A model generated the notes under the pieces. The model saw nothing but the letters and a program-made list of their open reading frames with translations. It was not told the origin of the DNA and searched no databases. This document shows, piece after piece, positions 1-64,000 of a DNA stretch of 64,000 bases. This stretch comes from Syntrophales bacterium. Lineage in GTDB: Bacteria > Desulfobacterota > Syntrophia > Syntrophales > PHBD01. The stretch covers positions 2,592,001 to 2,656,000 of the forward strand of contig OY764159.1 in the NCBI GenBank assembly GCA_963668175.1, given 5' to 3'. The position numbers and the translations under genes were made by a program. Each line of letters opens with the position of its first letter. Position 1 is the stretch's first letter.

Positions 1-907
1 CGACGACCGGCTGGTGCTTGAGGAAAAGCGTAAAGCCTTCGGGCCGGAGGCGGGACAGGAGTTCGCGGTCCGTCAGTTTCCCGCCTGGGCCGGAGCGCCT
101 CCCCATGGGATCGTCGACGCCCGCGACCTGGATAACGCCCCGGACAGCCGCCGTTGCCCCCCGGAGGATCGTGAAGCCCGACGCCGTAAGGAACGCAACG
201 GAGGCCTCGACGCCGGCGAAGAATTCGTGGTTTCCCAGGACGGCGAACTTGCCGTACCGGGGCTTGACGCCCTGGAGTAGTCTTACTGCCTCGGCCGTAT
301 CGGTCGTCTCGCCGTCCAGCAGGTCGCCCGTGGCCGCGAGGACGTCGGGCTTCTCGTTTGCGGCGGCGGCGACGATCCGTTCCAGGCGCTTCTTGCGGAC
401 GATGAGGCCGATGTGGACGTCGGATATCTGGACGATTCTGAGGCGACCGACATTTGCGGGAATCCGGTCCGAAACGATCGTGATCCGCTCCGTGCGGAGG
501 CGCACCGCCTCGACGGCGCCCCAGATGTTGGCGGCGAGCGATACCGCCGCGGGGACGGCGAACGAGACAAAGGGCGACGGAACGAGTGACGGCGGGAGAG
601 TCGTAAAGACAAGACCGGCCGCATGGACGGAGAGGGCATAGAGATCGAGACAGAGGGTGCCGGCGCAATAGACGAAGAGAAATCCCATCCAGAAGTAGCC
701 CGTGTAGGCGACCGCGCGGGCCTGACTCTCCCGGCCGCGGCTCTCGAGCATCCGTTCGCCGACGGGGGCGACGACCATCAGGGCGAGGAAAAGGGCAAGA
801 CCTGCGGCGGCCGCCGGAGCAAGCGGGTAAGCACCCGTTAGGCCGGTATAGAAGTAGAGGTGCATGCCGCCGTAGATGATGAAGAAGGTCGTGAGAAAAA
901 GAGTCAT
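1..907 (-). CDS. Membrane-anchored metallophosphoesterase (YkuE-like), 3' end outside window
   Basis: Not in ORF track. Manual translation from ATG at 907 gives a hydrophobic N-terminus, then ISDVHIG, TGDLLDG, GNHE and LKHQP calcineurin-like motifs. Confidence 0.85.
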   Translation of the reverse strand, partial: MTLFLTTFFIIYGGMHLYFYTGLTGAYPLAPAAAAGLALFLALMVVAPVGERMLESRGRESQARAVAYTGYFWMGFLFVYCAGTLCLDLYALSVHAAGLVFTTLPPSLVPSPFVSFAVPAAVSLAANIWGAVEAVRLRTERITIVSDRIPANVGRLRIVQISDVHIGLIVRKKRLERIVAAAANEKPDVLAATGDLLDGETTDTAEAVRLLQGVKPRYGKFAVLGNHEFFAGVEASVAFLTASGFTILRGATAAVRGVIQVAGVDDPMGRRSGPGGKLTDRELLSRLRPEGFTLFLKHQPVV

Positions 908-962
908 CGTCGAGAATGAACGGGTATTCCTTTCATGAATTTTTCAGGGCCGTTACGGCTCG

Positions 963-2576
963 TTATCCGGGCAGGGGCGAAAGCGAGGCCGCATGCCTTC
1001 CGGCGATCCGGCCGGAGGCCCAGGCCTCGGGATAATTGGATCCCACCTGGTAGAGGAAGCCGAAGAAGGAACCGAGTTCGCCCGCGGCGTAAAGCCTGGG
1101 GACGGGCCTGCCGTCGGGGTCCAGGACCTGGCCGTGGCGGTTCCGCTTCGGGCCCCCCTGCGTGTTTACGAGGGCGAGGCCCAGTTCCAGGGCATAGAAG
1201 GGCGGCGCCGCCAACGGTTCCATGGATTGGGGGGCGCGGCCGAATTCGGTGTCTTTTCCGGCCTCGGCGTCCCGGTTGAAACGGCCGACGGTCTCTTCCA
1301 GCCCATTCGCGTCGATGCCGCACCTGCCGGCCAGTTCGGCAATCGTATCCCCCTTGACGATCCAGCCCTTTGCCACTTCCGCCGCGTTGTCGCGGCTCCA
1401 GTCGTAGACCTGGTGGACCTCCGCGTAGCCGACGGGTTCCGACGGCTTCCGGGAGACGGGACCGGCCCGCCGGTGGGCCTCGTCGAAGACGAGATAGGCC
1501 GGCAGATGGGGGTACTCGGCCCGGTCGTGATCGAACCGGAGGATTTCCAGGGGGTCCCTGGTGTGATAGATGCGCTTCGTCTCCCGCATGAACCGCCTGC
1601 CGTACCTGTCGGCGAAAAGGAAACGCCCCGTCGCCGGGTTCCAGGGGATGCGCTCGGCGACGGCGACGCCGAAATGCCTGCTCGGCGCCTTCGCGCAGAA
1701 GCTTGCCCATTGCAGCGGCGCCGTATGCCAAAGGCAGGCGCCGGCCGCGGCGGCCATCTTCAGGCCGTCCCCCGTATTGCCCGGGGTCCCCAGGGGAAAG
1801 ACGTATCCGCTCACGCCCGGGTGGTTATAGTATCCGAACATTTCCGGGTTGTTTTCATAGCCGCCGCAGGCGAGGACGATGCCCCGGCGCGCCCTGATGT
1901 ATATCTCGCGGCCTTCGCTCAACGCCCTCACGCCCGCGACCTCGCCGGTCTCCGGGACCGTGACGAGATTCGCGGCGGCCGTCTTCACCATGACCCTGAT
2001 GTTCCTTTTCCCGACGAGGCGGGCGAGGAAGGCGAAGCCGTCTCTCCCCGTCGGATTGAAACGGAAGGCGGGGATCTTGGCTTTTCTGAGGGACGGGAAG
2101 TCGGGCGTTCTCGCGCCGATGTTCGGTCTTGCGCCCAGCCGCCGGAGGAGGTCGGGGACGCCGACCATCGCCTCGGCGAAACCGGCCAGCATGTCTTCGT
2201 CGACGGTGCCGAACGAGAGCCTGCGGTAATAGTCGGCCGCCTCGGAGACGTCGGCCGGGATGACCATGCCGCCGTGGCAGACGCCGCTGTTTCCCCCCGG
2301 AACGTCCATCTTTTCGAGAATGACGACGCGGGCGCCGTCGTCGTGGGCGGCGAGGGCGGCGCTCCCGCCCGCGGCGCCGTATCCGACGATCACGACGTCC
2401 GCCGTGTCGTCCCATTGCCGAACCTGTTTATAAGGAACGGACGCCGCCTCCGCGGGACGCAGGCCCGCAAGGCCCGTCGCGGCAATGCCCGCCGCCCCCC
2501 TGAGGAACGCTCTGCGGCTTACGCCATGGCCCGATTTCGTTCGATCCATGTTCGAGGAATCTTTCGTGCGGCGCAT
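963..2576 (-). CDS. Tat-exported FAD-dependent oxidoreductase (flavocytochrome c/fumarate reductase/3-ketosteroid dehydrogenase flavoprotein family)
   Basis: SRRAFL twin-arginine signal; VVIVGYGAAG FAD motif; GNTGDG, TQGG, LYAAGE. Start may be 2549. Confidence 0.85.
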   Translation of the reverse strand: MRRTKDSSNMDRTKSGHGVSRRAFLRGAAGIAATGLAGLRPAEAASVPYKQVRQWDDTADVVIVGYGAAGGSAALAAHDDGARVVILEKMDVPGGNSGVCHGGMVIPADVSEAADYYRRLSFGTVDEDMLAGFAEAMVGVPDLLRRLGARPNIGARTPDFPSLRKAKIPAFRFNPTGRDGFAFLARLVGKRNIRVMVKTAAANLVTVPETGEVAGVRALSEGREIYIRARRGIVLACGGYENNPEMFGYYNHPGVSGYVFPLGTPGNTGDGLKMAAAAGACLWHTAPLQWASFCAKAPSRHFGVAVAERIPWNPATGRFLFADRYGRRFMRETKRIYHTRDPLEILRFDHDRAEYPHLPAYLVFDEAHRRAGPVSRKPSEPVGYAEVHQVYDWSRDNAAEVAKGWIVKGDTIAELAGRCGIDANGLEETVGRFNRDAEAGKDTEFGRAPQSMEPLAAPPFYALELGLALVNTQGGPKRNRHGQVLDPDGRPVPRLYAAGELGSFFGFLYQVGSNYPEAWASGRIAGRHAASLSPLPG

Positions 2577-2594
2577 CGCCGTCCGGTCGGCCCG

Positions 2595-3095
2595 TCAGTC
2601 GGTTTCGTAGCAGGCGACGATTTCGCCGAAATAGAGGGTATGGTAATCTTTCTTGGGATAGAAGGACGCATCGACGGCCCCATCGAGGTTTGCCTGGTCC
2701 ATGGCCGTCTTGTAAACGATCCGGCATTCGTAATGACGCCCCGGAACCTTGATGATCGGGGATTCGACTTGCCGGGATGCCGCTGTGGTAAGTCCACAGC
2801 CTTGGAACTTGTCCATCACGCGGCCCGATTGCGAACCGCAGAAGGCCAGTTCCCTGGCGAAGCCCCCTGCCGGGATGGTAACGGTAAAGTCCTTCGCCGC
2901 CTCGATAATCCCGAAGGTATGCCGGCTCGGCCTTACGGCCACCATCATGATCCGCTTGCCCCAGACCACGCCCAGGGTGGCCCAGCCGATGGTCATGGTA
3001 TTGAGCCCCTTGTCCGACCTGACGGTCAGGAAGGCGCCTTCGCTCATTTTCCTGATGCTGTCTTGGGCGGCCGCCATATAGTGTACGTCTTGCAT
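2595..3095 (-). CDS. Flavin reductase family protein
   Basis: NTMTIGW, VRPSRHT, CGSQSGR..DK, HTLYFGEI motifs. Confidence 0.85.
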   Translation of the reverse strand: MQDVHYMAAAQDSIRKMSEGAFLTVRSDKGLNTMTIGWATLGVVWGKRIMMVAVRPSRHTFGIIEAAKDFTVTIPAGGFARELAFCGSQSGRVMDKFQGCGLTTAASRQVESPIIKVPGRHYECRIVYKTAMDQANLDGAVDASFYPKKDYHTLYFGEIVACYETD

Positions 3096-3216
3096 GGCTT
3101 CTCCTCGTAAGAAATTTCGGATGCCACCGTCTTACCACTGCGGCGGCGAAAGCGCAACGGCCGGATCGAGCGGGACCGGCCGCGAGAAAGGCATGCCGGG
3201 TAATGCAGGCCCGTTC

Positions 3217-4179
3217 CTATTCGAGCCAGCCCAGCTTCACGCCCGCCCACACGCCGGCGAACACGCTGGTCATGAAGATGAAGCTGCTGACCGCAAAGAT
3301 CGGCACGCCGCTCAGGCCGTGGAGAACGTTGTCCCCCATGGCGACAGCGGCCGCGATGCCCATGACAAACCCGCCCGCAAGCGATGCGGGGATGCGTTTG
3401 TTGCTGTAAGGCTTGCCCGGGGACTTCCCCTTCGTCTTGCTCGCAATCAACGCCCCGATGGGCACGCCGAGCACCATGAAGACGCTCCCGTCGAACCCGG
3501 ACCAGTCGCCCTGGAGGAGGAGTGAAACGAGCCCGTCGCTGCCCTGCGTCATGCCGAGGCCGTAGGGCTTCCCGGCGAGGTTGCGGACCTCCCAGGCGGC
3601 GATGCCGATAAGCCCGATGGCGACGCCGGTGATCTGCCAGTTCCATCCGCCCTGGTAGGAATAGCTGCGGACACGGAGCACCCAGACAATGACGACGATG
3701 ATGAATACCGACACGAAGAGGATGCGGTTGATGTCGAAGACATGGTGAAAGGTCGTCGAGAGGGACCGGCTGTAAAAGAACTGGTGGACGGCCGGGGCGA
3801 TCCAGTCGTTGCTGAACCACACCCCGACGGCGAAAGCGCCGATGGTCCAGAGGTAATCGAGTTTGCCCTCGCCGGCGCGGTAGAAGACGGCCCCCGCGCA
3901 GCCCACGGCCAGGACCATGCCGAGGCCGTACACGAATCCCGCCGCCATGGTGATGAAGCCGAAACTCAGGGGCACCGTTACGCGCAGATACCCGAATTCG
4001 GTGAGCAAGTTGACCGCGAGCATCTGGACCAGGACGGCCAGGAGATAAGTTCGGAGCATGTACGGCTCACGGCCGGTTACAACCTCGTAGGAGGCTGAGA
4101 GCATTCAGAAACGCCCCCGTTGGGAGACGTAACCGAAGGCCAGGCCGACGGCGAGTCCGAGTAGGATCGAGGTTATCAT
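3217..4179 (-). CDS. YeeE/YedE sulfur-compound transporter, probable selenoprotein (in-frame TGA at 4105-4107)
   Basis: MITSILLGLAVGLAFGYVSQRGRF-TGA-MLSA continues in frame into the 295-aa ORF. TGA sits at the Cys of the family QRGRFC motif. GLGMVLAVGC motif also present. Confidence 0.8.
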
Positions 4180-4241
4180 GTTTAAAGACCCGTTGCTATA
4201 GACTGGCGCTGAGTAAATATTCGGCAGGCGGAGCCGTCCGT

Positions 4242-4766
4242 TTACGGCCGCTTCCGGGACTGCCTGCCGTCGCATCCCATCCTGCGGCAGAGCCGCTTGT
4301 GTTCGGCGGCGGTGATCCACGGGACGTTGAGGTAATCGCGGAGCATGCCGTCCTTCATGCCGATGCGGCGTCCCTCCCTGACCGTCACTTCGTAGGCCTC
4401 GATTTCCGTATCGCGGTCCACGTACGACTTCTGCCTTTCGAAAAGGTCCCGGCCGTCCAGGTGCTGCTTCACGTGACAGAGTTCGTGGATGATATCCAGG
4501 TAGAGGAACCTAAGCGACGCGCTTTTCAGGTAATTGAGGCCGATGTTGATCGAGCCGTCGTCGTTGTCGACGGACATCACGTGGGGCGAATCCAGGATGA
4601 AGACTTCCGTTCTTTCCATGACATCGTCGAATTCACGCTTGTCGGTGAAGATCGTGCGCAGGATATCGTAGGAGCGGATATCGGGAAAAATCTCCGCCAG
4701 GCGGTATTGACCCGGCCCGACTGACCGGTTGATATGGAAGGTGTTCTCTCTTGCGTTCGCCGTCAT
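4242..4766 (-). CDS. Hypothetical protein with HExxH (HELCH) zinc-metallopeptidase-like motif
   Basis: IIHELCH followed by a downstream EIEAY. Confidence 0.6.
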   Translation of the reverse strand: MTANARENTFHINRSVGPGQYRLAEIFPDIRSYDILRTIFTDKREFDDVMERTEVFILDSPHVMSVDNDDGSINIGLNYLKSASLRFLYLDIIHELCHVKQHLDGRDLFERQKSYVDRDTEIEAYEVTVREGRRIGMKDGMLRDYLNVPWITAAEHKRLCRRMGCDGRQSRKRP

Positions 4767-5085
4767 ACCTGTTCACCGTCATGCCTGTCCGCAATCGTGC
4801 CGCGGTGGAATGCGCCCGTCGGCGAACTGTCCGGCCGCCTTTGCGGCTTCCGGAGCAATCCATTCCGAGACGTTCTAACTTATATTAATATAGGGTATGG
4901 GAAGTCAAAATGCAAAAAAATGGACGGAAAATTTTTTGCCGCCGCCGGGGGCGGAGAAATCAATTTGTATGAAACAAGTACTTAAATCCCGGGGCAGTCA
5001 TGTATCTTGTATCGACGGAGCCGGATGCCACAAGCAGTAGTAGTATGGAAAGGTGCAGGCGTAACGAGGCCGGACCGCTTTTACC

Positions 5086-5271
5086 TGTCGAAATTCTTTA
5101 CAATTTTCCGGCGTATTACTATGTTAGTGATATTGGGCGGTTGGCGTGAAGGCTGCCGGGCGGGTCGACGGAAAAGTAAAGATTCTTTACAGGTTAAGTC
5201 CGTTCCCGGCAGGCGTATATATAAAAACATTAACTAAATCAGCTAATTGAATAGTTGGTATAGATTATGCT
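5086..5271 (+). promoter_or_regulatory. Sigma54 promoter plus two upstream 17-bp boxes for PEP-CTERM gene
   Basis: TGGTATAGATTATGCT (5256-5271, GG-N10-GC); TGTCGAAATTCTTTACA (5086-5102); AGTAAAGATTCTTTACA (5175-5191). Confidence 0.65.
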
Positions 5272-5315
5272 TATAATATGTCAAGAATAACGTCTGAAAA
5301 GTGGGAGGAATCGTC

Positions 5316-6002
5316 ATGAAAAAAATCGTACTCATTATCGCTGCTTTTTTTGCCCTGACGACGGGGGTTGCTTTTGCAGGCACTATTTACGACAACGGGT
5401 TACCTAATCTTTCAGATGCTGTGTTCAGTGATCCCAGTGCTACTGACTCAAATGGATTGACGCAAACAGCGGCGGGCAGTTTCTGGGTGTCGGGGTCCAG
5501 TAATCTTACAGATATCCATTGGTGGGGCATATACGGCAATGCGGTGCAGTCTCTGAATAACTTTACGATCAATATCTATGAAACGGCCGCAGCGGCCAAC
5601 CTGCCCGGATCTTTATATAAAAATGTCACGATAACAAACCTAACCGTCACCAATACCGGTACAAGAATAACGGATACTACTTACGGTGTTTACAAATATG
5701 ACATCACGATCAATCCGATTGCATTGTCTGCCGGAGTGATCTACTGGCTGGAAATCGTGAACACGACTGAGAATGGCGAGTGGGCTTGGGCAACTGCTGA
5801 TGGAAAAGATACAACTGCTTTTTTTAAGGACGGCAATTGGAATCTCTTAATTTTTGAAGATGGATCGACGGAGCAGCTTGCATTCTATTTAACCGACGAC
5901 GTCGAGGAGCCGCCGACGGGCGTTCCCGAACCCGGTACGATGATGCTTCTGGGCCTCGGCCTCGCGGGCGCTGCGGCCGCCAGGAAGCATTTCCGCAGAT
6001 AA
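5316..6002 (+). CDS. PEP-CTERM sorting domain protein
   Basis: Signal peptide; C-terminal VPEPGT + hydrophobic helix + RKHFRR; GGAGG RBS before ATG 5316. Confidence 0.9.
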   Translation: MKKIVLIIAAFFALTTGVAFAGTIYDNGLPNLSDAVFSDPSATDSNGLTQTAAGSFWVSGSSNLTDIHWWGIYGNAVQSLNNFTINIYETAAAANLPGSLYKNVTITNLTVTNTGTRITDTTYGVYKYDITINPIALSAGVIYWLEIVNTTENGEWAWATADGKDTTAFFKDGNWNLLIFEDGSTEQLAFYLTDDVEEPPTGVPEPGTMMLLGLGLAGAAAARKHFRR

Positions 6003-6026
6003 TCTCCCACAAGATATAGAACAGGC

Positions 6027-6060
6027 AAGGCAGGGTTCGTAAAAAACCCTGCCTTTTTTT
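6027..6060 (+). terminator. Rho-independent terminator
   Basis: AAGGCAGGGTT...AACCCTGCCTT followed by a T run. Confidence 0.8.
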
Positions 6061-6377
6061 GTTGGCGATAATCAGCCGCCGCGCCTTCTGTTTGATGCTT
6101 TTCCCATCGTATCATCCATGAAATGATTCGTCCCCGATGCAAACCGGACGGCCCTGTTTCGAGACCAGGCGGTTTCCCTCCATCTTTCGTCAACACCTCG
6201 CCCGGCGCTTCCGTCAAGGATGAAGGGTCCCGTACATCTCCCTCCTTCCCGGTTGCGTTATTTATTAAACCGGTCCGGAAGGGATGCGGCAAAGAATATC
6301 CTTCCCGACGGGTCTTTGTGTGCTATAGGAATGCCGTCGCTCCGGCGGCGACGTGTCCGGAAGGCGGTCTGATATAA

Positions 6378-7439
6378 ATGGATGTTGAAGGAAAACGAAA
6401 AACAGCGGCGATGGCGAAGACCCTGGCGGCGGCGGTGCCGGGAGGCATCCTGTTTTATCTCCTGCACGTGCCGCTTCCCTGGATGCTCGGGCCCTTGGCC
6501 GCCGTGCTGGCCTACAACGCCCTGAGCGGCGGAAAGGCCTGCTGGCCGGTGGGCATCCGCAACGTCGGCATGATCGTCATGGGGTATTCGATGGGCCGGG
6601 TGGTGACGGCGGACGCCTTGCGGCAGATCGCAGGCGACCTGCCCGCCATGTTCGCGGTCACGCTCCTCACGCTCCTCTTCAGCGCCGCGACGGGGTACGT
6701 CACCCACCGGCGGACGGGCGTGAGCCTCGCGAGCGGCGTCGTGGGCAGCATGCCCGGGGGACTCATGCAGATGGTCGTCCTCGGCGAGGAGATCAGGGAC
6801 GCGGACATGACCGTCGTGGCCTTCATGCAGACGCTGCGCGTTCTTGCCGTCGTCTTCATCGTGCCGGTCATTGCCACATTCGGCCTGGCCCATGCGGCCG
6901 GAGGCGCACCCCTGCCGCCCGTTCCGGCGGAGTCGGGCGATTTTGTCCGGGCTTTACCGGCGATAGCGGCGTCCGTTGCGGGCGCTTGGTTCGCCGTCCG
7001 GACGAAGCTCTCGACGCCTTATCTCCTCGGTCCCATCTTCGGCGCGGCGGCCGCGGTCCTCGCGGGTTTCCCCGCGCCTCCCGTGCCCCGGAGCGTTCTC
7101 AATATCGCCCAGCTCTTCTTCGGCGCTTACATGGGGCTCGCCATCACGACGGCGGCACTCAGGCAGCTCGGCAGGGTCTTCCCCTGGGCGCTCGGAGGCG
7201 CGGTGGTCCTGGTGGCGTTCACCTTCCTCCTGGGGGCGGGGCTGACCGTCTTCATGCCGGCGACGCTCCTGACCGCCTTCCTCAGCACGGCCCCGGGCGG
7301 CATGGCCGAGATGGGCATGACCGCCATCGTCCTCCACGCCGATATTGCGACCGTTCTCGTCTTCCAGCTCTTCAGGCTCTTTTGCCTGCTGATGGCTGTC
7401 CCGCCGTTCCTGAAGTGGTGGCTGAACAAGCCGCATTGA
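6378..7439 (+). CDS. AbrB family membrane protein (duplicated-domain type)
   Basis: PLPWMLGPL, SMPGGL and TAPGGMAEM motifs in two internally repeated hydrophobic halves. Confidence 0.85.
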   Translation: MDVEGKRKTAAMAKTLAAAVPGGILFYLLHVPLPWMLGPLAAVLAYNALSGGKACWPVGIRNVGMIVMGYSMGRVVTADALRQIAGDLPAMFAVTLLTLLFSAATGYVTHRRTGVSLASGVVGSMPGGLMQMVVLGEEIRDADMTVVAFMQTLRVLAVVFIVPVIATFGLAHAAGGAPLPPVPAESGDFVRALPAIAASVAGAWFAVRTKLSTPYLLGPIFGAAAAVLAGFPAPPVPRSVLNIAQLFFGAYMGLAITTAALRQLGRVFPWALGGAVVLVAFTFLLGAGLTVFMPATLLTAFLSTAPGGMAEMGMTAIVLHADIATVLVFQLFRLFCLLMAVPPFLKWWLNKPH

Positions 7440-7498
7440 CCGGTCCAAAGTCGGTGCGTCGAATCGCGACAACGCCGCCGGCGTCTTTAAAGGTCGTT

Positions 7499-9553
7499 TC
7501 AGGGTTTTTTCCTGACGACGACGGCCTGCCTGGCGTTGATCGTCACGAGGTCGTCGGCCGCACCCGCCACTTCGATATAGCTACCCCTGGCCGCGTAAGC
7601 CTCGCCGCTGTCGATGGCGCTGTCGTAGGCGACGGTGTCGTTGGCGTTGAAGACGATCACCCGTCCCTGTTTCGGCTTGGTATAGTTCATGATCAGGTCT
7701 TCCGCCGCCAGGAGCCATTCGCTGTAGCCTTCGTCCCCGATCTTCACGGATGTCTCCCCGGGCTTCAGGGCAGCGGCGGCGCTGTCCGCCGGGCTGTAGA
7801 GCATGTCCGAGGTCCAGGCCCACATGGCGCCGTTCCTTTCGAAGATGAAGAGCTCCGTCTGATCGCGGACGGCGTCGAAGGGCATGGCGGCGTATTCGGG
7901 GGAATCGATCCTCTTGACGCCCCGGAAGGCGACGTATCCCGGCAGGTCCTTGTAGAGGTGCGACATTTCCAGGTGCGAATCCGTCGCCGCGACCGACTCG
8001 AAGGGCGCGACGTTCCTTCGCAGCCAGACCTTGCCGTCCATGCCGATCCTCAGGTTTTGCGGCTTGGCTAAAGGATTGACCTTCTGCATGGCGATCGCGT
8101 CGACTTTAAGCGTGGGGTTCGACTGGACAAAATAGGTTTCGGGGCCGATGGAGGCAAAGTAGAAGTCGTTTCCCTTGCCGTCATGATAGAAACCGCCGGA
8201 ATAGGCGAGGGCGACGACCGGCTTCTTTTCCTGTCCCTCGAAACTGAAGACGGCGACGCTCTTCCTGTCGGCGGCGAAGACGATCTGGGCGAGGCCGCCC
8301 TGGCTGCCGTAGTAGCCGCCGAACTGCACATCCTCCTGCGGAATGAGCGCCGCTGCGGGCGGTGCCGTGACGCCTTTTTCTTCCTTAGGGATCATTTTTT
8401 TCCCGACGAGGACCGCGTCCAGCAGATCGAGGGCGATCAGCATCGCGCCGCTCTGCGGCCCGGTCGCAATGACCGCGACGGAGATCTTCCTGTCGGGCGC
8501 CGTATAGACCATCGACGAGTAATTGCCGGTGCCGCCGCTCTTGCCCAGGACCTTGATCCCGGCGGCGTCGTACCGCGCCAGGCCCGTGAGGTCCCAGCCG
8601 AGGCCGAAGGAAAGTTCCGGCTGGCGGAGTTTGCCCGCAAATGCCGACGGCTGCGCCTTCTTCATTTCTGCAAGGGAGGCCTTCTTCAAAAGCCTGTTTT
8701 CCGCGGCGAAGGCGTCGGCGAAGCGGCAAAGCTCCACGGCGGTCGAGGACAGGCCGCCCGCGCCGAGCACCGACAGGGCTTCCGGCGGATGCTTCTTGCC
8801 CGTCGTCGGATCGTAGTAGGCCGCAACGGGTTTTCCCCTAATCCCGCCCACGCTTACGCCCGTGTTTTTCAGGCCCAGCGGTTTGAAGATGCGCCGGTTG
8901 AGGAAGTCGAGGTACGTCATGCCGCTCATGCGCTCCACGATCATTTCCGCCAGGGTGAAGCCGTCGTTGCAGTAGACGGCCATCGCCCCCGGCGCATGCT
9001 TGAGATGGCTGCGGGTCAGGGTTTCGATGGTGTCCTGCTTCACCTTGTCGTTGTATTTGAATCCGAAGGCGTTCGCGTATTCGGTGCCGGGGAGGCCGGA
9101 CGTGTGGTTCAGGAGCATGCGGACGGTGATCGCCCGGTAGCGGCTGTCGGCCATCCGGAACTGCGGGAGATAATACGAAGCGGGCTTGTCGAGGTCGATC
9201 CTGCCGTCGTCCGCGAGGAGCATGACCGCCGCCGCCACATAGACCTTGCTGACGGAGCCGATGTTGAAGAGGGTGGAGGCGTCGACGGGGACGGATTTCT
9301 CCCTGTCGGCCATGCCGAAGCCCTCGGCGTAGACGGTCTTGCCGTCGACGGTGATCGCGGCGGAGGCGCTCCCGCATTTGCCGCTGTTAATGGCCTTCCA
9401 TATGTCGCCGCGGACTTTCTCTATGGCGGTTTCGTAAGGATTGGGTCCGGTATTGGGGGCGGGTTTTGCTTTGCCGGCCGCGTGGGCGGCGGTGAGCGAG
9501 ACAACCAGGAGAAAACAGAGACAAACGGCGCCGATGGCGCGGATATTCTTCAT
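7499..9553 (-). CDS. Secreted serine hydrolase (beta-lactamase class C/PBP family)
   Basis: Signal peptide; FNIGSVSK (SxxK), LLNHTSGL, YCN, KSGGT. Confidence 0.85.
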   Translation of the reverse strand: MKNIRAIGAVCLCFLLVVSLTAAHAAGKAKPAPNTGPNPYETAIEKVRGDIWKAINSGKCGSASAAITVDGKTVYAEGFGMADREKSVPVDASTLFNIGSVSKVYVAAAVMLLADDGRIDLDKPASYYLPQFRMADSRYRAITVRMLLNHTSGLPGTEYANAFGFKYNDKVKQDTIETLTRSHLKHAPGAMAVYCNDGFTLAEMIVERMSGMTYLDFLNRRIFKPLGLKNTGVSVGGIRGKPVAAYYDPTTGKKHPPEALSVLGAGGLSSTAVELCRFADAFAAENRLLKKASLAEMKKAQPSAFAGKLRQPELSFGLGWDLTGLARYDAAGIKVLGKSGGTGNYSSMVYTAPDRKISVAVIATGPQSGAMLIALDLLDAVLVGKKMIPKEEKGVTAPPAAALIPQEDVQFGGYYGSQGGLAQIVFAADRKSVAVFSFEGQEKKPVVALAYSGGFYHDGKGNDFYFASIGPETYFVQSNPTLKVDAIAMQKVNPLAKPQNLRIGMDGKVWLRRNVAPFESVAATDSHLEMSHLYKDLPGYVAFRGVKRIDSPEYAAMPFDAVRDQTELFIFERNGAMWAWTSDMLYSPADSAAAALKPGETSVKIGDEGYSEWLLAAEDLIMNYTKPKQGRVIVFNANDTVAYDSAIDSGEAYAARGSYIEVAGAADDLVTINARQAVVVRKKP

Positions 9554-9731
9554 GGAACGGCCTCCTTTTCGTTTCGGGGTCTGGGCGTTTCTTCAGACGG
9601 GAGTATAGGGAATGCGGCGCGGCAAGTCAAACGAATAGGGCAGGGCGCCCGGGGCGGCGGGAACGGACCCCGGCCCTGCGGCGAAGAAACTTACCATTTA
9701 CGGGGATGGCGCGTCGCCTCGGAAAACCGGC

Positions 9732-10226
9732 TCATGCCCCTTCTTTCTTTCCGTATCGCGCGTAGGCCAGGCGCTTGCCCGTTTCCGTGCGGAAGGTCTT
9801 CCCGATGACGTGGAGCTTCTTTTCCGTGGGCCAGTCGTTGTACATGGCCCCCAGGTTGACGATCCAGTCGGCGTCCCAGATGCAGCGGAATTCGGGCGTG
9901 TCGATCCTGTTGCCGCTGTGATGGCTGGCGACGATGTCGGAGACGTGTTTCACGGTCGCGCCGTCGATGGCAAGCGACGCCATGATGGCCTCCGCAATGG
10001 GCGGGCCTTCGACCTCCTGGTGGTGGCCGGCGGTCGATCCGTATTTCCGGAAGGCCTCCGGGATGCCGATGTCGTGGAGGATGGCCGCGGCCTCGACCGT
10101 CAGGGGGTCGCCGCCTTCTGCGTCCCGTATCTCCTCGGCCAGGGCGAGAACCGTCAGGGCGTGGTTGATTCTTCTCACGTCTTCGCCGAAATAGGCCTTC
10201 ATTCTGTCGATGAGTTTTTCCCGCAT
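9732..10226 (-). CDS. HD-domain phosphohydrolase
   Basis: H...AAILHDIG...HH...DAD pattern. Confidence 0.85.
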   Translation of the reverse strand: MREKLIDRMKAYFGEDVRRINHALTVLALAEEIRDAEGGDPLTVEAAAILHDIGIPEAFRKYGSTAGHHQEVEGPPIAEAIMASLAIDGATVKHVSDIVASHHSGNRIDTPEFRCIWDADWIVNLGAMYNDWPTEKKLHVIGKTFRTETGKRLAYARYGKKEGA

Positions 10227-10357
10227 AGGCGCTCCTTGTGTCCGGACCGTGAGTCCGGTGTGATCTGTACGATGCTTAAGTAAATTTATCGGAATCGGAC
10301 GGCCCTGTCCACGTTTTCTTTCAGGGATTCTTTGGGAGGCTTTCGGTTGCGCGGTAA

Positions 10358-10423
10358 AGAAACGGCCCCCGTTGCCGGTTCGTCGCCCGGCTGCGGGAGC
10401 CGCATCCCAAAAGGTGTTGCGAA
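10358..10423 (-). repeat. Repeated terminator-like hairpin, copy 1 of 3
   Basis: AGAAACGGCCCCC..CCGGTTCGTCGCCCGGC.GCGGG.GCCGC also occurs at 19591-19645 and 21577-21648. Confidence 0.75.
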
Positions 10424-10527
10424 GCTATGTCGGGTACCGGCCGTCGGCCGGTACGGCTTGTCTTTGCTCGGGCCTCGCGCCGGACGATTGCCCGGAAGCC
10501 GCCCGTACTGTCCGGCGAATCCCGCTC

Positions 10528-11202
10528 TCAGGGGAAGCCGACCCAGGTCGTGACGCCGGCGGCGGGCAGGCGGCCCGGGGCGATGGTGTTCACGGTTTCT
10601 CCCTCCTTGGGCCAGCCGATGGAAATGGCGATGACGAGGCGCTTCGATTCGGGGATGCCCGCATGCTGACGGACCACGTCGGGATACATGATGCCCTGGT
10701 CGTGGATGCAGGTGCCGAGGCCGTAGCTCATCGCGACGAGGCAGATGTTCTGCATGAGGCCGCCGCAGTCGAGGAGCGGCCCGACGGCGGAGAGCGATTT
10801 ATCGACGGAGACGACGATTGCGGCCGGGGCGTTGAAGAAGCTGAAACCGCGCTCCATCCAGGCGGCCCGCTTCGCCTTGTCCGTCCGCTGGATGTCCATG
10901 ATCTCGAAAATATACTTGGCGAGGTCCACCTGCCGGGTCCGGTAGACGCTGTCGTTCGTCCAGCCGATGACGTCGATCTCCGCGTACGGCGCGATGCCGT
11001 CACGGACCTTCTTCACGTTCCCCTCGATGATCTTCCGGAGGGGTTCCCCGGCAAGGATGGTGAACTCCCACGGCTGCGTGTTCATGGCCGACGGCGCCCG
11101 GACGGCGATCTCCAGGATCTCCGCGATGGTCTCCCTCGGGACCGGGTCGGTCTTGTAGCCCCTTGTGCTCCTGCGCGTCTTGATGGCATCGACAATGTCC
11201 AT
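10528..11202 (-). CDS. Nitroreductase family protein
   Basis: RRSTRGY, APSAMNTQPW, GLGTC motifs. Confidence 0.9.
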   Translation of the reverse strand: MDIVDAIKTRRSTRGYKTDPVPRETIAEILEIAVRAPSAMNTQPWEFTILAGEPLRKIIEGNVKKVRDGIAPYAEIDVIGWTNDSVYRTRQVDLAKYIFEIMDIQRTDKAKRAAWMERGFSFFNAPAAIVVSVDKSLSAVGPLLDCGGLMQNICLVAMSYGLGTCIHDQGIMYPDVVRQHAGIPESKRLVIAISIGWPKEGETVNTIAPGRLPAAGVTTWVGFP

Positions 11203-11560
11203 TCCTGCTCCCCCTTTCGGTATTCTGTATGCGGTGTTGCGATTCGGCGAGTGTGTAGATTGGAAAGCCTTAGCACGAATTCAATGCCGATTACCATCAA
11301 GAAGATGCACGGGGAAAATATTTCTGCGCGGCATCGGCGGCGCGGCGCAGTTGACGGCCGCGGGAAAGTGACGATAATTTCCGGACGATCAGCCGCGGAA
11401 TATCTTTTTAGGAAACTTGTGGGGAGAGAAATGAAAGCGGGAGCAAGTTTTCGTCAGTTTAACCCATAATATTTGGGCAACGTAAACTCCGCAGGAATTT
11501 AGCACATTCTGGTCATTATTAGATAAACCGAACAGTCTAAATATCGAGTCAAGTTGATTT

Positions 11561-12106
11561 TTAGGGTAATTCTATAAAGTGAACAATCTCAGATACCGAA
11601 GACAGACTTCCATCGAAGCTTCCTTCTTGCCGGTACATATCAATCATTATATTCCAGAATTCAATTGTCATCTTTCGAAAACGATTGACTTCATCTAAGG
11701 TCAATCTGTCAAGATCATGATAATTTTGATCAAATTTATTTTTTCCGAAATGCCTTATGATTGCGTAATATTTTAGGAATTCACGAAATGTCTTATTCAA
11801 TTGCTTTTGTTTTGTGCGGTCCGTGCGTGTACGGTGCAATAGATATGAAAACATTTCATGAGGTCGTCCCATATTTTCCTTTTCAGGTGATGGGTTATTC
11901 TGCCCAAGTAATTGCATAAGAGACAATCCTAAAGTTGCAATGATGAATGAGCATCGCTCGGTAAAATGGTCAACGTCATCTATTCCAACTTTTGAAATTA
12001 TATTGGCAAGCTCGTTCCAGGCTTCAGACGCCTTAATTAGTGAATATAATTGTAGGTTGGTATCCGATGAAGTAGTAGGTGAAGACAAATGACAGTAATA
12101 TCTCAT
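11561..12106 (-). CDS. Hypothetical protein, AT-rich (cassette-like)
   Basis: 181-aa ORF in an AT-rich patch starting just after a repeat half-site at 12163-12179. Confidence 0.65.
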   Translation of the reverse strand: MRYYCHLSSPTTSSDTNLQLYSLIKASEAWNELANIISKVGIDDVDHFTERCSFIIATLGLSLMQLLGQNNPSPEKENMGRPHEMFSYLLHRTRTDRTKQKQLNKTFREFLKYYAIIRHFGKNKFDQNYHDLDRLTLDEVNRFRKMTIEFWNIMIDMYRQEGSFDGSLSSVSEIVHFIELP

Positions 12107-12162
12107 TGCCTAATATGTCTCCATTCTTGATTAAGTATCATGACCTATACGAATAATTCCGT

Positions 12163-12179
12163 AATTCCGGGGACACCAT
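12163..12179. repeat. GGGGACA-type inverted-repeat family, site 1 (single arm)
   Basis: AATTCCGGGGACACCAT, essentially the reverse complement of the ATGGTGTCCCCGGAAT arm at ~17809-17824. Confidence 0.7.
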
Positions 12180-12228
12180 TTGATACTGCCGCTGCGTTCG
12201 TTTGCGGAAGAGCGGCGCACTGGACGGG

Positions 12229-13368
12229 TCAGGGCTTCAGATTGGTGTGAATGATCCTCGCGCCGTCGAAGCCGTTGAAGCGGGTGGACGAGGCCGTGCT
12301 GTAGGCGCCGATGTTGTCCGTCAGGAGGTAATCCCCGATTTCCAGGTTTCCCGGAAGCTGCACCGAGAGCGATATCTTGTCGAAGCTGTCGCAGGTCGGC
12401 CCGACCACGGCGCACACCTCTTTTTTCCCGCGCTTGAACGAACTGAAATTGGGCAGCCAGTGGTCGTAGATCACGCCGGAGAAGGTGTGATAGACGCCGT
12501 CGTTGATATAATAGAACAGCTTGCCGTCCCTCCGGGACTTGCCGATGATTTCGGTGATCAGCGTCGCCGCGGTCGCCGCGATGAATCTGCCCGGCTCCGC
12601 GATGATTTCGATATCCTTGGGGAAGAGCCGGTTGCATTCGTCGTCGATGAGGTTCGCCAGCTTCCCGAATTCCGGAACCTGCGAGTCGTAGGGCACGGGA
12701 AATCCCCCGCCGATGTCCAGGATCTTGAGGGAATGCCCCTTCTGCCTGGCGTCTTTCAGGATCGTCGAGGCGATGGCGAGCGCTTCGGTATAATTGTTGA
12801 AGTTCGTGCACTGGCTTCCCACGTGGAAGCTCACCCCTTCGACATCGAGCCCCTCCTCGCTCGCCTTTTGGATCAGATGGTCGGCTTCCGCCGGTTCGGC
12901 CCCGAATTTCGTGCTCATTTCGACCTGCGAGCCGGTATCGGGCACCTTCAGCCTGAGGACCAGGCCGGCCGTGTCGCAGCATTCCTTGATTTTCTTCAAC
13001 TCTTCGATATTGTCGAAGGTGACCAGGGGCCGGTACTGCCTGATTCTGCGGAGCGTCTCCTTGTCCTTGATGGTGTTGGAAAAAATGATCTTGTCCCAGA
13101 TATACGAATGCTGGTCTTCTTCCTCGAAGTGCTTGATGTATTCGTAGATCTGCATGAATTCGTTGTAGGAGGCGACGTCGAAGCTGGACCCCTCGCGGAA
13201 GAGGGTCCCGATGATCTCCGGGTGGGAATTGGCCTTCACCGCGTAATAGCATTGAACCCGGGGCAGGTTCTTCTTGAAGGTCCGGTAATTCTCCCGCAGC
13301 TTCGCGTGGTCCAGGATGAAGAGGGGCGTTCCGTGCGTCTTGATCAGGTCGGTGAGTTGTTTATTCAT
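12229..13368 (-). CDS. Ornithine/lysine decarboxylase (alanine-racemase fold, PLP)
   Basis: YAVKAN, FDVAS, KFGA, HVGSQ, DIGGGF, EPGR, GPTCD. Confidence 0.9.
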   Translation of the reverse strand: MNKQLTDLIKTHGTPLFILDHAKLRENYRTFKKNLPRVQCYYAVKANSHPEIIGTLFREGSSFDVASYNEFMQIYEYIKHFEEEDQHSYIWDKIIFSNTIKDKETLRRIRQYRPLVTFDNIEELKKIKECCDTAGLVLRLKVPDTGSQVEMSTKFGAEPAEADHLIQKASEEGLDVEGVSFHVGSQCTNFNNYTEALAIASTILKDARQKGHSLKILDIGGGFPVPYDSQVPEFGKLANLIDDECNRLFPKDIEIIAEPGRFIAATAATLITEIIGKSRRDGKLFYYINDGVYHTFSGVIYDHWLPNFSSFKRGKKEVCAVVGPTCDSFDKISLSVQLPGNLEIGDYLLTDNIGAYSTASSTRFNGFDGARIIHTNLKP

Positions 13369-14558
13369 TTTCGCTTCTTCGCCGCGAGATTTTTCATGAG
13401 CCGTGTGAGCTCACCGACCTCTTTGTTGTTTTCCAGGTAGGACTCGGCCAGCTTTTCGCGCAGCTCCTCCCCGCGGTCGTAAAGCCTTTTCTGCTTCCTG
13501 GGCTTGGTCGCATGCAGGACGTAGGCGACCATCAGCGGCAGGGCCACCGTGACGTCGAGATAGGCGGTGACCGCCTCTTCCAGCATCGTCGGGTCGATCT
13601 TGCCCCAGCTCGCCGCCTCGCTGGGCGGGGCCCCGGACAATCCGCCCGTATCGGGCCTCGCGTCGGTGACGTTGATGTCGTAATCCTGCCCCACCTCGGG
13701 GATCATGAGGACTTCCTGGATCTGCGGCTCCGTCTGGAGCATGAAATTCTTCGGGCTGCCGCCGCCGATGAGGATCACGCCGGTCTTCCCCTTCTCGTAA
13801 CGCTTGGCGTTCAGGATGATGGCGGTCGAATCGTTGACGTCGATGCTCGGGTTGATCTTCAGTTTGAAGGCGTTCTGCATGCCGGCCGTTTCCGCCAGGA
13901 GTTCCAGGCCGGCGACGTTCATGCCGATGGTGGAGTCGCCGGGCGACGACGTGAACACGGGGATGCCGTTCCGGTAGGCGGCGGCGAGGATGCTCACCTC
14001 TCCGAGTTTGTGTTTCTTTTCGTAGTCGTTCATCGCCTTGCCCAGGTGGTGGTAATATTCGCGGGTTCCCATCTCTTTCTGGAACTCCGGCTGGAGCATG
14101 ATCTTTCTCAAACGGCGGTCCGTCTCCATCAGCACGTCTTCGTAATCGAACAGGATGTCGTAAATCCGGGTCACGCCTTTGTCCCGCAGGTCGGCGTCGC
14201 TCACGGTATGGGAGCCGCGGTGCATGGGCAGGTTGAAGGCGAAGTGCAGGTCGTGGTACATGTTCGCGCCGGTGGCCGTCATCCAGTCGACAAAGCCGTG
14301 ATTCATGAGGGGGATGATCGCCGAAGGCCCCAGCCCCGCCGGGGTCAGCGCACCCGCCAGGCTCAAGCCCACGGTGACGTCGTTCCGGGAATACCTGTCC
14401 CGGAGCAGATGGCAGGCGGCCCGCAGCCGCCCGCCGTTGTAGGCATCCATATTGTCGATCAGTCTGACGATATCCGTCTTCTTCGAGATCGGTTCGGGGA
14501 GGATTCTCTTGCCGCAGAGATATTTCGATTTTCCGGGACATTCGGCTTTTTTCTTCAT
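13365..14558 (-). CDS. Deoxyhypusine synthase-like protein (putative homospermidine synthase)
   Basis: GGGSPKNF, DTGGLSGA.PSEA.SWGK (catalytic Lys position). Overlaps the ODC start by 4 nt. Start 14558 chosen from the upstream AGAAAGG. Confidence 0.85.
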   Translation of the reverse strand: MKKKAECPGKSKYLCGKRILPEPISKKTDIVRLIDNMDAYNGGRLRAACHLLRDRYSRNDVTVGLSLAGALTPAGLGPSAIIPLMNHGFVDWMTATGANMYHDLHFAFNLPMHRGSHTVSDADLRDKGVTRIYDILFDYEDVLMETDRRLRKIMLQPEFQKEMGTREYYHHLGKAMNDYEKKHKLGEVSILAAAYRNGIPVFTSSPGDSTIGMNVAGLELLAETAGMQNAFKLKINPSIDVNDSTAIILNAKRYEKGKTGVILIGGGSPKNFMLQTEPQIQEVLMIPEVGQDYDINVTDARPDTGGLSGAPPSEAASWGKIDPTMLEEAVTAYLDVTVALPLMVAYVLHATKPRKQKRLYDRGEELREKLAESYLENNKEVGELTRLMKNLAAKKRK

Positions 14559-14571
14559 GATCGCCTTTCTG

Positions 14572-14800
14572 ACAGGCCACGCCCCCCGCATGGGGGGTGT
14601 TGAAAAACGCCCATCTGCTGCTTGTCACCTTCAGGTGATGTTGCACTTCTTCCCTCGGATGCTCACGTACCCTTATGTATGCTCCGCTCCTCGGGCCTCG
14701 CGCGCCTTGCATCCGGACATTTTTGAACCCCCTGAAGGGGGCAAGCAGCCTGCGCGCCCCCTGCATAGGGGGTTCAATATCGAGTTTTTCACAAGCTGCC
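14572..14800. repeat. MITE-like intergenic element, copy 1 (with three micro-hairpin insertions)
   Basis: TGTTGAAAAACGCCCATCTG...CACCTTCAGGTGA...GGACATTTTTGAAC...ATCGAGTTTTTCA shared with 25315-25487. Confidence 0.75.
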
Positions 14801-15389
14801 AGAGATATCTGTTCGCTCCTAAATATCGTCCTTTCGGGCAGCACGGGGAAGAATAACAGTCTGCAAAATTGCCATTTCCTATATCGCATTTTGCCGGAAA
14901 ATAAAACCCGTGGAATGCGAAATCTTTCTCTTTGATGTGCGAATCCCGGGGGGATCGCCCGATGCGGCGCCTTATCTCGTCAGGGCCGGGCGGGAAAAAT
15001 GCGGGCGGAAATGTGCGTTGCGTCACAGCCGGTTGCACGGAAATATGGCACCATCGTTTCCAACGGGGATAATCAGGGCTTTGCGGCGGACAATTAAGGC
15101 ATCCCCCGATGGAGAAGCGGTTACGGATCGGACCATAATAGAGAGGCGGCGAGCAATCGCAACATGAACCCAGGCCTGGGAAGGCAAGGGGGGGCGCCAA
15201 AGGGGGGCATACACATGGACGGGCAGAAGAGAATGGAACCGAAGCGGGAGACGAAACAGGATACCAAGCGGCGTCTGACGAGGGTGCATGCCTATCCGGG
15301 GCCGGTTTTCCTGGCCGCGGCCAAACAGGTATCGGAAGCCCTGTACAGGGACCTGGGACGATTCACCCGAACCGCCAGGTAGCCGAACC

Positions 15390-15488
15390 ATTCCGGGGAT
15401 GCCATCCCCCCTGGTCAGGGGACGCGGTACACAATGATTTATCCTTCCCGGAAGTCAATCATTAAATAAGTGCGATGTCCCGAGAATT
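15390..15488. repeat. GGGGACA-type inverted-repeat family, site 2
   Basis: ATTCCGGGGATGCC...CCCCTGGTCAGGGG...AATAAGTGCGATGTCCCGAGAATT. Confidence 0.7.
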
Positions 15489-15510
15489 CTTTCGGCAAAG
15501 GACGGAAAAT

Positions 15511-15543
15511 AGAAAAGGCAGCACCGGGAACGGTGCTGCCTTT
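15511..15543 (-). terminator. Rho-independent terminator of PEP-CTERM gene
   Basis: 13-bp perfect stem AAAGGCAGCACCG/CGGTGCTGCCTTT. Confidence 0.75.
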
Positions 15544-15571
15544 GTGTTTGAACCGGACCAAAGGGAGTGTG

Positions 15572-16183
15572 CTATTTATGAAACTTCTTTCCGGCTGCCG
15601 TTGCGCCGAGCAGGCCGAGGCCCAAAAGCAGGACCGTAGACGGTTCGGGAACGGCCTGCGTGGTCTCCATGATCGCCGGGCCCGATAAGCACTCTACCGT
15701 TTCCATGGTATACTCATAGGCGCCGACATAAGTGATCGCCATGGCGCTGTTCGTGCCCAGGCTAACGCCGTCGGCCCGGAAACTGAAAGTGGCGGCAGAG
15801 CCCGTCTGGTAGACGGAACTCGGGTCCACGCCCCACCAGTACAACCATTCATACCCCGACGCGAGCGTTACAGGCACAAAGTAGGACGAAGCGCTCGGCG
15901 ACCAGTCGGCCGGGGCAATAATGGCCGTCCAGTACCCGCCGCCGGCCGGATTGTAAGCCGCCGGACTGGTGACATTCGCCAGGCTGACCGACCCCGTGGG
16001 CACCATGACGAAGAAGCCGTCCAACCCTTGGGACGCGCCGTTATTGGTCACCGTATAGGTGAAGTTATAGGAATCGCTGTCAATTTGAGTAATGGTTTCC
16101 TGGACGGTATAGGAACCCGCCGAAACCGTACTGCCGATCAGGAGCAATCCCGCGATTAAAAAGAACATGAATCTCTTCTTCAT
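15572..16183 (-). CDS. PEP-CTERM sorting domain protein
   Basis: Signal peptide; VPEPST + TM helix + KKFHK. Confidence 0.9.
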   Translation of the reverse strand: MKKRFMFFLIAGLLLIGSTVSAGSYTVQETITQIDSDSYNFTYTVTNNGASQGLDGFFVMVPTGSVSLANVTSPAAYNPAGGGYWTAIIAPADWSPSASSYFVPVTLASGYEWLYWWGVDPSSVYQTGSAATFSFRADGVSLGTNSAMAITYVGAYEYTMETVECLSGPAIMETTQAVPEPSTVLLLGLGLLGATAAGKKFHK

Positions 16184-16246
16184 TTGAATACCCCTCCTCC
16201 GCTGTAATATGATGGCTCACCTGATTTAACTCCCGTGGCGACATGT

Positions 16247-16343
16247 AGCAAATAAGGTGCCATGCGCATAAGTGATGAATATTTTAACTTATCGCGAAAT
16301 GTCGGCCGAGCCGGTCCGTCCGACGGTGTAAAAAAAGCCGACA
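16247..16343 (-). promoter_or_regulatory. Sigma54 promoter plus upstream 17-bp box
   Basis: Minus-strand TGGCACCTTATTTGCT (16262-16247) and TGTCGGCTTTTTTTACA (16343-16327). Confidence 0.75.
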
Positions 16344-16618
16344 GCAGCGACAGGGCGGGGCTGACGCCGATGCGGCGATTATCGAATCGGCACAAGGAGT
16401 AGGGCGGATGGAGGCGACTGTAAAATAAAAGGGCGCCGTGTTGGATTCCTTTACAGGTGGGGCATGGGAAGATCGGTATTATTTTGTGAAGAATTGTAAA
16501 CGCTGTCCGGGCGCGGGTTGAGAGAACGGGGTACGGTCCTGGAAGGCATGCGAAGGGGTGCGGGACGGCGCGATCAACCATTGTTTCCCGTTTGTTTTCG
16601 CAGGCTTCATGATCTTCG

Positions 16619-16921
16619 TCAGGGCCGCGTGTTTCCGCAGTTCCAGCACTCTGTGAATTGCCCCTCGATATCCTCGCCGCACGAATTGCATGTCCAGCCG
16701 GCTATTTCTTTTTCTGTAAGCGCTTCGTCCACAATGCGCATCGCTTCCGGGAAATCGTCGTCAATTACACATAGCCGAGGCCAGCACTCTATCGGCGGAA
16801 GCTCGCCGATCCCCGCGGAGAGAAATTCATTTTTTATCCAGCATTTGATCCCGTTTGCTTCCAGGATGTTCTGAAATATACTGACAAGCGGGAGGGTCGG
16901 TGCGCTGTAAACGGTCTTCAT
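16619..16921 (-). CDS. DUF2007-like protein with C-terminal RanBP2-type zinc ribbon
   Basis: LEANGI.C.IKNE..GELP...W; WTCNSC..EGQFTECWNCG. Confidence 0.75.
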   Translation of the reverse strand: MKTVYSAPTLPLVSIFQNILEANGIKCWIKNEFLSAGIGELPPIECWPRLCVIDDDFPEAMRIVDEALTEKEIAGWTCNSCGEDIEGQFTECWNCGNTRP

Positions 16922-16958
16922 TTTCTCTCTCCGGTTTGCCTTCTTGATGCATCCGAAT

Positions 16959-17023
16959 AATTCCGGGAACAAGCATACTAAATTGAGGAAAAATCGGAAT
17001 ACCGGAACGATGTCACCAGAATT
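16959..17023. repeat. GGGGACA-type inverted-repeat family, site 3
   Basis: AATTCCGGGAACAAGCATACTAAATTGAGGAAAAATCG...GATGTCACCAGAATT. Confidence 0.7.
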
Positions 17024-17053
17024 ATTGTGGAAAACATGATAGTGAACCAGTTT

Positions 17054-17338
17054 TCATGCCGCTGTTTTCAGCGTAACATGCATGCCGGCCCTCGTGGCAA
17101 GAGTGACAAGCATTTCAAGACTGAATCGCTCCCATTTGCCTCTAATCAGATCCGATATCCTGGACTGACTAACACATAGCATTTTCGCAGCATTGGTCTG
17201 TGTAAGTTTCCGGGTTTCGATGAACTTGCGAAGCTTGTCCATAAGATCGGCACGCATCTGAAGAATAGCGGCCTCTTCCTGAGAATATCCAAGATCGATA
17301 AATACATTGCCGGAAGACTTGATAATCGCGTTCTTCAT
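17054..17338 (-). CDS. XRE-family HTH antitoxin (HigA-like)
   Basis: SSGNVFIDLG; LTQ..AA..L.VSQSRISDL.RGK..RFSL. Confidence 0.85.
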   Translation of the reverse strand: MKNAIIKSSGNVFIDLGYSQEEAAILQMRADLMDKLRKFIETRKLTQTNAAKMLCVSQSRISDLIRGKWERFSLEMLVTLATRAGMHVTLKTAA

Positions 17339-17341
17339 AAA

Positions 17342-17662
17342 TTATCCTCCCATTTGCCTGTAGCGCTGGCGAGTCAAATCGATATCCTGCCGCCTTGTTT
17401 TTCTTGTTTTCTTTTGAAATGCGTGAAGCACATAAACGGCATCGCGAAGATTGGCTATATAGATAACCCGCCACTCCCCAAGAAAATGAATACGAATTTC
17501 TTTAACGCCGGAGCCGACAGCCTGTATTGGCTTCCAGTCGCTTGGTTCAAGTCCCGACTGAATGGCGTGGAGTTCAAAACCGGCAGCCCGTCTTGCTTCA
17601 TCGGGGAAGTTCCGGAGATCTTCCAGACTCGATCACACGAATTTCAACGGTTTCATCTTCAT
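17342..17662 (-). pseudogene. RelE/HigB (Gp49-like) toxin interrupted by a premature TGA
   Basis: MKMKPLKFV*SSLEDLRNFP...DWKP..GVKEIRI...RVIY...YVLHAFQKKT; TGA at 17633-17635. Confidence 0.8.
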
Positions 17663-17701
17663 GGCGCCATTATATAAGTTTTTGTATATTTGGCAAGAAT
17701 A

Positions 17702-17825
17702 AATTCCCGGTCAATGAATACCCGGGGTTCCGGGGACGCAATCCCCCCTGGTCCGGGGACACGTTTCCTAGTCAGGGGGCAGTGTTCCCGGAAATTCTCG
17801 AATTAAGTATGGTGTCCCCGGAATC
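17702..17825. repeat. GGGGACA-type inverted-repeat family, site 4 (compound)
   Basis: Several TCCGGGGAC arms, a CCTAGTCAGGGG motif and the right arm AATTAAGTATGGTGTCCCCGGAAT. Confidence 0.75.
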
Positions 17826-17876
17826 GTTAATAGGAATTGCCGTGAATTATGGTTTGAAGGAAAGTTATGCGGCCGA

Positions 17877-18713
17877 TTAATCTGACGGCTTGGCATTCGG
17901 CTGTATGGGTTTGTTAGAAGTGCCATATGGTTCTTGACGGCACAACTTGAACCACTCGCACGCTATCCCTCGAAACGGCTTATAAGGTTTATTGTTCTGA
18001 ATTGCGTGAACCTGATTCCATGGTATGAAGTGATATGAATTTCTGTCGTCGAGGATCAGTACCCCCTTTTCAAAAGTTCTCAGAATATTTCCCGAAACTG
18101 AGGCAGATGGTGCACTTCGTTCTATGGTTACCTTGGAAGGTTTACGGACGGTCGCATCTAACGCAGCATTGTATCCACTAAAAAATGCGACAATTACGAT
18201 AATAGGTAAGAATGTGAATCCAAACTGAACTTGTCTACTACGACGAATTTTAATGAGGGGAGCCGCGTAACACCACTCCGCAAATCCCATCCACACAATC
18301 GATAACATCAAAGGTAGTATAGACGCAAAAACATCCCCAATCAACACATAGATAATCACATAAAGTGGTGCCGTCCAGGCCATTAATTTCCATGGGCCTT
18401 CTCGAAACTTTCGCATCCGTTCCGGATTAGAAGCAGACTCAATAATTTCCTTTTCATTTAGCCCTCGTTCTATTCTCTTGAACTGGAATTCAATAGCAAC
18501 ACTACCAAGAAGAAAGAATAGAAGGTATGGAAACCATAGTAGGCCACTCCGAAAATGATCAGTGGTCGTTGTATGCAATTTCGCAAAATCTAAGCCCAAA
18601 GCGTAAAAGAAGCCCCAATCGTAAATGACAGAAACGACAAATCCGGCGGCAACTGCAACGGCAACGCCTTCTGCAAGGGTGCCCAAAGATATAGCTTTAT
18701 ATTCACTTAGCAT
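17877..18713 (-). CDS. Hypothetical multi-pass membrane protein, AT-rich cassette
   Basis: 278-aa ORF with several hydrophobic segments; bounded by sites 4 and 5. Confidence 0.75.
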   Translation of the reverse strand: MLSEYKAISLGTLAEGVAVAVAAGFVVSVIYDWGFFYALGLDFAKLHTTTTDHFRSGLLWFPYLLFFLLGSVAIEFQFKRIERGLNEKEIIESASNPERMRKFREGPWKLMAWTAPLYVIIYVLIGDVFASILPLMLSIVWMGFAEWCYAAPLIKIRRSRQVQFGFTFLPIIVIVAFFSGYNAALDATVRKPSKVTIERSAPSASVSGNILRTFEKGVLILDDRNSYHFIPWNQVHAIQNNKPYKPFRGIACEWFKLCRQEPYGTSNKPIQPNAKPSD

Positions 18714-18725
18714 AAAAAATCACAT

Positions 18726-18811
18726 AACTCTGGAGACATCCATACTAAATAAAGGGAAAAATCGATCAATAAGTCCGCGTCCCCTGACTAGGGGGTGGTG
18801 TCTCCGGAATT
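18726..18811. repeat. GGGGACA-type inverted-repeat family, site 5
   Basis: AACTCTGGAGACATCCATACT...AAAAATCGATCAATAAGT-CCGCGTCCCCTGACTAGGGG-GTGGTGTCTCCGGAATT. Confidence 0.8.
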
Positions 18812-19153
18812 CTTTTGACACGAATCCAAGTTCCTCTTTTCGATTTTAGTTGCTGAAAGAATATCTTTTAATAGACCTAATACGTATGTGTAAAAGAGAA
18901 TTGCCGCCGCAAGAAAAAAACCCGATTTGCCTGTCGCGTAATAATGACTACCAATAATCATAAGAACAGCTATTAATTTTAAGAATTCAATTTGAAAATA
19001 ACCATATTTTTCATGAAATTTAAAGTATTTATTATCTATTGAATGATGATGCTTTTTCGCATAGTAGAGTAAAATTGCATCTAGAAAATAAAATACTATC
19101 AATGAATATTCGATAAATGAATCAAGTATCGATATATACTCTGTTAATTTCAT
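18788..19153 (-). CDS. Hypothetical small membrane protein, very AT-rich cassette
   Basis: 121-aa hydrophobic ORF; last codons and TAG stop lie inside site 5. Confidence 0.6.
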   Translation of the reverse strand: MKLTEYISILDSFIEYSLIVFYFLDAILLYYAKKHHHSIDNKYFKFHEKYGYFQIEFLKLIAVLMIIGSHYYATGKSGFFLAAAILFYTYVLGLLKDILSATKIEKRNLDSCQKNSGDTTP

Positions 19154-19167
19154 GAGGCCTCATTAAT

Positions 19168-19257
19168 AATTCTGGAAACACCATACTCAATAGAGGCAAA
19201 AATCGATCAATAAGTACCGCGCGCGCCCCCGGACTAGGGGGTGGTATGCCCGAGATT
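19168..19257. repeat. GGGGACA-type inverted-repeat family, site 6
   Basis: AATTCTGGAAACACCATACT...AAAAATCGATCAATAAGT...CCCCGGACTAGGGGGTGGTATGCCCGAGATT; near-copy of site 5. Confidence 0.8.
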
Positions 19258-19430
19258 GTTGACATATCGTTAGCCGATAAGTATCAAAGTATGAAAATAC
19301 ACATATATTTTATATAATCCATTGCCCTTGTCAAGCGTCTAATTCGCGGCAACGGACTTATACGCGGTTCCTGGCGGTGCATTGCGCGGGTGAGCCTGCG
19401 GGAGTGTTAACGGCAAAATGAATGAGCCCC
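19258..19430 (-). promoter_or_regulatory. Duplicated leader block with leftward sigma70 promoter, copy 1
   Basis: Minus-strand TTGACA (19334-19329)-N16-TAAAAT (19312-19307); block is homologous to 27568-27735. Confidence 0.65.
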
Positions 19431-19590
19431 CCCCGGAGTGCGGCGCGTTTGATTCGCGTAATCCGGGGCGGCGTCTGCGGCGGGAATTAGGGGAGGATAG
19501 AAAGATAACGCCCGTTCTGCCGGGGCGGCTTCGCGGCGTGGGCGTGGACTTCGAGGGAGCTTTGGGGATTCCGGCCGACGCTCGATGCGC

Positions 19591-19645
19591 CAAATAGAAA
19601 CGGCCCCCGTACCGGTTCGTCGCCCGGCGGCGGGGGCCGCATCCA
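19591..19645 (-). terminator. Repeated terminator-like hairpin, copy 2 of 3
   Basis: Minus strand GCGGCCCCCG...CGGGGGCCGT-TTCTATTT just after the stop at 19662. Confidence 0.7.
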
Positions 19646-19661
19646 GGAATTGTATCGCACA

Positions 19662-21143
19662 TCAGCCGATCAGCCTAGTTACTTGGCCGCACTCCCTGCA
19701 AATGCGAGTTCGGGACATATGAGAACTTCTCCGGAGCAGGTAGCCATGCGCGGCGCAATAGCGCTTTCCGCAAAACGTGCACTCGTGCCATCTGGTTCCC
19801 ACCGTCGTGCCCCCTGCGCGATAGACAGCGCCGCATCCTTTCTCGCAACATGCGTTCGCCGGCGAGGCAACGCCGTGCTTGTCTTCGGGTTTGGGTAGCA
19901 GCGTGCGCCAGATCCTTTTCCAGTCCGCCTCATGGACGGTAAGGGCATCCAGAAACAGGTTGCCGCCTATGGCCAGATTCTGAGGCGTGTTCTGGAGCCG
20001 CGGGTGCTTTTGCAGACGGTTGAACGCGGCCTTGTGTCCCACGTCCATCGTGTTCACGGATGTCTGGAGAAGCGAAACTCCGTATTTGAGGTAATGATAG
20101 CAATCCAGGTGCCAGCGCGTATTGAGGGCTTTCGCGATTTTAATGTAATCGGGGGCCTCTCCCGTATCGGGGAGGGGGTGCCACGATTCCCCCCGGCCGA
20201 GATGAATCGAAGAGGGCGGATAGTTTGCGGCATACATATAGGTGGTGCAAGGGAAGCAGGAGGCCATTTTCGTCGTGTCCTTACCCACGGCCATTTCGTA
20301 CGGCGTGCACCAGGGGCCGCATTTGATGGATTCCCGTATCGCCCAGCTCATCCCGTGAACATATCCGACGACGCCTTTATGACGCAGGCGAGATTCCTCG
20401 TCAGATGATAACGGGCCCATTCCCTTGGACGGATCGGGACTCAGATTCATCTCCGGATTCTTCGGCGGACTGATGAGCCCGTGTTCGCGTTGCCCGAAGC
20501 CGCCTTCCTTGTGCCACCGGTTCTCGTGCGGCACGACGATGCGTTTTGTGGGCTGCACGAGCGTGTTGTGATAGACGGGATCGTCGATCATGCCCGTGTA
20601 GGCGCCCCTGCCATAATAGCCCCCCGGCTGGTACATCTCCTGTTTTCCCCGGGTTATTCCCCCTGGATCAGCAGGGGGCTTGACTCTCGCGGGGCCGGTA
20701 ACCATCGCGCCCCCCGCGCGGCCGGTGATTCGTTCACCGATGTCCCATTGCGGCGATTGCGCATCCTTGATCAATGGGCTGTGCAAATGGTTCTTATTGA
20801 GCACCTGGGTCATCGCCTCGACGACGACGAGGAAGGACTGCATTTCTTCCAGATGCTCGATATATTCCTGCTTCGCCTTTTTCCATTTCTCTTGATCCGC
20901 TGGTTTACCTTCTAGCATCGTAAGATCATGATCGAATTGCGGATTGTCCATTCTTTCGAAGAGGAGCGTCGTTTCGGGGTCCTTCGTTTCGATATCGAAG
21001 CTGAACGGCTGTTCGAGATGTATCCGCGTGGCGCTGAATCCCAGCACGGTCGCAGTGACAATAACATCGGCTTCATGATTGCAGCGCTCTTGATATGTTC
21101 TGTGATCCAAGTGAATGTTATCACCGAGTATTGTTTTCATCAT
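19662..21143 (-). CDS. Hypothetical protein with SCFPC motif and C-terminal FYVE-like Cys/His zinc finger
   Basis: GGAGG RBS before ATG 21143; tail CCEKGC...WHECTFCGKRYCAAH...RICREC. Confidence 0.7.
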   Translation of the reverse strand: MMKTILGDNIHLDHRTYQERCNHEADVIVTATVLGFSATRIHLEQPFSFDIETKDPETTLLFERMDNPQFDHDLTMLEGKPADQEKWKKAKQEYIEHLEEMQSFLVVVEAMTQVLNKNHLHSPLIKDAQSPQWDIGERITGRAGGAMVTGPARVKPPADPGGITRGKQEMYQPGGYYGRGAYTGMIDDPVYHNTLVQPTKRIVVPHENRWHKEGGFGQREHGLISPPKNPEMNLSPDPSKGMGPLSSDEESRLRHKGVVGYVHGMSWAIRESIKCGPWCTPYEMAVGKDTTKMASCFPCTTYMYAANYPPSSIHLGRGESWHPLPDTGEAPDYIKIAKALNTRWHLDCYHYLKYGVSLLQTSVNTMDVGHKAAFNRLQKHPRLQNTPQNLAIGGNLFLDALTVHEADWKRIWRTLLPKPEDKHGVASPANACCEKGCGAVYRAGGTTVGTRWHECTFCGKRYCAAHGYLLRRSSHMSRTRICRECGQVTRLIG

Positions 21144-21576
21144 GGCCTCCTTTGCCCGTGATGCTACAACAGGGTCCAGAACCCGGAGGTGATAAAAGCG
21201 AAAAAGGAAAGATAAGGGAATGATCTCCACCGTCCGGCGTTAAATCCGGCCGCACCTGGGGTCAGGGCGGCTTCCGGCATGCTTCAGCAGGAGCAGGTCG
21301 AGCGCAGCGCTGGCTTCTTCGTCGAAAATCCGCTGAAAAAAATGCCTTTTCATCAGCGCATTTCTGATTAGGAACTTGCTATAAAAAAATCGTACGCAAA
21401 ACGGAATTGCCTGTCAAGGAATAAATGAATAACTTGAAATAATATTAGTAACATATGCGTGTAGATAACCCCGGAGTGCCCGTGTCGCGGGGGTCAATAT
21501 ATAGATCGTTATGCTATTTCTTATACATATACTCTAGGGATATGCTTCTCGTGCGATCCGGGCGCTGATGCAGGCT

Positions 21577-21632
21577 CAAATAGAAACGGCCCCCGGCACC
21601 GGTTCGTCGCCCGGCGGCGGGGGCCGCGTCCA
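21577..21632 (-). terminator. Repeated terminator-like hairpin, copy 3 of 3 (downstream of PFOR)
   Basis: Near-identical to 19591-19645. Confidence 0.7.
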
Positions 21633-21634
21633 CA

Positions 21635-25312
<3,678 letters not shown>

Positions 25313-25314
25313 TT

Positions 25315-25487
25315 AGCAGGCTGTTGAAAAACGCCCATCTGTCGTTTATCACCTTCAGGTGACGTCGCGCCGCAAGCCTCGTCAATCGACATACCTCTAT
25401 GTATGCCTCATTCCTCAGCTTTTGCGCGTCTTACATCTGGACATTTTTGAACAGCCTGTTTGTAATCGAGTTTTTCAAAAAGCTGTT
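25315..25487. repeat. MITE-like intergenic element, copy 2
   Basis: AGCAGGCTGTTGAAAAA ... TTTTTGAACAGCCTGTT ... TTTTTCAAAAAGCTGTT inverted ends; abuts the PFOR RBS. Confidence 0.75.
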
Positions 25488-25815
25488 AATATGAACCTAT
25501 AAGCTATAGGTCGAATGACACAAACAGCAATCCAACAGCACGTGCCTTCTTAGGGTGTAGCCTCGGAATTGGAAGCAGCCTCGGAATGGGTGGACATCCG
25601 GTAACCGGGGATAGACTTAAGATGTGACAGAACTATACTGGACGATAGCCGCTGTAACACAAAAATGTAAGATTATCAAAAGAAAATTGAAACGCCCGAA
25701 GGCGGCGATAACAGGGCGAAATTCCCTGTCCCCGGCGGCTTCGGCGGGGGTGATAACGTTACCTGAACCGGTAGGTCAGGGGAAATATCCGTTTTCTCCT
25801 TGAGAAAACTTATCA

Positions 25816-25873
25816 CCGCGTCCCCTGAACAGGGGATGGACGTCCCCTGACCAGGGGCGCGTGGCCCGGAATT
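25816..25873. repeat. GGGGACA-type inverted-repeat family, site 7
   Basis: Tandem CGTCCCCTGAMCAGGGG hairpins, then GTGGCCCGGAATT. Confidence 0.75.
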
Positions 25874-25895
25874 GCGGAACTTGTATATTGCAAAT

Positions 25896-26414
25896 TCATT
25901 CAAATCGAGAAATGAATTCTCCAATTTGGTCAAATCTATTTAATTGAATCAGATATAAAATTCCCACAGTGAATAATATAAATGGTATCGAAAGCATAAT
26001 AAAATAAGAGCCATGATATAAACCCAACGTTGCGAAAAAAATAAATACTAAGGCTACAATAAGAGAGCTATAATTAACAATTCCTTTAATTTGAAGAATC
26101 TGATCGTTGTACTTAATAAAAATGAATCCCCTCATTATGGGTGTATATACGAGAAAGCTTGCAGATAGCATTGATTCCCTGAAGCCAATTTCGCTACTGC
26201 TAAATTCATGAAAAATTATCGGTTGAAACCATTTACTTCTATTTTGCGCATTCAATTCTTCTATGGGCGGTATTTTCCTGAAATTATATTCTTTGGAATA
26301 AATCACTAACCCTCTGGTGAAAAGGGTTCTGGACCAAGTCGATTCTAAAGACGCTTCCAGCACAATAATTGCGATGACTGTTAGTACCCCGATAATAATC
26401 ATGGTCTCGTTCAT
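25896..26414 (-). CDS. Hypothetical membrane protein, AT-rich cassette
   Basis: Hydrophobic N- and C-terminal segments; start 26414 chosen because the longer track ORF begins inside site 8. Confidence 0.65.
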   Translation of the reverse strand: MNETMIIIGVLTVIAIIVLEASLESTWSRTLFTRGLVIYSKEYNFRKIPPIEELNAQNRSKWFQPIIFHEFSSSEIGFRESMLSASFLVYTPIMRGFIFIKYNDQILQIKGIVNYSSLIVALVFIFFATLGLYHGSYFIMLSIPFILFTVGILYLIQLNRFDQIGEFISRFE

Positions 26415-26450
26415 CTTTCTTAACCCATGATATGTTTCACAACAATCGGT

Positions 26451-26555
26451 AATTCTTGGGACCCTTATTATATAGAGGAAAAAATCGGCGAATAAGTGCC
26501 GCGTCACCTGACCAGGGGAGCGTGCTCACTGACTCGGGGAGGTGTTCCCGGCATT
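26451..26555. repeat. GGGGACA-type inverted-repeat family, site 8
   Basis: AATTCTTGGGACC...ATAGAGGAAAAAATCG..AATAAGT..CCTGACCAGGGG...GGTGTTCCCGGCATT. Confidence 0.75.
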
Positions 26556-26805
26556 AGGCTACTGATTAAGAGTCGGTTGTTCTTCTCGCAGTCTTTGCCG
26601 CCATCGGAGCAAATGCCGTCCGACAAGAAAACATGTATATTTTTGTATTGAAATACAATATTATTAGGCGTATTTAATATAGTCATATAGAGATTTCACG
26701 AATCATTTCTACTCCTGCACCCCCCGGAGGGTCGCACTTCCATGTCTGCAACAAAGAAGAGCAATATATCAAGATCGTTATTTCTTTGAAAGGAGCATAT
26801 CGCAT

Positions 26806-27420
26806 ATGATTCATCCCGTTAGATTATATCAATCCGTTTATCGCATCATAACCGCTTTCACAATTTTTGTAATTTTGACAGGGTGTGCAGGGGGACGCGA
26901 TTTCACACGTCCTGATCCCGGAAGCCTTCAGCTTGGCAAAACAACATATGAAGAAGTCATTCAGAAATATGGAGATCCGCTTCGCCCGACAACAAAAATT
27001 ATAGATGGAGAAACGGTAAACGAAATTTCTTATTCATATGCGTATGCTGTGCCTTACACGACTACGGTACGCTCTCGCTCGTCTTCATTTTCTTTCTGGA
27101 AGGGCGCGTTGATTGGCTATCGATACACGAGCTCCTTCCCTGAGGATAATGCCAAATTTGACGATGGAAAAGTTTCCGCAATTACACGTGGTGTAACAAA
27201 GAAACAACAAGTCATCGATTTGCTGGGTGTGCCGGCAGGTTATTCTCAATATCCGCTTATTAAAGAAAAGAATACCCTGGGTTTGGTTTACACAGCCTAC
27301 GAAACGTGGCGCATACCGTTCACACCCACTCTGCGTTATATCACTAAGACCTTGATCGTTACCTGCGGGCCGGATGATATCGTCATTTCTACGGAACTTT
27401 CATCCTCTGAGTCGAAATAA
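26806..27420 (+). CDS. Lipoprotein with two SmpA/BamE-like repeats
   Basis: LTGC lipobox; GKTTYEEVIQKYGDP and GVTKKQQVIDLLGVP. Confidence 0.75.
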   Translation: MIHPVRLYQSVYRIITAFTIFVILTGCAGGRDFTRPDPGSLQLGKTTYEEVIQKYGDPLRPTTKIIDGETVNEISYSYAYAVPYTTTVRSRSSSFSFWKGALIGYRYTSSFPEDNAKFDDGKVSAITRGVTKKQQVIDLLGVPAGYSQYPLIKEKNTLGLVYTAYETWRIPFTPTLRYITKTLIVTCGPDDIVISTELSSSESK

Positions 27421-27440
27421 TGCCTTGATGCGAGCAGATT

Positions 27441-27567
27441 AATTCCAGGGACGCCATCCCCCCTAGTCAGGGGACGCGCCCATTTCCGGGGACACGGTGC
27501 TGAATAGATGGAAAAATCGATATATAAGTAACGCCTCCCCTGACGGGGAGATCGTGTGCCCGGAATT
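27441..27567. repeat. GGGGACA-type inverted-repeat family, site 9
   Basis: AATTCCAGGGACGCC-CCCCTAGTCAGGGG...TTCCGGGGACAC...AAAAATCGAT..ATAAGT...TGTGCCCGGAATT. Confidence 0.8.
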
Positions 27568-27735
27568 GCGGATATATCGTGGATCAATGAGTATCCAAGT
27601 ATAAGAATTCAAATATACTTTATATAATCCATTCCTCTTGTCAAGCGGGTATTATGTCGCAATAGGCTTATGCCCGGTTCTCGGCGGTGCGGGGTGCTGA
27701 CTGCTGCGGGGAGTCTTTCAAATGAATAAAAAACC
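27568..27735 (-). promoter_or_regulatory. Duplicated leader block with leftward sigma70 promoter, copy 2
   Basis: Minus-strand TTGACA (27644-27639)-N16-TAAAGT (27622-27617); shares TTTATATAATCCATT..CTTGTCAAGCG with copy 1. Confidence 0.65.
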
Positions 27736-27807
27736 CCCTCCCTCCCCATGGATAGGGGAAAGAGGGGGCGGATGAATTGGTTATTTCCTCAGAGTCCTAT
27801 GCGTCTA

Positions 27808-29376
27808 TTACGCCCAGGGTTTCAGCCCGGCGATCCTCGCGCCGGCGAGGCGGCCGAAGGTAACGGCGTTCGTGAGGTGCCAGCCGCTCCGGTAGCCCAC
27901 GCTGTTCGTGTAGCCGCCCGCAACGTGGCCCGCCGCATAGAGGCGGGGGATGATCTGCATGTCGGGGTCGAGGACGTGGGACTCGTCGTCGATCCGGAGT
28001 CCCCCCATCGTCATGACGATGCCCACGAGGCCCTTCCATCCGTAGAAGGGAGGCGTCTTCAGTTCGATCAGGTACTTGGGGTTGCGGCGGAACTGGGCGT
28101 CTTCCTTCTTCGCCACGGCCTGGTTGTAGGCCTCCACGGTCTTCTTGAGGCCCGCGGGGTCGATGGAAAGCTTTCCCGCCAGCTCTTCCAGGGTGTCGGC
28201 CTTCTTGATGATGTAGCCGTCGCCCTTGATCCCCTTGAGGAAAAGCTCCTGCTGTCCGCGGAAGTTCGTGGAGAGGCGGGGATTCGCCGCGATGTCCTTC
28301 GCCGCCGTTTCGTCGAAGACGCAGACGAACTGGTTGTTCACCTTCTGGACCTCGGGCATCAGCGGCGTGTAGTGGCCCTGGACGATCTCGTCGCAGAAGC
28401 GCCTGCCGCCCTTGTCGACGAGGATGAGGCCGCTCCTCGCCAGGAGGTCGTAGCGGCACCAGAGGGTGTACTTGCCCGGGGCGACCTCGACGCAGTGGGG
28501 ATGGCCCTCGGGGGAGAAGCCCGTGATGTCCGCGCCCAGTTTCTGGGCCATGCGGATGCCGTCGCCGGTGTTGCCCGGGTGGCCGACGAAGATCGAGCCC
28601 TTGAGTTCCGGGAAGTGGCCCTCGATGTAGGGCTGGTTGGCGGCGAAGTCGCCCGTCGCGATGAGGACGGCCTTCTTCACCTTGATGTTCATGACCTTGC
28701 CTTTTTCGCCCACGCACTCGACGCCGGCCACCTCGCCCAGGGGCGTGGACAGGCCGCAGTTGTCCAGATAGAGCCTCGTGGCCTTCGTTTCGAGGAGGAT
28801 GGGCACCTTGCGCTTACGCACCTCGCCCGTGAGGGCCTTCATGAGCTTCGCGCCGCCGTTGGCCTCGCGGTAGCAGCGGTCCACCGTGTAACCGGGCAGG
28901 GGATCGACGTTGGTCCACTTCAGGCCCGCGGCCTGGAGGAACTTGTACGTGTCGAGGGCGTTCTCGATGAGCTTGCGGGCCAGCTTCGGGTTGACGCCGT
29001 TGTTCGACGTCTTCATCGTGTCCTGGTACCACTTTTCGTTGGAATCGTTGGTGATCCCGGCGGCCTTCTGGAGGTCCGTCCCTGCCGCCATGACCGTTCC
29101 CGAGGATAGGAGGCCCGCCCCGCCGGGGAAGGGCATCTTTTCCAGGACGAGGACCGATTTGTCCCCGGCGTCGGCGGCGGCGATGGCCGCGGAGCAGCCC
29201 GCCACGCCCGCGCCGATGATGAGAATGTTGACCTCGCGATCCCACTTCTTAGGCGGCTGCGCCGCCTGCGCATCTTTGCCGCTTAAATTGACGAGGGCAA
29301 GCGAACCCAGGCCCGCGGCCGTAGCCTTCATGAATCCCCGTCTCGAAAAAGACGTCTTTTTGCGTTCTTCCGACAT
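27808..29376 (-). CDS. Tat-exported flavocytochrome c flavin subunit
   Basis: SRRGFM signal; IIGAGVAG; GNTGDG; TMGGL; LYAAG. Confidence 0.85.
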   Translation of the reverse strand: MSEERKKTSFSRRGFMKATAAGLGSLALVNLSGKDAQAAQPPKKWDREVNILIIGAGVAGCSAAIAAADAGDKSVLVLEKMPFPGGAGLLSSGTVMAAGTDLQKAAGITNDSNEKWYQDTMKTSNNGVNPKLARKLIENALDTYKFLQAAGLKWTNVDPLPGYTVDRCYREANGGAKLMKALTGEVRKRKVPILLETKATRLYLDNCGLSTPLGEVAGVECVGEKGKVMNIKVKKAVLIATGDFAANQPYIEGHFPELKGSIFVGHPGNTGDGIRMAQKLGADITGFSPEGHPHCVEVAPGKYTLWCRYDLLARSGLILVDKGGRRFCDEIVQGHYTPLMPEVQKVNNQFVCVFDETAAKDIAANPRLSTNFRGQQELFLKGIKGDGYIIKKADTLEELAGKLSIDPAGLKKTVEAYNQAVAKKEDAQFRRNPKYLIELKTPPFYGWKGLVGIVMTMGGLRIDDESHVLDPDMQIIPRLYAAGHVAGGYTNSVGYRSGWHLTNAVTFGRLAGARIAGLKPWA

Positions 29377-29426
29377 TTTTTTATTCCCTTTCTTTCATAT
29401 GTTGTTTCTTAACACCGATTCAGGCA

Positions 29427-30098
29427 TTACTTCTTTTTGGAGAAATAGCCGAAGTTGTGGCACTTCGCGCAGTAGTCCTCGGAAGCGGCGTGGGCCTTGT
29501 GGCAGAGGGTGCAGCGGATCTCGCCCAGGTGGCTTTCGTGGGGGTTGGGTTTGACCTTCGCCGTCTTGGCGGCCACGGCGGCATAGCCCTTGTGGCACTC
29601 CAGGCAGCGCTCCTCGGAGGCCCTCTCCTCGGGGAAGAACGAGTCGTGGCACCCTGTGCAGGAGAGTTTCTTCAAGGCGTGCGTATGGTCCAGGTAGGAC
29701 GATTTCGCCCAGGTCTTGAAATACGGGAGCATGGCGTCGGCCTTCTCTTTGGCGGCGGCAACGCCCTTGCCGTCGGCGCCGGAAAGAACGAACTGCCCGC
29801 CGGGCCCCTGTTCGTGGCACACGCCGCAGGTGCCGGCGAATTTATCCCGGGAAAAATGGCCGTAATGGACGGGCCGCTCCAGGGGCTTGGCTGCGCCGTT
29901 GACCGAGTGGCACCCCAGGCACTGCTTGACGCCTGCGCCGGGAACCGGCGGGTGGGCCTTGGGGAGTGTGGCGGAAAGCTGCGGGTGGCAGCTTGTACAG
30001 CCTTTGGACGCGGTTGCCGTCCGGGCGGTGCCGGAAAAGAGCAATACGGCGGCCGCAAGGGCGATTACCGTTGTCGTTAAAAAGAGTTTCTGTTTCAT
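29427..30098 (-). CDS. Periplasmic multiheme cytochrome c (7 CxxCH)
   Basis: CTSCH, CLGCH, CGVCH, CTGCH, CLECH, CTLCH, CAKCH; NPHESH; signal peptide. Confidence 0.9.
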   Translation of the reverse strand: MKQKLFLTTTVIALAAAVLLFSGTARTATASKGCTSCHPQLSATLPKAHPPVPGAGVKQCLGCHSVNGAAKPLERPVHYGHFSRDKFAGTCGVCHEQGPGGQFVLSGADGKGVAAAKEKADAMLPYFKTWAKSSYLDHTHALKKLSCTGCHDSFFPEERASEERCLECHKGYAAVAAKTAKVKPNPHESHLGEIRCTLCHKAHAASEDYCAKCHNFGYFSKKK

Positions 30099-30134
30099 GG
30101 GTGTTTGAACAGGCCTTTCTTTAAAATATCCCCA

Positions 30135-30201
30135 AGTATAAAACCGGGCCGCCGGTCTGTCAAATACAAAATCCGGCCTTTCCTCATGAAAATATTCATG
30201 A
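30135..30201 (-). promoter_or_regulatory. Sigma70 promoter of cytochrome/flavoprotein operon with upstream palindrome
   Basis: Minus-strand TTGACA-N17-TATACT (30163-30135); TCATGAA-AATA-TTCATGA (30184-30201). Confidence 0.6.
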
Positions 30202-30947
30202 ATGTTGAATTGTATGAATATAGTGTATGCACGAATCTGTTATCGGGAGAGCGACTTTCAGGTAACCGACGGCGGGGACCTCATGGCGTATTCCATGAGG
30301 CGTATGGCGTTTGTGGTTTCCGCCCGCCGGGATATGCACTTGCCGCCGGAAAATGCAACGGCCTGTTCGCGTGAACGGACCGAAAAAAAGGCCGGTTCCT
30401 GCCGCAGCGTCCGGATAACGTGACAATATTGTGCATCCGTTTTTTCGCAATGGACCAATTCGGAATAACCGGAAACGCCCCCTGATAACGGCAGGCGGAA
30501 GGCGTTTTCGTATTGTAGTAATGAAATCGAATAGATGTGTCATGGCGTGGCTCCCGCCGACACGGCCGTGCGTCGCGAATCCCCTTTGACGGCCCGGGAA
30601 TGCCTAACGTCCGCCGACGGGCGAACGGACAATAATGGAACATGGCAAGGAAGGACGGCGCCCCGGAACTTCCGGGCCGTTATTCCCGCGGTTGAAAACG
30701 TGCTTTTCCTTGCGGAATGTGCTAAGCACGCGGTCGGGCCAGCCGGACGGCAGGCGTCGGCACGGCCGCCGGACCGGGAAATACGCTCGCGAATGTTCCG
30801 CCACGATGCCGTTTTGTTTCGTAAATGTCCCTGCCTTTTTGGAACAAAATTGTCCACAATTTATCTTGATGGAACGAAAATGTAACTCATGGCACCGGTC
30901 CGCCTTGTGTAACATGTTGAATATGCTGATATTATAGAATGAAAGAG

Positions 30948-30963
30948 TGGCAAGAAAATTGCA
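30948..30963 (+). promoter_or_regulatory. Sigma54 promoter upstream of glutamine synthetase
   Basis: TGGCAAGAAAATTGCA (GG-N10-GC). Confidence 0.65.
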
Positions 30964-31124
30964 ATTAGCGTGGATCATTACAGTCGTATAGGCTGCCGCG
31001 CCGCGCCGTAAACCCGGAGTGGCGAGGCTTGTTTGCAAGGCCGAGCGGCGCTCTTCCCGTCGAAGGCGCTTAAGGCAATAGAAATGCTTACTTACATACA
31101 AAATACACCATACAAGGAGAGCGC

Positions 31125-33296
31125 ATGAAAAGAACGGTCCCAATCGCAGCATCGGAAAGAAGTTACGCGGTCAAGAAGGAGAAGTGCCAGTCCGTCTCAG
31201 GCTATTACGGCGAGGATACCTTCAATTGCAGGGTCATGAAGGACCGGCTGTCCACCGAGACATTCAAGAAACTCATGGCCATCATCGACGAGAACAAGAC
31301 CCTCGATATCGAGACCGCCAATGTCGTCGCCCATGCCATGATGCAGTGGGCCATCGAGAAGGGCGCCACCCATTTCGCCCACTGGTTCCAGCCCATGACC
31401 GGCTACACGGCGGAAAAGCACGACGCCTTCATCGACCCGATCGGCGTCGGCAGCGTCATCGAGCGTTTCTCGGGCAAGCAGCTTGTCCAGGGCGAACCGG
31501 ACGCGTCGAGCTTCCCGAGCGGCGGCATCCGGTCGACCTTCGAAGCCCGCGGCTACACGGCCTGGGACATGTCTTCCCCCGCGTTCATCCGCCGCAACGG
31601 CATTTCCACGACGCTGTGCATCCCGACGGCCTTCATCTCCTACACGGGCGAAGCCCTCGACAAGAAGACCCCGCTTCTGCGATCGAACAAGGCCGTCAGC
31701 AAGAGCGCCGTCGCCATCCTGAATCTCCTCGGCGCCAAGGACATCAAGAGGGTCTATTCGACGCTGGGTCCCGAGCAGGAATACTTCCTGATCGATGCGG
31801 ACTACTACTACAAGCGCCAGGACCTCGTCCTCGGCGGCCGGACCGTCGTCGGCGCAGCGCCCGCGAAAGGCCAGGAGCTGGAAGACCAGTATTTCGGCAG
31901 CATCAAGGAGAGAATCTCCTCCTACATGCACGACATGGAAGAGCAGCTCTTCAAGCTGGGCGTTCCCGCCAAGACCCGACACAACGAAGTGGCCCCCAGC
32001 CAGTTCGAGCTGGCGCCGGTCTTTGAAGAGGCCAACGTGGCCGTCGACCACAACCAGATCGTCATGGACACCATGCAGGCCGTCGCGAAGAAACATAAGC
32101 TCATCTGCCTGCTCCACGAGAAACCCTTCGCGGGCATCAACGGTTCGGGCAAGCACCTGAACTGGTCGCTCTCCGACAGCAAGGGGAACAACCTTCTCAA
32201 TCCCGGCAAGACGCCGCAGGACAACATCCAGTTCCTGGTCTTCCTGATCGCCACCATCCGCGCCGTCTACAAGCATGCCGACATCCTCCGTGCTTCCGTC
32301 GGCACCTACGCCAACGATCACCGCCTCGGCGCGAACGAAGCGCCCCCGGCGATCCTCTCCGTCTTCTTGGGCGACCAGTTGACGAAGATCCTCGAAGACA
32401 TCGAGAAGGGCAAGGCCTCGAAGGCCACGGACAAGGAGATCATCGACCTCGGCGTCTCCGCGCTGCCGAACGTCAGCAAGGACAACACCGACCGCAACCG
32501 GACGTCGCCCTTCGCCTTCACGGGCAACAAGTTCGAGTTCCGGACCGTCGGTTCCGGCCAGTCGATTTCCTTCCCGGCCGCCGTTCTCAACACGATCGTC
32601 GCCGAGAGCCTCGACTATATGTACGAGAAGATCAAGGCTTCGACCGAGAAGAACATCTCGCAGGCCGTCTTCGCCGTCCTGAAGAAAGAAATCAAGGACA
32701 TCCGGCCGATCCTCTACAACGGCGACAACTATACCCCCGAGTGGGAAAAGGAAGCCGCCAAGCGGGGACTGCCCAACGACAAGACCACGCCGGTCGCGCT
32801 GAAGACCCTCGTGACCAAGAAGGCCCTGGATATCTTCGCCAAGTACGAGGTCCTTTCCAACGTGGAATTGAAGTCGCGGTATCTGATCTACCTGGAGCGG
32901 TACATCAAGGACCTGGAGATCGAGGTCAAGTGCCTGAACAACATCTGCGTAAGCCAGATTATTCCGGCGGCGACGGTCTACCAGAAGAGTCTGGCGGATA
33001 CGGTCCTCGCAACGAAGGAAGCCCTCGGCAAATCGGCCGATTGCGCTGCCCAGCAGGAATTGCTGAAGAAGATCGTCGAGCTGACCGGCAAGATCTTCGC
33101 GACGAACAAGGACATCCTGGCCAAGGTCGCGGCGGCGTCCTCCATCCACGACGAGCAGAAGAGGGCGGAGACGCTCTCCGGCAAGGTAAAACCCAGGATG
33201 AACGAACTTCGCGAATACGTCGACGAGCTGGAAGGCCTCGTCGACGACGAAATCTGGCCGCTGCCGAAGTTCTGGGAAATGCTTTTCATCTGCTAG
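31125..33296 (+). CDS. glnN: Glutamine synthetase type III
   Basis: 723 aa; HWFQP, AEKHD, GEPDASSFPSGG, FEARGYTAWD, DRNRTSPFAFTGNKFEFR. Confidence 0.95.
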   Translation: MKRTVPIAASERSYAVKKEKCQSVSGYYGEDTFNCRVMKDRLSTETFKKLMAIIDENKTLDIETANVVAHAMMQWAIEKGATHFAHWFQPMTGYTAEKHDAFIDPIGVGSVIERFSGKQLVQGEPDASSFPSGGIRSTFEARGYTAWDMSSPAFIRRNGISTTLCIPTAFISYTGEALDKKTPLLRSNKAVSKSAVAILNLLGAKDIKRVYSTLGPEQEYFLIDADYYYKRQDLVLGGRTVVGAAPAKGQELEDQYFGSIKERISSYMHDMEEQLFKLGVPAKTRHNEVAPSQFELAPVFEEANVAVDHNQIVMDTMQAVAKKHKLICLLHEKPFAGINGSGKHLNWSLSDSKGNNLLNPGKTPQDNIQFLVFLIATIRAVYKHADILRASVGTYANDHRLGANEAPPAILSVFLGDQLTKILEDIEKGKASKATDKEIIDLGVSALPNVSKDNTDRNRTSPFAFTGNKFEFRTVGSGQSISFPAAVLNTIVAESLDYMYEKIKASTEKNISQAVFAVLKKEIKDIRPILYNGDNYTPEWEKEAAKRGLPNDKTTPVALKTLVTKKALDIFAKYEVLSNVELKSRYLIYLERYIKDLEIEVKCLNNICVSQIIPAATVYQKSLADTVLATKEALGKSADCAAQQELLKKIVELTGKIFATNKDILAKVAAASSIHDEQKRAETLSGKVKPRMNELREYVDELEGLVDDEIWPLPKFWEMLFIC

Positions 33297-33338
33297 GAAG
33301 GCTTCTCCGGCGTACGCAAACAGCGATACCATGAACAG

Positions 33339-33374
33339 GAAAAGCGGGGACCGCAAGGTCTCCGCTTTTCTTTT
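33339..33374. terminator. Bidirectional rho-independent terminator
   Basis: GAAAAGCGGGGACC-GCAA-GGTCTCCGCTTTTC between convergent genes. Confidence 0.75.
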
Positions 33375-33389
33375 GCGCTCTGCCCGCCG

Positions 33390-35900
33390 TTATTTTCTGT
33401 CGATTTCCTTCCTCACGGCCGCCCCGAGGTCGGCCATGAGATAGGGCTTTTTCAGGAAGGTGCCGACCCCCAGGTGCCTGGCTTCGTCCGTCCGGTCCGT
33501 CTCGGAATAGCCGCTGACGATGACGGCTTTCTGGCCGGGACGGATCTTCGCGATCTCCCTGTAGGTGTCGAGGCCGTCCATGCCGGGGTCCATGATCATG
33601 TCGAGAATGACGAGGTCGGCCCCGTTTTCCGCGAGATACGCGACCGCCTCTTCCCCGCTCGCGACTGCCGTCGCCGCGTAGTTGAGTTTGGCGAGCATCC
33701 TCTTGATGAGCCGGCGGTTTCCTTCGTCGTCTTCGACGATCAGCACCGACTCTCCCCGGCCCTCGCACCGCTCTTCCAGCGTCCTCGCCTCCGCGCGGAC
33801 GTCGTCCCGGCAAAGCGGGAAGTAGAGGGTGAAGGACGTTCCCTTGCCCTGCGTGCTCACGACGTCGATGTATCCGTTATGGTCCTTGACCGTCGCCCAG
33901 ACGACGGCGAGGCCCAGTCCCGAGCCGTTCCGCCCCATCTGCTTCCTGGAATAGAAGGGCTCGAAGATGTGCCTCAGGTGCTCATGGCCGATGCCGCTGC
34001 CCGTGTCCTCGACGGACAGGACGGCGTAGTCGCCGGCGGCGATTTCCTCGTATCCCTTCCAGGGAAGCGCCAGGTGCCGCCGCGCCGTGCGGATGTAAAT
34101 GCCGCCATCTTCCGGGATGGCGTCGGCCGCGTTCAGGACGAGGTTCATGAGCGCCTTGCCGATGTGGACGGGCGAGCAGTCGACGATGAAGTCGCCGAAG
34201 CCGAGAAAGGCGTCGACCATGATTTCCGGGCGCGAAGCCCGGAGCGCGGCCAGTTCCGGCGTCTTGAGCTGATCGGCGACGATCTTGTTCAGGCTGCACG
34301 GCGCCGTCGTCATGGCCCCCCGGCGCGACATGGTCAGCAGGTCCTGAACGACCGTGGCGGCCCGCCGGCCGCTGTCCATGACGGCGAGGACGTCCCCCTG
34401 GAGCTCGTTATGGTGCGACAGACGGTCGGCCAGGATCTCCGAATATCCCACGAGGACGCCGAGGATGTTGTTCAGGTCGTGGGCGACCCCGCCGGCCAGG
34501 ACGCCGGAGATTTCCATCTTTTCCAGGCGGCGTATGCGTTCCATGAGGATGCGCTTCTCCTCTTCCGCCCTTTTCCGGTCGGTGAGATCGTTCACCAGCG
34601 CGTAAATGATTTTCCGGCCGCCGGACGTGCAGCGGCCAAGCACCATTTCGACAGGGAAGACCGAACCGTCTTTTCTCCTGTGCAGCCTTTCCGCGACGTA
34701 CTCCGCCGCGCCCGTGAGCGCCGCCCGCCGGAAGGCCGTCTCCGGCGCTGCGGATTCGGCCGAGAGGTCTGCGGCCGTCATCCTGCTCGTCAACTCCTCG
34801 CAGCCGTATCCGTAGAGCCGTACGGCGGCGTCGTTGGCATCCTCGATCCGCAGGGTCTCGCCGTCAAGGATCAGCATGGCGACCAGGTCGTTCTCGAAGA
34901 GGCGGCGGCCCCTCTCTTCGCTTTCCCTGACCATGTCCTGGACCGAATGGAGCATCGCTTCCGTCTTCTTGAGTTCGCTCCGGCGGAGTTCCAGCTCCTG
35001 TTCCAGCCGGTGCGTGAACATGTGCTGCAGCGCCTTATCGGCGGAGGTCTCCGGCGCGCCGAACTCCCGCCGTATCGTGAAAAGCGATATCATCAGGTAG
35101 ACGCAGCCCGCGTACTGGCCGATTCTGCCGAGCCAGTTCAGGGGGCTGCCCAACTCCTTTTGAAAGAAAAGCGCTACGAGGCCGATGGTGATCAGGAGCA
35201 GACCGTCCCGGTACCAGGAGAAGAAGACATGCCCCGTTTTCTTCCATGCGAAATCGACGACCAGGGAGGATATGGCGAAGAGGATGACGGCGGCGCTGAG
35301 GACCGCCTGGCGGAGGACCGTGGGGCCCTGATCCTCGACGAAGAAGACGGGCATCTGGCGGTGCAGGGCCAGGAAGGCGAGAACGATCATGAAGGCCGTC
35401 ACGGCCAGATAGGAGGAGACGACCTGGATGCATATGCGCCTTATGCTCTGCCTGCGCGTATCCCCCGTCAGAACCGCAAAGCCGCAGTAGAACTGGCAGA
35501 CCGCGGCGATGAAGCATCCGGTGTTATGGAGGGTGACGATTGCGTTCGGTATGCGGTGGGAGTTCGCCGTCAGGCCTCCGAGAAAGGACCCCCATGCCAG
35601 GGCGACCATGCCGGCGCCGAGCCAGAGAAAGACGGAAGAGCGGCTCATGATGGAGCTGCGGGCTGCGTAATAGGATATCCAGAGGGGAATGGCGGTGAGG
35701 AAAAGGGTGTTGAGGAGCCCCAGAACCAGGGGCGATTCGTAGCTTCGGTTCGCTTCCACCGACAGAAAAAAGGCCAGAAGCAGGACCAGAACGGGAATGG
35801 GCGCGAAGGCCCATGCCGTTTTCTGACGGTAGAAAAACCCGTTATAACTGGGCGCCGTATCGTTGCCGTGGTGCAATCGGCGCGTATCTGCCCGGCCCAT
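33390..35900 (-). CDS. Hybrid sensor histidine kinase (multi-TM sensor, PAS, HisKA, HATPase, receiver)
   Basis: AHDLNN H-box, NAADA, DTGSGI, GSGLGL, LDMIM, KP. Confidence 0.9.
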   Translation of the reverse strand: MGRADTRRLHHGNDTAPSYNGFFYRQKTAWAFAPIPVLVLLLAFFLSVEANRSYESPLVLGLLNTLFLTAIPLWISYYAARSSIMSRSSVFLWLGAGMVALAWGSFLGGLTANSHRIPNAIVTLHNTGCFIAAVCQFYCGFAVLTGDTRRQSIRRICIQVVSSYLAVTAFMIVLAFLALHRQMPVFFVEDQGPTVLRQAVLSAAVILFAISSLVVDFAWKKTGHVFFSWYRDGLLLITIGLVALFFQKELGSPLNWLGRIGQYAGCVYLMISLFTIRREFGAPETSADKALQHMFTHRLEQELELRRSELKKTEAMLHSVQDMVRESEERGRRLFENDLVAMLILDGETLRIEDANDAAVRLYGYGCEELTSRMTAADLSAESAAPETAFRRAALTGAAEYVAERLHRRKDGSVFPVEMVLGRCTSGGRKIIYALVNDLTDRKRAEEEKRILMERIRRLEKMEISGVLAGGVAHDLNNILGVLVGYSEILADRLSHHNELQGDVLAVMDSGRRAATVVQDLLTMSRRGAMTTAPCSLNKIVADQLKTPELAALRASRPEIMVDAFLGFGDFIVDCSPVHIGKALMNLVLNAADAIPEDGGIYIRTARRHLALPWKGYEEIAAGDYAVLSVEDTGSGIGHEHLRHIFEPFYSRKQMGRNGSGLGLAVVWATVKDHNGYIDVVSTQGKGTSFTLYFPLCRDDVRAEARTLEERCEGRGESVLIVEDDEGNRRLIKRMLAKLNYAATAVASGEEAVAYLAENGADLVILDMIMDPGMDGLDTYREIAKIRPGQKAVIVSGYSETDRTDEARHLGVGTFLKKPYLMADLGAAVRKEIDRK

Positions 35901-36469
35901 GGCTATCCCTCGACAGTAAAAAGTGGTGCACGAATCCTCTGCGGTTCCATTCTTGCTGCATTTCCCCCTCCTGAATTTGAAAGAAGTGCTGCTTTGGGAA
36001 TTTCCGTTTTTTGAGAAATAGTTTCCGCAAGAGCTGGCGGCGGTGCAGCCGGGGACAGGGATTTCCGGGGCTGCGGCCTCGACTCAGATGCGGGTGTCTA
36101 CAGGGACTACGGATTCTACGCTGTGATGACGCATGTCGCGCATCCCGAAATTACGGCACTGCGGGATGCGGCTCTGCGCGGCGAGTCCGGAAAGCGACGG
36201 GGCGCAGAATGCTGCACTGCGGTGAAGGCGGAAACAGGGATCGGTATGAGAGCGGCTGTAACACATGTCGAACTCACCCGTTTAGAAGGCACTTCCCCCT
36301 TGGCGTTTATCTTCGGTTTCGGGGAGTGCTGTTGGGGTTACCTGATTGACGAATAGACACGCTTCTTAACGATCATTTGATCATAAATCGTTAGGAAGTC
36401 AAGAAAAATTAATATGTATCGAAGTACATATATGTCAAAAATGACACGAGCGACGGCCGGTCCAAAGGC

Positions 36470-37327
36470 TTACGGGACCGGCCCGGGGGGAAGGCCGCTG
36501 CCGGGTATACGCGAAATCTTATAAGTGTTTTGATTCAGAAAATCCATGACTTCGGTCCACCAGGCAAACTCGGGGCCGGATGGCCAGTCGTTATGGCCGG
36601 CATCGGGGAATGTCCACATCCGTTTCGGTCCGGGCAGCGCCTTGTAAAGATTTTCCGTCAGGCGGTTGGGTATGATCTCGTCCCGGCCGGCCATGACCAC
36701 GGCGACGGGGCCCTTGTAGCAGGAGAGGTTCGCGACGCTGTCGTAACGGTCGGCGAGGAATATCCGGACGGGGAGCCAGGGGAATTGCGCGTCCGCTTCG
36801 TTCGCCAGCGTGTCCCACGGGGTGATGAGGGCGACGCCGCGGGGGAGAAGCCTGTCGTCGCAGGCCAGCGCCGCCGCCACGCCGCAGCCGAGCGATTCCC
36901 CCAAAAGGAAGAGCGGGCCGCCGAAGGTCTCCCGGGCGCGCAGCGCCGTCGTCCGGGCGTCCGCAACGAAGCTCTTTTCGCCCAATTCGCCGGACCGGCC
37001 GCCGTAGGCCGGGTATTCGGCGAGCACCACGCGGTAGCCCCGCCGCTCCAGGGCGTCGATGTAGTATGTGCGGAACACGGCGGGACCGCCGTTGCCGTGG
37101 AAGACGACGACCGTGCCCCTGGGATGTGCCGGTCCCCTGCGGCTCACGACGGCGCGATAATCATCGTACCCCGCCGGCCACACCTCAAGGCCCGCGACGG
37201 CCGCGTATTGCCGGATGTCGGCGATCTTTTCCGCGCCGGGATGATAGATCGTGCCCCGCCCGTCGCACCCGCAAAGGAGCGCAAGCGCGATCCCGAGGAT
37301 TGCGCCGTATGCCGCCCGGCGCTTCAT
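36470..37327 (-). CDS. Alpha/beta hydrolase, lipoprotein
   Basis: LCGC lipobox; FHGNG, GESLG, DEII, GHND. Confidence 0.85.
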   Translation of the reverse strand: MKRRAAYGAILGIALALLCGCDGRGTIYHPGAEKIADIRQYAAVAGLEVWPAGYDDYRAVVSRRGPAHPRGTVVVFHGNGGPAVFRTYYIDALERRGYRVVLAEYPAYGGRSGELGEKSFVADARTTALRARETFGGPLFLLGESLGCGVAAALACDDRLLPRGVALITPWDTLANEADAQFPWLPVRIFLADRYDSVANLSCYKGPVAVVMAGRDEIIPNRLTENLYKALPGPKRMWTFPDAGHNDWPSGPEFAWWTEVMDFLNQNTYKISRIPGSGLPPGPVP

Positions 37328-37563
37328 TCCCGGAATTCCGACCGGATGTCGGCGAGTTCTTTCTTGTTCTTCCGGAAGACGAGGAAGCTGTGGAGGAACC
37401 AGCCGATGAGAAAGCCGAGGGCCGCCGTGAGAAAAATCAACAGGGCGAGGGACAGGGAGATTTTCCAGAAGAAAATGCCGACCGTGACGGACGCGACGTT
37501 CTGGACGACGAAAAGGACGGCCAGGCAGGCCGCGACGATAATAAGGACGAGCTTGGCGTTCAT
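37324..37563 (-). CDS. LapA/DUF1049-like small membrane protein
   Basis: FVVQN..V.V..FFW pattern, two TM helices. Confidence 0.7.
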   Translation of the reverse strand: MNAKLVLIIVAACLAVLFVVQNVASVTVGIFFWKISLSLALLIFLTAALGFLIGWFLHSFLVFRKNKKELADIRSEFRE

Positions 37564-37725
37564 GATGCGCACCTTGCTGATGGGTTGACGAAGTCCGGAA
37601 GGCGGATCTTCCATTCCGGACGGCTGCAGAAAAATATAGGAAGGAAAAGGCGGCGTGTCAACGAAATAATGGCCGCCCGAAGGAAGACGTTGCAGGCGGG
37701 GGCGGTTTAGGATAAACGGGGCGGT

Positions 37726-38610
37726 ATGGAAGCAACGTGGATACTCGCAGCGATGTCGGCCGCCTTATGCGGCGGAACGGCCGACGCCTTCACGAAGAAG
37801 GCCATGCAGGGACACGACGTGTATGCCGTCGCCTGGCTGCGGCAAGTCGTGGTTGTCGCTCTTTTGGCGCCGGTTCTCTTTTTCATCCCCGTGCCCGCTC
37901 TCGACGGCGTTTTCTATGAATCCATCCTTTGCGCCCTGCCGTTCGAGATCGCGGCCTATGTCCTGTATATGAAGGCCATCAGGACGTCGCCGCTCAGCCT
38001 CACCGTGCCGTTCCTGGCGCTGACGCCGGTGGCGCTCATCGCCATCTCCTACGTCGCCCTGGGGGAGCGGGTGTCCCCGTTGGGCGGCGTCGGCATCCTG
38101 GCGATCGCCCTGGGCAGCTACACGCTGAACCTGAAGGAGGCGGGCCGGGGGGTGCTGGCGCCGATCAGGGCCATCGCCAGGGAGCGGGGCTCCGTCATGA
38201 TGATCGCCGTGGCGGTCCTTTACGCCTTCACGAACACCTTCGGCAAGCAGGGCATCAACCATTCGTCGGCGCTCTTCTTCGGCATCGTTTACAACCTGGC
38301 CTTCTTCGCCGTCGTGAGCCCGGTCCTGTTCAGGCTGGGGAATCTGCATGCCGGGGGCCGCCTTTCCAGGGGCGCATTGAAGGCGGTCCTCTTTCCCGGC
38401 TGCGTCGCCGCCGCCAACGCGATCTTTTACAACATCGCCATGTCCATGGCGCAGGCGGCGTATGCGGTCGCCGTCTTTCGCCTGAGCCTGCTCGTCGGCG
38501 TCGTCTACGGCCATTTCCTGTTCGGGGAGACGGGATTCCGGGAGCGGCTGGCGGGTTCCGCGCTCATGCTCGCAGGATTCGCGATGATCGTTTTGAGCCG
38601 GCGAGCTTGA
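37726..38610 (+). CDS. EamA/DMT family transporter
   Basis: About ten TM helices in two repeats; LGER and FGE motifs. Confidence 0.85.
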   Translation: MEATWILAAMSAALCGGTADAFTKKAMQGHDVYAVAWLRQVVVVALLAPVLFFIPVPALDGVFYESILCALPFEIAAYVLYMKAIRTSPLSLTVPFLALTPVALIAISYVALGERVSPLGGVGILAIALGSYTLNLKEAGRGVLAPIRAIARERGSVMMIAVAVLYAFTNTFGKQGINHSSALFFGIVYNLAFFAVVSPVLFRLGNLHAGGRLSRGALKAVLFPGCVAAANAIFYNIAMSMAQAAYAVAVFRLSLLVGVVYGHFLFGETGFRERLAGSALMLAGFAMIVLSRRA

Positions 38611-38751
38611 CGATACGATAATCCGTTTCCGCATGAGAAATCGGAGCGGTTTCTGTTCAAGAAGCAAACAGGCTTCGTGAAAAAGCCGGGTCTCCATACC
38701 GTATCGTTACGGCAGACGGCCCGGCTTGGTCGATAGTATGATGGTTTTCTT

Positions 38752-39180
38752 CTATTTACATACTTCTCCGACTGTCAACGTAAATTCACACGGCCTTGAC
38801 GGATTTTCCTGCCAGAGATGCTTATCAAGTTCTGCCGTACAACCGGCGTCTTCAAGCAATCCGATATTTCCTTCCCTGTTGCAAACCAGGATAATTGCAT
38901 GCTTGTCCTGACGCAGCACACGCAACTTATAATTGCCGAAAGGTTCCAGGAGGCTCTTGTCGTGTACGGTTGCACGATTCAGAAACTCTCGATCGTCGAT
39001 ATTGTCCGGGATATCCCCGTACCGGGCAGCAGATTCCGCGGCTGCGCTTAGCTTCGTTAATGCCGCGGCCTTTTGGTACATCTCGTCTGGATCGACCGCC
39101 TTGGCTGCGATGCAACTCAGCGATACGGATAACACGAGCATGAAAATCGGTATATATGGAATAGTCCTGTAGCGTTTCAT
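38752..39180 (-). CDS. Hypothetical lipoprotein
   Basis: SLSC lipobox-like; 4-nt overlap with the upstream gene. Confidence 0.7.
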   Translation of the reverse strand: MKRYRTIPYIPIFMLVLSVSLSCIAAKAVDPDEMYQKAAALTKLSAAAESAARYGDIPDNIDDREFLNRATVHDKSLLEPFGNYKLRVLRQDKHAIILVCNREGNIGLLEDAGCTAELDKHLWQENPSRPCEFTLTVGEVCK

Positions 39181-40121
39181 GCCACACCTCCTTTCCAGAA
39201 CACCATGCTGTTTTTTTCATCCCGTCCTGTATCGAGGTTCCAGTCTCCCATCACGGAAGCGTAAGCGTCTTGACTTTTCAATGCCCCGTTTGCGATGATC
39301 TGCCATATCTGTACGACGTTTTGAATGGCCTTATCGAAAATGGCGTCGTAGTCCATCTTCGCGCCCCCGGGAACGGTCAAGCGAGTGATATATCGGCTGT
39401 CGATTTGACTAGTGGGAGGATAGACCAGACCCAGGTCCATCGCCACGTGCCTCGCCAGCGGAAAGAGATGCCCCCCTTCTTCCGCGATTTTCCCAATCCC
39501 GAATTGAAATCCTTTATGCCATGCGTTGATGTCGGGGGGATTAGCAGCGAATTCTTTCGCGTGAACTTCTTGAAGAATCCCGGTCCATAGCGACACGATG
39601 TCCTGATCGATCATCTTGGGATTCTTTATATCCACGCATTTCGCAATCCCCGAATCCAGGTATTCTGCCAGTCCGATCGGTCCGAGATTCATCCGCTGAA
39701 AGATGTAGGCGTCCTGATGCATCTCGCAGATCCTGTGTTCCATTTCGTTGCCTTGATACGGCCCGACGATCAATTCCACAACAGGATGAATGGTCGTATC
39801 CGTCGTCACGTGGGCCGCGAAGCCCATGAGCCACGCGAGGCATTTCTTTTGTGTTTCTCCCTTCAGTTGTCTGAGCCGTTTCACGCCGGCCTGTATGACA
39901 TGGCCGGTCCGCGTGTAATGCATAATGTCAGCCCATCTCTTGGCGTGGTCGTCACCGATGACGAGGTATGGATAGTCGGGGCTGACCGCACCCAACTCGC
40001 AATACTTAAGGTATTGAAGCACGGCAGCCTTGGCTTCGTTGGGAAAATCGGGGACGGCGTCGAGACGTCTCGTTTCTCTTGCTTCGTTGATAAGCGTAAG
40101 GTGAGCGTAAGCACCTGGCAT
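39177..40121 (-). CDS. Zinc-dependent phospholipase C family protein
   Basis: MPGAYAH; GAVSPD; MHY; AHVTTD..IHP; H...E...D. Confidence 0.75.
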   Translation of the reverse strand: MPGAYAHLTLINEARETRRLDAVPDFPNEAKAAVLQYLKYCELGAVSPDYPYLVIGDDHAKRWADIMHYTRTGHVIQAGVKRLRQLKGETQKKCLAWLMGFAAHVTTDTTIHPVVELIVGPYQGNEMEHRICEMHQDAYIFQRMNLGPIGLAEYLDSGIAKCVDIKNPKMIDQDIVSLWTGILQEVHAKEFAANPPDINAWHKGFQFGIGKIAEEGGHLFPLARHVAMDLGLVYPPTSQIDSRYITRLTVPGGAKMDYDAIFDKAIQNVVQIWQIIANGALKSQDAYASVMGDWNLDTGRDEKNSMVFWKGGVA

Positions 40122-40479
40122 ATAAACCTCCTCTCGTCTTAAAAGGACAAAGATGGGTTTGGAACTCTTACGTATGAATGCCGCTGTTCTCTACGTCCAG
40201 ATCGTGTCACGGAAAGTGCGCGGGCAACGTATCGGCGCATGATGATTCCGGCACATCTTTCGTGATGTAGCCTGCTGAAAAGGGTATTCGGAAATGAAGA
40301 TCGACGCGAAGTAAATGAATGAGATCGTTGCGTATGCAAGCCATGCCATTATACAGAGTGATTGTCAAGATATAATATGAATATAATATAGATAAAATTC
40401 AATGTTATTTCGACTGCACGTCCAGCGGCGGCGCAACGGGCCGTCGAATCGTGCGGTGCAGGCCCGCCGGGCCGTGGCG

Positions 40480-41676
40480 TTACGGGATGGGGAAGGTCTT
40501 GGGGAACGGAAACGGGGCGGGCGGCGTGACGTAGACGAAGGCGCCCGCCAGGCCCAGGATGGCGCCCGCGCCGATAAGCCAGGTGGAGTTGACCTTGAAC
40601 TTCGTCAAAAGCACGAAAGCGGCAACAGAGAAGATGATCGTCGGCGGATCGACGAGGGCCTCGCGCCCCAGCACGCAGGCGACGCCTGCCATCAGCGCCA
40701 GGGAGGCGGCGACGACGCCGTCGAGGAAGGCGGAAAACCAGGCCGACTTGCGTATCCTGGACAGCACCCGATTGATGAGGGCGACGAAGACGAAGGACGG
40801 GAGGAATATCCCCACCGTCGCGGCGACGGCCCCCGGCACGCCGCCCACGATGAAGCCGATGAACGTGGCGGTCGTGAAGACCGGGCCGGGCGTCATCTGG
40901 CCGACGGCGATGGTGTCGAGGATCTGCCTGTCGGTGAGCCAGCCCAGGCGCGTCACGAAATCCGCCTGGATGAAGGCGAGAAGGACGTAGCCGCTGCCGT
41001 ACAGCACGGAGCCGATTTTCAGGAAGGCGAGAAAGAGGACCGGCAGGCTGTAGGCCGTAACGGCCGCCGCCGGAATGTACGATACGGGAAGTCCGAGGCC
41101 GGCGAGGGGCAGGAGGCCCAGCATGCCCACGGGCTTGAAGCGCCGGAAGTTGACGGCCGCCGTGACGATCAGGCCGCCCGCGAGGATCAGGGCCAGCTCG
41201 TTGACCTTCAGGAAATAGAGGGCGAAGGCGGCCACGGCGACCGCCGCGACAAGGGGGCCTTTCACGGCCCTGCGCCCAAGGTCCCAGAGGGCCTGGCAGA
41301 TGATGGCGATGACGGCGGGCTTGATGCCGTACATGATCCAGGCGGTTTCCGGCTCCGCCCCGTGCCGCACATAGAGCCACGCGAGGCCCATGACGATGAG
41401 CATGGCGGGCAGGATGAAGCAGACGCCGCCGGCGATCAGGCCCGGCCAGCCGGCGCGCCGGTAGCCGATGTAGATGGCCATCTCGGTGGAGTTGGGGCCG
41501 GGGATGAGGTTGACCGCGCCCAGGAGGTCGAGGAATTCGTCTTCCGTGAGCCACCGGCGGCGCTTCACGACCTCGTCGTGCATCATGGCGATGTGCGCGG
41601 CGGGGCCGCCGAAGCCGGTGATGCCCAGCTTAAGGAAATAGGTGGCGACTTCCATCCATGGTTTCATGCAATCCAT
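40480..41676 (-). CDS. chrA: Chromate efflux transporter
   Basis: GFGGP, LIPGPNSTE, YGSGY, QMTPGP. Confidence 0.9.
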   Translation of the reverse strand: MDCMKPWMEVATYFLKLGITGFGGPAAHIAMMHDEVVKRRRWLTEDEFLDLLGAVNLIPGPNSTEMAIYIGYRRAGWPGLIAGGVCFILPAMLIVMGLAWLYVRHGAEPETAWIMYGIKPAVIAIICQALWDLGRRAVKGPLVAAVAVAAFALYFLKVNELALILAGGLIVTAAVNFRRFKPVGMLGLLPLAGLGLPVSYIPAAAVTAYSLPVLFLAFLKIGSVLYGSGYVLLAFIQADFVTRLGWLTDRQILDTIAVGQMTPGPVFTTATFIGFIVGGVPGAVAATVGIFLPSFVFVALINRVLSRIRKSAWFSAFLDGVVAASLALMAGVACVLGREALVDPPTIIFSVAAFVLLTKFKVNSTWLIGAGAILGLAGAFVYVTPPAPFPFPKTFPIP

Positions 41677-41782
41677 CCGTCCGGCGTAGGGCCGTTGAGC
41701 GCGCGAAATCTATAACATTTCCGGCGGAAGGGCAACGGGAAAATAGTGGGAGGAAAATCGGGCGGGCGGCAGGGGAGGAGCA

Positions 41783-42562
41783 TTAGGGCCGGGGCGGCTT
41801 TGTCGGCGTCAGTACGGCAAACGGTTTCGCTTCGCAGGCAATGGGACCGTCATGGCTCTTTCTCCTGAAGAGCTCCAGCTTACCCTCTCTCCATTTGAAT
41901 CCGTACCAATTCAGATTTTTCCGATGTCCTCCATGTGTCGTAATAATGTAGTTCGTGTCGCGTTCGTCGATTTCGACGGCGTCGAGAAGCATCTCGTACG
42001 TGAATTCCATACCGGGCCAACGGGCATGGCAGGACTTATCGAAAGAGTATTCGGCGCCCTTTTCGTCCGTATAGGTTCCGGCCAGCAGAAGCCCGTTGAC
42101 GTACAGATCGAGAGGCACGGGGATGCGTATGAGCGGTTCATCCTTGCTTTCCGTGATAGGGCTTTCTAAAACTACGAGGCCGGAGATCTTTCCCGATGCG
42201 TCTCTCCGGACCTTTAAGATCATGGCATCTATTTCCGTATCCTTGGGAAATTCTTCCTCCCAGCGCCCGACGGAGAGCCGGTAAACATCCGCCGTGTCCG
42301 TGGCGCGAACGCCGACGATCTTCACCCATGAACCCTCGTGAAAATTGGTCCATGTTATCCGGCCGTCGGGCGTAAAGGCGATGCTTTCGGGCAGACCGGA
42401 AAATGCCCGCTTCGTTGCGCGGACGGCCTCGACGTATTGTTCCCTGACCCAGATGCCTTCCAGTTCCCTGACGTCGAGCGGCTTCTTCTCGCAGCCGACG
42501 GCCATTATCGCGGAAAGGAGGATGAGGTATGTCAGGATATTTCTCGGTCTCGGCGTCGTCAT
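41783..42562 (-). CDS. Hypothetical lipoprotein
   Basis: AVGC lipobox. Confidence 0.65.
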   Translation of the reverse strand: MTTPRPRNILTYLILLSAIMAVGCEKKPLDVRELEGIWVREQYVEAVRATKRAFSGLPESIAFTPDGRITWTNFHEGSWVKIVGVRATDTADVYRLSVGRWEEEFPKDTEIDAMILKVRRDASGKISGLVVLESPITESKDEPLIRIPVPLDLYVNGLLLAGTYTDEKGAEYSFDKSCHARWPGMEFTYEMLLDAVEIDERDTNYIITTHGGHRKNLNWYGFKWREGKLELFRRKSHDGPIACEAKPFAVLTPTKPPRP

Positions 42563-42598
42563 AACGGGGTTCTGTATGGCGAATACGTCTATTCCGCC

Positions 42599-43444
42599 TT
42601 AGAAGGCCTTTCTCTCCAGAAGTTCGTCCCGCTTCCCGTCCTGCGTGCACCCGTATTGCAGTTTCGTCGCGTGGATGCGGCCTTTCTCCGTCTTCAGTTC
42701 GTATTCGTCCTGCGAATTGTACCCGTGATCGCCGCAGGGCCAGTGGACCACGCGGACCGTCCCCGCCGCCGTCCGTAGAGCCTCCCAGTGCCGGTCCTGC
42801 AGGACGAGGGGCATATCCGGATTCCCGGCGGAGGAGAAGGCGTGAAGGCGGGGATTCTTCCGGGAGATGCCGACGGCGACGCTCATTCTCTTCCCGCAGG
42901 GCAGTGTCCCGATCTGGAGAATGAATTCCGTGGCCCTTCCATCCTGGTCGTAATCGCCGAACCGCATGATCGCGGCGGGCGGCCGGGCCCGAACGCGCGC
43001 CGCGAGGCCGGCCGGGGCCTTTTCGTCGCGGTCGCTTTCCAGCATGTCCCACTTTCTCAGGGCGGCCTGCGGGGGGTCGAAGTGCATGCCGGGGTAATCG
43101 CCCGCGTATTCGTTGAAGAGCTGCGTGAGCGAAAGGCGCTCGTCCTTTTTGCCCGGCCTCTTTCTCACGAGAGTGAGGTCGCCCCGCTCGCCGAAGGCGA
43201 ATCCGGAACAGGGGCAGGCGTACCAGTCGTCGCCTTCCGGCGCGCACGCGGGCTCCGGCGGTTTCGTCCATTCGAGGCGCCATGTCTCCTCGACGCCGTC
43301 AATGACGACTTTCGCCTCCTCCCGGACCACCGGCCCGGCGCTTTCGGAGGCTGCGGCTGCGGGAAGGGCGGCCGCGAAATAGCCGGGCGCGATGCAGGAG
43401 AGAAGGGCCGTTATGGCTCTTGTCCGCAGCGTTGCGATCTTCAT
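42599..43444 (-). CDS. Hypothetical secreted protein
   Basis: Ala-rich signal-like N-terminus; DYDQDG loop; several Cys. Confidence 0.65.
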   Translation of the reverse strand: MKIATLRTRAITALLSCIAPGYFAAALPAAAASESAGPVVREEAKVVIDGVEETWRLEWTKPPEPACAPEGDDWYACPCSGFAFGERGDLTLVRKRPGKKDERLSLTQLFNEYAGDYPGMHFDPPQAALRKWDMLESDRDEKAPAGLAARVRARPPAAIMRFGDYDQDGRATEFILQIGTLPCGKRMSVAVGISRKNPRLHAFSSAGNPDMPLVLQDRHWEALRTAAGTVRVVHWPCGDHGYNSQDEYELKTEKGRIHATKLQYGCTQDGKRDELLERKAF

Positions 43445-43451
43445 GAGGCAC

Positions 43452-43940
43452 CTATTTTCGTCCGCCGCCGAGACCTTTCAGGAACGAGGCGTTCTCTGAA
43501 ACGGCCACCGTATCGCTGTACCGTGGAAGGACGTATTCCAGGTACTGAAAGTAAATGTCGTCGTCGATGTAGAACGCGTAGCCGCCGCCGTCCGTTTCGA
43601 TCGTCATTCGATTCATGAAGACGCCTTCTCCGAAGGCGACGTTTTTCACCTTCCGGAAAGGCACGGAAACGGATTCGCTCCCGAAGATCAGGGAATCCTT
43701 CGTGATCGCAAACCCGTCGCGCGACAGGACAAGCGCGTCCTTCCGGAACCAGACGCCGCCCCAGAGGCATTTCGCCTCCGCCAGGCGGAGGTTCCCCGTC
43801 GCGGCCTCGAAGGTCAGGCTGCATTTCGGGTCGACCCTGTAATTGAAGAAGACGACAAGAAAAACGACGACGATGAGCACGCCGGCGATACCGGCGCGCT
43901 TTTTCCACTTGGATTCCATCGGGGAAGGCTTATCCTCCAT
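43452..43940 (-). CDS. Hypothetical membrane-anchored protein
   Basis: Single TM then beta-rich domain; start uncertain. Confidence 0.55.
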   Translation of the reverse strand: MEDKPSPMESKWKKRAGIAGVLIVVVFLVVFFNYRVDPKCSLTFEAATGNLRLAEAKCLWGGVWFRKDALVLSRDGFAITKDSLIFGSESVSVPFRKVKNVAFGEGVFMNRMTIETDGGGYAFYIDDDIYFQYLEYVLPRYSDTVAVSENASFLKGLGGGRK

Positions 43941-44360
43941 CGCAAAAGGCCCGCATGATCTATTTTTTGTTCGGGGGATTGTCCGCGCGGCCTGACCGCG
44001 GCCGCCGACCGCTTGAAATCTATAATATTTCAGGCGGGATGGCAACGGGAAAATGGGGGGCGGGAAGGAGAGGGCAGGGCGGGCGGACGGCGAATCTGTC
44101 CGGACCGTTTCGGTGTCCCGTGCGGAAATAAACGCGCCCCCCAAAAAAGCTTTGATTGACGAATTTTAACATCCGTGCGAGTGTAGAACAGGTATTGGTT
44201 GAAACAATGGCGCGGCCCACAAAATATATGGACAGGCGGGAAAAACAATTCGCGTGACGCCGCACAAAAGGATACCGGTCTGTTCGCGTTGTTTTCGCCA
44301 GACAAAGATGGAGAAGAACCCGGTATTGAAAACGACGTTTTGACGAACAGGAGGAGCGAC

Positions 44361-44666
44361 ATGGATATACATCTTGTGGAGCAGGCGAACAATTACTTCA
44401 AGATGCGGGACAAAATATGGGAAAGCGGCTGGTGGTCGCTTGACGAAGACAAAGCCAGGGAACTGGTCGGAGGACATATCTATTTTCATAAAACGCAGCA
44501 GGAATCTTCCTTCTACGGGGGCATGGTCACGGGCTACCGGGTCGAGCAAGACGGGCAGAATCGAGGCAAAATCGTTTTCAGCCTTGAATACAGCGAGGCC
44601 TGCCGAAACGTCAAGACCGGCAAGGATGGATGGTCGAAAAAAATGAAGATCGTAAAATATGAGTGA
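44361..44666 (+). CDS. Hypothetical protein
   Basis: AGGAGG RBS before ATG 44361. Confidence 0.7.
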   Translation: MDIHLVEQANNYFKMRDKIWESGWWSLDEDKARELVGGHIYFHKTQQESSFYGGMVTGYRVEQDGQNRGKIVFSLEYSEACRNVKTGKDGWSKKMKIVKYE

Positions 44667-45015
44667 AGATCTGCTTGATTACTGGCTCCGGATAATCAGT
44701 CCGATTTTCCCGGCGAATGCCTGGATTGCTTCGAGTCTCTCCCGCGGCGATTACCTGATACAGATCGACTGGAAAATTGAAGACGAACCGCACAAACGCA
44801 ATAAACGTTCCCGGAAGATCCAGATAGTCGTCACGGAGCAGGCGATTGACGATTACCTGGACAAGAGCAAGGACGAGCGGGCCGAATCGGACGCCAAAAT
44901 AGTCGATTGGATTTCCAATCGCTATCGTCGGTTCAGGCGCGATCAGGAGGACATGCCGTCGCACGCCGTTTCTGCGGAGCGCTGGTGCATCTCCGGCGAT
45001 TTGATCCGCCCGTAG
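44659..45015 (+). CDS. Hypothetical protein
   Basis: Overlaps the previous stop (translational coupling). Confidence 0.65.
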   Translation: MSEDLLDYWLRIISPIFPANAWIASSLSRGDYLIQIDWKIEDEPHKRNKRSRKIQIVVTEQAIDDYLDKSKDERAESDAKIVDWISNRYRRFRRDQEDMPSHAVSAERWCISGDLIRP

Positions 45016-45142
45016 AGGCCGGGAAATCGAATCCTTAACGAGGGGTTGCGCCCCGTTCTTCCGTTCCGTCGGGCGGCCAAACGGCTGCGGTCGCGCGCGA
45101 AGAAGATCGCATGTCCTTAGAATGGTAATCGAAGTAAATACC

Positions 45143-45274
45143 TTGACTTCTATCGCGATCCATCCTATATGAACACATCTCGTTGCCTCCGGTGCTGAAC
45201 AAGGCAAGTTGGGCAAGGGCCTTTTGAAGCGTAAGGTAAACCGCCATACTCTTTGGAGCGTTGGCGGTTTTTTT
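45143..45274 (+). ncRNA. Candidate small RNA or attenuated leader
   Basis: TTGACT-N17-TATATG promoter, TTGCCT/AGGCAA hairpin, AAACCGCCA/TGGCGGTTT-T4 terminator; no convincing ORF. Confidence 0.35.
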
Positions 45275-45502
45275 CGTTTATGACGGAGATTGAAAACCTG
45301 GAAGGAGGGTCAACGTATGATTGCGGCTGAGGGAAAAGAGGGGCGGAAGGAGACCGTCTGCGGTTGACGTGCGGCGGAATCCCTTTCATGGCTCCCGGGC
45401 GATGGTCGCAAAGAGCGTTGTTGCGCGATAGCCGCCCTTGTCGGTAAGCGAGGGGCCTTGACAACCATTCATCATGAATCATCTAACCGGAAAGGATAGC
45501 GA

Positions 45503-45859
45503 ATGAACAAGAAATTATATGTAGGCAATCTGACGGCCGATGTCAACGAAGGCGATCTGCGGGCCAGTTTCGAGCAGGTAGGACCGGTGATATCCGTAAA
45601 CATCATCAAGGACAAATTCACCAGGCAATCCAAGGGATTCGGCTTTGTCGAAATGGAAACGGAAGCCGATGCCGGGAAGGCGATCAGTAGGTTCAATAAA
45701 GGGATACTTGACGGAAAGGCTATCGACGTCAGCGAAGCCAGAGAGAAAAGGGAAGGCGGCGGGGGCGGCGGACGCCCCGGCGGAGGCGGATACAGGGGTG
45801 GAGGACGGCCCGGCGGCGGAGGACGCCCCGGCGGAGGGGGCGGTCGCGGCAGGTATTAA
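45503..45859 (+). CDS. RRM RNA-binding protein with Gly/Arg-rich tail
   Basis: LYVGNL (RNP2), KGFGFVEM (RNP1), GGGRPGG repeats. Confidence 0.9.
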   Translation: MNKKLYVGNLTADVNEGDLRASFEQVGPVISVNIIKDKFTRQSKGFGFVEMETEADAGKAISRFNKGILDGKAIDVSEAREKREGGGGGGRPGGGGYRGGGRPGGGGRPGGGGGRGRY

Positions 45860-45904
45860 CGAACAGGACGGCATCGCCCCGGCCTGGTCCCGTGTAAATA
45901 ATCC

Positions 45905-45930
45905 TTGACAATCTTATCATCCGTTGATAA
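45905..45930 (+). promoter_or_regulatory. Promoter/operator of TA module
   Basis: TTGACA at 45905; palindrome TTATCA-N5-TGATAA at 45914-45930. Confidence 0.5.
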
Positions 45931-45943
45931 CCTATCGGCCGCG

Positions 45944-46291
45944 ATGAAAGACAAAAACGACTATGAATTGCAGACGTTATTGGATTTGTCTGGTCATGTA
46001 TATTATTTGGAAGGCGGGAGATATTGGGTAAAGTTTTCGGCGTCAAGGGTTGTTCCTTCCGAATTCATACCGCACGGGATCAAGTACTCGTTAACGCTGC
46101 ATGACCGGAACAACACAAGAATCGTTGGGTACGACAATGCGCACGACTGTCTGCCGAAAAGAAAACCTTACAGGGCCAGGAAGGTCACATGGGACCATGT
46201 CCACAAGAGAGATAAGGTCGAACCCTATGAATTCGATTCGGCGTCGCAACTGATGGAAGATTTTTGGGAGACGGTCAACAGCTTTATTTAG
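45944..46291 (+). CDS. DUF6516/TumE-like putative toxin
   Basis: PHGIKYSLTLHD...R..GYDNAH...DH.H. Confidence 0.7.
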   Translation: MKDKNDYELQTLLDLSGHVYYLEGGRYWVKFSASRVVPSEFIPHGIKYSLTLHDRNNTRIVGYDNAHDCLPKRKPYRARKVTWDHVHKRDKVEPYEFDSASQLMEDFWETVNSFI

Positions 46292-46311
46292 GGACGCAGG
46301 GGGTATTTGCA

Positions 46312-46668
46312 ATGGCAAAGGAAATGAAGATAGGGATTATGCCCAGGGAAGATTTCCAGGCCTATACCCTGGCCGTTGCCAGGGGCGAAAAGAAACTGAC
46401 CGGGAAAGAACCTAAGGTTTGGTTCGATTCCGTGGAATCCATGGCGCAGGTTCTGAGCACGAAAAACAGGGAGCTTCTGAAAATTATTCAGGAGCAGAAA
46501 CCGGAATCGCTGACGGAACTGGCGGCCGAATCGGGCCGGCGGCTGGCGAATCTGTCCCGGACGCTGAAAAACATGGAGCGCTACGGGATCGTCGAACTGG
46601 ACAAAGAAGGCGGTTCCGTGAAACCGAAAGTCCGCGTCAGTAAATTCCACGCGGTTTTCAGCTTGTAG
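46312..46668 (+). CDS. Winged-HTH putative antitoxin/regulator
   Basis: LS.KNRELL..I....PESLTELA..SGR...NLSRTLK..ERYGIV. Confidence 0.75.
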   Translation: MAKEMKIGIMPREDFQAYTLAVARGEKKLTGKEPKVWFDSVESMAQVLSTKNRELLKIIQEQKPESLTELAAESGRRLANLSRTLKNMERYGIVELDKEGGSVKPKVRVSKFHAVFSL

Positions 46669-46766
46669 AAAAAAGCGTTTGCATCGACAGGGGCGGCGGG
46701 GCGGGAAAATGTCACCCCTGTTGTCATTTAATCAAAATTCTGTGTCTTGAATCCTCGCCTTTTGAA

Positions 46767-47516
46767 CTAGCGTTTAATAAAGAACGGCAAATAGACTTCG
46801 CTCAAACGCGGAGGATCTGCAATCTCTTGCTCGTCGTATTTCAAGTCAGGAAGGTATTGCTTTGCAATTACCAATAACATCTCATTCAAGAATATGATGG
46901 TTTTCCCTGCCACTTCAAGTGTTTCTGCCATGTAGGTTTCGATGCCCCTTGTTGCGTTCTCCGGATCTATGGTCGCTGCTATGCCTCTTGCATATAGTAG
47001 GAAAGAAGCAGAATAGAGACAATTCCCCTGCGCTTCTGAGAGATAGTTTTCTAAGACCTCGTCCTCGGGCATTTGCTCCAGCTGGTTGACCACTTGTTTG
47101 CGATCATAATGGAAAGAAAACCAGTTTCTCACTTTACTCATCCATGAATTCTTGCTGAAGTAGCTTTTTAAGAAATCAAGGCTCTCCGTTCCTTCTTTGT
47201 TCAATCGGTTTTCATACTCCTTGGCCACTCGCCCACGAAAGAAGGTCGATTGAAGGCATTGCCAACATTCCCAAAGTTTCCCCACTAAGAGGGTCTGGAA
47301 GAACAAGCGCTGAGTAATTTGTGCTCTTCGTTCCACTTCGCTGACCACGTCCTTGTTAAATAAGTACATGATTTTATGTAGTATGTTAATTTCGTTGAGT
47401 ATTGTCCCGAAAACAATGAAGAGCACACGATCCTTTTCTGGCATTTTCTCAAACATATTTTTGGTTAAATCTATTCTATATACCTTCATCATCTCTTTTA
47501 TCTCTCTGTTCTCCAT
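46767..47516 (-). CDS. Hypothetical protein with HEPN-like RNxxxxH motif
   Basis: KVRNWFSFHY in a helical, AT-rich ORF. Confidence 0.6.
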   Translation of the reverse strand: MENREIKEMMKVYRIDLTKNMFEKMPEKDRVLFIVFGTILNEINILHKIMYLFNKDVVSEVERRAQITQRLFFQTLLVGKLWECWQCLQSTFFRGRVAKEYENRLNKEGTESLDFLKSYFSKNSWMSKVRNWFSFHYDRKQVVNQLEQMPEDEVLENYLSEAQGNCLYSASFLLYARGIAATIDPENATRGIETYMAETLEVAGKTIIFLNEMLLVIAKQYLPDLKYDEQEIADPPRLSEVYLPFFIKR

Positions 47517-48551
47517 TCAACTTCGTTTAGGAGACAATGCCGCAAGTATACGCCCCATAAGCTCACCAGATGTTGCCACAGACCCGATATCTTCCTTATC
47601 TGTTTTGACTATGCCTGGGTCACCGAAATCAATTATTTCTTCGCAAAGTTTCGCTAGAATAAGATCACGCTGTTGTGGCTCAAGAGCAGAATTTACGAAG
47701 CCTTCGACACTATTCGCCACTCTAACCCTATGGTGATTTTTTTCCATCATATGAATATGTGCCCTTAATATCCGAAAGAAAAAAGCTGCGCTCGCACCCG
47801 CAGTGCTTAAAACAAAAATTCGCAGAATGGTGTGATATATTGCTACAGGCCACTGTTCTGATGGAGGAAGAGGCCACCACATGAAAGCGAATGCCAAACC
47901 GATTAGGATAAGCACAGATAAACCCGTAAGCCACGCCCATAGTTTTAGTTTCTTTTTAGCGTCGGTCGTCGCTTCATTAAATTGATTTTGAGCTTCCTCA
48001 ATAGAAATCTTTGCTGCTGTCTTTCGAGCTCTCGTCTCGATCTCTTCAGCGAGTGCCTTAGCCCCTTGTATCGATTTTTCGGCTTCTTCTTTTATTGTTG
48101 CTATTGTTGCAGTTGTTTGTTTCTGTAATTGATCAACAACACGTGCATACTCGTGCCGTATACCCTCGTCATCTAGGAATCCTCGGTCCAATATGGCTGT
48201 AGCTGCAAACAATGGTTCCCATTGCCTTGCCTGTTCCATTAGACTTTGCATCGAACTTACAAAAGTATTTTTTTGGGCTATATAATCTGATGGTAACCTT
48301 ACCTGTTGCTCTATCATTAGATCTGCGATGCGATTTAAAGCAGTCTTGGCTTGTTCCACGTAGCTATCATGTACGTTAGGCGCATGATGCGATACAAATT
48401 CTTTCAAATGGCGGATTCTGGCAAGAATCGGTGCAAATATTTTTTCCAGTGATTCATCCCCTAATCCTCTGCGCAGCAATTTGTCCACATCTACACTGTC
48501 AAATTTTTTTAGTACCAGTTCCAATTCTTTCCGCTTTTCGTCTGATGCCAT
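47517..48551 (-). CDS. Hypothetical coiled-coil protein with two C-terminal TM helices
   Basis: Heptad-rich middle, two hydrophobic segments; TGA directly abuts the next ATG. Confidence 0.7.
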   Translation of the reverse strand: MASDEKRKELELVLKKFDSVDVDKLLRRGLGDESLEKIFAPILARIRHLKEFVSHHAPNVHDSYVEQAKTALNRIADLMIEQQVRLPSDYIAQKNTFVSSMQSLMEQARQWEPLFAATAILDRGFLDDEGIRHEYARVVDQLQKQTTATIATIKEEAEKSIQGAKALAEEIETRARKTAAKISIEEAQNQFNEATTDAKKKLKLWAWLTGLSVLILIGLAFAFMWWPLPPSEQWPVAIYHTILRIFVLSTAGASAAFFFRILRAHIHMMEKNHHRVRVANSVEGFVNSALEPQQRDLILAKLCEEIIDFGDPGIVKTDKEDIGSVATSGELMGRILAALSPKRS

Positions 48552-48901
48552 TAATTTACCTCTTGCATCGCGCTAAGAGATGCGGCTAGGAAGCCATTTA
48601 TTTGCAGAATAACTACGTTATCGTATTTAACAAATAAATACTGAATTGGAGGTCGAGAGGTATTACCGATTCAGGAGTTAGCGAAATGTGATCATGAGAG
48701 TAAAATTTACAATCGACTCTGCCCCGGTTAATGGTTATTGTCAAGACAAAATATCAGCATAGTATCCCTAAAAAACGCGGTCTGGCGATAACGATGCAAG
48801 GAAGTGCAAGCGGATAAGAAAGGAGAAGTGATAAGATCCGAGTCCGAGGCTTCTAGTGCTGACCGTCCCAGAGCAAAGCAATTTGATTCCGGCGTTTCCG
48901 T

Positions 48902-49054
48902 TTACCGCTTGTACCACGTCAAATTGCATTCGCGGATTTCGAGGCGTTTGCCGGCGCATTGGTTGTCGGTGAAGGCGGTTTCGATATGAAATGTAATCGA
49001 AGTGGTCCGCTGAACGTTGTACACGCCGAAACGGGAGGTGCCCGCACAGAACAT
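48902..49054 (-). pseudogene. Orphan 50-codon paralog of the C-terminus of the 50352-51305 gene
   Basis: MFCAGTSRFGVYNVQRTTSITFHIETAFTDNQCAGKRLEIRECNLTWYKR aligns with GDPRFAAFQVKRKTPVTFHLDTRFEGNRGTGKRIEVRECTASFVKR. Confidence 0.75.
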
Positions 49055-49096
49055 GTCTGCCCTTCGATGAGGCCTTGGATGAAAATACAGGGATCT

Positions 49097-49963
49097 TCAT
49101 TTTACGTTCTGCTGGTTCCTCAAGCCAAGCACCGAAAAAGCCGTGTTCAACAACGTAGTCACACCGCTAGTTATTGCCACGGCACCGTATTTACGAGCCT
49201 CGTCCCCGTATCTTTTCGCAGAATATGCGCCACAGAAGATGATCGCGGGTGCTTTGATCCTCCTATCTGACAATTCCCGAAGCAAATCGAGCCCGGCAGT
49301 TTTATCGCTACCGCGCGCCATATCGGATATGATGAGGTCGAACGATTGGGAGGATAAGGCGTCCATCGCGGCTTGTGTCGTAAGCACGGATGTTATCTGA
49401 ACGCCGCTATTTCGAAGAATCTCCGCCGGGACATCGTTATTTGAGGGAATATCGTCCACCCAGAGAATCTTCCTTGTCTCTGGGACCGGCCTTGCCGAAA
49501 TGTCGGAAGAGGGCGGAATAGTCGGGGAGAACATGGCGACATTGATATCGCGCACCTGGTCGGTCCAAGTCGATTTGAGCTCCTTGACCTGACGCTCAAG
49601 GTCGTCACGCAGCCGCTGAACCTCGTTGCCAAACTCTTTTACTTTGTCATCAATGGCGTTTTTTGCAAGTGCGTCGATTCGGTTGTTGACCTGTTCGGTC
49701 ACCTCTTTTTTAGTCCGCCATTGCATCCATGTGAAGATGGAACCCAGAATGATGACTGAAGCGGCAAGAATTCCGACCAGTTTATTATAAAGACTTTCCA
49801 CGACTTGCAGATGCCTTGCCATTTCGTCGTGCAGTAGCTTGGAGTATTTTAGGAGCACAGGGCCGTCATCCGCCATCGGCGGCGCCTGGCCATATGCGGT
49901 AGACAAGAACAGACCGGCCGTTACGCCTAAGATGCTAATCAATATAAGATAACGTTTCATCAT
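49097..49963 (-). CDS. Membrane-anchored protein with coiled coil and C-terminal receiver domain
   Basis: Signal-like N-terminus, TM helix, ILWVDD...FDLIISDM..G..AGLDLL. Confidence 0.75.
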   Translation of the reverse strand: MMKRYLILISILGVTAGLFLSTAYGQAPPMADDGPVLLKYSKLLHDEMARHLQVVESLYNKLVGILAASVIILGSIFTWMQWRTKKEVTEQVNNRIDALAKNAIDDKVKEFGNEVQRLRDDLERQVKELKSTWTDQVRDINVAMFSPTIPPSSDISARPVPETRKILWVDDIPSNNDVPAEILRNSGVQITSVLTTQAAMDALSSQSFDLIISDMARGSDKTAGLDLLRELSDRRIKAPAIIFCGAYSAKRYGDEARKYGAVAITSGVTTLLNTAFSVLGLRNQQNVK

Positions 49964-50238
49964 ATCAGCCTCCTGATTTAATTGGCGAACCTAATATCGG
50001 TTAAAAAAAACGTACAGAGGAAATCCGATTCATCATCTAATGCCGGTGCAACAGTGTAGTTATGATGATGCGAATGATAGTGTAGATTTACACCAATCGG
50101 AGCAAAAGCGTGACAGATTAAGATAGTATAATTCAAATATCTGAATAATCCACTTTGTCAAGAGGTTTGTCGGCGATTCGATTAAATTGATTGATACATC
50201 CGGCCCCCCTAGGGCTTCATTTAAATAGACTACATCCC

Positions 50239-50292
50239 TCACCTCTTATACCACTTAAGTTTGCATTCGCGGATTTCGAGGCTTTTGCCGGT
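50239..50292 (-). pseudogene. Second orphan copy (17 codons) of the same C-terminus
   Basis: TGKSLEIRECKLKWYKR*; TTGCATTCGCGGATTTCGAGGC shared with the copy at ~48924-48945. Confidence 0.7.
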
Positions 50293-50351
50293 GCGGGTCC
50301 GTCACCATATTTTAGGCTTGGGAAGGCAGGCGCGTTACGCAGTGTTTCGGC

Positions 50352-51305
50352 TTACCGCTTCACAAACGATGCGGTGCATTCCCGGACTTCGATGCGTTTG
50401 CCGGTGCCGCGGTTGCCCTCGAAGCGGGTATCGAGATGAAATGTGACGGGGGTTTTCCTCTTCACCTGGAAGGCGGCAAAGCGGGGATCGCCGGAGTAGC
50501 CCTTGACGGTGATGAGGGACGTGCCGTCCGGGTTGATCTCCCCGTCGAAGGTGAAGGGCACTGAACCGTGAGGCGGGGTGTACTCGCCGTGGAAGACGCC
50601 GTCCTTGACGTCGCCGGTGAATTGATAGCCATAGCCGAGGGCGCCGTCCGTATGGCGGGGGCAGACGAGGGTGACATTCCACGTGCCGTCGAAGCGGTTC
50701 CTGTCGGCCGGGGCGGGTGCATCCGCCTTGTTCAAGAGCGTCCGGACCTCGCCGGTCATGGGGATGCTGACGGAGGCGGCGGCAGATACCGAGCCCGTCT
50801 CCACGGAAATAAGGCGCGCGTTGATCCGGACGCTCGTGCGGAGATCGGCGAGCGTCCCGGTGGTCAGGGCGTCCACGCCCAAAACCCGACCGAACTTGGA
50901 CGCGGTCCCGGCATCGACCAGGCCGGAGGCGGAGAGTTTCTGCTCGTCCATCATCTTCTGCAAAAGCTGCCGCTCGACGATCTGGAACCTGCCGGTGCGG
51001 AAAAGGCGCGTGGTCAGCTCCTCGGCCAGGTATTTCCCCAGGTCCGAAGTCTTCCCTTCAAGGCTCGTGAACTCGACGACGGCGATCTTGTGGGTCCTGC
51101 GGACGTTAAGGCCGGAGATGATCTGGGAGGCGAGGTTGTCGATCTGTTTGTCAAGTTCTTTGGCCTGCGGTTCTCTGGTCTGCGGTTCTCTGGTCTGCCT
51201 CTGCTGCTCGGGCGGCGGGGGTTGGTTCTGGAGTCGTTCGGCGGCGCAAGGGGCCGCTGCGGCGAGGCACAGGAGGCCCGCCAGGATATACGGGATGGTT
51301 TTCAT
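50352..51305 (-). CDS. Secreted protein with CsgG/FlgO-like domain and beta-rich C-terminal domain
   Basis: KIAVVEF...LAEELTTRL...FQIVER..L...EQKL..SGLVD...G..LGVD...G...RINARLISVETG. Confidence 0.8.
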   Translation of the reverse strand: MKTIPYILAGLLCLAAAAPCAAERLQNQPPPPEQQRQTREPQTREPQAKELDKQIDNLASQIISGLNVRRTHKIAVVEFTSLEGKTSDLGKYLAEELTTRLFRTGRFQIVERQLLQKMMDEQKLSASGLVDAGTASKFGRVLGVDALTTGTLADLRTSVRINARLISVETGSVSAAASVSIPMTGEVRTLLNKADAPAPADRNRFDGTWNVTLVCPRHTDGALGYGYQFTGDVKDGVFHGEYTPPHGSVPFTFDGEINPDGTSLITVKGYSGDPRFAAFQVKRKTPVTFHLDTRFEGNRGTGKRIEVRECTASFVKR

Positions 51306-51393
51306 TTCATGTCTCCGGTTGATCCCCCGCCCAATTGCGGCGGATGTTACGGGGCCGGACTCTCCGCGGCCGGCCCCCGCGAACGCCTGTATC

Positions 51394-51765
51394 TTACGGC
51401 GCGTAGCACTTGATGGAGCTGATCTTGTCGTTATAGCCGGCCTTCACCATGTCGTAGGTCCCTTTGGTCAGCGGACCGATCTTGCTGCCCTTGAATTTGA
51501 TGTCCGTGTAGAACTCGCACTTGATCCCGGGGCCGAGGACGATGGACGAAATCATGTCGTTGATGTTCTGGCTGCCGCCGAACTTCCTCAGGTCGGCCTC
51601 GTTGGTCGACGTGCCGAGAGCGACGAACCAGCCGCCGCAGTTGACATGCTCGAAGGCTTTCCCGGTGCCGTTGGCAAGGTCGCCGGGGACGGGACAGTCG
51701 GCCCAGGCCGCGGCGGGAACCAGCAGCAGGGCGAAAACGATGAACAGCGCGCATCTCTTGGTCAT
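51394..51765 (-). CDS. Secreted beta/gamma-crystallin-like domain protein
   Basis: AAGGAGG RBS; NDMISSI..GPG....FY....FKG and NDKISSI Greek-key signatures. Confidence 0.7.
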   Translation of the reverse strand: MTKRCALFIVFALLLVPAAAWADCPVPGDLANGTGKAFEHVNCGGWFVALGTSTNEADLRKFGGSQNINDMISSIVLGPGIKCEFYTDIKFKGSKIGPLTKGTYDMVKAGYNDKISSIKCYAP

Positions 51766-52180
51766 GGCATCCTCCTTGTCGTTCAGGGAATTACAGACCG
51801 GGACGCACGGCGGGATAAGGCAACCCTGGACCATCGGCGGGCGCGCCCCGTCGCGGCGGCCTCGTTCTACGTTCTGTGTATCGTCGTTTAAGCCGTTATA
51901 CAGGGTATCGTTTTGATTGTCAATGTCGCGCTTTGCGCGGCTGCGGCGGGGCGGAGCGGACACCGCGGGCCGGGGGCTTTTCCCGGACGGCGGCAGCGGC
52001 ACGCGCATGTGAAGAATTGTTAATTTATCTCAAATCCGCCGGGGGAGAGCGGGGCGCCGCCATCTGCTATCGGGAAAATCTGTAAAATCGTCGGAATTTT
52101 TACAGCGGATGCCGATCGACGCAACAGGCGGAGTTATTTAGCCCTTTATCTGTATGGCGGGTATCCGTCATGCCTCCGTC

Positions 52181-52279
52181 TGTCGGATAATTTTACAGAA
52201 TCCGATACTTTTTTAAGCGACGCAATCGTTCGATTGTACATAATATCAATGAAGTACTTCATATGGCCCATGTATTGCA
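52181..52279 (+). promoter_or_regulatory. Sigma54 promoter plus upstream 17-bp box
   Basis: TGTCGGATAATTTTACA (52181-52197); TGGCCCATGTATTGCA (52264-52279). Confidence 0.7.
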
Positions 52280-52340
52280 ATTCCGGAAGGCGCTGGGCTG
52301 GGACTTACAATACGAATGAGGGAGGAGTTAGACTAAGACG

Positions 52341-52898
52341 ATGAAACGCAAGATTGTACTTTTTCTGTTGGGCTTCGTGTTCATGCCGGCTTTGGCGTCG
52401 GCGGCGTCATTCAATTTCACCGGGACGATCAGTTACAATACCGATGTCGTGCAAATCACCTTCACCCTGTTAAACGATGCGACCAATGTGAGCCTTTACA
52501 CGAACTCGTTTAACGGCGGGGCGAACTTCGATCCCATAACGGCCTTGTGGACCGGCAGCGGCGCCTTGATCGCCCAAAACGACGACATAGATACCGCAAG
52601 CATCAATTTTGATTCGGGTATCTATCTCAGTTCGCTTTCGGCGGGGACCTATATCCTCACGATTGCGGCCTATGACAATTGGTCAAACGGTTTGACGCTG
52701 GCCGAAGGATTCTGGTACGACGGCACGGAGCCGGTGGCGATTACGGAATGGAGCGGCGGCTCCGGCTACTACAGCGTGGTTCTCGAAGGCGTCGATTCGG
52801 CAGTCGATACCACGGCGGTTCCGGAACCGGCCACCGTACTGCTTCTGGGATTGGGCCTGGTAGGCGCGGCCGTTGCCCGCAAGAAGTTTCGCAAGTAG
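52341..52898 (+). CDS. PEP-CTERM sorting domain protein (DVUA0089-like)
   Basis: Signal peptide; FDP..ALW...NDD; VPEPAT + TM + RKKFRK. Confidence 0.9.
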   Translation: MKRKIVLFLLGFVFMPALASAASFNFTGTISYNTDVVQITFTLLNDATNVSLYTNSFNGGANFDPITALWTGSGALIAQNDDIDTASINFDSGIYLSSLSAGTYILTIAAYDNWSNGLTLAEGFWYDGTEPVAITEWSGGSGYYSVVLEGVDSAVDTTAVPEPATVLLLGLGLVGAAVARKKFRK

Positions 52899-52925
52899 AT
52901 AGCATCCGCCGAGATTTGAAAATAT

Positions 52926-52958
52926 AAAGGCAGGGTCTTTCCAAGGCCCTGCCTTTTT
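52926..52958 (+). terminator. Rho-independent terminator
   Basis: AAAGGCAGGG...CCCTGCCTTTTT. Confidence 0.75.
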
Positions 52959-53069
52959 GCGTTCAAGCTCCCTTCCTGCCGCCCGCCTGTTGGAGAAAAC
53001 GCGTCACGGGCCTGTCTTTGCGGCGCGCGTTCCGCCCGTTCATTCCGCCTGTTCATTCGTCCGGCGCGT

Positions 53070-53756
53070 TCAGTCGCGCCGCGGGCGGCGGATCGTGAGC
53101 ATTTCGTTGCCGCCGATCTGGAATTCGTAATCGACGCGGGTGACTGCGGCCTCCATGTGTCCGCAGCCGGAGACGATTTTCTCGACGTAGGGCGACCGGC
53201 GGCCGTTCATGTCGAGCAGCGGGAAGATGCGGACCTCCCGCGCGACGCGGAGCATCTCCGCGACGGCAGCGGCGTGGAAGTCGTAGGAGAGATCGTCCGT
53301 GTACAGGAAAAGGAGGTGGGAGCACAGGGCGATGCCGAACGCGCCGTCGGCGAAGGGGAGATCGGGTAGTGCCGCCGCCACGTACCTTCCGGCGAGCCTG
53401 CCCTGTTCGTAGGAGGCGAGGAACCGCTTCATGGCGGCCATTCTCGCCCGGCCGAGATCGGCGACGGACGGGAAGACGTCCCAGCGGAACTGCTCCCTGT
53501 GCGCTTCCGTCTCCCGCATGACGGAGGGATACGCGGCTTCGACGGCGGCTTCCAGCGCGGCGGGCGACAGGATGTAGAGCGGATCGACGGAAACGACGCG
53601 GCCGCCACGGGCGCTGCATTCGCAGTTGAAGCTCGCGGGACCGTCGCCGCAGCCCAGGATGTTAAGTTTCAGGTCGTCTTCCGTGAGGGCGAACATCCGC
53701 ACGTACTCGTCGTAGTTCCGCCCCCACGGGACAATGCCTTGATAGCGTATGGTCAT
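53070..53756 (-). CDS. Class I SAM-dependent methyltransferase-like protein
   Basis: ILGCGDGPASF, LPFADGAF..ALCSHLLF, EMLRVA. Confidence 0.8.
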   Translation of the reverse strand: MTIRYQGIVPWGRNYDEYVRMFALTEDDLKLNILGCGDGPASFNCECSARGGRVVSVDPLYILSPAALEAAVEAAYPSVMRETEAHREQFRWDVFPSVADLGRARMAAMKRFLASYEQGRLAGRYVAAALPDLPFADGAFGIALCSHLLFLYTDDLSYDFHAAAVAEMLRVAREVRIFPLLDMNGRRSPYVEKIVSGCGHMEAAVTRVDYEFQIGGNEMLTIRRPRRD

Positions 53757-53769
53757 GGCTTCGGCCTGT

Positions 53770-54504
53770 TCAATCCTCCGGCGGTTCGTCTTCATCCGCG
53801 AGCGGCAGGGCCTCCCGCTTTTCCGGCCCGGCTTCCTCCTTGACCGAATTGACGGAGTAGCTCAGGAAAGCGGGCTTCGGACTGAAGGCCAGGTCTGCGC
53901 GCTTCCTGAACCCGGCCACGTACTGCTTCTGGGCGTCTGTGTAATTTCCCTTGTCCTTCCACTGCGCGCAGGTATACGGGGTATCCTTGACGCTTTCCCA
54001 ATAGGCAATCTCGACGAAAGTTTTCTTGTAGGATGTGTTCGTGACCGATTCCATCAGCACGCACTTGGCCCTGCCCTTGACGCGGGCGACCCTCACGGCC
54101 TTCTCGTACTGTATATCGCCTACGGTCAGCATGTCGTAATCCAGGATATACTTCCCGTTTCTGTCGATTGCGGGTGTGTGCCAGTTCCAGTTCGGAGATA
54201 CCAGGGTTGCGATTTTGATGTAGAAGGCCCGGTAGGGCGCGCCCTCCTTTCGCTTGACTTCGTTCCAGTTGTAAAATTCATCCGATCTCCTGCCCGTGGC
54301 GGGAGGACCGCCGAACCTGCTCTGACTCGCCCCGCCGATCTCCTGCATCCCCACGTACTTGAATTCCTTCGACACCTCGATCTCCATCTTCGGGAACTCG
54401 GAGACGAAGCGGTTACCCGCGACTTCCCTTTGCGTCGCGCAGCCGGTGAGCATCACGGCGGCCGCAATCCCCAAACTCCACAACAATCGCCCTGAAAATG
54501 TCAT
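53770..54504 (-). CDS. Hypothetical lipoprotein
   Basis: LTGC lipobox. Confidence 0.7.
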   Translation of the reverse strand: MTFSGRLLWSLGIAAAVMLTGCATQREVAGNRFVSEFPKMEIEVSKEFKYVGMQEIGGASQSRFGGPPATGRRSDEFYNWNEVKRKEGAPYRAFYIKIATLVSPNWNWHTPAIDRNGKYILDYDMLTVGDIQYEKAVRVARVKGRAKCVLMESVTNTSYKKTFVEIAYWESVKDTPYTCAQWKDKGNYTDAQKQYVAGFRKRADLAFSPKPAFLSYSVNSVKEEAGPEKREALPLADEDEPPED

Positions 54505-54931
54505 AACCCCCCTTGTTTCAGTTTATGAAATACCGACGGACGCCGCAAGAAAAATACCGCTGCCCGGCCGTGCGGACGGTTCCGGCCGTGCCGACGCAAG
54601 CCCTTCCGTTTCTTAAAGAAACGATACTAAGTAAGGAATATTAATATAATATACATTAAATAACCATCTTTGTCAGTAAAAATTTATCCCGCCGCCATCC
54701 GTCCGGCGCCGTCATTCATAAGGCACAACCGATCGTACCGTACTGAATATCACGCGTTCCGTCTTCTCCGTGAGCGGCATGATCCTTGCTGATATCATCC
54801 ACGATGTCGTTGCCGGGGTCCGTTGTACGGTCCGGCAGGACGGACGGTAACCGGTGTACAGCCCGGCTGTGGGAGCCACGAGATCGGAAGGGGCACGGAT
54901 TCGAACGGACAGACAAGAAAGGTGGTGGAAT

Positions 54932-55339
54932 ATGTCGCTTTTAAAATGGAACGACAATTTAAGCGTCAAGATTGCGGCTATGGACAAAGAACATCAGAAA
55001 CTGATCGGCCTGATCAACGATCTGAACGACGCCATGGGACAGGGGAAGGGAAAAGACATCATCGGCAAGACCCTCGACGGGCTTTTGCTCTACACCAAGA
55101 CGCACTTTGCCGACGAGGAGAAGATGCTTACCGCGCACGCCTATCCCGAACTCGTCAAGCAGAAGAACATGCATGTGAAGTTCGTGGAAAAGGTCACCGA
55201 GTACAAACAGAAGTACGAATCCGGAAATACGGCGTTAAGCATCGCGGTGGTCGATTTCCTGTCGAACTGGCTCAAGAGCCATATCCAGGTCGAGGATAAA
55301 AAATACGGCGTGTATCTGAACGCGAAAGGCGTCAAATAG
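54932..55339 (+). CDS. Bacteriohemerythrin
   Basis: W...DKEHQKL, HFADEE, H..F, WLKSHI..ED.KY. Confidence 0.92.
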   Translation: MSLLKWNDNLSVKIAAMDKEHQKLIGLINDLNDAMGQGKGKDIIGKTLDGLLLYTKTHFADEEKMLTAHAYPELVKQKNMHVKFVEKVTEYKQKYESGNTALSIAVVDFLSNWLKSHIQVEDKKYGVYLNAKGVK

Positions 55340-55359
55340 GACAGGTCTCCCTCCGGCCG

Positions 55360-55794
55360 TTAGTCCGCCTGGCCGCGGCCGACGACGAATTTGCTCGTGA
55401 AGTACTTTTTGCGGATCGTTCCGGCCTCTTTTTCGACCCACCTGTCCAGGCCTACCTTCTTGATCCGGCCCAGGTTGTAGACCTTCATGTTGTGGGGATA
55501 GCGGGCGGCCTGGTCGGCGGTGGGGGCCAGGTAAGCGCAGGGAAAGTCCCCGCAGTCGCAGCAAAGGGCCACGCCTTTGGCCTTGACGCAGTCGAGCGTC
55601 GCGCAGCCTTCCTTCGGCAGATGGAAGTGGACGCCGTCCTCCGCGCTGCACCCCTTGCAGGGGACGGCCTCTTTCGGCACGCCCATCTTCGCGTGGACCC
55701 GCTCCACCATGTCGGGGCTTATGTTGTCCTCGTAAAGCTCGCAGTTGAAGCAGTCGAGCCCGCAAGGCGCCGTCAGGGCCTTCTTCTTTTCCAT
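55360..55794 (-). CDS. DUF3795-like Cys-rich protein
   Basis: APCGLDCFNC, CKGC, C...C...KG...CCDC..FPC; AAGGAGG RBS. Confidence 0.75.
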   Translation of the reverse strand: MEKKKALTAPCGLDCFNCELYEDNISPDMVERVHAKMGVPKEAVPCKGCSAEDGVHFHLPKEGCATLDCVKAKGVALCCDCGDFPCAYLAPTADQAARYPHNMKVYNLGRIKKVGLDRWVEKEAGTIRKKYFTSKFVVGRGQAD

Positions 55795-55808
55795 GATCGT
55801 GTCCTCCT

Positions 55809-56342
55809 TCATTTTGCGGCGGTCAGCCTTTCGTGAGGGTTGATGTAGAACATCCGCTCCCAGCCGTACCGCTCCGGTTTGTACAGCCACACATACGGGA
55901 TTTGCGTGATGATGGCGTAATGGAGATGAGGCGGCTTGCCGGCGGCGTTGCCCGTCGTCCCGACGGTGCCGACGACATCCCCGCGGGAGACATATTGTCC
56001 GCTCGCCGCCCGGACCTCTTGCAGGTGCGCGTAGTAGTGGATCCGCCATTTCGGACCGAAGACCGAAACGACGTTGCCGCCCTGGGAGAGCGTCCCGGCG
56101 TACAGGACGATTCCCGGCGTCGCCGCGACGACCGCCGTGCCTTCCTTCGCAAAGATGTCGATGCCCTTGTGAACGCCGGACGCGCCCCAGGGGTGCCAGA
56201 AGGAATCCCGGTTCCAGTCCGCCCTGGTCGCACCGAGGACCGGTATGGCGGGCTCTTCCGGCAGGAGGAACCCTCCGGCCAGGATAGCGGCCGCCAGAGC
56301 CGCGGCGGCGATCAGGTATGTTCTTTTCTTCCTGCGAGCCAT
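55809..56342 (-). CDS. M23 family metallopeptidase
   Basis: HKGIDIF, YYAHL, HLH. Confidence 0.9.
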   Translation of the reverse strand: MARRKKRTYLIAAAALAAAILAGGFLLPEEPAIPVLGATRADWNRDSFWHPWGASGVHKGIDIFAKEGTAVVAATPGIVLYAGTLSQGGNVVSVFGPKWRIHYYAHLQEVRAASGQYVSRGDVVGTVGTTGNAAGKPPHLHYAIITQIPYVWLYKPERYGWERMFYINPHERLTAAK

Positions 56343-56409
56343 AGGGATGCAAAGAGGTTCAGTGTCTGCGAAAGCGGCTCCAGCCGCCGCCGGCGTTCGT
56401 GTTCCGGCC

Positions 56410-56706
56410 TCACCTGATGCGCAGCGTCGGGCCGTAGAAGACCCAGCCGCTCCGGCCGTCCGACGTTTCGATATTCATCGCCATGTGGTTCTTCCCGTAT
56501 CGTATGCGCTTGATGACGGCCCTGTCGTTCGCCGAGACGGAGAACAGGGGCGCTTCTCTCTGCGGATAAGGCTCGCGGCTTGCGTAAACCGGCGTCTTCC
56601 CGACGATCTCGATTTCGTGTCTCCGGTCGTCCCAAAGATCGTAGGCATAAAGGCCTGCGCAGGCCGATAAGACGCCTGCCGAGGCGATGACGACTTTCTT
56701 TATCAT
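56410..56706 (-). CDS. Hypothetical exported protein (possible SH3-like tail)
   Basis: Signal-like N-terminus; IETSDGRSGWV. Confidence 0.5.
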   Translation of the reverse strand: MIKKVVIASAGVLSACAGLYAYDLWDDRRHEIEIVGKTPVYASREPYPQREAPLFSVSANDRAVIKRIRYGKNHMAMNIETSDGRSGWVFYGPTLRIR

Positions 56707-56934
56707 GTTTTCCATGGAATGCGTACCTGAATGAATGCCGACAGGGTGATCGGCCTCCCGTTCGTTCTTCGTGCAGGTGATCTTCTGTATAGATAATATA
56801 TGCACAGATAATCTATTGTCCGCGGCAAAGCAAACGATATTTTCAGCAAAAATCCGCACGATGGTGTCCCGGAGCAAGGGATGCCGCACATCCCGTTGTC
56901 CGGTCCGGATGGACGGAAATACGCGGCCAAAGGA

Positions 56935-57106
56935 TATCAAAATGAAAAAATGAATATCAATATGAAAAGAACGGTTTTCAATATGAAATTGTTATGAGAT
57001 TAATCGTAGTCCGTCCTACCGTCTATTAAACGGTTATCATTTGAATATCATAATAGTATCTCTCAGATGGCCAGGAGTGTGACCGGAAGCTGGCATGTAA
57101 TATGCT
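56935..57106 (+). promoter_or_regulatory. Sigma54 promoter with three tandem palindromic upstream sites
   Basis: TATCAAAATGAAA (56935), TATCAATATGAAA (56955), TTTCAATATGAAA (56976); TGGCATGTAATATGCT (57091-57106). Confidence 0.65.
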
Positions 57107-57237
57107 CTTTCTTTGATCAGCATGCGAGCGGAGAGATGGCGGCGACGATCTGCCTTGGGGCATGCGGGCGGAGGTATGTTGTGCTCAAACGGAAGCGGTT
57201 AAATACCAACAAGCAAGGATCCACTAAGGAGGCTATT

Positions 57238-57981
57238 ATGAAGAAAAGCGGCAGAATGATTATCGTGGCGTTTATCGCGGTCGCGTTGGCGGCGGCCTGG
57301 GGTCTTTATCCCGCATCGGTGTATGCCATGTCGGTGCAGGACCTGGACAACACGTGGGGCAAGCCGGTCATGACCGTAAAAACGGACAGCGGCCTGGAAA
57401 AAAGATATTACAAGCTGGGCAACACGATGTCGGATATGGGCTACCGGGTCTTTTCGATCAAGGGCGACGCCGTCACCGACGAGGGCCTGAGCGGCTCCCT
57501 TCCCGTTATCACGACGCCCGTGATCCCGGGACTGCCCGTCATGGCCGTGAGCCGGGATTACTGGGCCAATCATCCTACCCAGGCGGACTCCCTCGGCAAG
57601 CCGAACAGCACCAGGCATCTGCCCGACGGCTCGATGGAGCTGTTCTTCAAGTACGAGGGGGCCTCGGACATCGGCAACCGTTACTATCTCGTGAAGGACG
57701 GCAGGGTCGTCGCCTCCGGAACGACGGCGAGGGCGCTGACCGACCCGCAGGCAGTCGAACAGAAGGCGACACGAACCATCGAAGCGAGCGAATCCTACTA
57801 CAAGAACAATCCGATGACGCTTGAACAGGTCGAAGCGACGTGGGGCCAGCCGGTCCTCGTTCGGAAATTGAGCAACGGCGTGGAGGAGCGCCTCTACCGG
57901 TTCCAGAACACGCTCAGCCTGGGTTTCAGGTTCTTCCTGATTAAAGACGGTAAGGTCATCGCCAGCGGCACGGAAGGATAA
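57238..57981 (+). CDS. Secreted protein with three internal repeats (possible SmpA/BLIP-like)
   Basis: TAAGGAGG RBS; three (W/L)G.P...G.E..(Y/F)...G.R...K.G.V units. Confidence 0.75.
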   Translation: MKKSGRMIIVAFIAVALAAAWGLYPASVYAMSVQDLDNTWGKPVMTVKTDSGLEKRYYKLGNTMSDMGYRVFSIKGDAVTDEGLSGSLPVITTPVIPGLPVMAVSRDYWANHPTQADSLGKPNSTRHLPDGSMELFFKYEGASDIGNRYYLVKDGRVVASGTTARALTDPQAVEQKATRTIEASESYYKNNPMTLEQVEATWGQPVLVRKLSNGVEERLYRFQNTLSLGFRFFLIKDGKVIASGTEG

Positions 57982-58005
57982 CGACGGCTGCATGGCGGAA
58001 CAGAG

Positions 58006-58042
58006 ACTGCCCGGTCCGCAGAGGTCCGGGCAGTTTTTTTTT
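58006..58042 (+). terminator. Rho-independent terminator
   Basis: ACTGCCCGG...CCGGGCAG followed by a T run. Confidence 0.8.
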
Positions 58043-58059
58043 GCCCGAATCGGCGGCGC

Positions 58060-58605
58060 TCAGTCGCTCCGCGATTTGCGTTTACTCCTGCGTGCGGCCC
58101 ACACGGCGAAGCACAGCGACGGGACGACGACCCAGATAAATTCGCTCGCCATGACGGCCAGCCCCCGGGCCGAGAACAAGCGGCGGGGGGAAAGCGGCGA
58201 CACCTCGATGGGCCGGAACGGGAGGAAGAACCTTTCGTCGGAAAACGGCGAGAAGAAGGCGACGCCGAGGCCGCCGTTCGTCATGGCGTCCAGGATATCG
58301 TGGAGGAGGCCGCAGAGAAGGAAAACGGAAAAAAGCCGGAGCCGTTCATTCCGGGATAGGTCATGGCGGAGCATGCAAAGGGACGCCGCGAAAGCGGCGA
58401 TCGCGGCAAAGAAGATGCCGTGGAAAAAACCCCGGTGGCCGAGCCAGTGGCCGTAGGGGATGCCGAACCGAAAGCCCAGCGAGTCGATGTCGGGCGCGAC
58501 GGAGCAGAGGACGCAAAGGAGGAACACCCCGGCTGCGTAAGGCTTCGACCGGAAGTACGAACCCGCGGCGATCCCTGCGATGCTGTGTCCGATGACGGTG
58601 GGCAA
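58060..58605 (-). CDS. Membrane-bound metal-dependent hydrolase (YdjM family)
   Basis: GHS, PDID, HRGFFHG, HDILDA.T.GG.G; TTG start. Confidence 0.85.
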   Translation of the reverse strand: MPTVIGHSIAGIAAGSYFRSKPYAAGVFLLCVLCSVAPDIDSLGFRFGIPYGHWLGHRGFFHGIFFAAIAAFAASLCMLRHDLSRNERLRLFSVFLLCGLLHDILDAMTNGGLGVAFFSPFSDERFFLPFRPIEVSPLSPRRLFSARGLAVMASEFIWVVVPSLCFAVWAARRSKRKSRSD

Positions 58606-58632
58606 GGATATTCCTTTATCGCCTGCGCGGCG

Positions 58633-59436
58633 TCAGGAGCCGAATTTGCCGTAACGCTGAAAGTCCGAGAAATACAGGACGATGGTCTTTCCGCCGGCCT
58701 GCGTCGGGAAATAAAGCTCGTAGTACCCTTTGTTGTAATTGAAGCGATCGTTTTTCTCCCGGCCGTTGAAAACGCTGTCCAGGTATGACCGGTCTTCATG
58801 CGACGCGGAGAATATGAATTGATGTTTTGCCACATCTTTATCCTTTGCGGGGTATTCACGGGCTTGAAAACCCAAAAATACTCTTTTCCCGTCAATGTTG
58901 TCGGGCAGGATGAGAACGACTTCCGGGAAATGCTTGTCCGTCTTTTTGATGACGTTCAATACGGCTCCCGCTTTCAAGGCATACTCTTTTGAGAATTCGT
59001 ACCTGGCGAGGGCGGCCAGCTCCGCCTGATTCTCGGCGATGAGCGACCGGGCCGCCTGGACGAGAATGTCCTTTCGCAGTTCGGCGGTGACCATATCGCC
59101 GGCGAAAAGAGTGCCGCATATGATCGGGAACGACAGGGCGGCGGCAATGATCCTGAACTTGGAGACTTTACGGACCGCAGATACGGCATCCGCTTTCTTT
59201 TCCGCGATGACGCCCGAAATCTTCGACAGATTGGACATGATGTTCAAAACCATGGCCCCGCCGAGAACGGCGAATATGCCCAATACGCTCAGATAGAATA
59301 TCTGGGTGATATGTTCCCGGAAGATTTTCAGATCGAATGTGGTGATGACGAGGAAGATAAAGACCCAGTAAAACAAGGCGACAGTCGCCAGCAGCGCGAC
59401 CCTGTTGGTGAGCCTGATGATGCGGTCGTGGTTCAT
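58633..59436 (-). CDS. Hypothetical membrane protein
   Basis: Three N-terminal TM helices then a soluble domain; GGGAGG RBS. Confidence 0.7.
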   Translation of the reverse strand: MNHDRIIRLTNRVALLATVALFYWVFIFLVITTFDLKIFREHITQIFYLSVLGIFAVLGGAMVLNIMSNLSKISGVIAEKKADAVSAVRKVSKFRIIAAALSFPIICGTLFAGDMVTAELRKDILVQAARSLIAENQAELAALARYEFSKEYALKAGAVLNVIKKTDKHFPEVVLILPDNIDGKRVFLGFQAREYPAKDKDVAKHQFIFSASHEDRSYLDSVFNGREKNDRFNYNKGYYELYFPTQAGGKTIVLYFSDFQRYGKFGS

Positions 59437-59572
59437 GTCGGGCCTCCCTCTTATCCTGAGATACCAGTTGAATTGCAGATGCATCGGGGAAACGGACGCG
59501 CCGACGGCGGTCGGAGGGCGGGGCAGATGAATGCGCCTGCGGGAGAAAACGACGCATGTCCTTCCCGGCCGG

Positions 59573-59908
59573 TCACTTCAGGTTGCCGGGGAGGTAGTCT
59601 TCCCGGAGGGGGGAGAAGGTCTCCGTGGCGACGGAGTCTTCGAGGATCTCGGCCTGGTGTTCGACGTGGCCCGGGATGCACCAGCTGTCGCCCGGGGAGG
59701 CGTCGAAGGTCTCGTCCCCGACGGTCAGGCGGAGGCGCCCCGATACGAGGTAGCCCGTCTGCTCGTAGAGATGGGCGTGCCGGGGCAGCACGTTCCCCTT
59801 CTTCAGGCGGAATTCCGCGAGGAGCGTCTTGTCGCCCCAGGCGAGGGCCTTGATCCTGACGCCGGGAACGACCTCCACAAATCCTTCGTCGTTCTTCCTG
59901 TAAAACAT
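59573..59908 (-). CDS. Cupin domain protein
   Basis: HAHLYEQ, GDSWCIPG.VEH; start 59908. Confidence 0.85.
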   Translation of the reverse strand: MFYRKNDEGFVEVVPGVRIKALAWGDKTLLAEFRLKKGNVLPRHAHLYEQTGYLVSGRLRLTVGDETFDASPGDSWCIPGHVEHQAEILEDSVATETFSPLREDYLPGNLK

Positions 59909-59976
59909 GATGCTTTCCTTTCCGGGCATGCGGCGCTTCGTCCTTCGCCCATCGGTTTCGTCTTGAAAATGCCGGT

Positions 59977-62025
59977 TCAGCCGTCGAGGACTTCCCGGAG
60001 CTTCCGGGAGAGGTCCCGTACGTGGAACGGCTTCTGCATAAATCCCCTGCAGCCGCGGTCCATGATCCGCTGGGCCTGCGTGTTGATGGTGTAGCCGCTC
60101 GACAGGAGGACCCGGACCTCCGGATCGATCTCGCGCAGGCGGTCGAAGGTCTCCTCGCCGGAAATTCCGGGCATGATCAGGTCGAGGATGACGAGATCGA
60201 TCTTGTCTTTCTTTTCCGCATAGGTGGCCACGGCCTCCTGGCCGCTGCCGGCCACGTAGACGCGGTAGCCCAGCGTCTCCAGCATGTCCTTGCTCACTTC
60301 GAGCACGCTCTTCTCGTCGTCCACGACGAGGACCGTCTCGGAACCCTTCACGGGTTCCGCAGTGACGACCTTCTCTCTCACGATCTCTTTCCGGGAGGCG
60401 GGCAGGTAGATGCTGAACGTCGCGCCCTGGCCGGGTTCGCTGTAGACGTTGATGACGCCCTCGTGGCCCGTGACGATGCCGTAGACCATCGCGAGTCCCA
60501 GCCCCGTCCCCTTGCCCATCTCCTTCGTCGTGAAGAAGGGGTCGAAGATGCGTTCCTTCGTCTTGCCGTCCATGCCGACGCCCGTGTCGGTGACGGATAT
60601 CCTCACGTACCGGCCGGGCTTGACCTTGAAATGCGCCACATCGCCTTCGGTCATATCGACGTTCCGGGTTTCGAGGTAGAGTTCCCCGCCCGCCGGCATG
60701 GCCTGCCAAGCGTTTACGTACAGGTTCATGAGGACCTGTTCGATCTGACCCTGGTCCACCTCGACGGTGGCGATGTCCCTGGCGAACTTGGTATGGATGG
60801 TGATCTCTTTTTTCGTCCTGCCGAACATGGCGGCGGTCTTGTCGATGACGTCGTTGATGTTGACGGGTTTGATCTCGTAGCGGCCGCCCCGGGCGAAACC
60901 GAGGAGGCGCTTGGTCAGATCGGCGCCGCTGACGACCTGTTTTTCGATCTGGAGGAGCCGCTCGTGGTGGGGATGCAGATGGTCCATATCGAGACGCATC
61001 AGGGAGACGTTGCCCAGGATCGCCATGAGGAGATTGTTGAAGTCGTGGGCGATGCCCCCGGCCAGCGTGCCGATGGCCTCCATCTTCTGGGCCTGCTGGA
61101 GCTGCCCCTTCAGCTTTTCCCTTTCTTCCTCCTCTTTGTGGTGCTCCGTCATGTCCCGGGCGATACCCCGGAAGCCCGTTATTTTACCGTCGTTGTTCCG
61201 TATCAGCGAGGCCGACACTTCCAGGTGGCGGACCTCGCCGTCCCGGCGGAATATCTCGTAGTCGATGACCTTCACCGGGGCGCCGGTCGTGAACATGGCG
61301 TTGAACGCCCTGTATATTTTGCTCAGGGATTCGGGCGAGCAGTATGTCTTGTTGCTCATGCCCAAGAGGTCTTCCCGCGGGTAGTCGAATATCCGGCGGA
61401 GGGGCTCGTTGAAGAAGGTCAGGCGGCCGGCGGTGTCGACTTCGAAGTAGCCGTCCTCGATATTTTCGATGATGCTCCGGTAGCGCTCCTCGCTTTGTTT
61501 GAGCGACTCCCTGGCCCGTATGCGCTCGGAGATGTCGGAGTATATCCCCTGGAGATAGGTTCTGCCCTGGAGCTGGAAGGCCACGGCCGTCGATTCGACG
61601 TTGACGATGTTGCCGGCGACGTCGATAAGGCGGTGCTCACGGACCGGCAGGGTCACGTGGTTCCTGTCGATCTCGCCGGTTTTGGCGGAAGCGTTCCTGA
61701 AAGCGGTTTCGATCCGCGCCGCCGAACCCTCGCGATCGTCGGGGTGGACGAATTCGAGGTAGGTGCGCCCCACGATCTCTTCGGGGCCCTTGGCGCCCAG
61801 GAGGGCCGTCATGGCCGTATTGACCATCTGGATCGTGCCGCCGTATTCGTAGATGAGGATGCCCTGGGTGGATGTTTCGAAAAGGGAGCGGTACTTCTCT
61901 TCGTTTTCGGCAAAGAGGCCGCCGCAGTCGCCGGCCGCGGCGAGCTGCGACGAAAGATCGGCCAGGCGCTTGCGGAGAGCGGTCACTTCTGCGGCAAGCT
62001 CTTCCGGGGTCTTGGCGTCGTCCAT
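59977..62025 (-). CDS. Cytoplasmic hybrid histidine kinase (2 PAS, CckA-like)
   Basis: QKMEAIGTLAGGIAHDFNN, NAWQAM, FDPFFTTK, GTGLGL, receiver domain. Confidence 0.92.
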   Translation of the reverse strand: MDDAKTPEELAAEVTALRKRLADLSSQLAAAGDCGGLFAENEEKYRSLFETSTQGILIYEYGGTIQMVNTAMTALLGAKGPEEIVGRTYLEFVHPDDREGSAARIETAFRNASAKTGEIDRNHVTLPVREHRLIDVAGNIVNVESTAVAFQLQGRTYLQGIYSDISERIRARESLKQSEERYRSIIENIEDGYFEVDTAGRLTFFNEPLRRIFDYPREDLLGMSNKTYCSPESLSKIYRAFNAMFTTGAPVKVIDYEIFRRDGEVRHLEVSASLIRNNDGKITGFRGIARDMTEHHKEEEEREKLKGQLQQAQKMEAIGTLAGGIAHDFNNLLMAILGNVSLMRLDMDHLHPHHERLLQIEKQVVSGADLTKRLLGFARGGRYEIKPVNINDVIDKTAAMFGRTKKEITIHTKFARDIATVEVDQGQIEQVLMNLYVNAWQAMPAGGELYLETRNVDMTEGDVAHFKVKPGRYVRISVTDTGVGMDGKTKERIFDPFFTTKEMGKGTGLGLAMVYGIVTGHEGVINVYSEPGQGATFSIYLPASRKEIVREKVVTAEPVKGSETVLVVDDEKSVLEVSKDMLETLGYRVYVAGSGQEAVATYAEKKDKIDLVILDLIMPGISGEETFDRLREIDPEVRVLLSSGYTINTQAQRIMDRGCRGFMQKPFHVRDLSRKLREVLDG

Positions 62026-62408
62026 ACGAGGCCCTTTCTTCGACGCGTCATGTCGTTACTGTAACGTATAGCGTGCGTCCGGCCGCCAACGCCGCCCGCG
62101 AAGCAGGCGCCGCTGTTGCGTCCGGGCCCTGTCGTTTCCTGATGCGGGCAAACTAGCACAATTCCCGGCGGAATGCTTGTATTTTATTGTAAAACTCCCG
62201 TATCGGCCTTCGTTGGGGAAGACGGCGGGGAGGGGGTGCCGCGCCGTTTCCGGGCGACGTCGCACCGTTCAGGCCGGGGTTGCGCGCGGATACGATATTC
62301 TCGGGTGTCTCAGGGACTTGCCGGATATTTCCGCTTTGTCCGCAGTTTTCTGCGGGGCATTGTACGCCCCGGCTTCCGCCATGTCACCGTCAGAAAAGGC
62401 GGCAGTGC

Positions 62409-62506
62409 TGTCGGAAAACCTGACGCTATTTGCCTGGCGGCGCTGCCGGAGAATTGTATAAAAATGAATAATATCTTATAGTAACGTTTATGGCACCTGT
62501 TTTGCA
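62409..62506 (+). promoter_or_regulatory. Sigma54 promoter plus upstream 17-bp box
   Basis: TGTCGGAAAACCTGACG (62409-62425); TGGCACCTGTTTTGCA (62491-62506). Confidence 0.7.
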
Positions 62507-62676
62507 AATATGTGCAACGCGAACTGGAAGCTCAGACGCCGAATAGCGTTTTCTTATAAATTTTTACCGTCCGCATGGAGGGTCGAACCGCCGGCGAATG
62601 CATGCTCCGTCCGCAGGCGGACGAAAGAGGATGAAGATTCGGAAACGACCGTTCCGGCGAGACCGGGAGAGGAACT

Positions 62677-63288
62677 ATGAAAGCTGTCTTTAAATTATTT
62701 ATCTTCGCTTCGTGCGTGATTCTGACGTTCATCGCCGCCGCGGGTCAGGCGGCGCTGGACATGGACCGCTTCGACGAATTCATCGGGGCGCTTACAGCTG
62801 TCGGCGGCGACGTCGAAAAGCATGTCGACATTGCGCAGCCCCGGGGCAGCTTCGAGCCGACCCCTCTTATAGAGAAAGAGCCGGTGCAAACCGACACTGC
62901 GGGTGCTGCGAATCAGACCCCGTCGAATCCCCGCGATGTTTCCCCTCCGCCTGGCGGTCAGGCCGTTCCCGTCAAACGGAGCGCCGAAGGACCGGCCGTC
63001 CGGCTGGCCAACGCCGTTTATACGTCCGGCGAGGAAAGCGAGTTCAGGGGTTTCTTCTCTTCCGACGACGATTTCCTCTATGCCGACGGCAATCCCTACA
63101 AGCCCGAAGGGCAGAGTGGCTGGACAGGTCCCGGCAAGATCGTCTATACGGCGGATCCGCCCGGCGGCGATCCCGGCCCCGCAACGGCGGGAGCGCCCGC
63201 GGCTCAGGTCCCCGAACCCGGGACGATGACGCTTCTCGGGCTGGCCGTGGCCGGCGCAGCGGCGATGCGGAAAAAGTCCATGAGGTGA
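62677..63288 (+). CDS. PEP-CTERM sorting domain protein
   Basis: Signal peptide; VPEPGT + TM + RKKSMR. Confidence 0.85.
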   Translation: MKAVFKLFIFASCVILTFIAAAGQAALDMDRFDEFIGALTAVGGDVEKHVDIAQPRGSFEPTPLIEKEPVQTDTAGAANQTPSNPRDVSPPPGGQAVPVKRSAEGPAVRLANAVYTSGEESEFRGFFSSDDDFLYADGNPYKPEGQSGWTGPGKIVYTADPPGGDPGPATAGAPAAQVPEPGTMTLLGLAVAGAAAMRKKSMR

Positions 63289-63322
63289 GTCCTCATGGAC
63301 AGACTGCTAAAGTTGATTGTCG

Positions 63323-63362
63323 GGAGAGGGCGGGGCCACGAAGGCCCCGCTCTCTCCGTTTT
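63323..63362 (+). terminator. Rho-independent terminator
   Basis: GGAGAGGGCGGGGCC/GGCCCCGCTCTCTCC-GTTTT. Confidence 0.7.
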
Positions 63363-63560
63363 CAGGGAAGGCGGCGGCTTGGCGCCTTAAGCCTTCCGAT
63401 TCCCAGGCATGATGGTTTGCGGCGGCATATCCCCGGCATTTCCCCGGAGGATCGGCAGAACGATCTTCATGCGGAGATCGCTCTCTCGCCGCCCGGCAAT
63501 ATTCTTTTCAGATCATTCCGGTTGTCCGGGTCCCGCTCGTCCCGGCGCATGCACCCGGCG

Positions 63561-64000
63561 TTATTTTCCCGTCACCTTCCCGATGGGGAAGTCGTTGGCC
63601 CCCGTCTCGATCATGGGGTTCTGCTGGCGCTTAAAGACCTCCTCGGAAAGCGTCATCACGCGCTCTTCCGTGTGGAGGGCGAGGCCCTTCACCGTGATGA
63701 AGCCGTCCTTCTTGAAGTCCGCCTTGCCCTGGAGCCCCTCCAGCAGCACGTACGTGAAGAGTCCGTGGCCCTTGTAGCCTTCGAGGGCCTGCTGGCTGTC
63801 GGACGAGGCCGAGAAGACCGACGAGCCGACGGCGCGATAGAGGAGCTTGACTGCGGTTGCGTCCGTCAGGCCCCGTGTCTGCGTGAGAAGCGCGAGCTGT
63901 ATCTCCTTGCCGCCCTTGCCGGCGTTGCAGGTGTCGAGGATGACGACCTTCTTCTGGGCCGGGATGCCGCCGATGAGGGCGGCCAGTTCCTTCTGGCCGA
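63561..64000 (-). CDS. Caspase-like (peptidase C14) domain protein, 5' end outside window
   Basis: Manual translation: KVVILDTCNAG...SASSDSQQALE...GHGLFTYVLLEGL.GKAD...DG.IT...QNP. Confidence 0.8.
   Translation of the reverse strand, partial: GQKELAALIGGIPAQKKVVILDTCNAGKGGKEIQLALLTQTRGLTDATAVKLLYRAVGSSVFSASSDSQQALEGYKGHGLFTYVLLEGLQGKADFKKDGFITVKGLALHTEERVMTLSEEVFKRQQNPMIETGANDFPIGKVTGK

Follow-up and report, generated by a model that had tools for sequence, protein, structure and literature searches.

The 64-kb stretch of DNA analyzed here (the window) carries on its minus strand, at 3217..4179, one gene that very probably encodes a YeeE/TsuA-like channel or transporter of the inner membrane, full length and with nine helices, in which selenocysteine (Sec) is inserted at the UGA of codon 25. 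The complete coding sequence of this 320-residue protein was defined by translation with TGA as U, together with a match to Pfam PF04143, an alignment to the StYeeE structure (PDB 6LEO), and a structural model. An ATG at 4179-4177 starts 24 codons (4108..4179, minus strand; MITSILLGLAVGLAFGYVSQRGRF) that end in QRGRF; these are followed by the TGA (4107-4105) and then by 295 in-frame codons, the first of which is ATG, up to a TAG stop at 3219-3217. Coordinates and sequence are as described in the original prediction. The 24 codons 5′ of the UGA correspond to helix H1 and the start of loop LA (…GYVSQRGRF), as indicated by both coding selection and the model. Across 19 sequences (171 pairs), 18 of these upstream codons had 1351 synonymous and 775 nonsynonymous codon differences, and the third codon position was the most variable in this stretch. 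The codons 5′ of the UGA are under coding selection and the frame is kept on both sides of the TGA, making the gene continuous and under selection across the UGA. A promoter and terminator scan gave nothing informative, and an Rfam scan of window positions 3000-4800 returned two chance-level matches only (a miRNA and an XIST repeat).

The read-through product is a complete member of its family. It matched the Pfam Sulf_transp profile (PF04143) over its entire length (profile 1-310 of 310; 172.5 bits against a cut-off of 27; E 2e-50), in line with the 320-residue membrane transporter originally proposed, and aligned to StYeeE 6LEO over residues 6-313 (E 2e-30). An AlphaFold2 model of the 320 residues had a pLDDT of 82.6 and a pTM of 0.85, with pLDDT 91-93 for the N-terminal 30 residues. 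In a Foldseek comparison the model matched 6LEO with a TM of 0.87 and an rmsd of 2.6 Å, and the next unrelated match had a TM of 0.23. The predicted structure has the hourglass fold, with nine transmembrane helices and four short re-entrant helices. In place of the three pore cysteines conserved in the YeeE/YedE family, the protein has UGA/Sec in loop LA, Cys94 in loop LB, and Asp283 in loop LD. By the 6LEO alignment, Cys94 (TGC, 3898..3900, minus strand) corresponds to Cys91 of StYeeE, which is essential there; alignments A1, A2, and A4 show no variation at this residue. Asp283 (GAC, 3331..3333, minus strand) aligns in the same way with the periplasmic Cys293 of StYeeE. The substitution of GDN for the GCN-type third Cys, pointed out from the window sequence at the outset, proved to be a subfamily signature, invariant in 45 of 45 subfamily sequences.

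The UGA (4105..4107, minus strand; residue 25) aligns with Cys22 of StYeeE, and the original prediction that Sec occupies a conserved Cys column held up among relatives. We found TGA at column 25 in 18 of 21 related genome loci and TGC in the other three, which are the distant loci, so the codon is not unique to this assembly. The record titles of the TGA loci name five groups: Nitrospirota, "delta proteobacterium", Methylomirabilota/NC10, Chloroflexota, and Baltobacteraceae. Given this recurrence, and with the frame conserved on both sides, TGA at column 25 is more than chance. Every full-length relative examined has Cys in this column, namely six close homologues (P0031, P0049, P0050, P0054, P0055, and P0057) and, among the matches listed, 43 out of 43 more distant ones; the homologues without Cys here that could have spoken against the prediction did not appear.

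Gene callers were expected to truncate such a gene, and the protein records bear this out. Out of 77 protein clusters in the subfamily, 63 begin at the Met directly after column 25, the pattern expected of a truncated gene call, and three ncbi-sourced protein records match exactly the ORFs that follow the TGA in loci L004, L005, and L017. In a phylogenetic tree the subfamily forms a single clade (SH-aLRT 100; 83 rows). Sec-type rows make up 77 of the 83, with 17 backed by DNA and 60 inferred from truncation of the gene call; the six Cys-type rows occur at four places in the tree. Sec/Cys25, Cys94, and Asp283 together set this subfamily apart, and UGA predominates in it.

The RNA 3′ of the UGA has a conserved, covarying two-hairpin structure. 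Hairpin A (4080..4097, minus strand) begins 7-8 nt after the UGA and has a 6-7 bp stem and a CUAC loop; it was found in the window's minimum free energy (MFE) fold and in the RNAalifold consensus, and is supported by covariation at third codon positions (columns 27/42: GC 10, CG 3, AU 1, GU 1, and UG 1). Hairpin B (4062..4076, minus strand), present in the RNAalifold consensus, has a CGGC/GCCG stem and a CGUGA loop, with the apical loop 34-38 nt after the U of the UGA. It also covaries, with CG 12, UA 4, and GC 1 at columns 48/60, which are third positions of Thr and Pro codons. The two-hairpin consensus was 92.4% paired with 15 compensatory cells, a result matched by none of 500 shuffles, a control that leaves in place the effect of relatedness among the sequences; slid controls gave 28%–43% pairing. 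Eight of the 18 Sec-type sequences folded better than 95% of their own synonymous recodings. The window's own 86-nt region was not unusually stable (z of −0.52 against dinucleotide shuffles and −0.42 against synonymous recodings).

A different hairpin had been drawn originally as the SECIS element (4072..4095, minus strand; nt 13-36 after the UGA), and its fold excludes both A and B. The pairs listed for it are present in the window (GCC at nt 13-15 with GGC at 34-36, and UACG at 19-22 with UGUA at 27-30, around an AGGU loop). Over 18 sequences, the hairpin showed no compensatory changes and 75% pairing, matched by 494 of 500 shuffles. An extended, nested form of it ties with the two-hairpin fold in the window (−12.1 each) and is the MFE structure in L001 and L002. 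We rejected both forms as the conserved element, as neither has covariation support; they are possible alternative conformers. Bacterial SECIS elements are judged by a G in the loop and by their distance from the UGA; hairpin A has a loop without a G, and hairpin B is a long way from the UGA. Of the two, SelB would most likely bind B; with two mutually exclusive folds tied in energy in the window, we refer to it as a candidate SelB element only.

We searched for the decoding machinery as well. Within the 64-kb window, we detected none of selA, selB, selC, and selD (70 ORFs scanned for sel-type Pfam domains; no tRNA found). A tRNA-Sec gene was located on the contig of L017, 2.9 kb from the YeeE-like gene (ARAGORN; Rfam RF01852, 69.5 bits). 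An AIRS-family protein near the gene in L001 was considered as a SelD and rejected, being PurM. Our search for a second selenoprotein gene in the window covered 49 of the 103 TGA read-through candidates, picked by eye as the likeliest to lie on real genes, and returned no domain spanning a TGA. TGA serves as the stop of nine of the 22 Pfam-supported ORFs in the window; as an ordinary stop codon there, it indicates that the genetic code is not globally changed.

Were the TGA a true stop, the locus would specify a 24-residue peptide and a separate 295-residue YeeE without helix 1, produced by restart at UGAAUG through translational coupling. The window and 16 of the 18 loci with TGA do have an ATG immediately after it, the 295-residue product is what gene callers give in the 63 clusters, and the window lacked detectable Sec machinery. 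We nevertheless consider this arrangement improbable. The codon after the TGA is ATA in L007 and ATT in L019, and the Met is equally conserved after the Cys of the full-length forms, which marks it as a residue of the family rather than a start signal. Moreover, the stop is TGA in all 19 sequences (the window and 18 loci), never TAA or TAG; its position is exactly that of a universally conserved Cys, it is followed by a covarying RNA structure, and helix 1 (residues 2-22) is modeled as part of the fold with pLDDT above 90. A broken gene, through pseudogenization or through an error of sequencing or assembly at codon 25, has a probability that we put close to negligible: The same TGA recurs in 18 independent assemblies from the five groups with purifying selection on both sides, and the post-TGA protein is 42%–92% identical across 76 clusters. 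These observations outweigh the fact that a single early in-frame stop is the usual signature of a pseudogene, and that L019 is also out of frame about 40 nt further on.

The sequence evidence goes only as far as a codon that is translated and equivalent to Cys, which leaves room for UGA being read not as Sec but as a standard amino acid (Cys, Trp, or Gly), through near-cognate or suppressor decoding or a variant code. We view this as highly improbable in light of the ordinary use of TGA to end Pfam-supported ORFs in the window, the conserved stem-loop region directly 3′ of the UGA, and the tRNA-Sec gene in one carrier (L017), the latter two of which fit Sec decoding. UGA reassignment is not known from the lineages that carry the gene.

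Taking Sec insertion as the preferred reading, we compared the protein with characterized relatives. The thiosulfate uptake proteins StYeeE and Escherichia coli YeeE (TsuA; PDB 6LEO and 8K1R) share its Pfam family, its fold, and the four re-entrant loops; the likeness to StYeeE extends to the essential middle Cys (C94 in the window, C91 in StYeeE) and the cytoplasmic Arg/Glu pair (R101 and E104, equivalent to R98 and E101). The differences are considerable. Identity is about 27%, and the protein scored far under the TsuA equivalog cut-offs (150.5 against 400 bits for NF052577 and 100.8 against 645 bits for NF041049). The LA Cys is replaced by Sec, the periplasmic LD Cys that binds thiosulfate in StYeeE is Asp, and R28 of StYeeE is an aromatic residue. 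Nor was an adjacent yeeD/tsuB found in the window or in 18 related loci. A neighbor scan covering 71 of the 125 listed ORFs that lie within about ±3.5 kb of the gene in the 18 loci found no TusA-like PF01206 domain among 72 proteins (the 71 ORFs plus the window's upstream ORF), and PF01206 was likewise absent from the scanned window ORFs. The same scan of the 18 loci found no gene neighborhood conserved across phyla. Some neighbors were lineage-specific, with UPF0182 in Chloroflexota and MFS and aminotransferase genes in Nitrospirota.

Other members of the superfamily are also distinct from the window protein. The YedE/FdhT putative selenium transporters belong to the same superfamily and, according to PMC5322559 as cited in PMC9312934, were tied to selenium metabolism by comparative genomics. 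The window protein gave only partial, weak matches to their models, below the cut-offs (78.3 against 350 for NF033796 and 36.7 against 200 for TIGR04112), and its gene is without a yedF/SirA-like neighbor. The sulfur importers SoxT1A and SoxT1B are, like it, full-length YeeE-like proteins; PMC11582611 describes their three pore cysteines as essential. They differ in having all three Cys and in lying within sox/shdr gene clusters, a context that the window gene lacks.

One Sec-containing "YeeE/YedE family protein" has been published (the WP_012471001.1 type), appearing in two reviews (PMC9312934 and PMC13188914) and in the deep-Sep supplementary table. It shares PF04143 and the replacement of a conserved pore-loop Cys by Sec. 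The published type is half-size (about 175 residues) and carries its Sec in a G-U-P-S-G-H loop (review motif "GUxSG"), whereas the window protein is full length (320) with Sec in loop LA (R-G-R-F-U). Compared by eye, the GUxSG loop suggests a match to the GDNVLHGLSG site of the window protein (StYeeE Cys293), since H-G-L-S-G follows the Sec in the published type; the review motif could alternatively fit the Cys91 loop, which in the window protein is GCAGA, with Cys and not Sec. Our literature search found no published Sec-containing YeeE/YedE protein other than the half-size type. The terms YeeE, YedE, and DUF395 are absent from the main text of PMC2398784 and PMC5029168, both cited for the review listing, and of PMC1976440, and the BSepDB supplement held no YeeE/YedE match.

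We envision the following mechanism. SelB and Sec-tRNA would read the UGA under the guidance of the downstream RNA structure. Hairpin B would be the likeliest SelB site given its CGUGN loop, with G-U at loop positions 2-3, and its position 34-38 nt after the UGA, and hairpin A may serve as a compacting spacer. Homology with StYeeE would place residue 25 in loop LA, beside Cys94 and at the constriction's cytoplasmic end in the center of the protein. The role of the cytoplasm-side Cys of the YeeE relay is debated: StYeeE can do without it, but in E. coli it is essential. For StYeeE, PMC7449682 places C22 on the cytoplasmic side, in a disulfide with C91 in the crystal, and PMC11073785 places it at the YeeD interface, adjoining the catalytic Cys17 of YeeD. 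Since the homologous Cys pair of StYeeE forms a disulfide and the partner's catalytic Cys docks there, we propose that Sec25 is a cytoplasm-side reactive site, taking up or releasing a sulfur- or selenium-containing substrate, and that Sec25 and Cys94 could form a selenenyl-sulfide. A role as a thiosulfate importer should not be assumed, because the outer Cys is Asp and there is no adjacent TusA/YeeD partner gene.

A bolder possibility, which we hold to be doubtful, is that the protein is a YeeE-type channel with a built-in catalytic chalcogen acceptor that works without YeeD; taken with the exchange of Cys for Asp at the outer mouth, this would point to a non-thiosulfate substrate, possibly a selenium species. 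Sec25 would stand at the point where the substrate of TsuA is passed to the catalytic Cys of YeeD, a separate TusA-like protein. It would attack the incoming sulfane-sulfur or selenium species, Cys94 would resolve the product through a selenenyl-sulfide, and transport would be coupled to the first chemical processing step in one polypeptide. If true, this would offer a natural probe of how the YeeE pore cysteines work.

With UGA25 read as Sec, annotations of a widespread membrane protein are systematically wrong in Nitrospirota, Methylomirabilota, Chloroflexota, "delta proteobacteria", and Baltobacteraceae: The 295 residues that they give leave out the first helix and one residue of the pore. 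The YeeE/YedE selenoproteins would gain, beside the half-size form already in print, a full-length subfamily and a second position for Sec, with Sec as the majority state of the subfamily by a count that draws largely on truncated gene calls. Selenocysteine within a transport pathway is rare, and the natural Sec/Cys pair at residue 25 would provide a handle on hydrogen bonding versus covalent chemistry of the pore cysteines.

The minus-strand reading frame starts with an ATG at 4179 and runs for 24 codons, MITSILLGLAVGLAFGYVSQRGRF, into a TGA (4107–4105), past which it continues from an ATG for 295 more codons up to a TAG (3219–3217). Translation of this strand confirmed the coordinates of the original prediction (24 codons, an in-frame TGA and a 295-codon continuation), and a table 11 ORF listing at the locus gave solely the 295-codon ORF (3217–4104). 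TGA is the normal stop for nine out of 22 Pfam-supported ORFs in the window, and the organism therefore does not generally read it as sense. No tRNA genes were found in the window.

The 320-residue read-through product (P0001) matches the Pfam Sulf_transp profile over its full length (PF04143; 1–310 of 310, 172.5 bits, E 2e-50), as expected for the proposed 320-residue Sec-containing membrane transporter. Scores were below threshold for the NCBIfam TsuA models (150.5 vs. 400 bits and 100.8 vs. 645 bits) and for the YedE/FdhT model (78.3 vs. 350 bits), so we regard P0001 as a family member outside the named functional groups. Residues 6–313 align with StYeeE, a thiosulfate uptake protein of solved structure (PDB 6LEO; E 2.3e-30). 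The UGA codon (residue 25) is aligned to Cys22 (QRGRIC), Cys94 to Cys91, and Asp283 to Cys293, bearing out the suggestion that GDN stands here in place of the C-terminal GCN. A 26-row alignment was used to build an AlphaFold2 model (mean pLDDT 82.6, 91–93 over the first 30 residues; pTM 0.85), which matches 6LEO with a TM score of 0.87 and an rmsd of 2.6 Å, against 0.23 for the best non-YeeE match. Residues 2–22 form a helix in the model, and residue 25 opens a short helix; the Sec/Cys pair sits at a pore loop.

A protein-database search scored 8000 candidates, of which 159 had E ≤ 0.001; 120 of these relatives were listed. Among the 120 listed matches, 77 belong to a subfamily sharing Sec/Cys25, Cys94 and Asp283, denoted the GDN subfamily. 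The large majority of these (63/77) start at the Met immediately behind the UGA column, eight start further downstream or are fragmentary, and six (P0031, P0049, P0050, P0054, P0055, and P0057) are full length with Cys at the column (…GY(V/A/I)SQRGRFCM…). Cys also occupies the column in all 43 listed matches outside the subfamily (41 by pattern; P0089 and P0118 by eye). A scan of genome contigs recovered 21 related loci, with TGA at the column in 18 and TGC in three; homologs with TGA and with Cys, proposed originally as a check, thus both exist. The TGC loci are the most distant of the 21 (33%–36% identity). As labelled, the TGA loci come from Nitrospirota/Nitrospiraceae (five), "delta proteobacterium" (two), Methylomirabilota/NC10 (two), Chloroflexota (eight), and Baltobacteraceae (one), and neither TAA nor TAG occurs at the column in any of these 18 stop-bearing loci.

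Three proteins with source "ncbi" (P0019, P0021, and P0069) are identical to the post-TGA ORFs (295 or 296 residues) of loci L005, L004, and L017, respectively; the deposited annotation of these genomes is therefore the truncated product. These, and the preponderance of starts after the column, match the anticipated truncation by gene callers. A true stop at the TGA with a restart at the ATG behind it is unlikely: The ATG is not required, being ATA in L007 and ATT in L019, and in the full-length forms, where Cys precedes it, the Met is just as conserved. Within the 18 codons before the TGA, the protein is conserved and synonymous sites are free (1351 synonymous vs. 775 nonsynonymous codon differences over 171 pairs), with a mean minor-base fraction of 0.19 at first, 0.09 at second, and 0.41 at third codon positions. 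The locus is a continuous gene under selection across the UGA and, judging from sequence, very probably encodes a true YeeE-family selenoprotein.

In one of the TGA loci, L017 (Anaerolineales), a tRNA-Sec gene (L017:4780–4873) lies 2.9 kb downstream from the Sec-type YeeE copy; ARAGORN gives it the anticodon TCA, and Rfam RF01852 matches it at 69.5 bits (gathering score 47). The gene adjoining this tRNA-Sec encodes a PAS/GAF/HD-domain protein, not selA or selB. An AIRS-family gene near the L001 copy, considered as SelD, is PurM instead. The Baltobacteraceae copy (L019:10058–10120) keeps the TGA and loses the reading frame ∼40 nt downstream; a frameshift, a misassembly, or gene decay could account for this. 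On the opposite strand, 1 kb upstream, is a further Sulf_transp ORF (L019:7913–9046).

For the RNA, we aligned the 90 nt surrounding the UGA in the window plus 17 loci, excluding L019 and the three loci with TGC. The RNAalifold consensus consists of two adjacent hairpins on the minus strand: hairpin A (nt 12–27 from the U of UGA; window 4081–4096, with one extra pair in the window; loop YUAC or similar) and hairpin B (nt 32/33–45/46; window 4062–4076; stem CGGC/GCCG, loop CGUGN). In this fold 92.4% of cells are paired, and both-sided changes occur in 15 cells across five pairs. None of 500 shuffles, which ignore kinship among sequences, matched its pairing, compensatory-cell count, or covariation score, and slid controls were 28%–43% paired. 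The Ser/Val columns 27/42 of hairpin A read GC in 10 sequences, CG in three, and AU, GU, and UG in one each, with two unpaired; the Thr/Pro columns 48/60 of hairpin B read CG in 12, UA in four, and GC in one, with one unpaired. All of these are third codon positions; protein conservation alone does not explain the covariation. An RNA structure is conserved 3′ of the UGA.

The AGGU-loop SECIS hairpin of the original prediction has its base pairs in the window sequence as written but did not hold up as a conserved element (75.4% paired, no compensatory changes, 494 of 500 shuffles equally good). Its extended nested form (14 pairs) was likewise rejected: It is 75.4% paired with a single compensatory cell, and 471 of 500 shuffles did equally well. 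The nested form is the minimum-energy fold in L001 and L002 (−22.1 kcal/mol) and ties with the two-hairpin fold in the window (−12.1 kcal/mol each), so the window's clade may adopt it as an alternative conformer. In L001 and L002 (both at 10076–10115), the closest genome relatives, the long nested hairpin with its AGGU loop is far stabler than synonymous recodings (−22 and −26 kcal/mol; z −4.2 and −4.8). This hairpin, which is at odds with the two-hairpin consensus, may be an alternative SECIS conformation specific to that lineage. In eight out of the 18 Sec-type sequences, the fold beats 95% of synonymous recodings that keep the gene's own codon usage; the window's own sequence is not unusually stable (z −0.42 vs. 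synonymous recodings, −0.52 vs. dinucleotide shuffles). We favor hairpin B as the candidate SelB-binding element because of the G-U at positions 2–3 of its loop and its distance from the UGA, which we take to be within the range of bacterial SECIS models. The RNA region at the UGA had no Rfam match.

A tree of 91 rows was inferred from the protein part after the UGA column, leaving out L016 (partial), L019 (disrupted frame), eight forms truncated further downstream, and three with post-column lengths outside 293–298 residues. The GDN subfamily forms a single clade of 83 rows (SH-aLRT 100, stem length 1.32). Sec-type rows number 77 (17 DNA-backed, 60 deduced from a truncated gene call) and Cys-type rows six, at four places, making Sec the majority state. 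The whole tree requires at least five state changes, of which starred branches alone force three. Sec is plausibly ancestral in the subfamily, with repeated exchange with Cys.

Directly upstream of the YeeE gene is a 174-residue ORF (4242–4766, minus strand) with an HExxH-like HELCH motif and no Pfam or NCBIfam match. The other flank holds a flavin-reductase-like gene (2595–3095, minus) ending in TGA and, six codons later in the same frame, a FAD-binding oxidoreductase gene (963–2576, minus; FAD_binding_2/flavocytochrome-c-like); no domain crosses that TGA, so they seem to be an ordinary pair of neighboring genes. Another FAD_binding_2 oxidoreductase is located beside a multiheme cytochrome c3/c7-type protein (27808–30098, minus), a split flavocytochrome-c-like arrangement. 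Within about ±3.5 kb of the gene in 18 related loci, we scanned 71 of 125 listed ORFs, plus the window's upstream ORF: Neighbors were conserved within a lineage only, and no TusA/YeeD-like domain (PF01206) was found. P0081 and P0094, Cys-type YeeE relatives just outside the GDN subfamily, are fused to a TusA domain, unlike the Sec-type subfamily, which had no TusA partner nearby among the ORFs scanned.

Elsewhere in the window, a TumE toxin-like ORF followed by an overlapping HVO_A0114-family ORF (45905–46668, plus) is a probable toxin–antitoxin pair, and C-terminal PEP-CTERM sorting motifs in four small proteins (5301–6002, 15572–16183, 52341–52898, and 62677–63288) suggest an exosortase system in the organism. 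Long ORFs without a family match at 993–3110 (plus), 12202–13440 (plus), 10372–11469 (plus), and 37765–38697 (minus) run antisense to real genes or overlap with them, namely the flavin reductase/FAD-binding pair, an Orn/DAP decarboxylase (12148–13368, minus), a nitroreductase (∼10531–11202, minus), and an EamA transporter (∼37726–38610, plus). Longest-ORF gene calling is misleading in this 57% G+C sequence.

A Sec-containing "YeeE/YedE family protein" (exemplar WP_012471001.1) is listed in two reviews (PMC13188914, PMC9312934); its Sec motif is GUxSG in the former, and the table of the latter has none for this family. The deep-Sep supplement, whose family table has this as its only YeeE/YedE row, prints the exemplar and two more members, all half-size (about 175 residues) and carrying Sec within a G-U-P-S-G-H-G-L-S-G loop. 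Compared by eye, that loop matches the window's GDNVLHGLSG site and not R-G-R-F-U; taken by itself, the GUxSG motif is also compatible with the Cys91 loop. No YeeE/YedE entry occurs in the BSepDB supplement, and full-text literature searches returned no description of a full-length YeeE form with Sec at the first Cys.

In StYeeE, the constriction is lined by the three Cys of loops LA, LB, and LD, spaced about 7 Å from one another; on the periplasmic side thiosulfate is bound by C293, and C22 lies on the cytoplasmic side, where about half of the purified protein has it disulfide-bonded to C91 (PMC7449682). The C22A variant still complements; the E. coli equivalent is essential (PMC7449682). In the YeeE–YeeD complex, C22 lies at the interface, adjoining the catalytic Cys17 of YeeD (PMC11073785). 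Sec25 would be the cytoplasm-side reactive residue of such a relay, able to pair with Cys94. Chances are about even that the window protein uses a YeeE-like relay to transport a sulfur or selenium species; that Sec25 serves as a covalent acceptor within a YeeE-type channel seems doubtful. The outer, periplasmic pore Cys (Cys293 in StYeeE) is Asp in every GDN subfamily member, the position of StYeeE R28 holds an aromatic residue, and no YeeD gene lies nearby among the ORFs scanned; substrate and hand-off may therefore differ from those of TsuA.

Follow-up and report, generated by a model that had tools for sequence, protein, structure and literature searches.

Origin of the repeats

The repeats that separate AT-rich genes in the window (the whole 64,000-nucleotide stretch of Syntrophales DNA analysed here) are probably the leftover ends of a known small mobile element whose enzyme is gone, lying between recently gained genes. 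TIRtrons, as described in two reports (Di Nocera, De Gregorio & Rocco 2013, PMC3733652; Quentin et al. 2018, PMC6006769), are units of ~750 bp with a RAYT-like Y1/HUH transposase (TIRYT) and a TIR motif GGGGWSAS, i.e. GGGG[AT][CG]A[CG]; TIR copies occur singly, as dimers or clustered, and some genomes with a TIRYT gene are devoid of the TIR repeat family. Non-autonomous, orphaned TIRtron derivatives constitute the best explanation for the nine window sites, and a likely one. Some of the sites would be solo arms, others inverted doublets or mosaics of 75-165 nt. A TIRYT-type enzyme would, in analogy to IS608 TnpA and to TnpA-REP of E. coli, nick single-stranded DNA where the repeats end and move the segments that they bound; a lineage-specific 'type A' derivative would earlier have spread over the terminus-proximal fifth of the chromosome, to about 24 loci, and later loss of the transposase gene would have left copies that are now immobile and decaying. 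Their position in accessory DNA that varies among strains, is mostly of low GC and is inserted between housekeeping operons would give the locus its cassette-array look, the repeats being putative passengers or scars of variable DNA rather than attC-type capture sites.

A single repeat family

Each of the nine sites proposed by a first-pass annotation (9/9) was found on reading the sequence, no more than a few bases from the position that it had given, and alignment of the copies bore out its consensus. This runs from an arm AATTCCGGGGACACCATACT through an inner segment AAAAATCGAT..ATAAGT and a hairpin CCCCTGAC(C/T)AGGGG to GGTGTCCCCGGAATT, the 23-nt arm of the family being TTCCGGGGACACCATACTTAATT. 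An iterated nhmmer profile recovered seven window sites (E 1.2e-19 to 5.8e-5) plus half-copies at 25804 and 27438; site 1 was visible to pattern search only. The 11-mer (<=1 mismatch) had 7 matches for 2.2 expected, a number reached in 0/100 shuffles, and the 23-mer (<=3 mismatches) had 12 matches in the genome and 0 in the reversed control. A chance origin of the nine sites is excluded, and all of them belong to one repeat family. Scanning the 4.57-Mb genome with the profile, as had been proposed, gave 38 iterated-nhmmer hits, which merge into about 24 loci grouped in 11 islands, every one within 1.95-2.90 Mb (by chance, 11 islands would all fall in a single arc this small with a probability of about 1.7e-6).

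Site 1 (12153-12180, + strand) is a solo truncated TIR arm, identified from pattern hits and the sequence read, between the AT-rich ORF181 and the 3' end of a decarboxylase gene; no inverted partner was found near it, and it carries a terminal 'stutter' (AATAATTCCG then TAATTCCGGGGACACCAT). Site 2 (15385-15497, - strand; nhmmer E 6.8e-17) is an inverted doublet in reverse orientation 3' of a PEP-CTERM gene, and site 3 (16955-17032, + strand; E 5.8e-5) a short degraded doublet in the spacer between the DUF2007 gene and the toxin-antitoxin (TA) module. Sites 5 (18722-18816; E 1.2e-19), 6 (19163-19262; E 1.8e-17) and 8 (26449-26552; E 2.4e-13), all on the + strand, are full 'type A' elements, the latter two with degraded arms. 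Site 5 entirely occupies the ORF278-ORF121 spacer, and comparison of its arms revealed a matched G>A / C>T change; ORF121 starts 11 nt downstream of site 6, and site 8 lies in the spacer that separates ORF172 from the lipoprotein gene. Two sites, 4 and 9, are composite, each joining a reversed half to an additional copy: site 4 (17702-17830, - strand; E 3.1e-12) forms a long hairpin and includes a perfect 23-mer TTCCGGGGACACCATACTTAATT at 17801-17823 on the - strand, and site 9 (27436-27574, + strand; E 1.2e-17 and 2.4e-4) has a reversed half-copy at 27436-27478 and, after it, a full 'type A' element at 27480-27574. Site 7 (25719-25880, + strand) is a variant in which two CCCCTGA(A/C)CAGGGG hairpins stand in tandem and a right arm is present; its true start is near 25719, its nhmmer half-copy hits fell at 25804 (E 0.0032) and 25810/25841 (E 0.013 and 0.011), and a copy at genome positions 1951370-1951500 resembles it.

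Relationship to TIRtrons

The arm TTCCGGGGACACCATACTTAATT matches the published GGGGWSAS TIR motif, which reads GGGGACAC here. Within the order, the 23-mer (<=3 mismatches) occurred in 54/151 genomes and 29/62 genera (reversed control 0). In fetched loci of other genomes of the order, inverted arm pairs flank a gene of 220 aa resembling Y1_Tnp and REP-tyrosine-transposases, as in G025, where a 220-aa ORF with a PF01797 match is bracketed by an inverted arm pair; tblastn located relatives in loci from 12 further genomes, either enclosed by motif copies or next to them. The link to HUH/Y1 RAYT-like transposases, which the annotation had given from recall, is borne out by these loci and by the GGGGWSAS motif of the literature, but the arm-flanked Y1 transposase gene that it suggested looking for exists only in other genomes of the order, not in this one.

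TIRYTs scored 51-78 bits against the NCBIfam REP_Tyr_transpos model (cut-off 80) and ~21 bits against the IS200 model, and their nearest solved structure was TnpA-REP 4ER8, with HxH and Y..NP aligned. The C-terminal HTH reported for TnpA-Y1 subclass 2.1 (Quentin et al. 2018, PMC6006769) was undetected by Pfam. Whole TIRtron units are 85-92% identical between genomes and multi-copy in some of them (eight TIRYT protein matches in G032), which indicates IS behaviour; mobility where the enzyme exists is also suggested by G145, in which a 173-nt copy recurs at a second site with 98.8% identity. Genome co-occurrence of motif and TIRYT was weak (both 34, motif only 19, TIRYT only 49, neither 48; odds ratio 1.75, p 0.12). 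In G038, doublets lie between sigma-54 activator, histidine kinase, ATP synthase and Fe-S genes, and such doublets between core genes resemble ordinary REPIN/MITE-type repeats.

Going by the TIRtron reports (PMC3733652, PMC6006769), the order shares with TIRtrons a RAYT-like Y1/HUH gene between long GGGGWSAS-bearing terminal inverted repeats, as well as gene-less TIR singles, dimers and clusters in moderate numbers. Unlike them, this genome displays the repeat family with the TIRYT gene entirely absent, its copies are restricted to a single fifth of the chromosome, for the most part next to accessory genes of low GC, and their inner part is a lineage-specific mosaic; in some genomes of the order, moreover, the unit is multi-copy and IS-like.

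Absence of the enzyme and decay of the arms

The genome assembly is a single contig with no N. It contained 0 matches to PF01797 and 0 to a TIRYT protein query (the best tblastn match had only E 0.62), and an HMM of 13 TIRYTs gave no match in the six-frame translation at E<=10. The genome is without TIRYT, any other Y1 transposase or an integron integrase, and the earlier proposal that the repeats are served in trans finds no support, any Y1 transposase being absent. The arms diverge independently, in a relic-like manner, with 10 symmetric against 111 asymmetric changes. Folding was good for sites 4 (z -2.80), 7 (z -5.52 for 25735-25880) and 9 (z -4.20 for 27480-27574, -3.62 for the whole site), weak for site 5 (z -1.55), and no better than shuffles for sites 2, 3, 6 and 8 (z -0.81, -0.32, -0.15 and +0.69), i.e. 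for 4/8 folded sites.

The arrays share several traits with integron cassette arrays and CALINs, reportedly described by Cury et al. in 2016: a leftward promoter at one end and, behind it, a TA module and short genes that are of unknown function and mostly point the same way, an imperfect inverted repeat that folds between successive genes (here elements of 75-165 nt with paired ends), and a content that differs among strains. Yet the idea that the repeats are folded attC sites formerly served by IntI is extremely improbable. The arrays had rightly been called integrase-less, since the best TIGR02249 match reached 82.6 bits for a cut-off of 265, and sub-cut-off hits appeared in all 14 control genomes as well. 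RYYYAAC or GTTRRRY was found at either end in 0/9 sites and R''/R' pairs numbered 0 in 11000-29000; attC core motifs being absent from all sites, the arrays do not qualify as an integron or CALIN, and with no IntI this candidate is close to refuted. The repeats are those of a transposon family, whose arm flanks a Y1 transposase gene elsewhere; one gene is inverted, the TA module has its own promoter, and the observed indel ends outside the repeats. Rfam gave no relevant match, although it may hold no attC model.

Cargo genes and base composition

Cargo ORFs occupy nearly exactly the gaps between the outer ends of adjacent elements; the starts of ORF121 and ORF278 are 10-11 nt away from an arm, and the other gene ends lie mostly within ~50 nt. 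ORF181 (11561-12106, - strand; GC 0.36) had no family match, and depth in run X1 was 0 over 11134-11767. The DUF2007 gene (16619-16972, - strand; PF09413, 55.2 bits) has a GC of 0.53 for 16619-16921; its Pfam match begins at residue 18, where an ATG occurs at 16921. The TA module (17054-17662, - strand) combines an HTH_37 antitoxin (17054-17338) with a Gp49/DUF891 toxin gene (17345-17662) bearing an in-frame TGA at codon 10; it displays a promoter-like site of its own (17696->17669) and 82% DNA identity over 652 nt with genome G022, where different repeats flank it. ORF278 (17877-18713, - strand; GC 0.43) is membrane-like, with no Pfam or NCBIfam match and no homolog at E<=1e-5 among 338 other genomes of the order. 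ORF121 (18788-19153, - strand; GC 0.30) overlaps the right arm of site 5 with its 3' end, ORF172 (25896-26414, - strand; GC 0.33) is unrelated to ORF121 and ORF278, and the lipoprotein-like ORF204 (26806-27420; GC 0.44) lies in opposite orientation on the + strand.

The contrast with a GC-rich backbone claimed by the annotation held for the cargo ORFs (0.30-0.53 vs 0.57-0.65 in flanking housekeeping genes) but not for the PEP-CTERM gene (0.58) and a 522-aa ORF (0.56). The enrichment of repeats at low-GC DNA, which it had proposed as a test, was confirmed: 17/24 loci (7/11 by island) adjoin DNA of GC <0.45 vs 9.6% of random in-zone positions (p about 1e-12). Low-GC tiles make up 4.1% of the genome and 5.6% of the 1.95-2.90 Mb zone; passive hitch-hiking does not readily account for the enrichment, because low-GC DNA outside this zone contains no copies. 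The association of the repeats with foreign DNA is real.

Promoter-like head modules

The promoter said to be common to both arrays was upheld, ~250 nt (19150-19400 vs 27465-27710) displaying 80% column identity. Head module A (19255-19400, - strand) is a conserved promoter-like region directed leftward into site 6 and ORF121, with TTGACA-16-TAAAAT at 19334->19307 (11/12 matches). Head module B (27565-27735, - strand), the same region just 3' of the flavocytochrome gene terminator, displays TTGACA-16-TAAAGT at 27644->27617, likewise leftward, beside a terminator-like site at 27769->27733. Only these 2 copies occur in the genome. The promoter-plus-repeat head was presumably duplicated, so that some repeat copies would now lie within 5' leaders of cargo genes.

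Judged from sequence features, it is improbable that the placement of the repeats is explained by co-opted cis-regulation, with heads and inter-gene hairpins acting as leaders, insulators, terminators or RNA-stability elements; as a secondary role, it is compatible with orphaned TIRtron derivatives. The -35/-10 hexamers and ~60 nt upstream are conserved between both heads, ORF121, ORF278 and ORF172 begin 10-36 nt downstream of an element, and in the alignment no part of the type A copies is better conserved than the unpaired inner motif AAAAATCGAT..ATAAGT. However, the arms are in decay, no Rfam family matched, no T runs directly follow the hairpins, and of these hairpins a terminator scan picked only that at 27551->27534.

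Strain comparison and assembly of the arrays

The alignment with a related genome that had been suggested gave a divided answer. In a metagenomic relative (X1, 93-96% identical) the backbone genes were present and the AT-rich segments undetected, but the single clean indel (25688->27812), which also removes the promoter head and a terminator, ends ~30 nt and ~240 nt outside the repeats. Other joints fall inside repeats; their sides are short, at 24 and 52 nt, and they may stem from other copies. An X1 contig of 441 nt covers 15353-15755 with 15 differences, so that a copy of site 2 also exists in this close relative. For the proposed gene-capture or recombination sites, the Y1 link and the low-GC enrichment are favourable; nevertheless, the lack of an in-trans enzyme and of attC features, the independent divergence of the arms, the indel outside the repeats and the G038 core-gene doublets leave gene capture possible at most.

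A more specific form of the annotation's idea, which we consider rather unlikely, makes the outer end of the arm a joining site where a Y1 transposase, provided by a TIRtron that is either resident or transient, attaches one arm-headed module after another. Arrays of TA pairs, orphan toxin/immunity modules and ORFans would be built in this way, and those of the window would have been frozen once the enzyme was lost. Partial tandem copies ('stutter') at outer ends occurred in 23/86 good motif hits vs 3/86 in each of two controls, which points to repeated DNA transactions exactly at arm outer ends; their variable lengths, however, poorly fit a precise site-specific cut. All five junctions of the G032 Rhs array are unlike while the neighbouring 1.3 kb are 93-95% identical, which argues for an independent event per junction over simple tandem duplication. 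In orphan Rhs modules, an arm lies directly 5' of the conserved core fragment in 5/5 cases in G032 and 4/6 in this genome (G000); the two belong to different families, and their rhs loci displayed no DNA similarity (>=200 nt, E<=1e-20) in all-against-all blastn. A 12-kb array of G145 contains 19 motif hits separating MazE, ParE, MazF and AbiEii modules, three DUF4143 ATPases and a TIRYT gene. The match of window cargo boundaries with the arms' outer ends and the AT-rich segments undetected in X1 also fit. Stutter, arm-headed Rhs modules, the tight cargo boundaries, the low-GC enrichment and the weak co-occurrence of motif and TIRYT count at the same time against orphaned TIRtron derivatives as the whole explanation. 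Against serial addition stand the enzyme's absence from this genome, the clean indel beyond the repeats and the short-sided joints; furthermore, the loci from 27 compared genomes have no cargo in common, only the TIRtron itself, and of the G080/G117 breakpoints one is at a gene end and the other merely near weak arm-like sequence.

Comparison with REP/REPIN and IS200/IS605 systems

In being mosaics of units around a conserved inner motif, the repeats resemble BIMEs. According to the reference descriptions of REP/BIME and REPIN-RAYT systems (Bertels & Rainey 2011, PMC3116915; Bertels et al. 2017, PMC5581495), these share with the present family hairpin-forming inverted doublets and a RAYT-clade Y1 transposase flanked by repeats. 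Measured against the same texts, the present family differs by the lack of a GTAG tag and of a 20-40-nt self-palindromic REP unit, by copies in tens rather than hundreds, clustered instead of dispersed, by the rarity of symmetric arm changes (10 vs 111 asymmetric), and by a transposase that is neither single-copy nor vertically inherited in this order.

TIRtrons and the IS200/IS605 family have in common the Y1 HUH catalytic fold (PF01797), a small unit (~0.7 kb) and gene-less derivatives. The latter family includes IS608, with its 'peel and paste' mechanism, and miniature derivatives. The REP-tyrosine-transposase model nonetheless gave TIRYT a much higher score than the IS200 model did (78 vs 21 bits), and TIRtron ends are long terminal inverted repeats, in contrast to the asymmetric subterminal hairpins of IS200/IS605.

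Sequence of the sites and arrays

All nine GGGGACA/TGTCCCC inverted-repeat sites claimed by the first-pass annotation were present (9/9; the sequence of three site-bearing stretches was read), and its consensus was recovered when seven copies were first aligned (A1). The alignment displayed a left arm (A)ATAATTCYGGGGACACCATACT, an inner part AATAGAGGnAAAAATCGATnnATAAGT, a hairpin CGCGTCCCCTGAC(C/T)AGGGG and a right arm GGTGTCCCCGGAATT. Window copies matched an iterated nhmmer profile with E values from 6.8e-17 to 5.8e-5, and an 11-mer core occurred 7 times in the window versus 2.2 expected, at least 7 matches being reached in 0 of 100 shuffles. Site 1 (12153-12180) is a solo truncated arm with a stutter at its end, the true start of site 7 lies near 25719, and sites 4 and 9 are composites. 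Folding as single-stranded DNA gave long hairpins for sites 4, 7 and 9 (z -2.8 to -5.5), a weak fold for site 5 (z -1.55) and nothing better than shuffles for sites 2, 3, 6 and 8 (4 of the 8 sites examined). No Rfam family reached its gathering score over the whole window, and at E<=1 the two matches in the 11-29 kb region were both at chance level.

The promoter-like heads of arrays A and B have about 250 nt in common (80% column identity), with leftward -35/-10 hexamers conserved in both, and their sequence has no further place in the genome carrying the window. GC content ranged from 0.30 to 0.53 in the cargo ORFs versus 0.57 to 0.65 in the surrounding housekeeping genes (nitroreductase, Orn/DAP decarboxylase, deoxyhypusine-synthase-like gene, PFOR and flavocytochrome). 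The cargo ORFs are unrelated to one another and matched no Pfam or NCBIfam family. The TA module of array A combines an intact HTH_37 antitoxin gene with a Gp49/DUF891 toxin gene (17345-17662, minus strand) that displays an in-frame TGA at codon 10. A module from another genome of the order (G022) shares 82% identity with it; that module is flanked by other repeats and appears uninterrupted at toxin codon 10 when the DNA is read.

Probable affiliation with TIRtrons

The 23-nt arm repeat TTCCGGGGACACCATACTTAATT (up to 3 mismatches) was found in 54 of the 151 genomes sampled in the order, representing 29 of 62 genera, and its reversed control gave 0 matches in the same genomes. Within the window's family, 0 of 8 other genomes contained it. 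Many matches occurred as plus/minus pairs with a spacing of about 715-725 bp, and one pair of this type, in G025, encloses a 220-aa ORF matching Pfam Y1_Tnp. Relatives of this protein were detected by tblastn between or beside motif copies in G075, G145, G050 (two loci), G013, G039, G049, G103, G032, G080, G038, G065 and G127. Inverted arm pairs flanking a RAYT-like Y1/HUH gene were observed in G025, G075, G145, G050 (two loci), G032, G080, G038, G065, G049, G127 and others.

Passages of PMC6006769 (Quentin et al. 2018) and PMC3733652 describe RAYT-like genes located between terminal inverted repeats (TIRs) sharing GGGGWSAS as TIRtrons, their enzymes as TIRYTs, and the TIRs as also occurring in single, dimeric and clustered copies. 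The arm GGGGACAC fits this motif (with A for W and C for both S), in the copies of the window as well as in the TIRs that flank TIRYT genes. The link between GGGGACA-type repeats and RAYT-like HUH/Y1 transposases stated by the first-pass annotation was thus correct, and the repeat family is of a known kind. Within the literature collection searched, the terms TIRYT and TIRtron appeared only in Quentin et al. (2018) and Di Nocera et al. (2013).

The TIRYTs of the order scored 51-78 bits with the NCBIfam model for REP-associated tyrosine transposases (cut-off 80) and up to 60.7 bits with PF01797. By sequence, the solved structure closest to them is that of E. coli TnpA-REP (4ER8, E 0.0016), and the alignment puts 'nhvhl' opposite 'ehmhc' and 'ryiemnpvra' opposite 'dyiyinpvkh', so that the HUH motif and the catalytic tyrosine are conserved. 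A C-terminal helix-turn-helix extension is mentioned as a feature of subclass 2.1 in passages of Quentin et al. (2018, PMC6006769); in the roughly 90 C-terminal residues that follow the Y1 domain of the TIRYTs, Pfam searches with E values up to 5 found no helix-turn-helix.

The Y1 transposase gene flanked by the same arms, to be looked for according to the first-pass annotation, was encountered in other genomes of the order and not in the genome of the window. There, neither PF01797 (E<=0.01) nor a TIRYT protein query gave any match, tblastn with a TIRYT reached only E 0.62 at best, and an HMM built from 13 TIRYTs returned nothing at E<=10 from the six-frame translation. A search of 339 genomes of the order recorded TIRYT-like proteins (E<=1e-20) in 181; among the 8 other genomes of the window's family, 3 had one. 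Among 150 genomes, 34 contained both motif and TIRYT, 19 the motif only, 49 a TIRYT only and 48 neither, a weak association (odds ratio 1.75, p 0.12) in a table blurred by many incomplete assemblies and by TIRYT subfamilies with other TIRs. The 19 motif-only genomes indicate that orphan repeat families are not rare. Taken together, the window repeats probably constitute an orphan and decaying TIRtron-derived family lodged in strain-variable accessory DNA.

Distribution in the genome and comparison with known systems

The genome is a single contig of 4,567,304 bases (no N, GC 0.558), of which the window occupies 2,592,001-2,656,000. In this contig, the repeat profile gave 38 hits grouped into 24 loci and 11 islands, 7 of these loci being located in the window. 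All 24 loci occurred between 1.95 and 2.90 Mb, i.e. in 21% of the chromosome, and the probability that 11 islands would all lie in a single arc this large is about 1.7e-6. GC skew places the terminus near 2.88 Mb and the origin near 0.54 Mb, which makes this zone the last part of one replichore. A flanking stretch of 800 nt with GC below 0.45 was present at 17/24 loci versus 9.6% for positions drawn at random from the zone (binomial p about 1e-12), or at 7/11 when counted by island; the enrichment at low-GC DNA that the first-pass annotation had led us to expect was therefore borne out. Low-GC tiles made up 5.6% of the zone versus 4.1% genome-wide, and this near-equal share means that foreign DNA alone does not account for the placement of the copies. 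All 11 islands are situated within the 0.95 Mb ahead of the skew-inferred terminus, on one replichore, and none in low-GC DNA elsewhere.

This family differs from classical REPIN-RAYT systems in several respects. The latter consist of GTAG-tagged, self-palindromic REP units that are dispersed in high copy number, whereas the window arms are devoid of a GT[AG]G tag and the repeats are confined to the 24 loci of this zone. Furthermore, the arms of REPIN doublets display matched changes, in contrast to the arms of the 16 doublets of this genome, where 111 differences were asymmetric and 10 symmetric. An IS200/IS605 affiliation would require the transposase to reach the IS200 family model (NF033573), yet the TIRYTs obtained only 20.5-21.9 bits for a cut-off of 55.

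The first-pass annotation had interpreted the arrays as an integrase-less, integron-like cassette system. The lack of an integrase was verified, as the best TIGR02249 match in the genome scored 82.6 bits for a cut-off of 265 and all matches were Xer-like or phage-type and distant from the window. The integron-like character was not retained. The attC cores RYYYAAC (R'') and GTTRRRY (R') were found at 0/9 sites on either strand, and complementary R''/R' pairs numbered 0 in positions 11000-29000 versus a shuffle mean of 0.8. An integron or CALIN reading was rejected on account of these missing IntI and attC core sites, in favor of TIRtron-derived repeats. Transposon-end repeats interspersed between small foreign genes can mimic an integron layout, which calls for caution.

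Comparison with strains and other genomes

Biofilm metagenome contigs (run X1) contained a relative at 93-96% identity and a depth of about 100. It covered positions 10500-11109, 12237-14461, 15353-15755, 21764-25343 and 28159-29500, and depth was 0 over 11134-11767, 16206-16839, 18108-18741, 20010-21277 and 26350-26983. It follows that the AT-rich segments, together with a GC-normal segment at 19.4-21.7 kb carrying ORF522, were undetected in the relative at an identity of at least 90%. ORF522 itself (19662-21230, minus strand) encodes 522 aa (492 aa in the database copy of the product) with a Cys-rich C-terminus. It was considered as a hidden recombinase and rejected, since it matched no Pfam or NCBIfam family and belongs to an uncharacterised family with a patchy occurrence over several phyla. 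It has 151 relatives at E<=0.001, those with a named source including Myxococcaceae, Chloroflexi, Blastocatellia, cyanobacteria and several named genera.

One well-supported joint in X1 (25688->27812; depth 115, shorter side 51 nt) skips array B, the promoter at its head and the terminator upstream of it, with possible additional letters between the two ends. These ends fall outside the repeats, about 30 nt to the left of site 7 and about 240 nt to the right of site 9, contrary to the expectation of the first-pass annotation that indel breakpoints would map to them. Two other joints fall within repeats (17736->19166, depth 140, side 52 nt; 15408->19198, depth 36, side 24 nt) and may stem from other copies because their short sides lie in repeated sequence. 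Run X2 yielded only low-depth pieces of conserved genes, and run X3, probably the source sample, displayed the window's own structure. X7, which bears the same species label and is the one run of raw reads (the others being contigs), gave 0 aligned reads.

In other genera, synteny was limited to single operons (PFOR; decarboxylase with the deoxyhypusine-synthase-like gene). A flavocytochrome protein query recovered three loci from metagenome contigs (80-85% DNA identity), with neither downstream synteny nor the repeats. A search of 338 other genomes of the order detected no homolog (E<=1e-5) of ORF278, one of the cargo ORFs. When 50 loci from 27 genomes were compared all against all by blastn, the only shared DNA consisted of the TIRtron unit and two syntenic stretches. 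In G038, doublets of the arm family are located between core genes as ordinary intergenic repeats, and between two genomes of one genus (G080 and G117) a variable segment was ambiguously bounded, by a gene end on one side and only a weak arm-like sequence on the other.

Mobility of the elements

Copies of the TIRtron unit (about 750 bp with its arms) from different genomes share 85-92% identity. G032 displayed 8 TIRYT protein matches and several arm pairs spaced by exactly 715 bp; in this genome, the TIRtron acts as an IS. A locus of G145 (L048, G145:C17) carries two gene-less elements of 173 nt (8301-8473 and 11820-11992) that are 98.8% identical, display perfect AATTAAGGGGACACCTTACT ends and have different flanks; one of them directly adjoins a partial arm, and no obvious target duplication appeared on reading the flanks. 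This pair shows recent movement of a miniature derivative.

The situation is different in the lineage of the window. A search of 338 other genomes of the order with the full-length type A element (site 5) matched nothing beyond pieces of at most 26 nt, and site 2 is kept at the same place in the X1 relative. Along with the arm asymmetry and the loss of folding, this suggests an older burst of the repeats within this lineage, after which the transposase would have been lost. The family would accordingly be an odd member of the TIRtron class, itself little studied, that has probably outlived its transposase and marks strain-variable DNA.

Possible gene accretion at the outer ends of arms

A different role could be proposed for the arms, whose outer end would be a joining site where a Y1/HUH transposase serially adds arm-headed modules, thereby building arrays of TA pairs, Rhs orphan toxin/immunity modules and ORFans in this order as a transposase-driven, single-strand counterpart of integrons. 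We regard this as unlikely, though highly interesting should it prove correct. The scar left by such events would be the stutter, in which the outermost 8-20 nt are partially repeated in tandem, to a variable length, just outside the arm. It was observed at 23/86 matches (up to 2 mismatches) versus 3/86 in each of two controls, for instance at site 1 and near positions 2080886, 2660170 and 2901260 of the same genome, as well as in loci L028, L049, L061, L062, L064, L069 and L076 of other genomes. At L049, both ends of an intact TIRtron display a stutter. The variable length speaks against a precise site-specific cut.

Arrays in which Rhs-repeat polymorphic-toxin genes precede a series of orphan modules (each with a core fragment, a variable tip and a small gene) occur at 2,079,500-2,093,000 of the window's genome (L009, 5500-18903) and at three loci of G032 (L061, L062 and L063). 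In the G032 array L061, 5/5 orphan modules start with a stutter and an arm, followed by about 90 nt and a core fragment of 1.2 kb; the core fragments are 93-95% identical among modules, yet all five junctions differ. Likewise, an element heads 4/6 orphan modules in the array at 2.080-2.093 Mb. The two arrays come from genomes of different families and exhibited no DNA similarity (at least 200 nt, E<=1e-20) in the all-against-all blastn. No relevant publication emerged when the literature on Rhs orphan toxins was searched for Y1 transposases or for IS and inverted repeats.

Further arguments for accretion come from a 12-kb array of G145, where 19 motif matches separate MazE, ParE, MazF and AbiEii modules and a TIRYT gene, and from the window, where the space from the outer end of one element to that of the next is occupied almost exactly by cargo ORFs. 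The G145 array also holds three DUF4143 ATPases and an ECF sigma factor between motif matches. The stutter, the Rhs arrays, the G145 array and these tight boundaries are consistent with DNA transactions having recurred at the arm's outer end, but they do not demonstrate that foreign genes are joined there. Under serial joining, the arrays of the window would be fossils left after loss of the enzyme; the preferred reading remains that of decaying TIRtron-derived repeats in accessory DNA. The stutter, the arm-headed Rhs modules of two unrelated arrays and the TIRYT gene in a TA array nevertheless offer material on the role of TIRYTs and on the assembly of orphan-toxin and TA arrays.

Other repeats in the window

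Another repeat family, unrelated to the first and with inverted ends of 26 nt (CAGGCTGTTGAAAAACGCCCATCTG ... ACATCTGGACATTTTTGAACAGCCTG), is present at 14570-14800 and 25313-25490, where it lies immediately upstream of the genes for PFOR and the deoxyhypusine-synthase-like protein. It also occurs at 8 other places in the genome (near 1.546, 1.733, 1.961, 2.052, 2.167, 2.225, 2.258 and 2.821 Mb), and many other genera of the order contain short sequences matching it; several ambiguous X1 joints lie within it. Finally, positions 19570-19658, 21557-21645, 21632-21703 and 21761-21832 hold terminator-like repeated segments (AAATAGAAACGGCCCCCG...CGGGGGCCGC) and a 72-nt tandem pair (93% identity) downstream of PFOR, both of which are a source of ambiguous joints in the read data.
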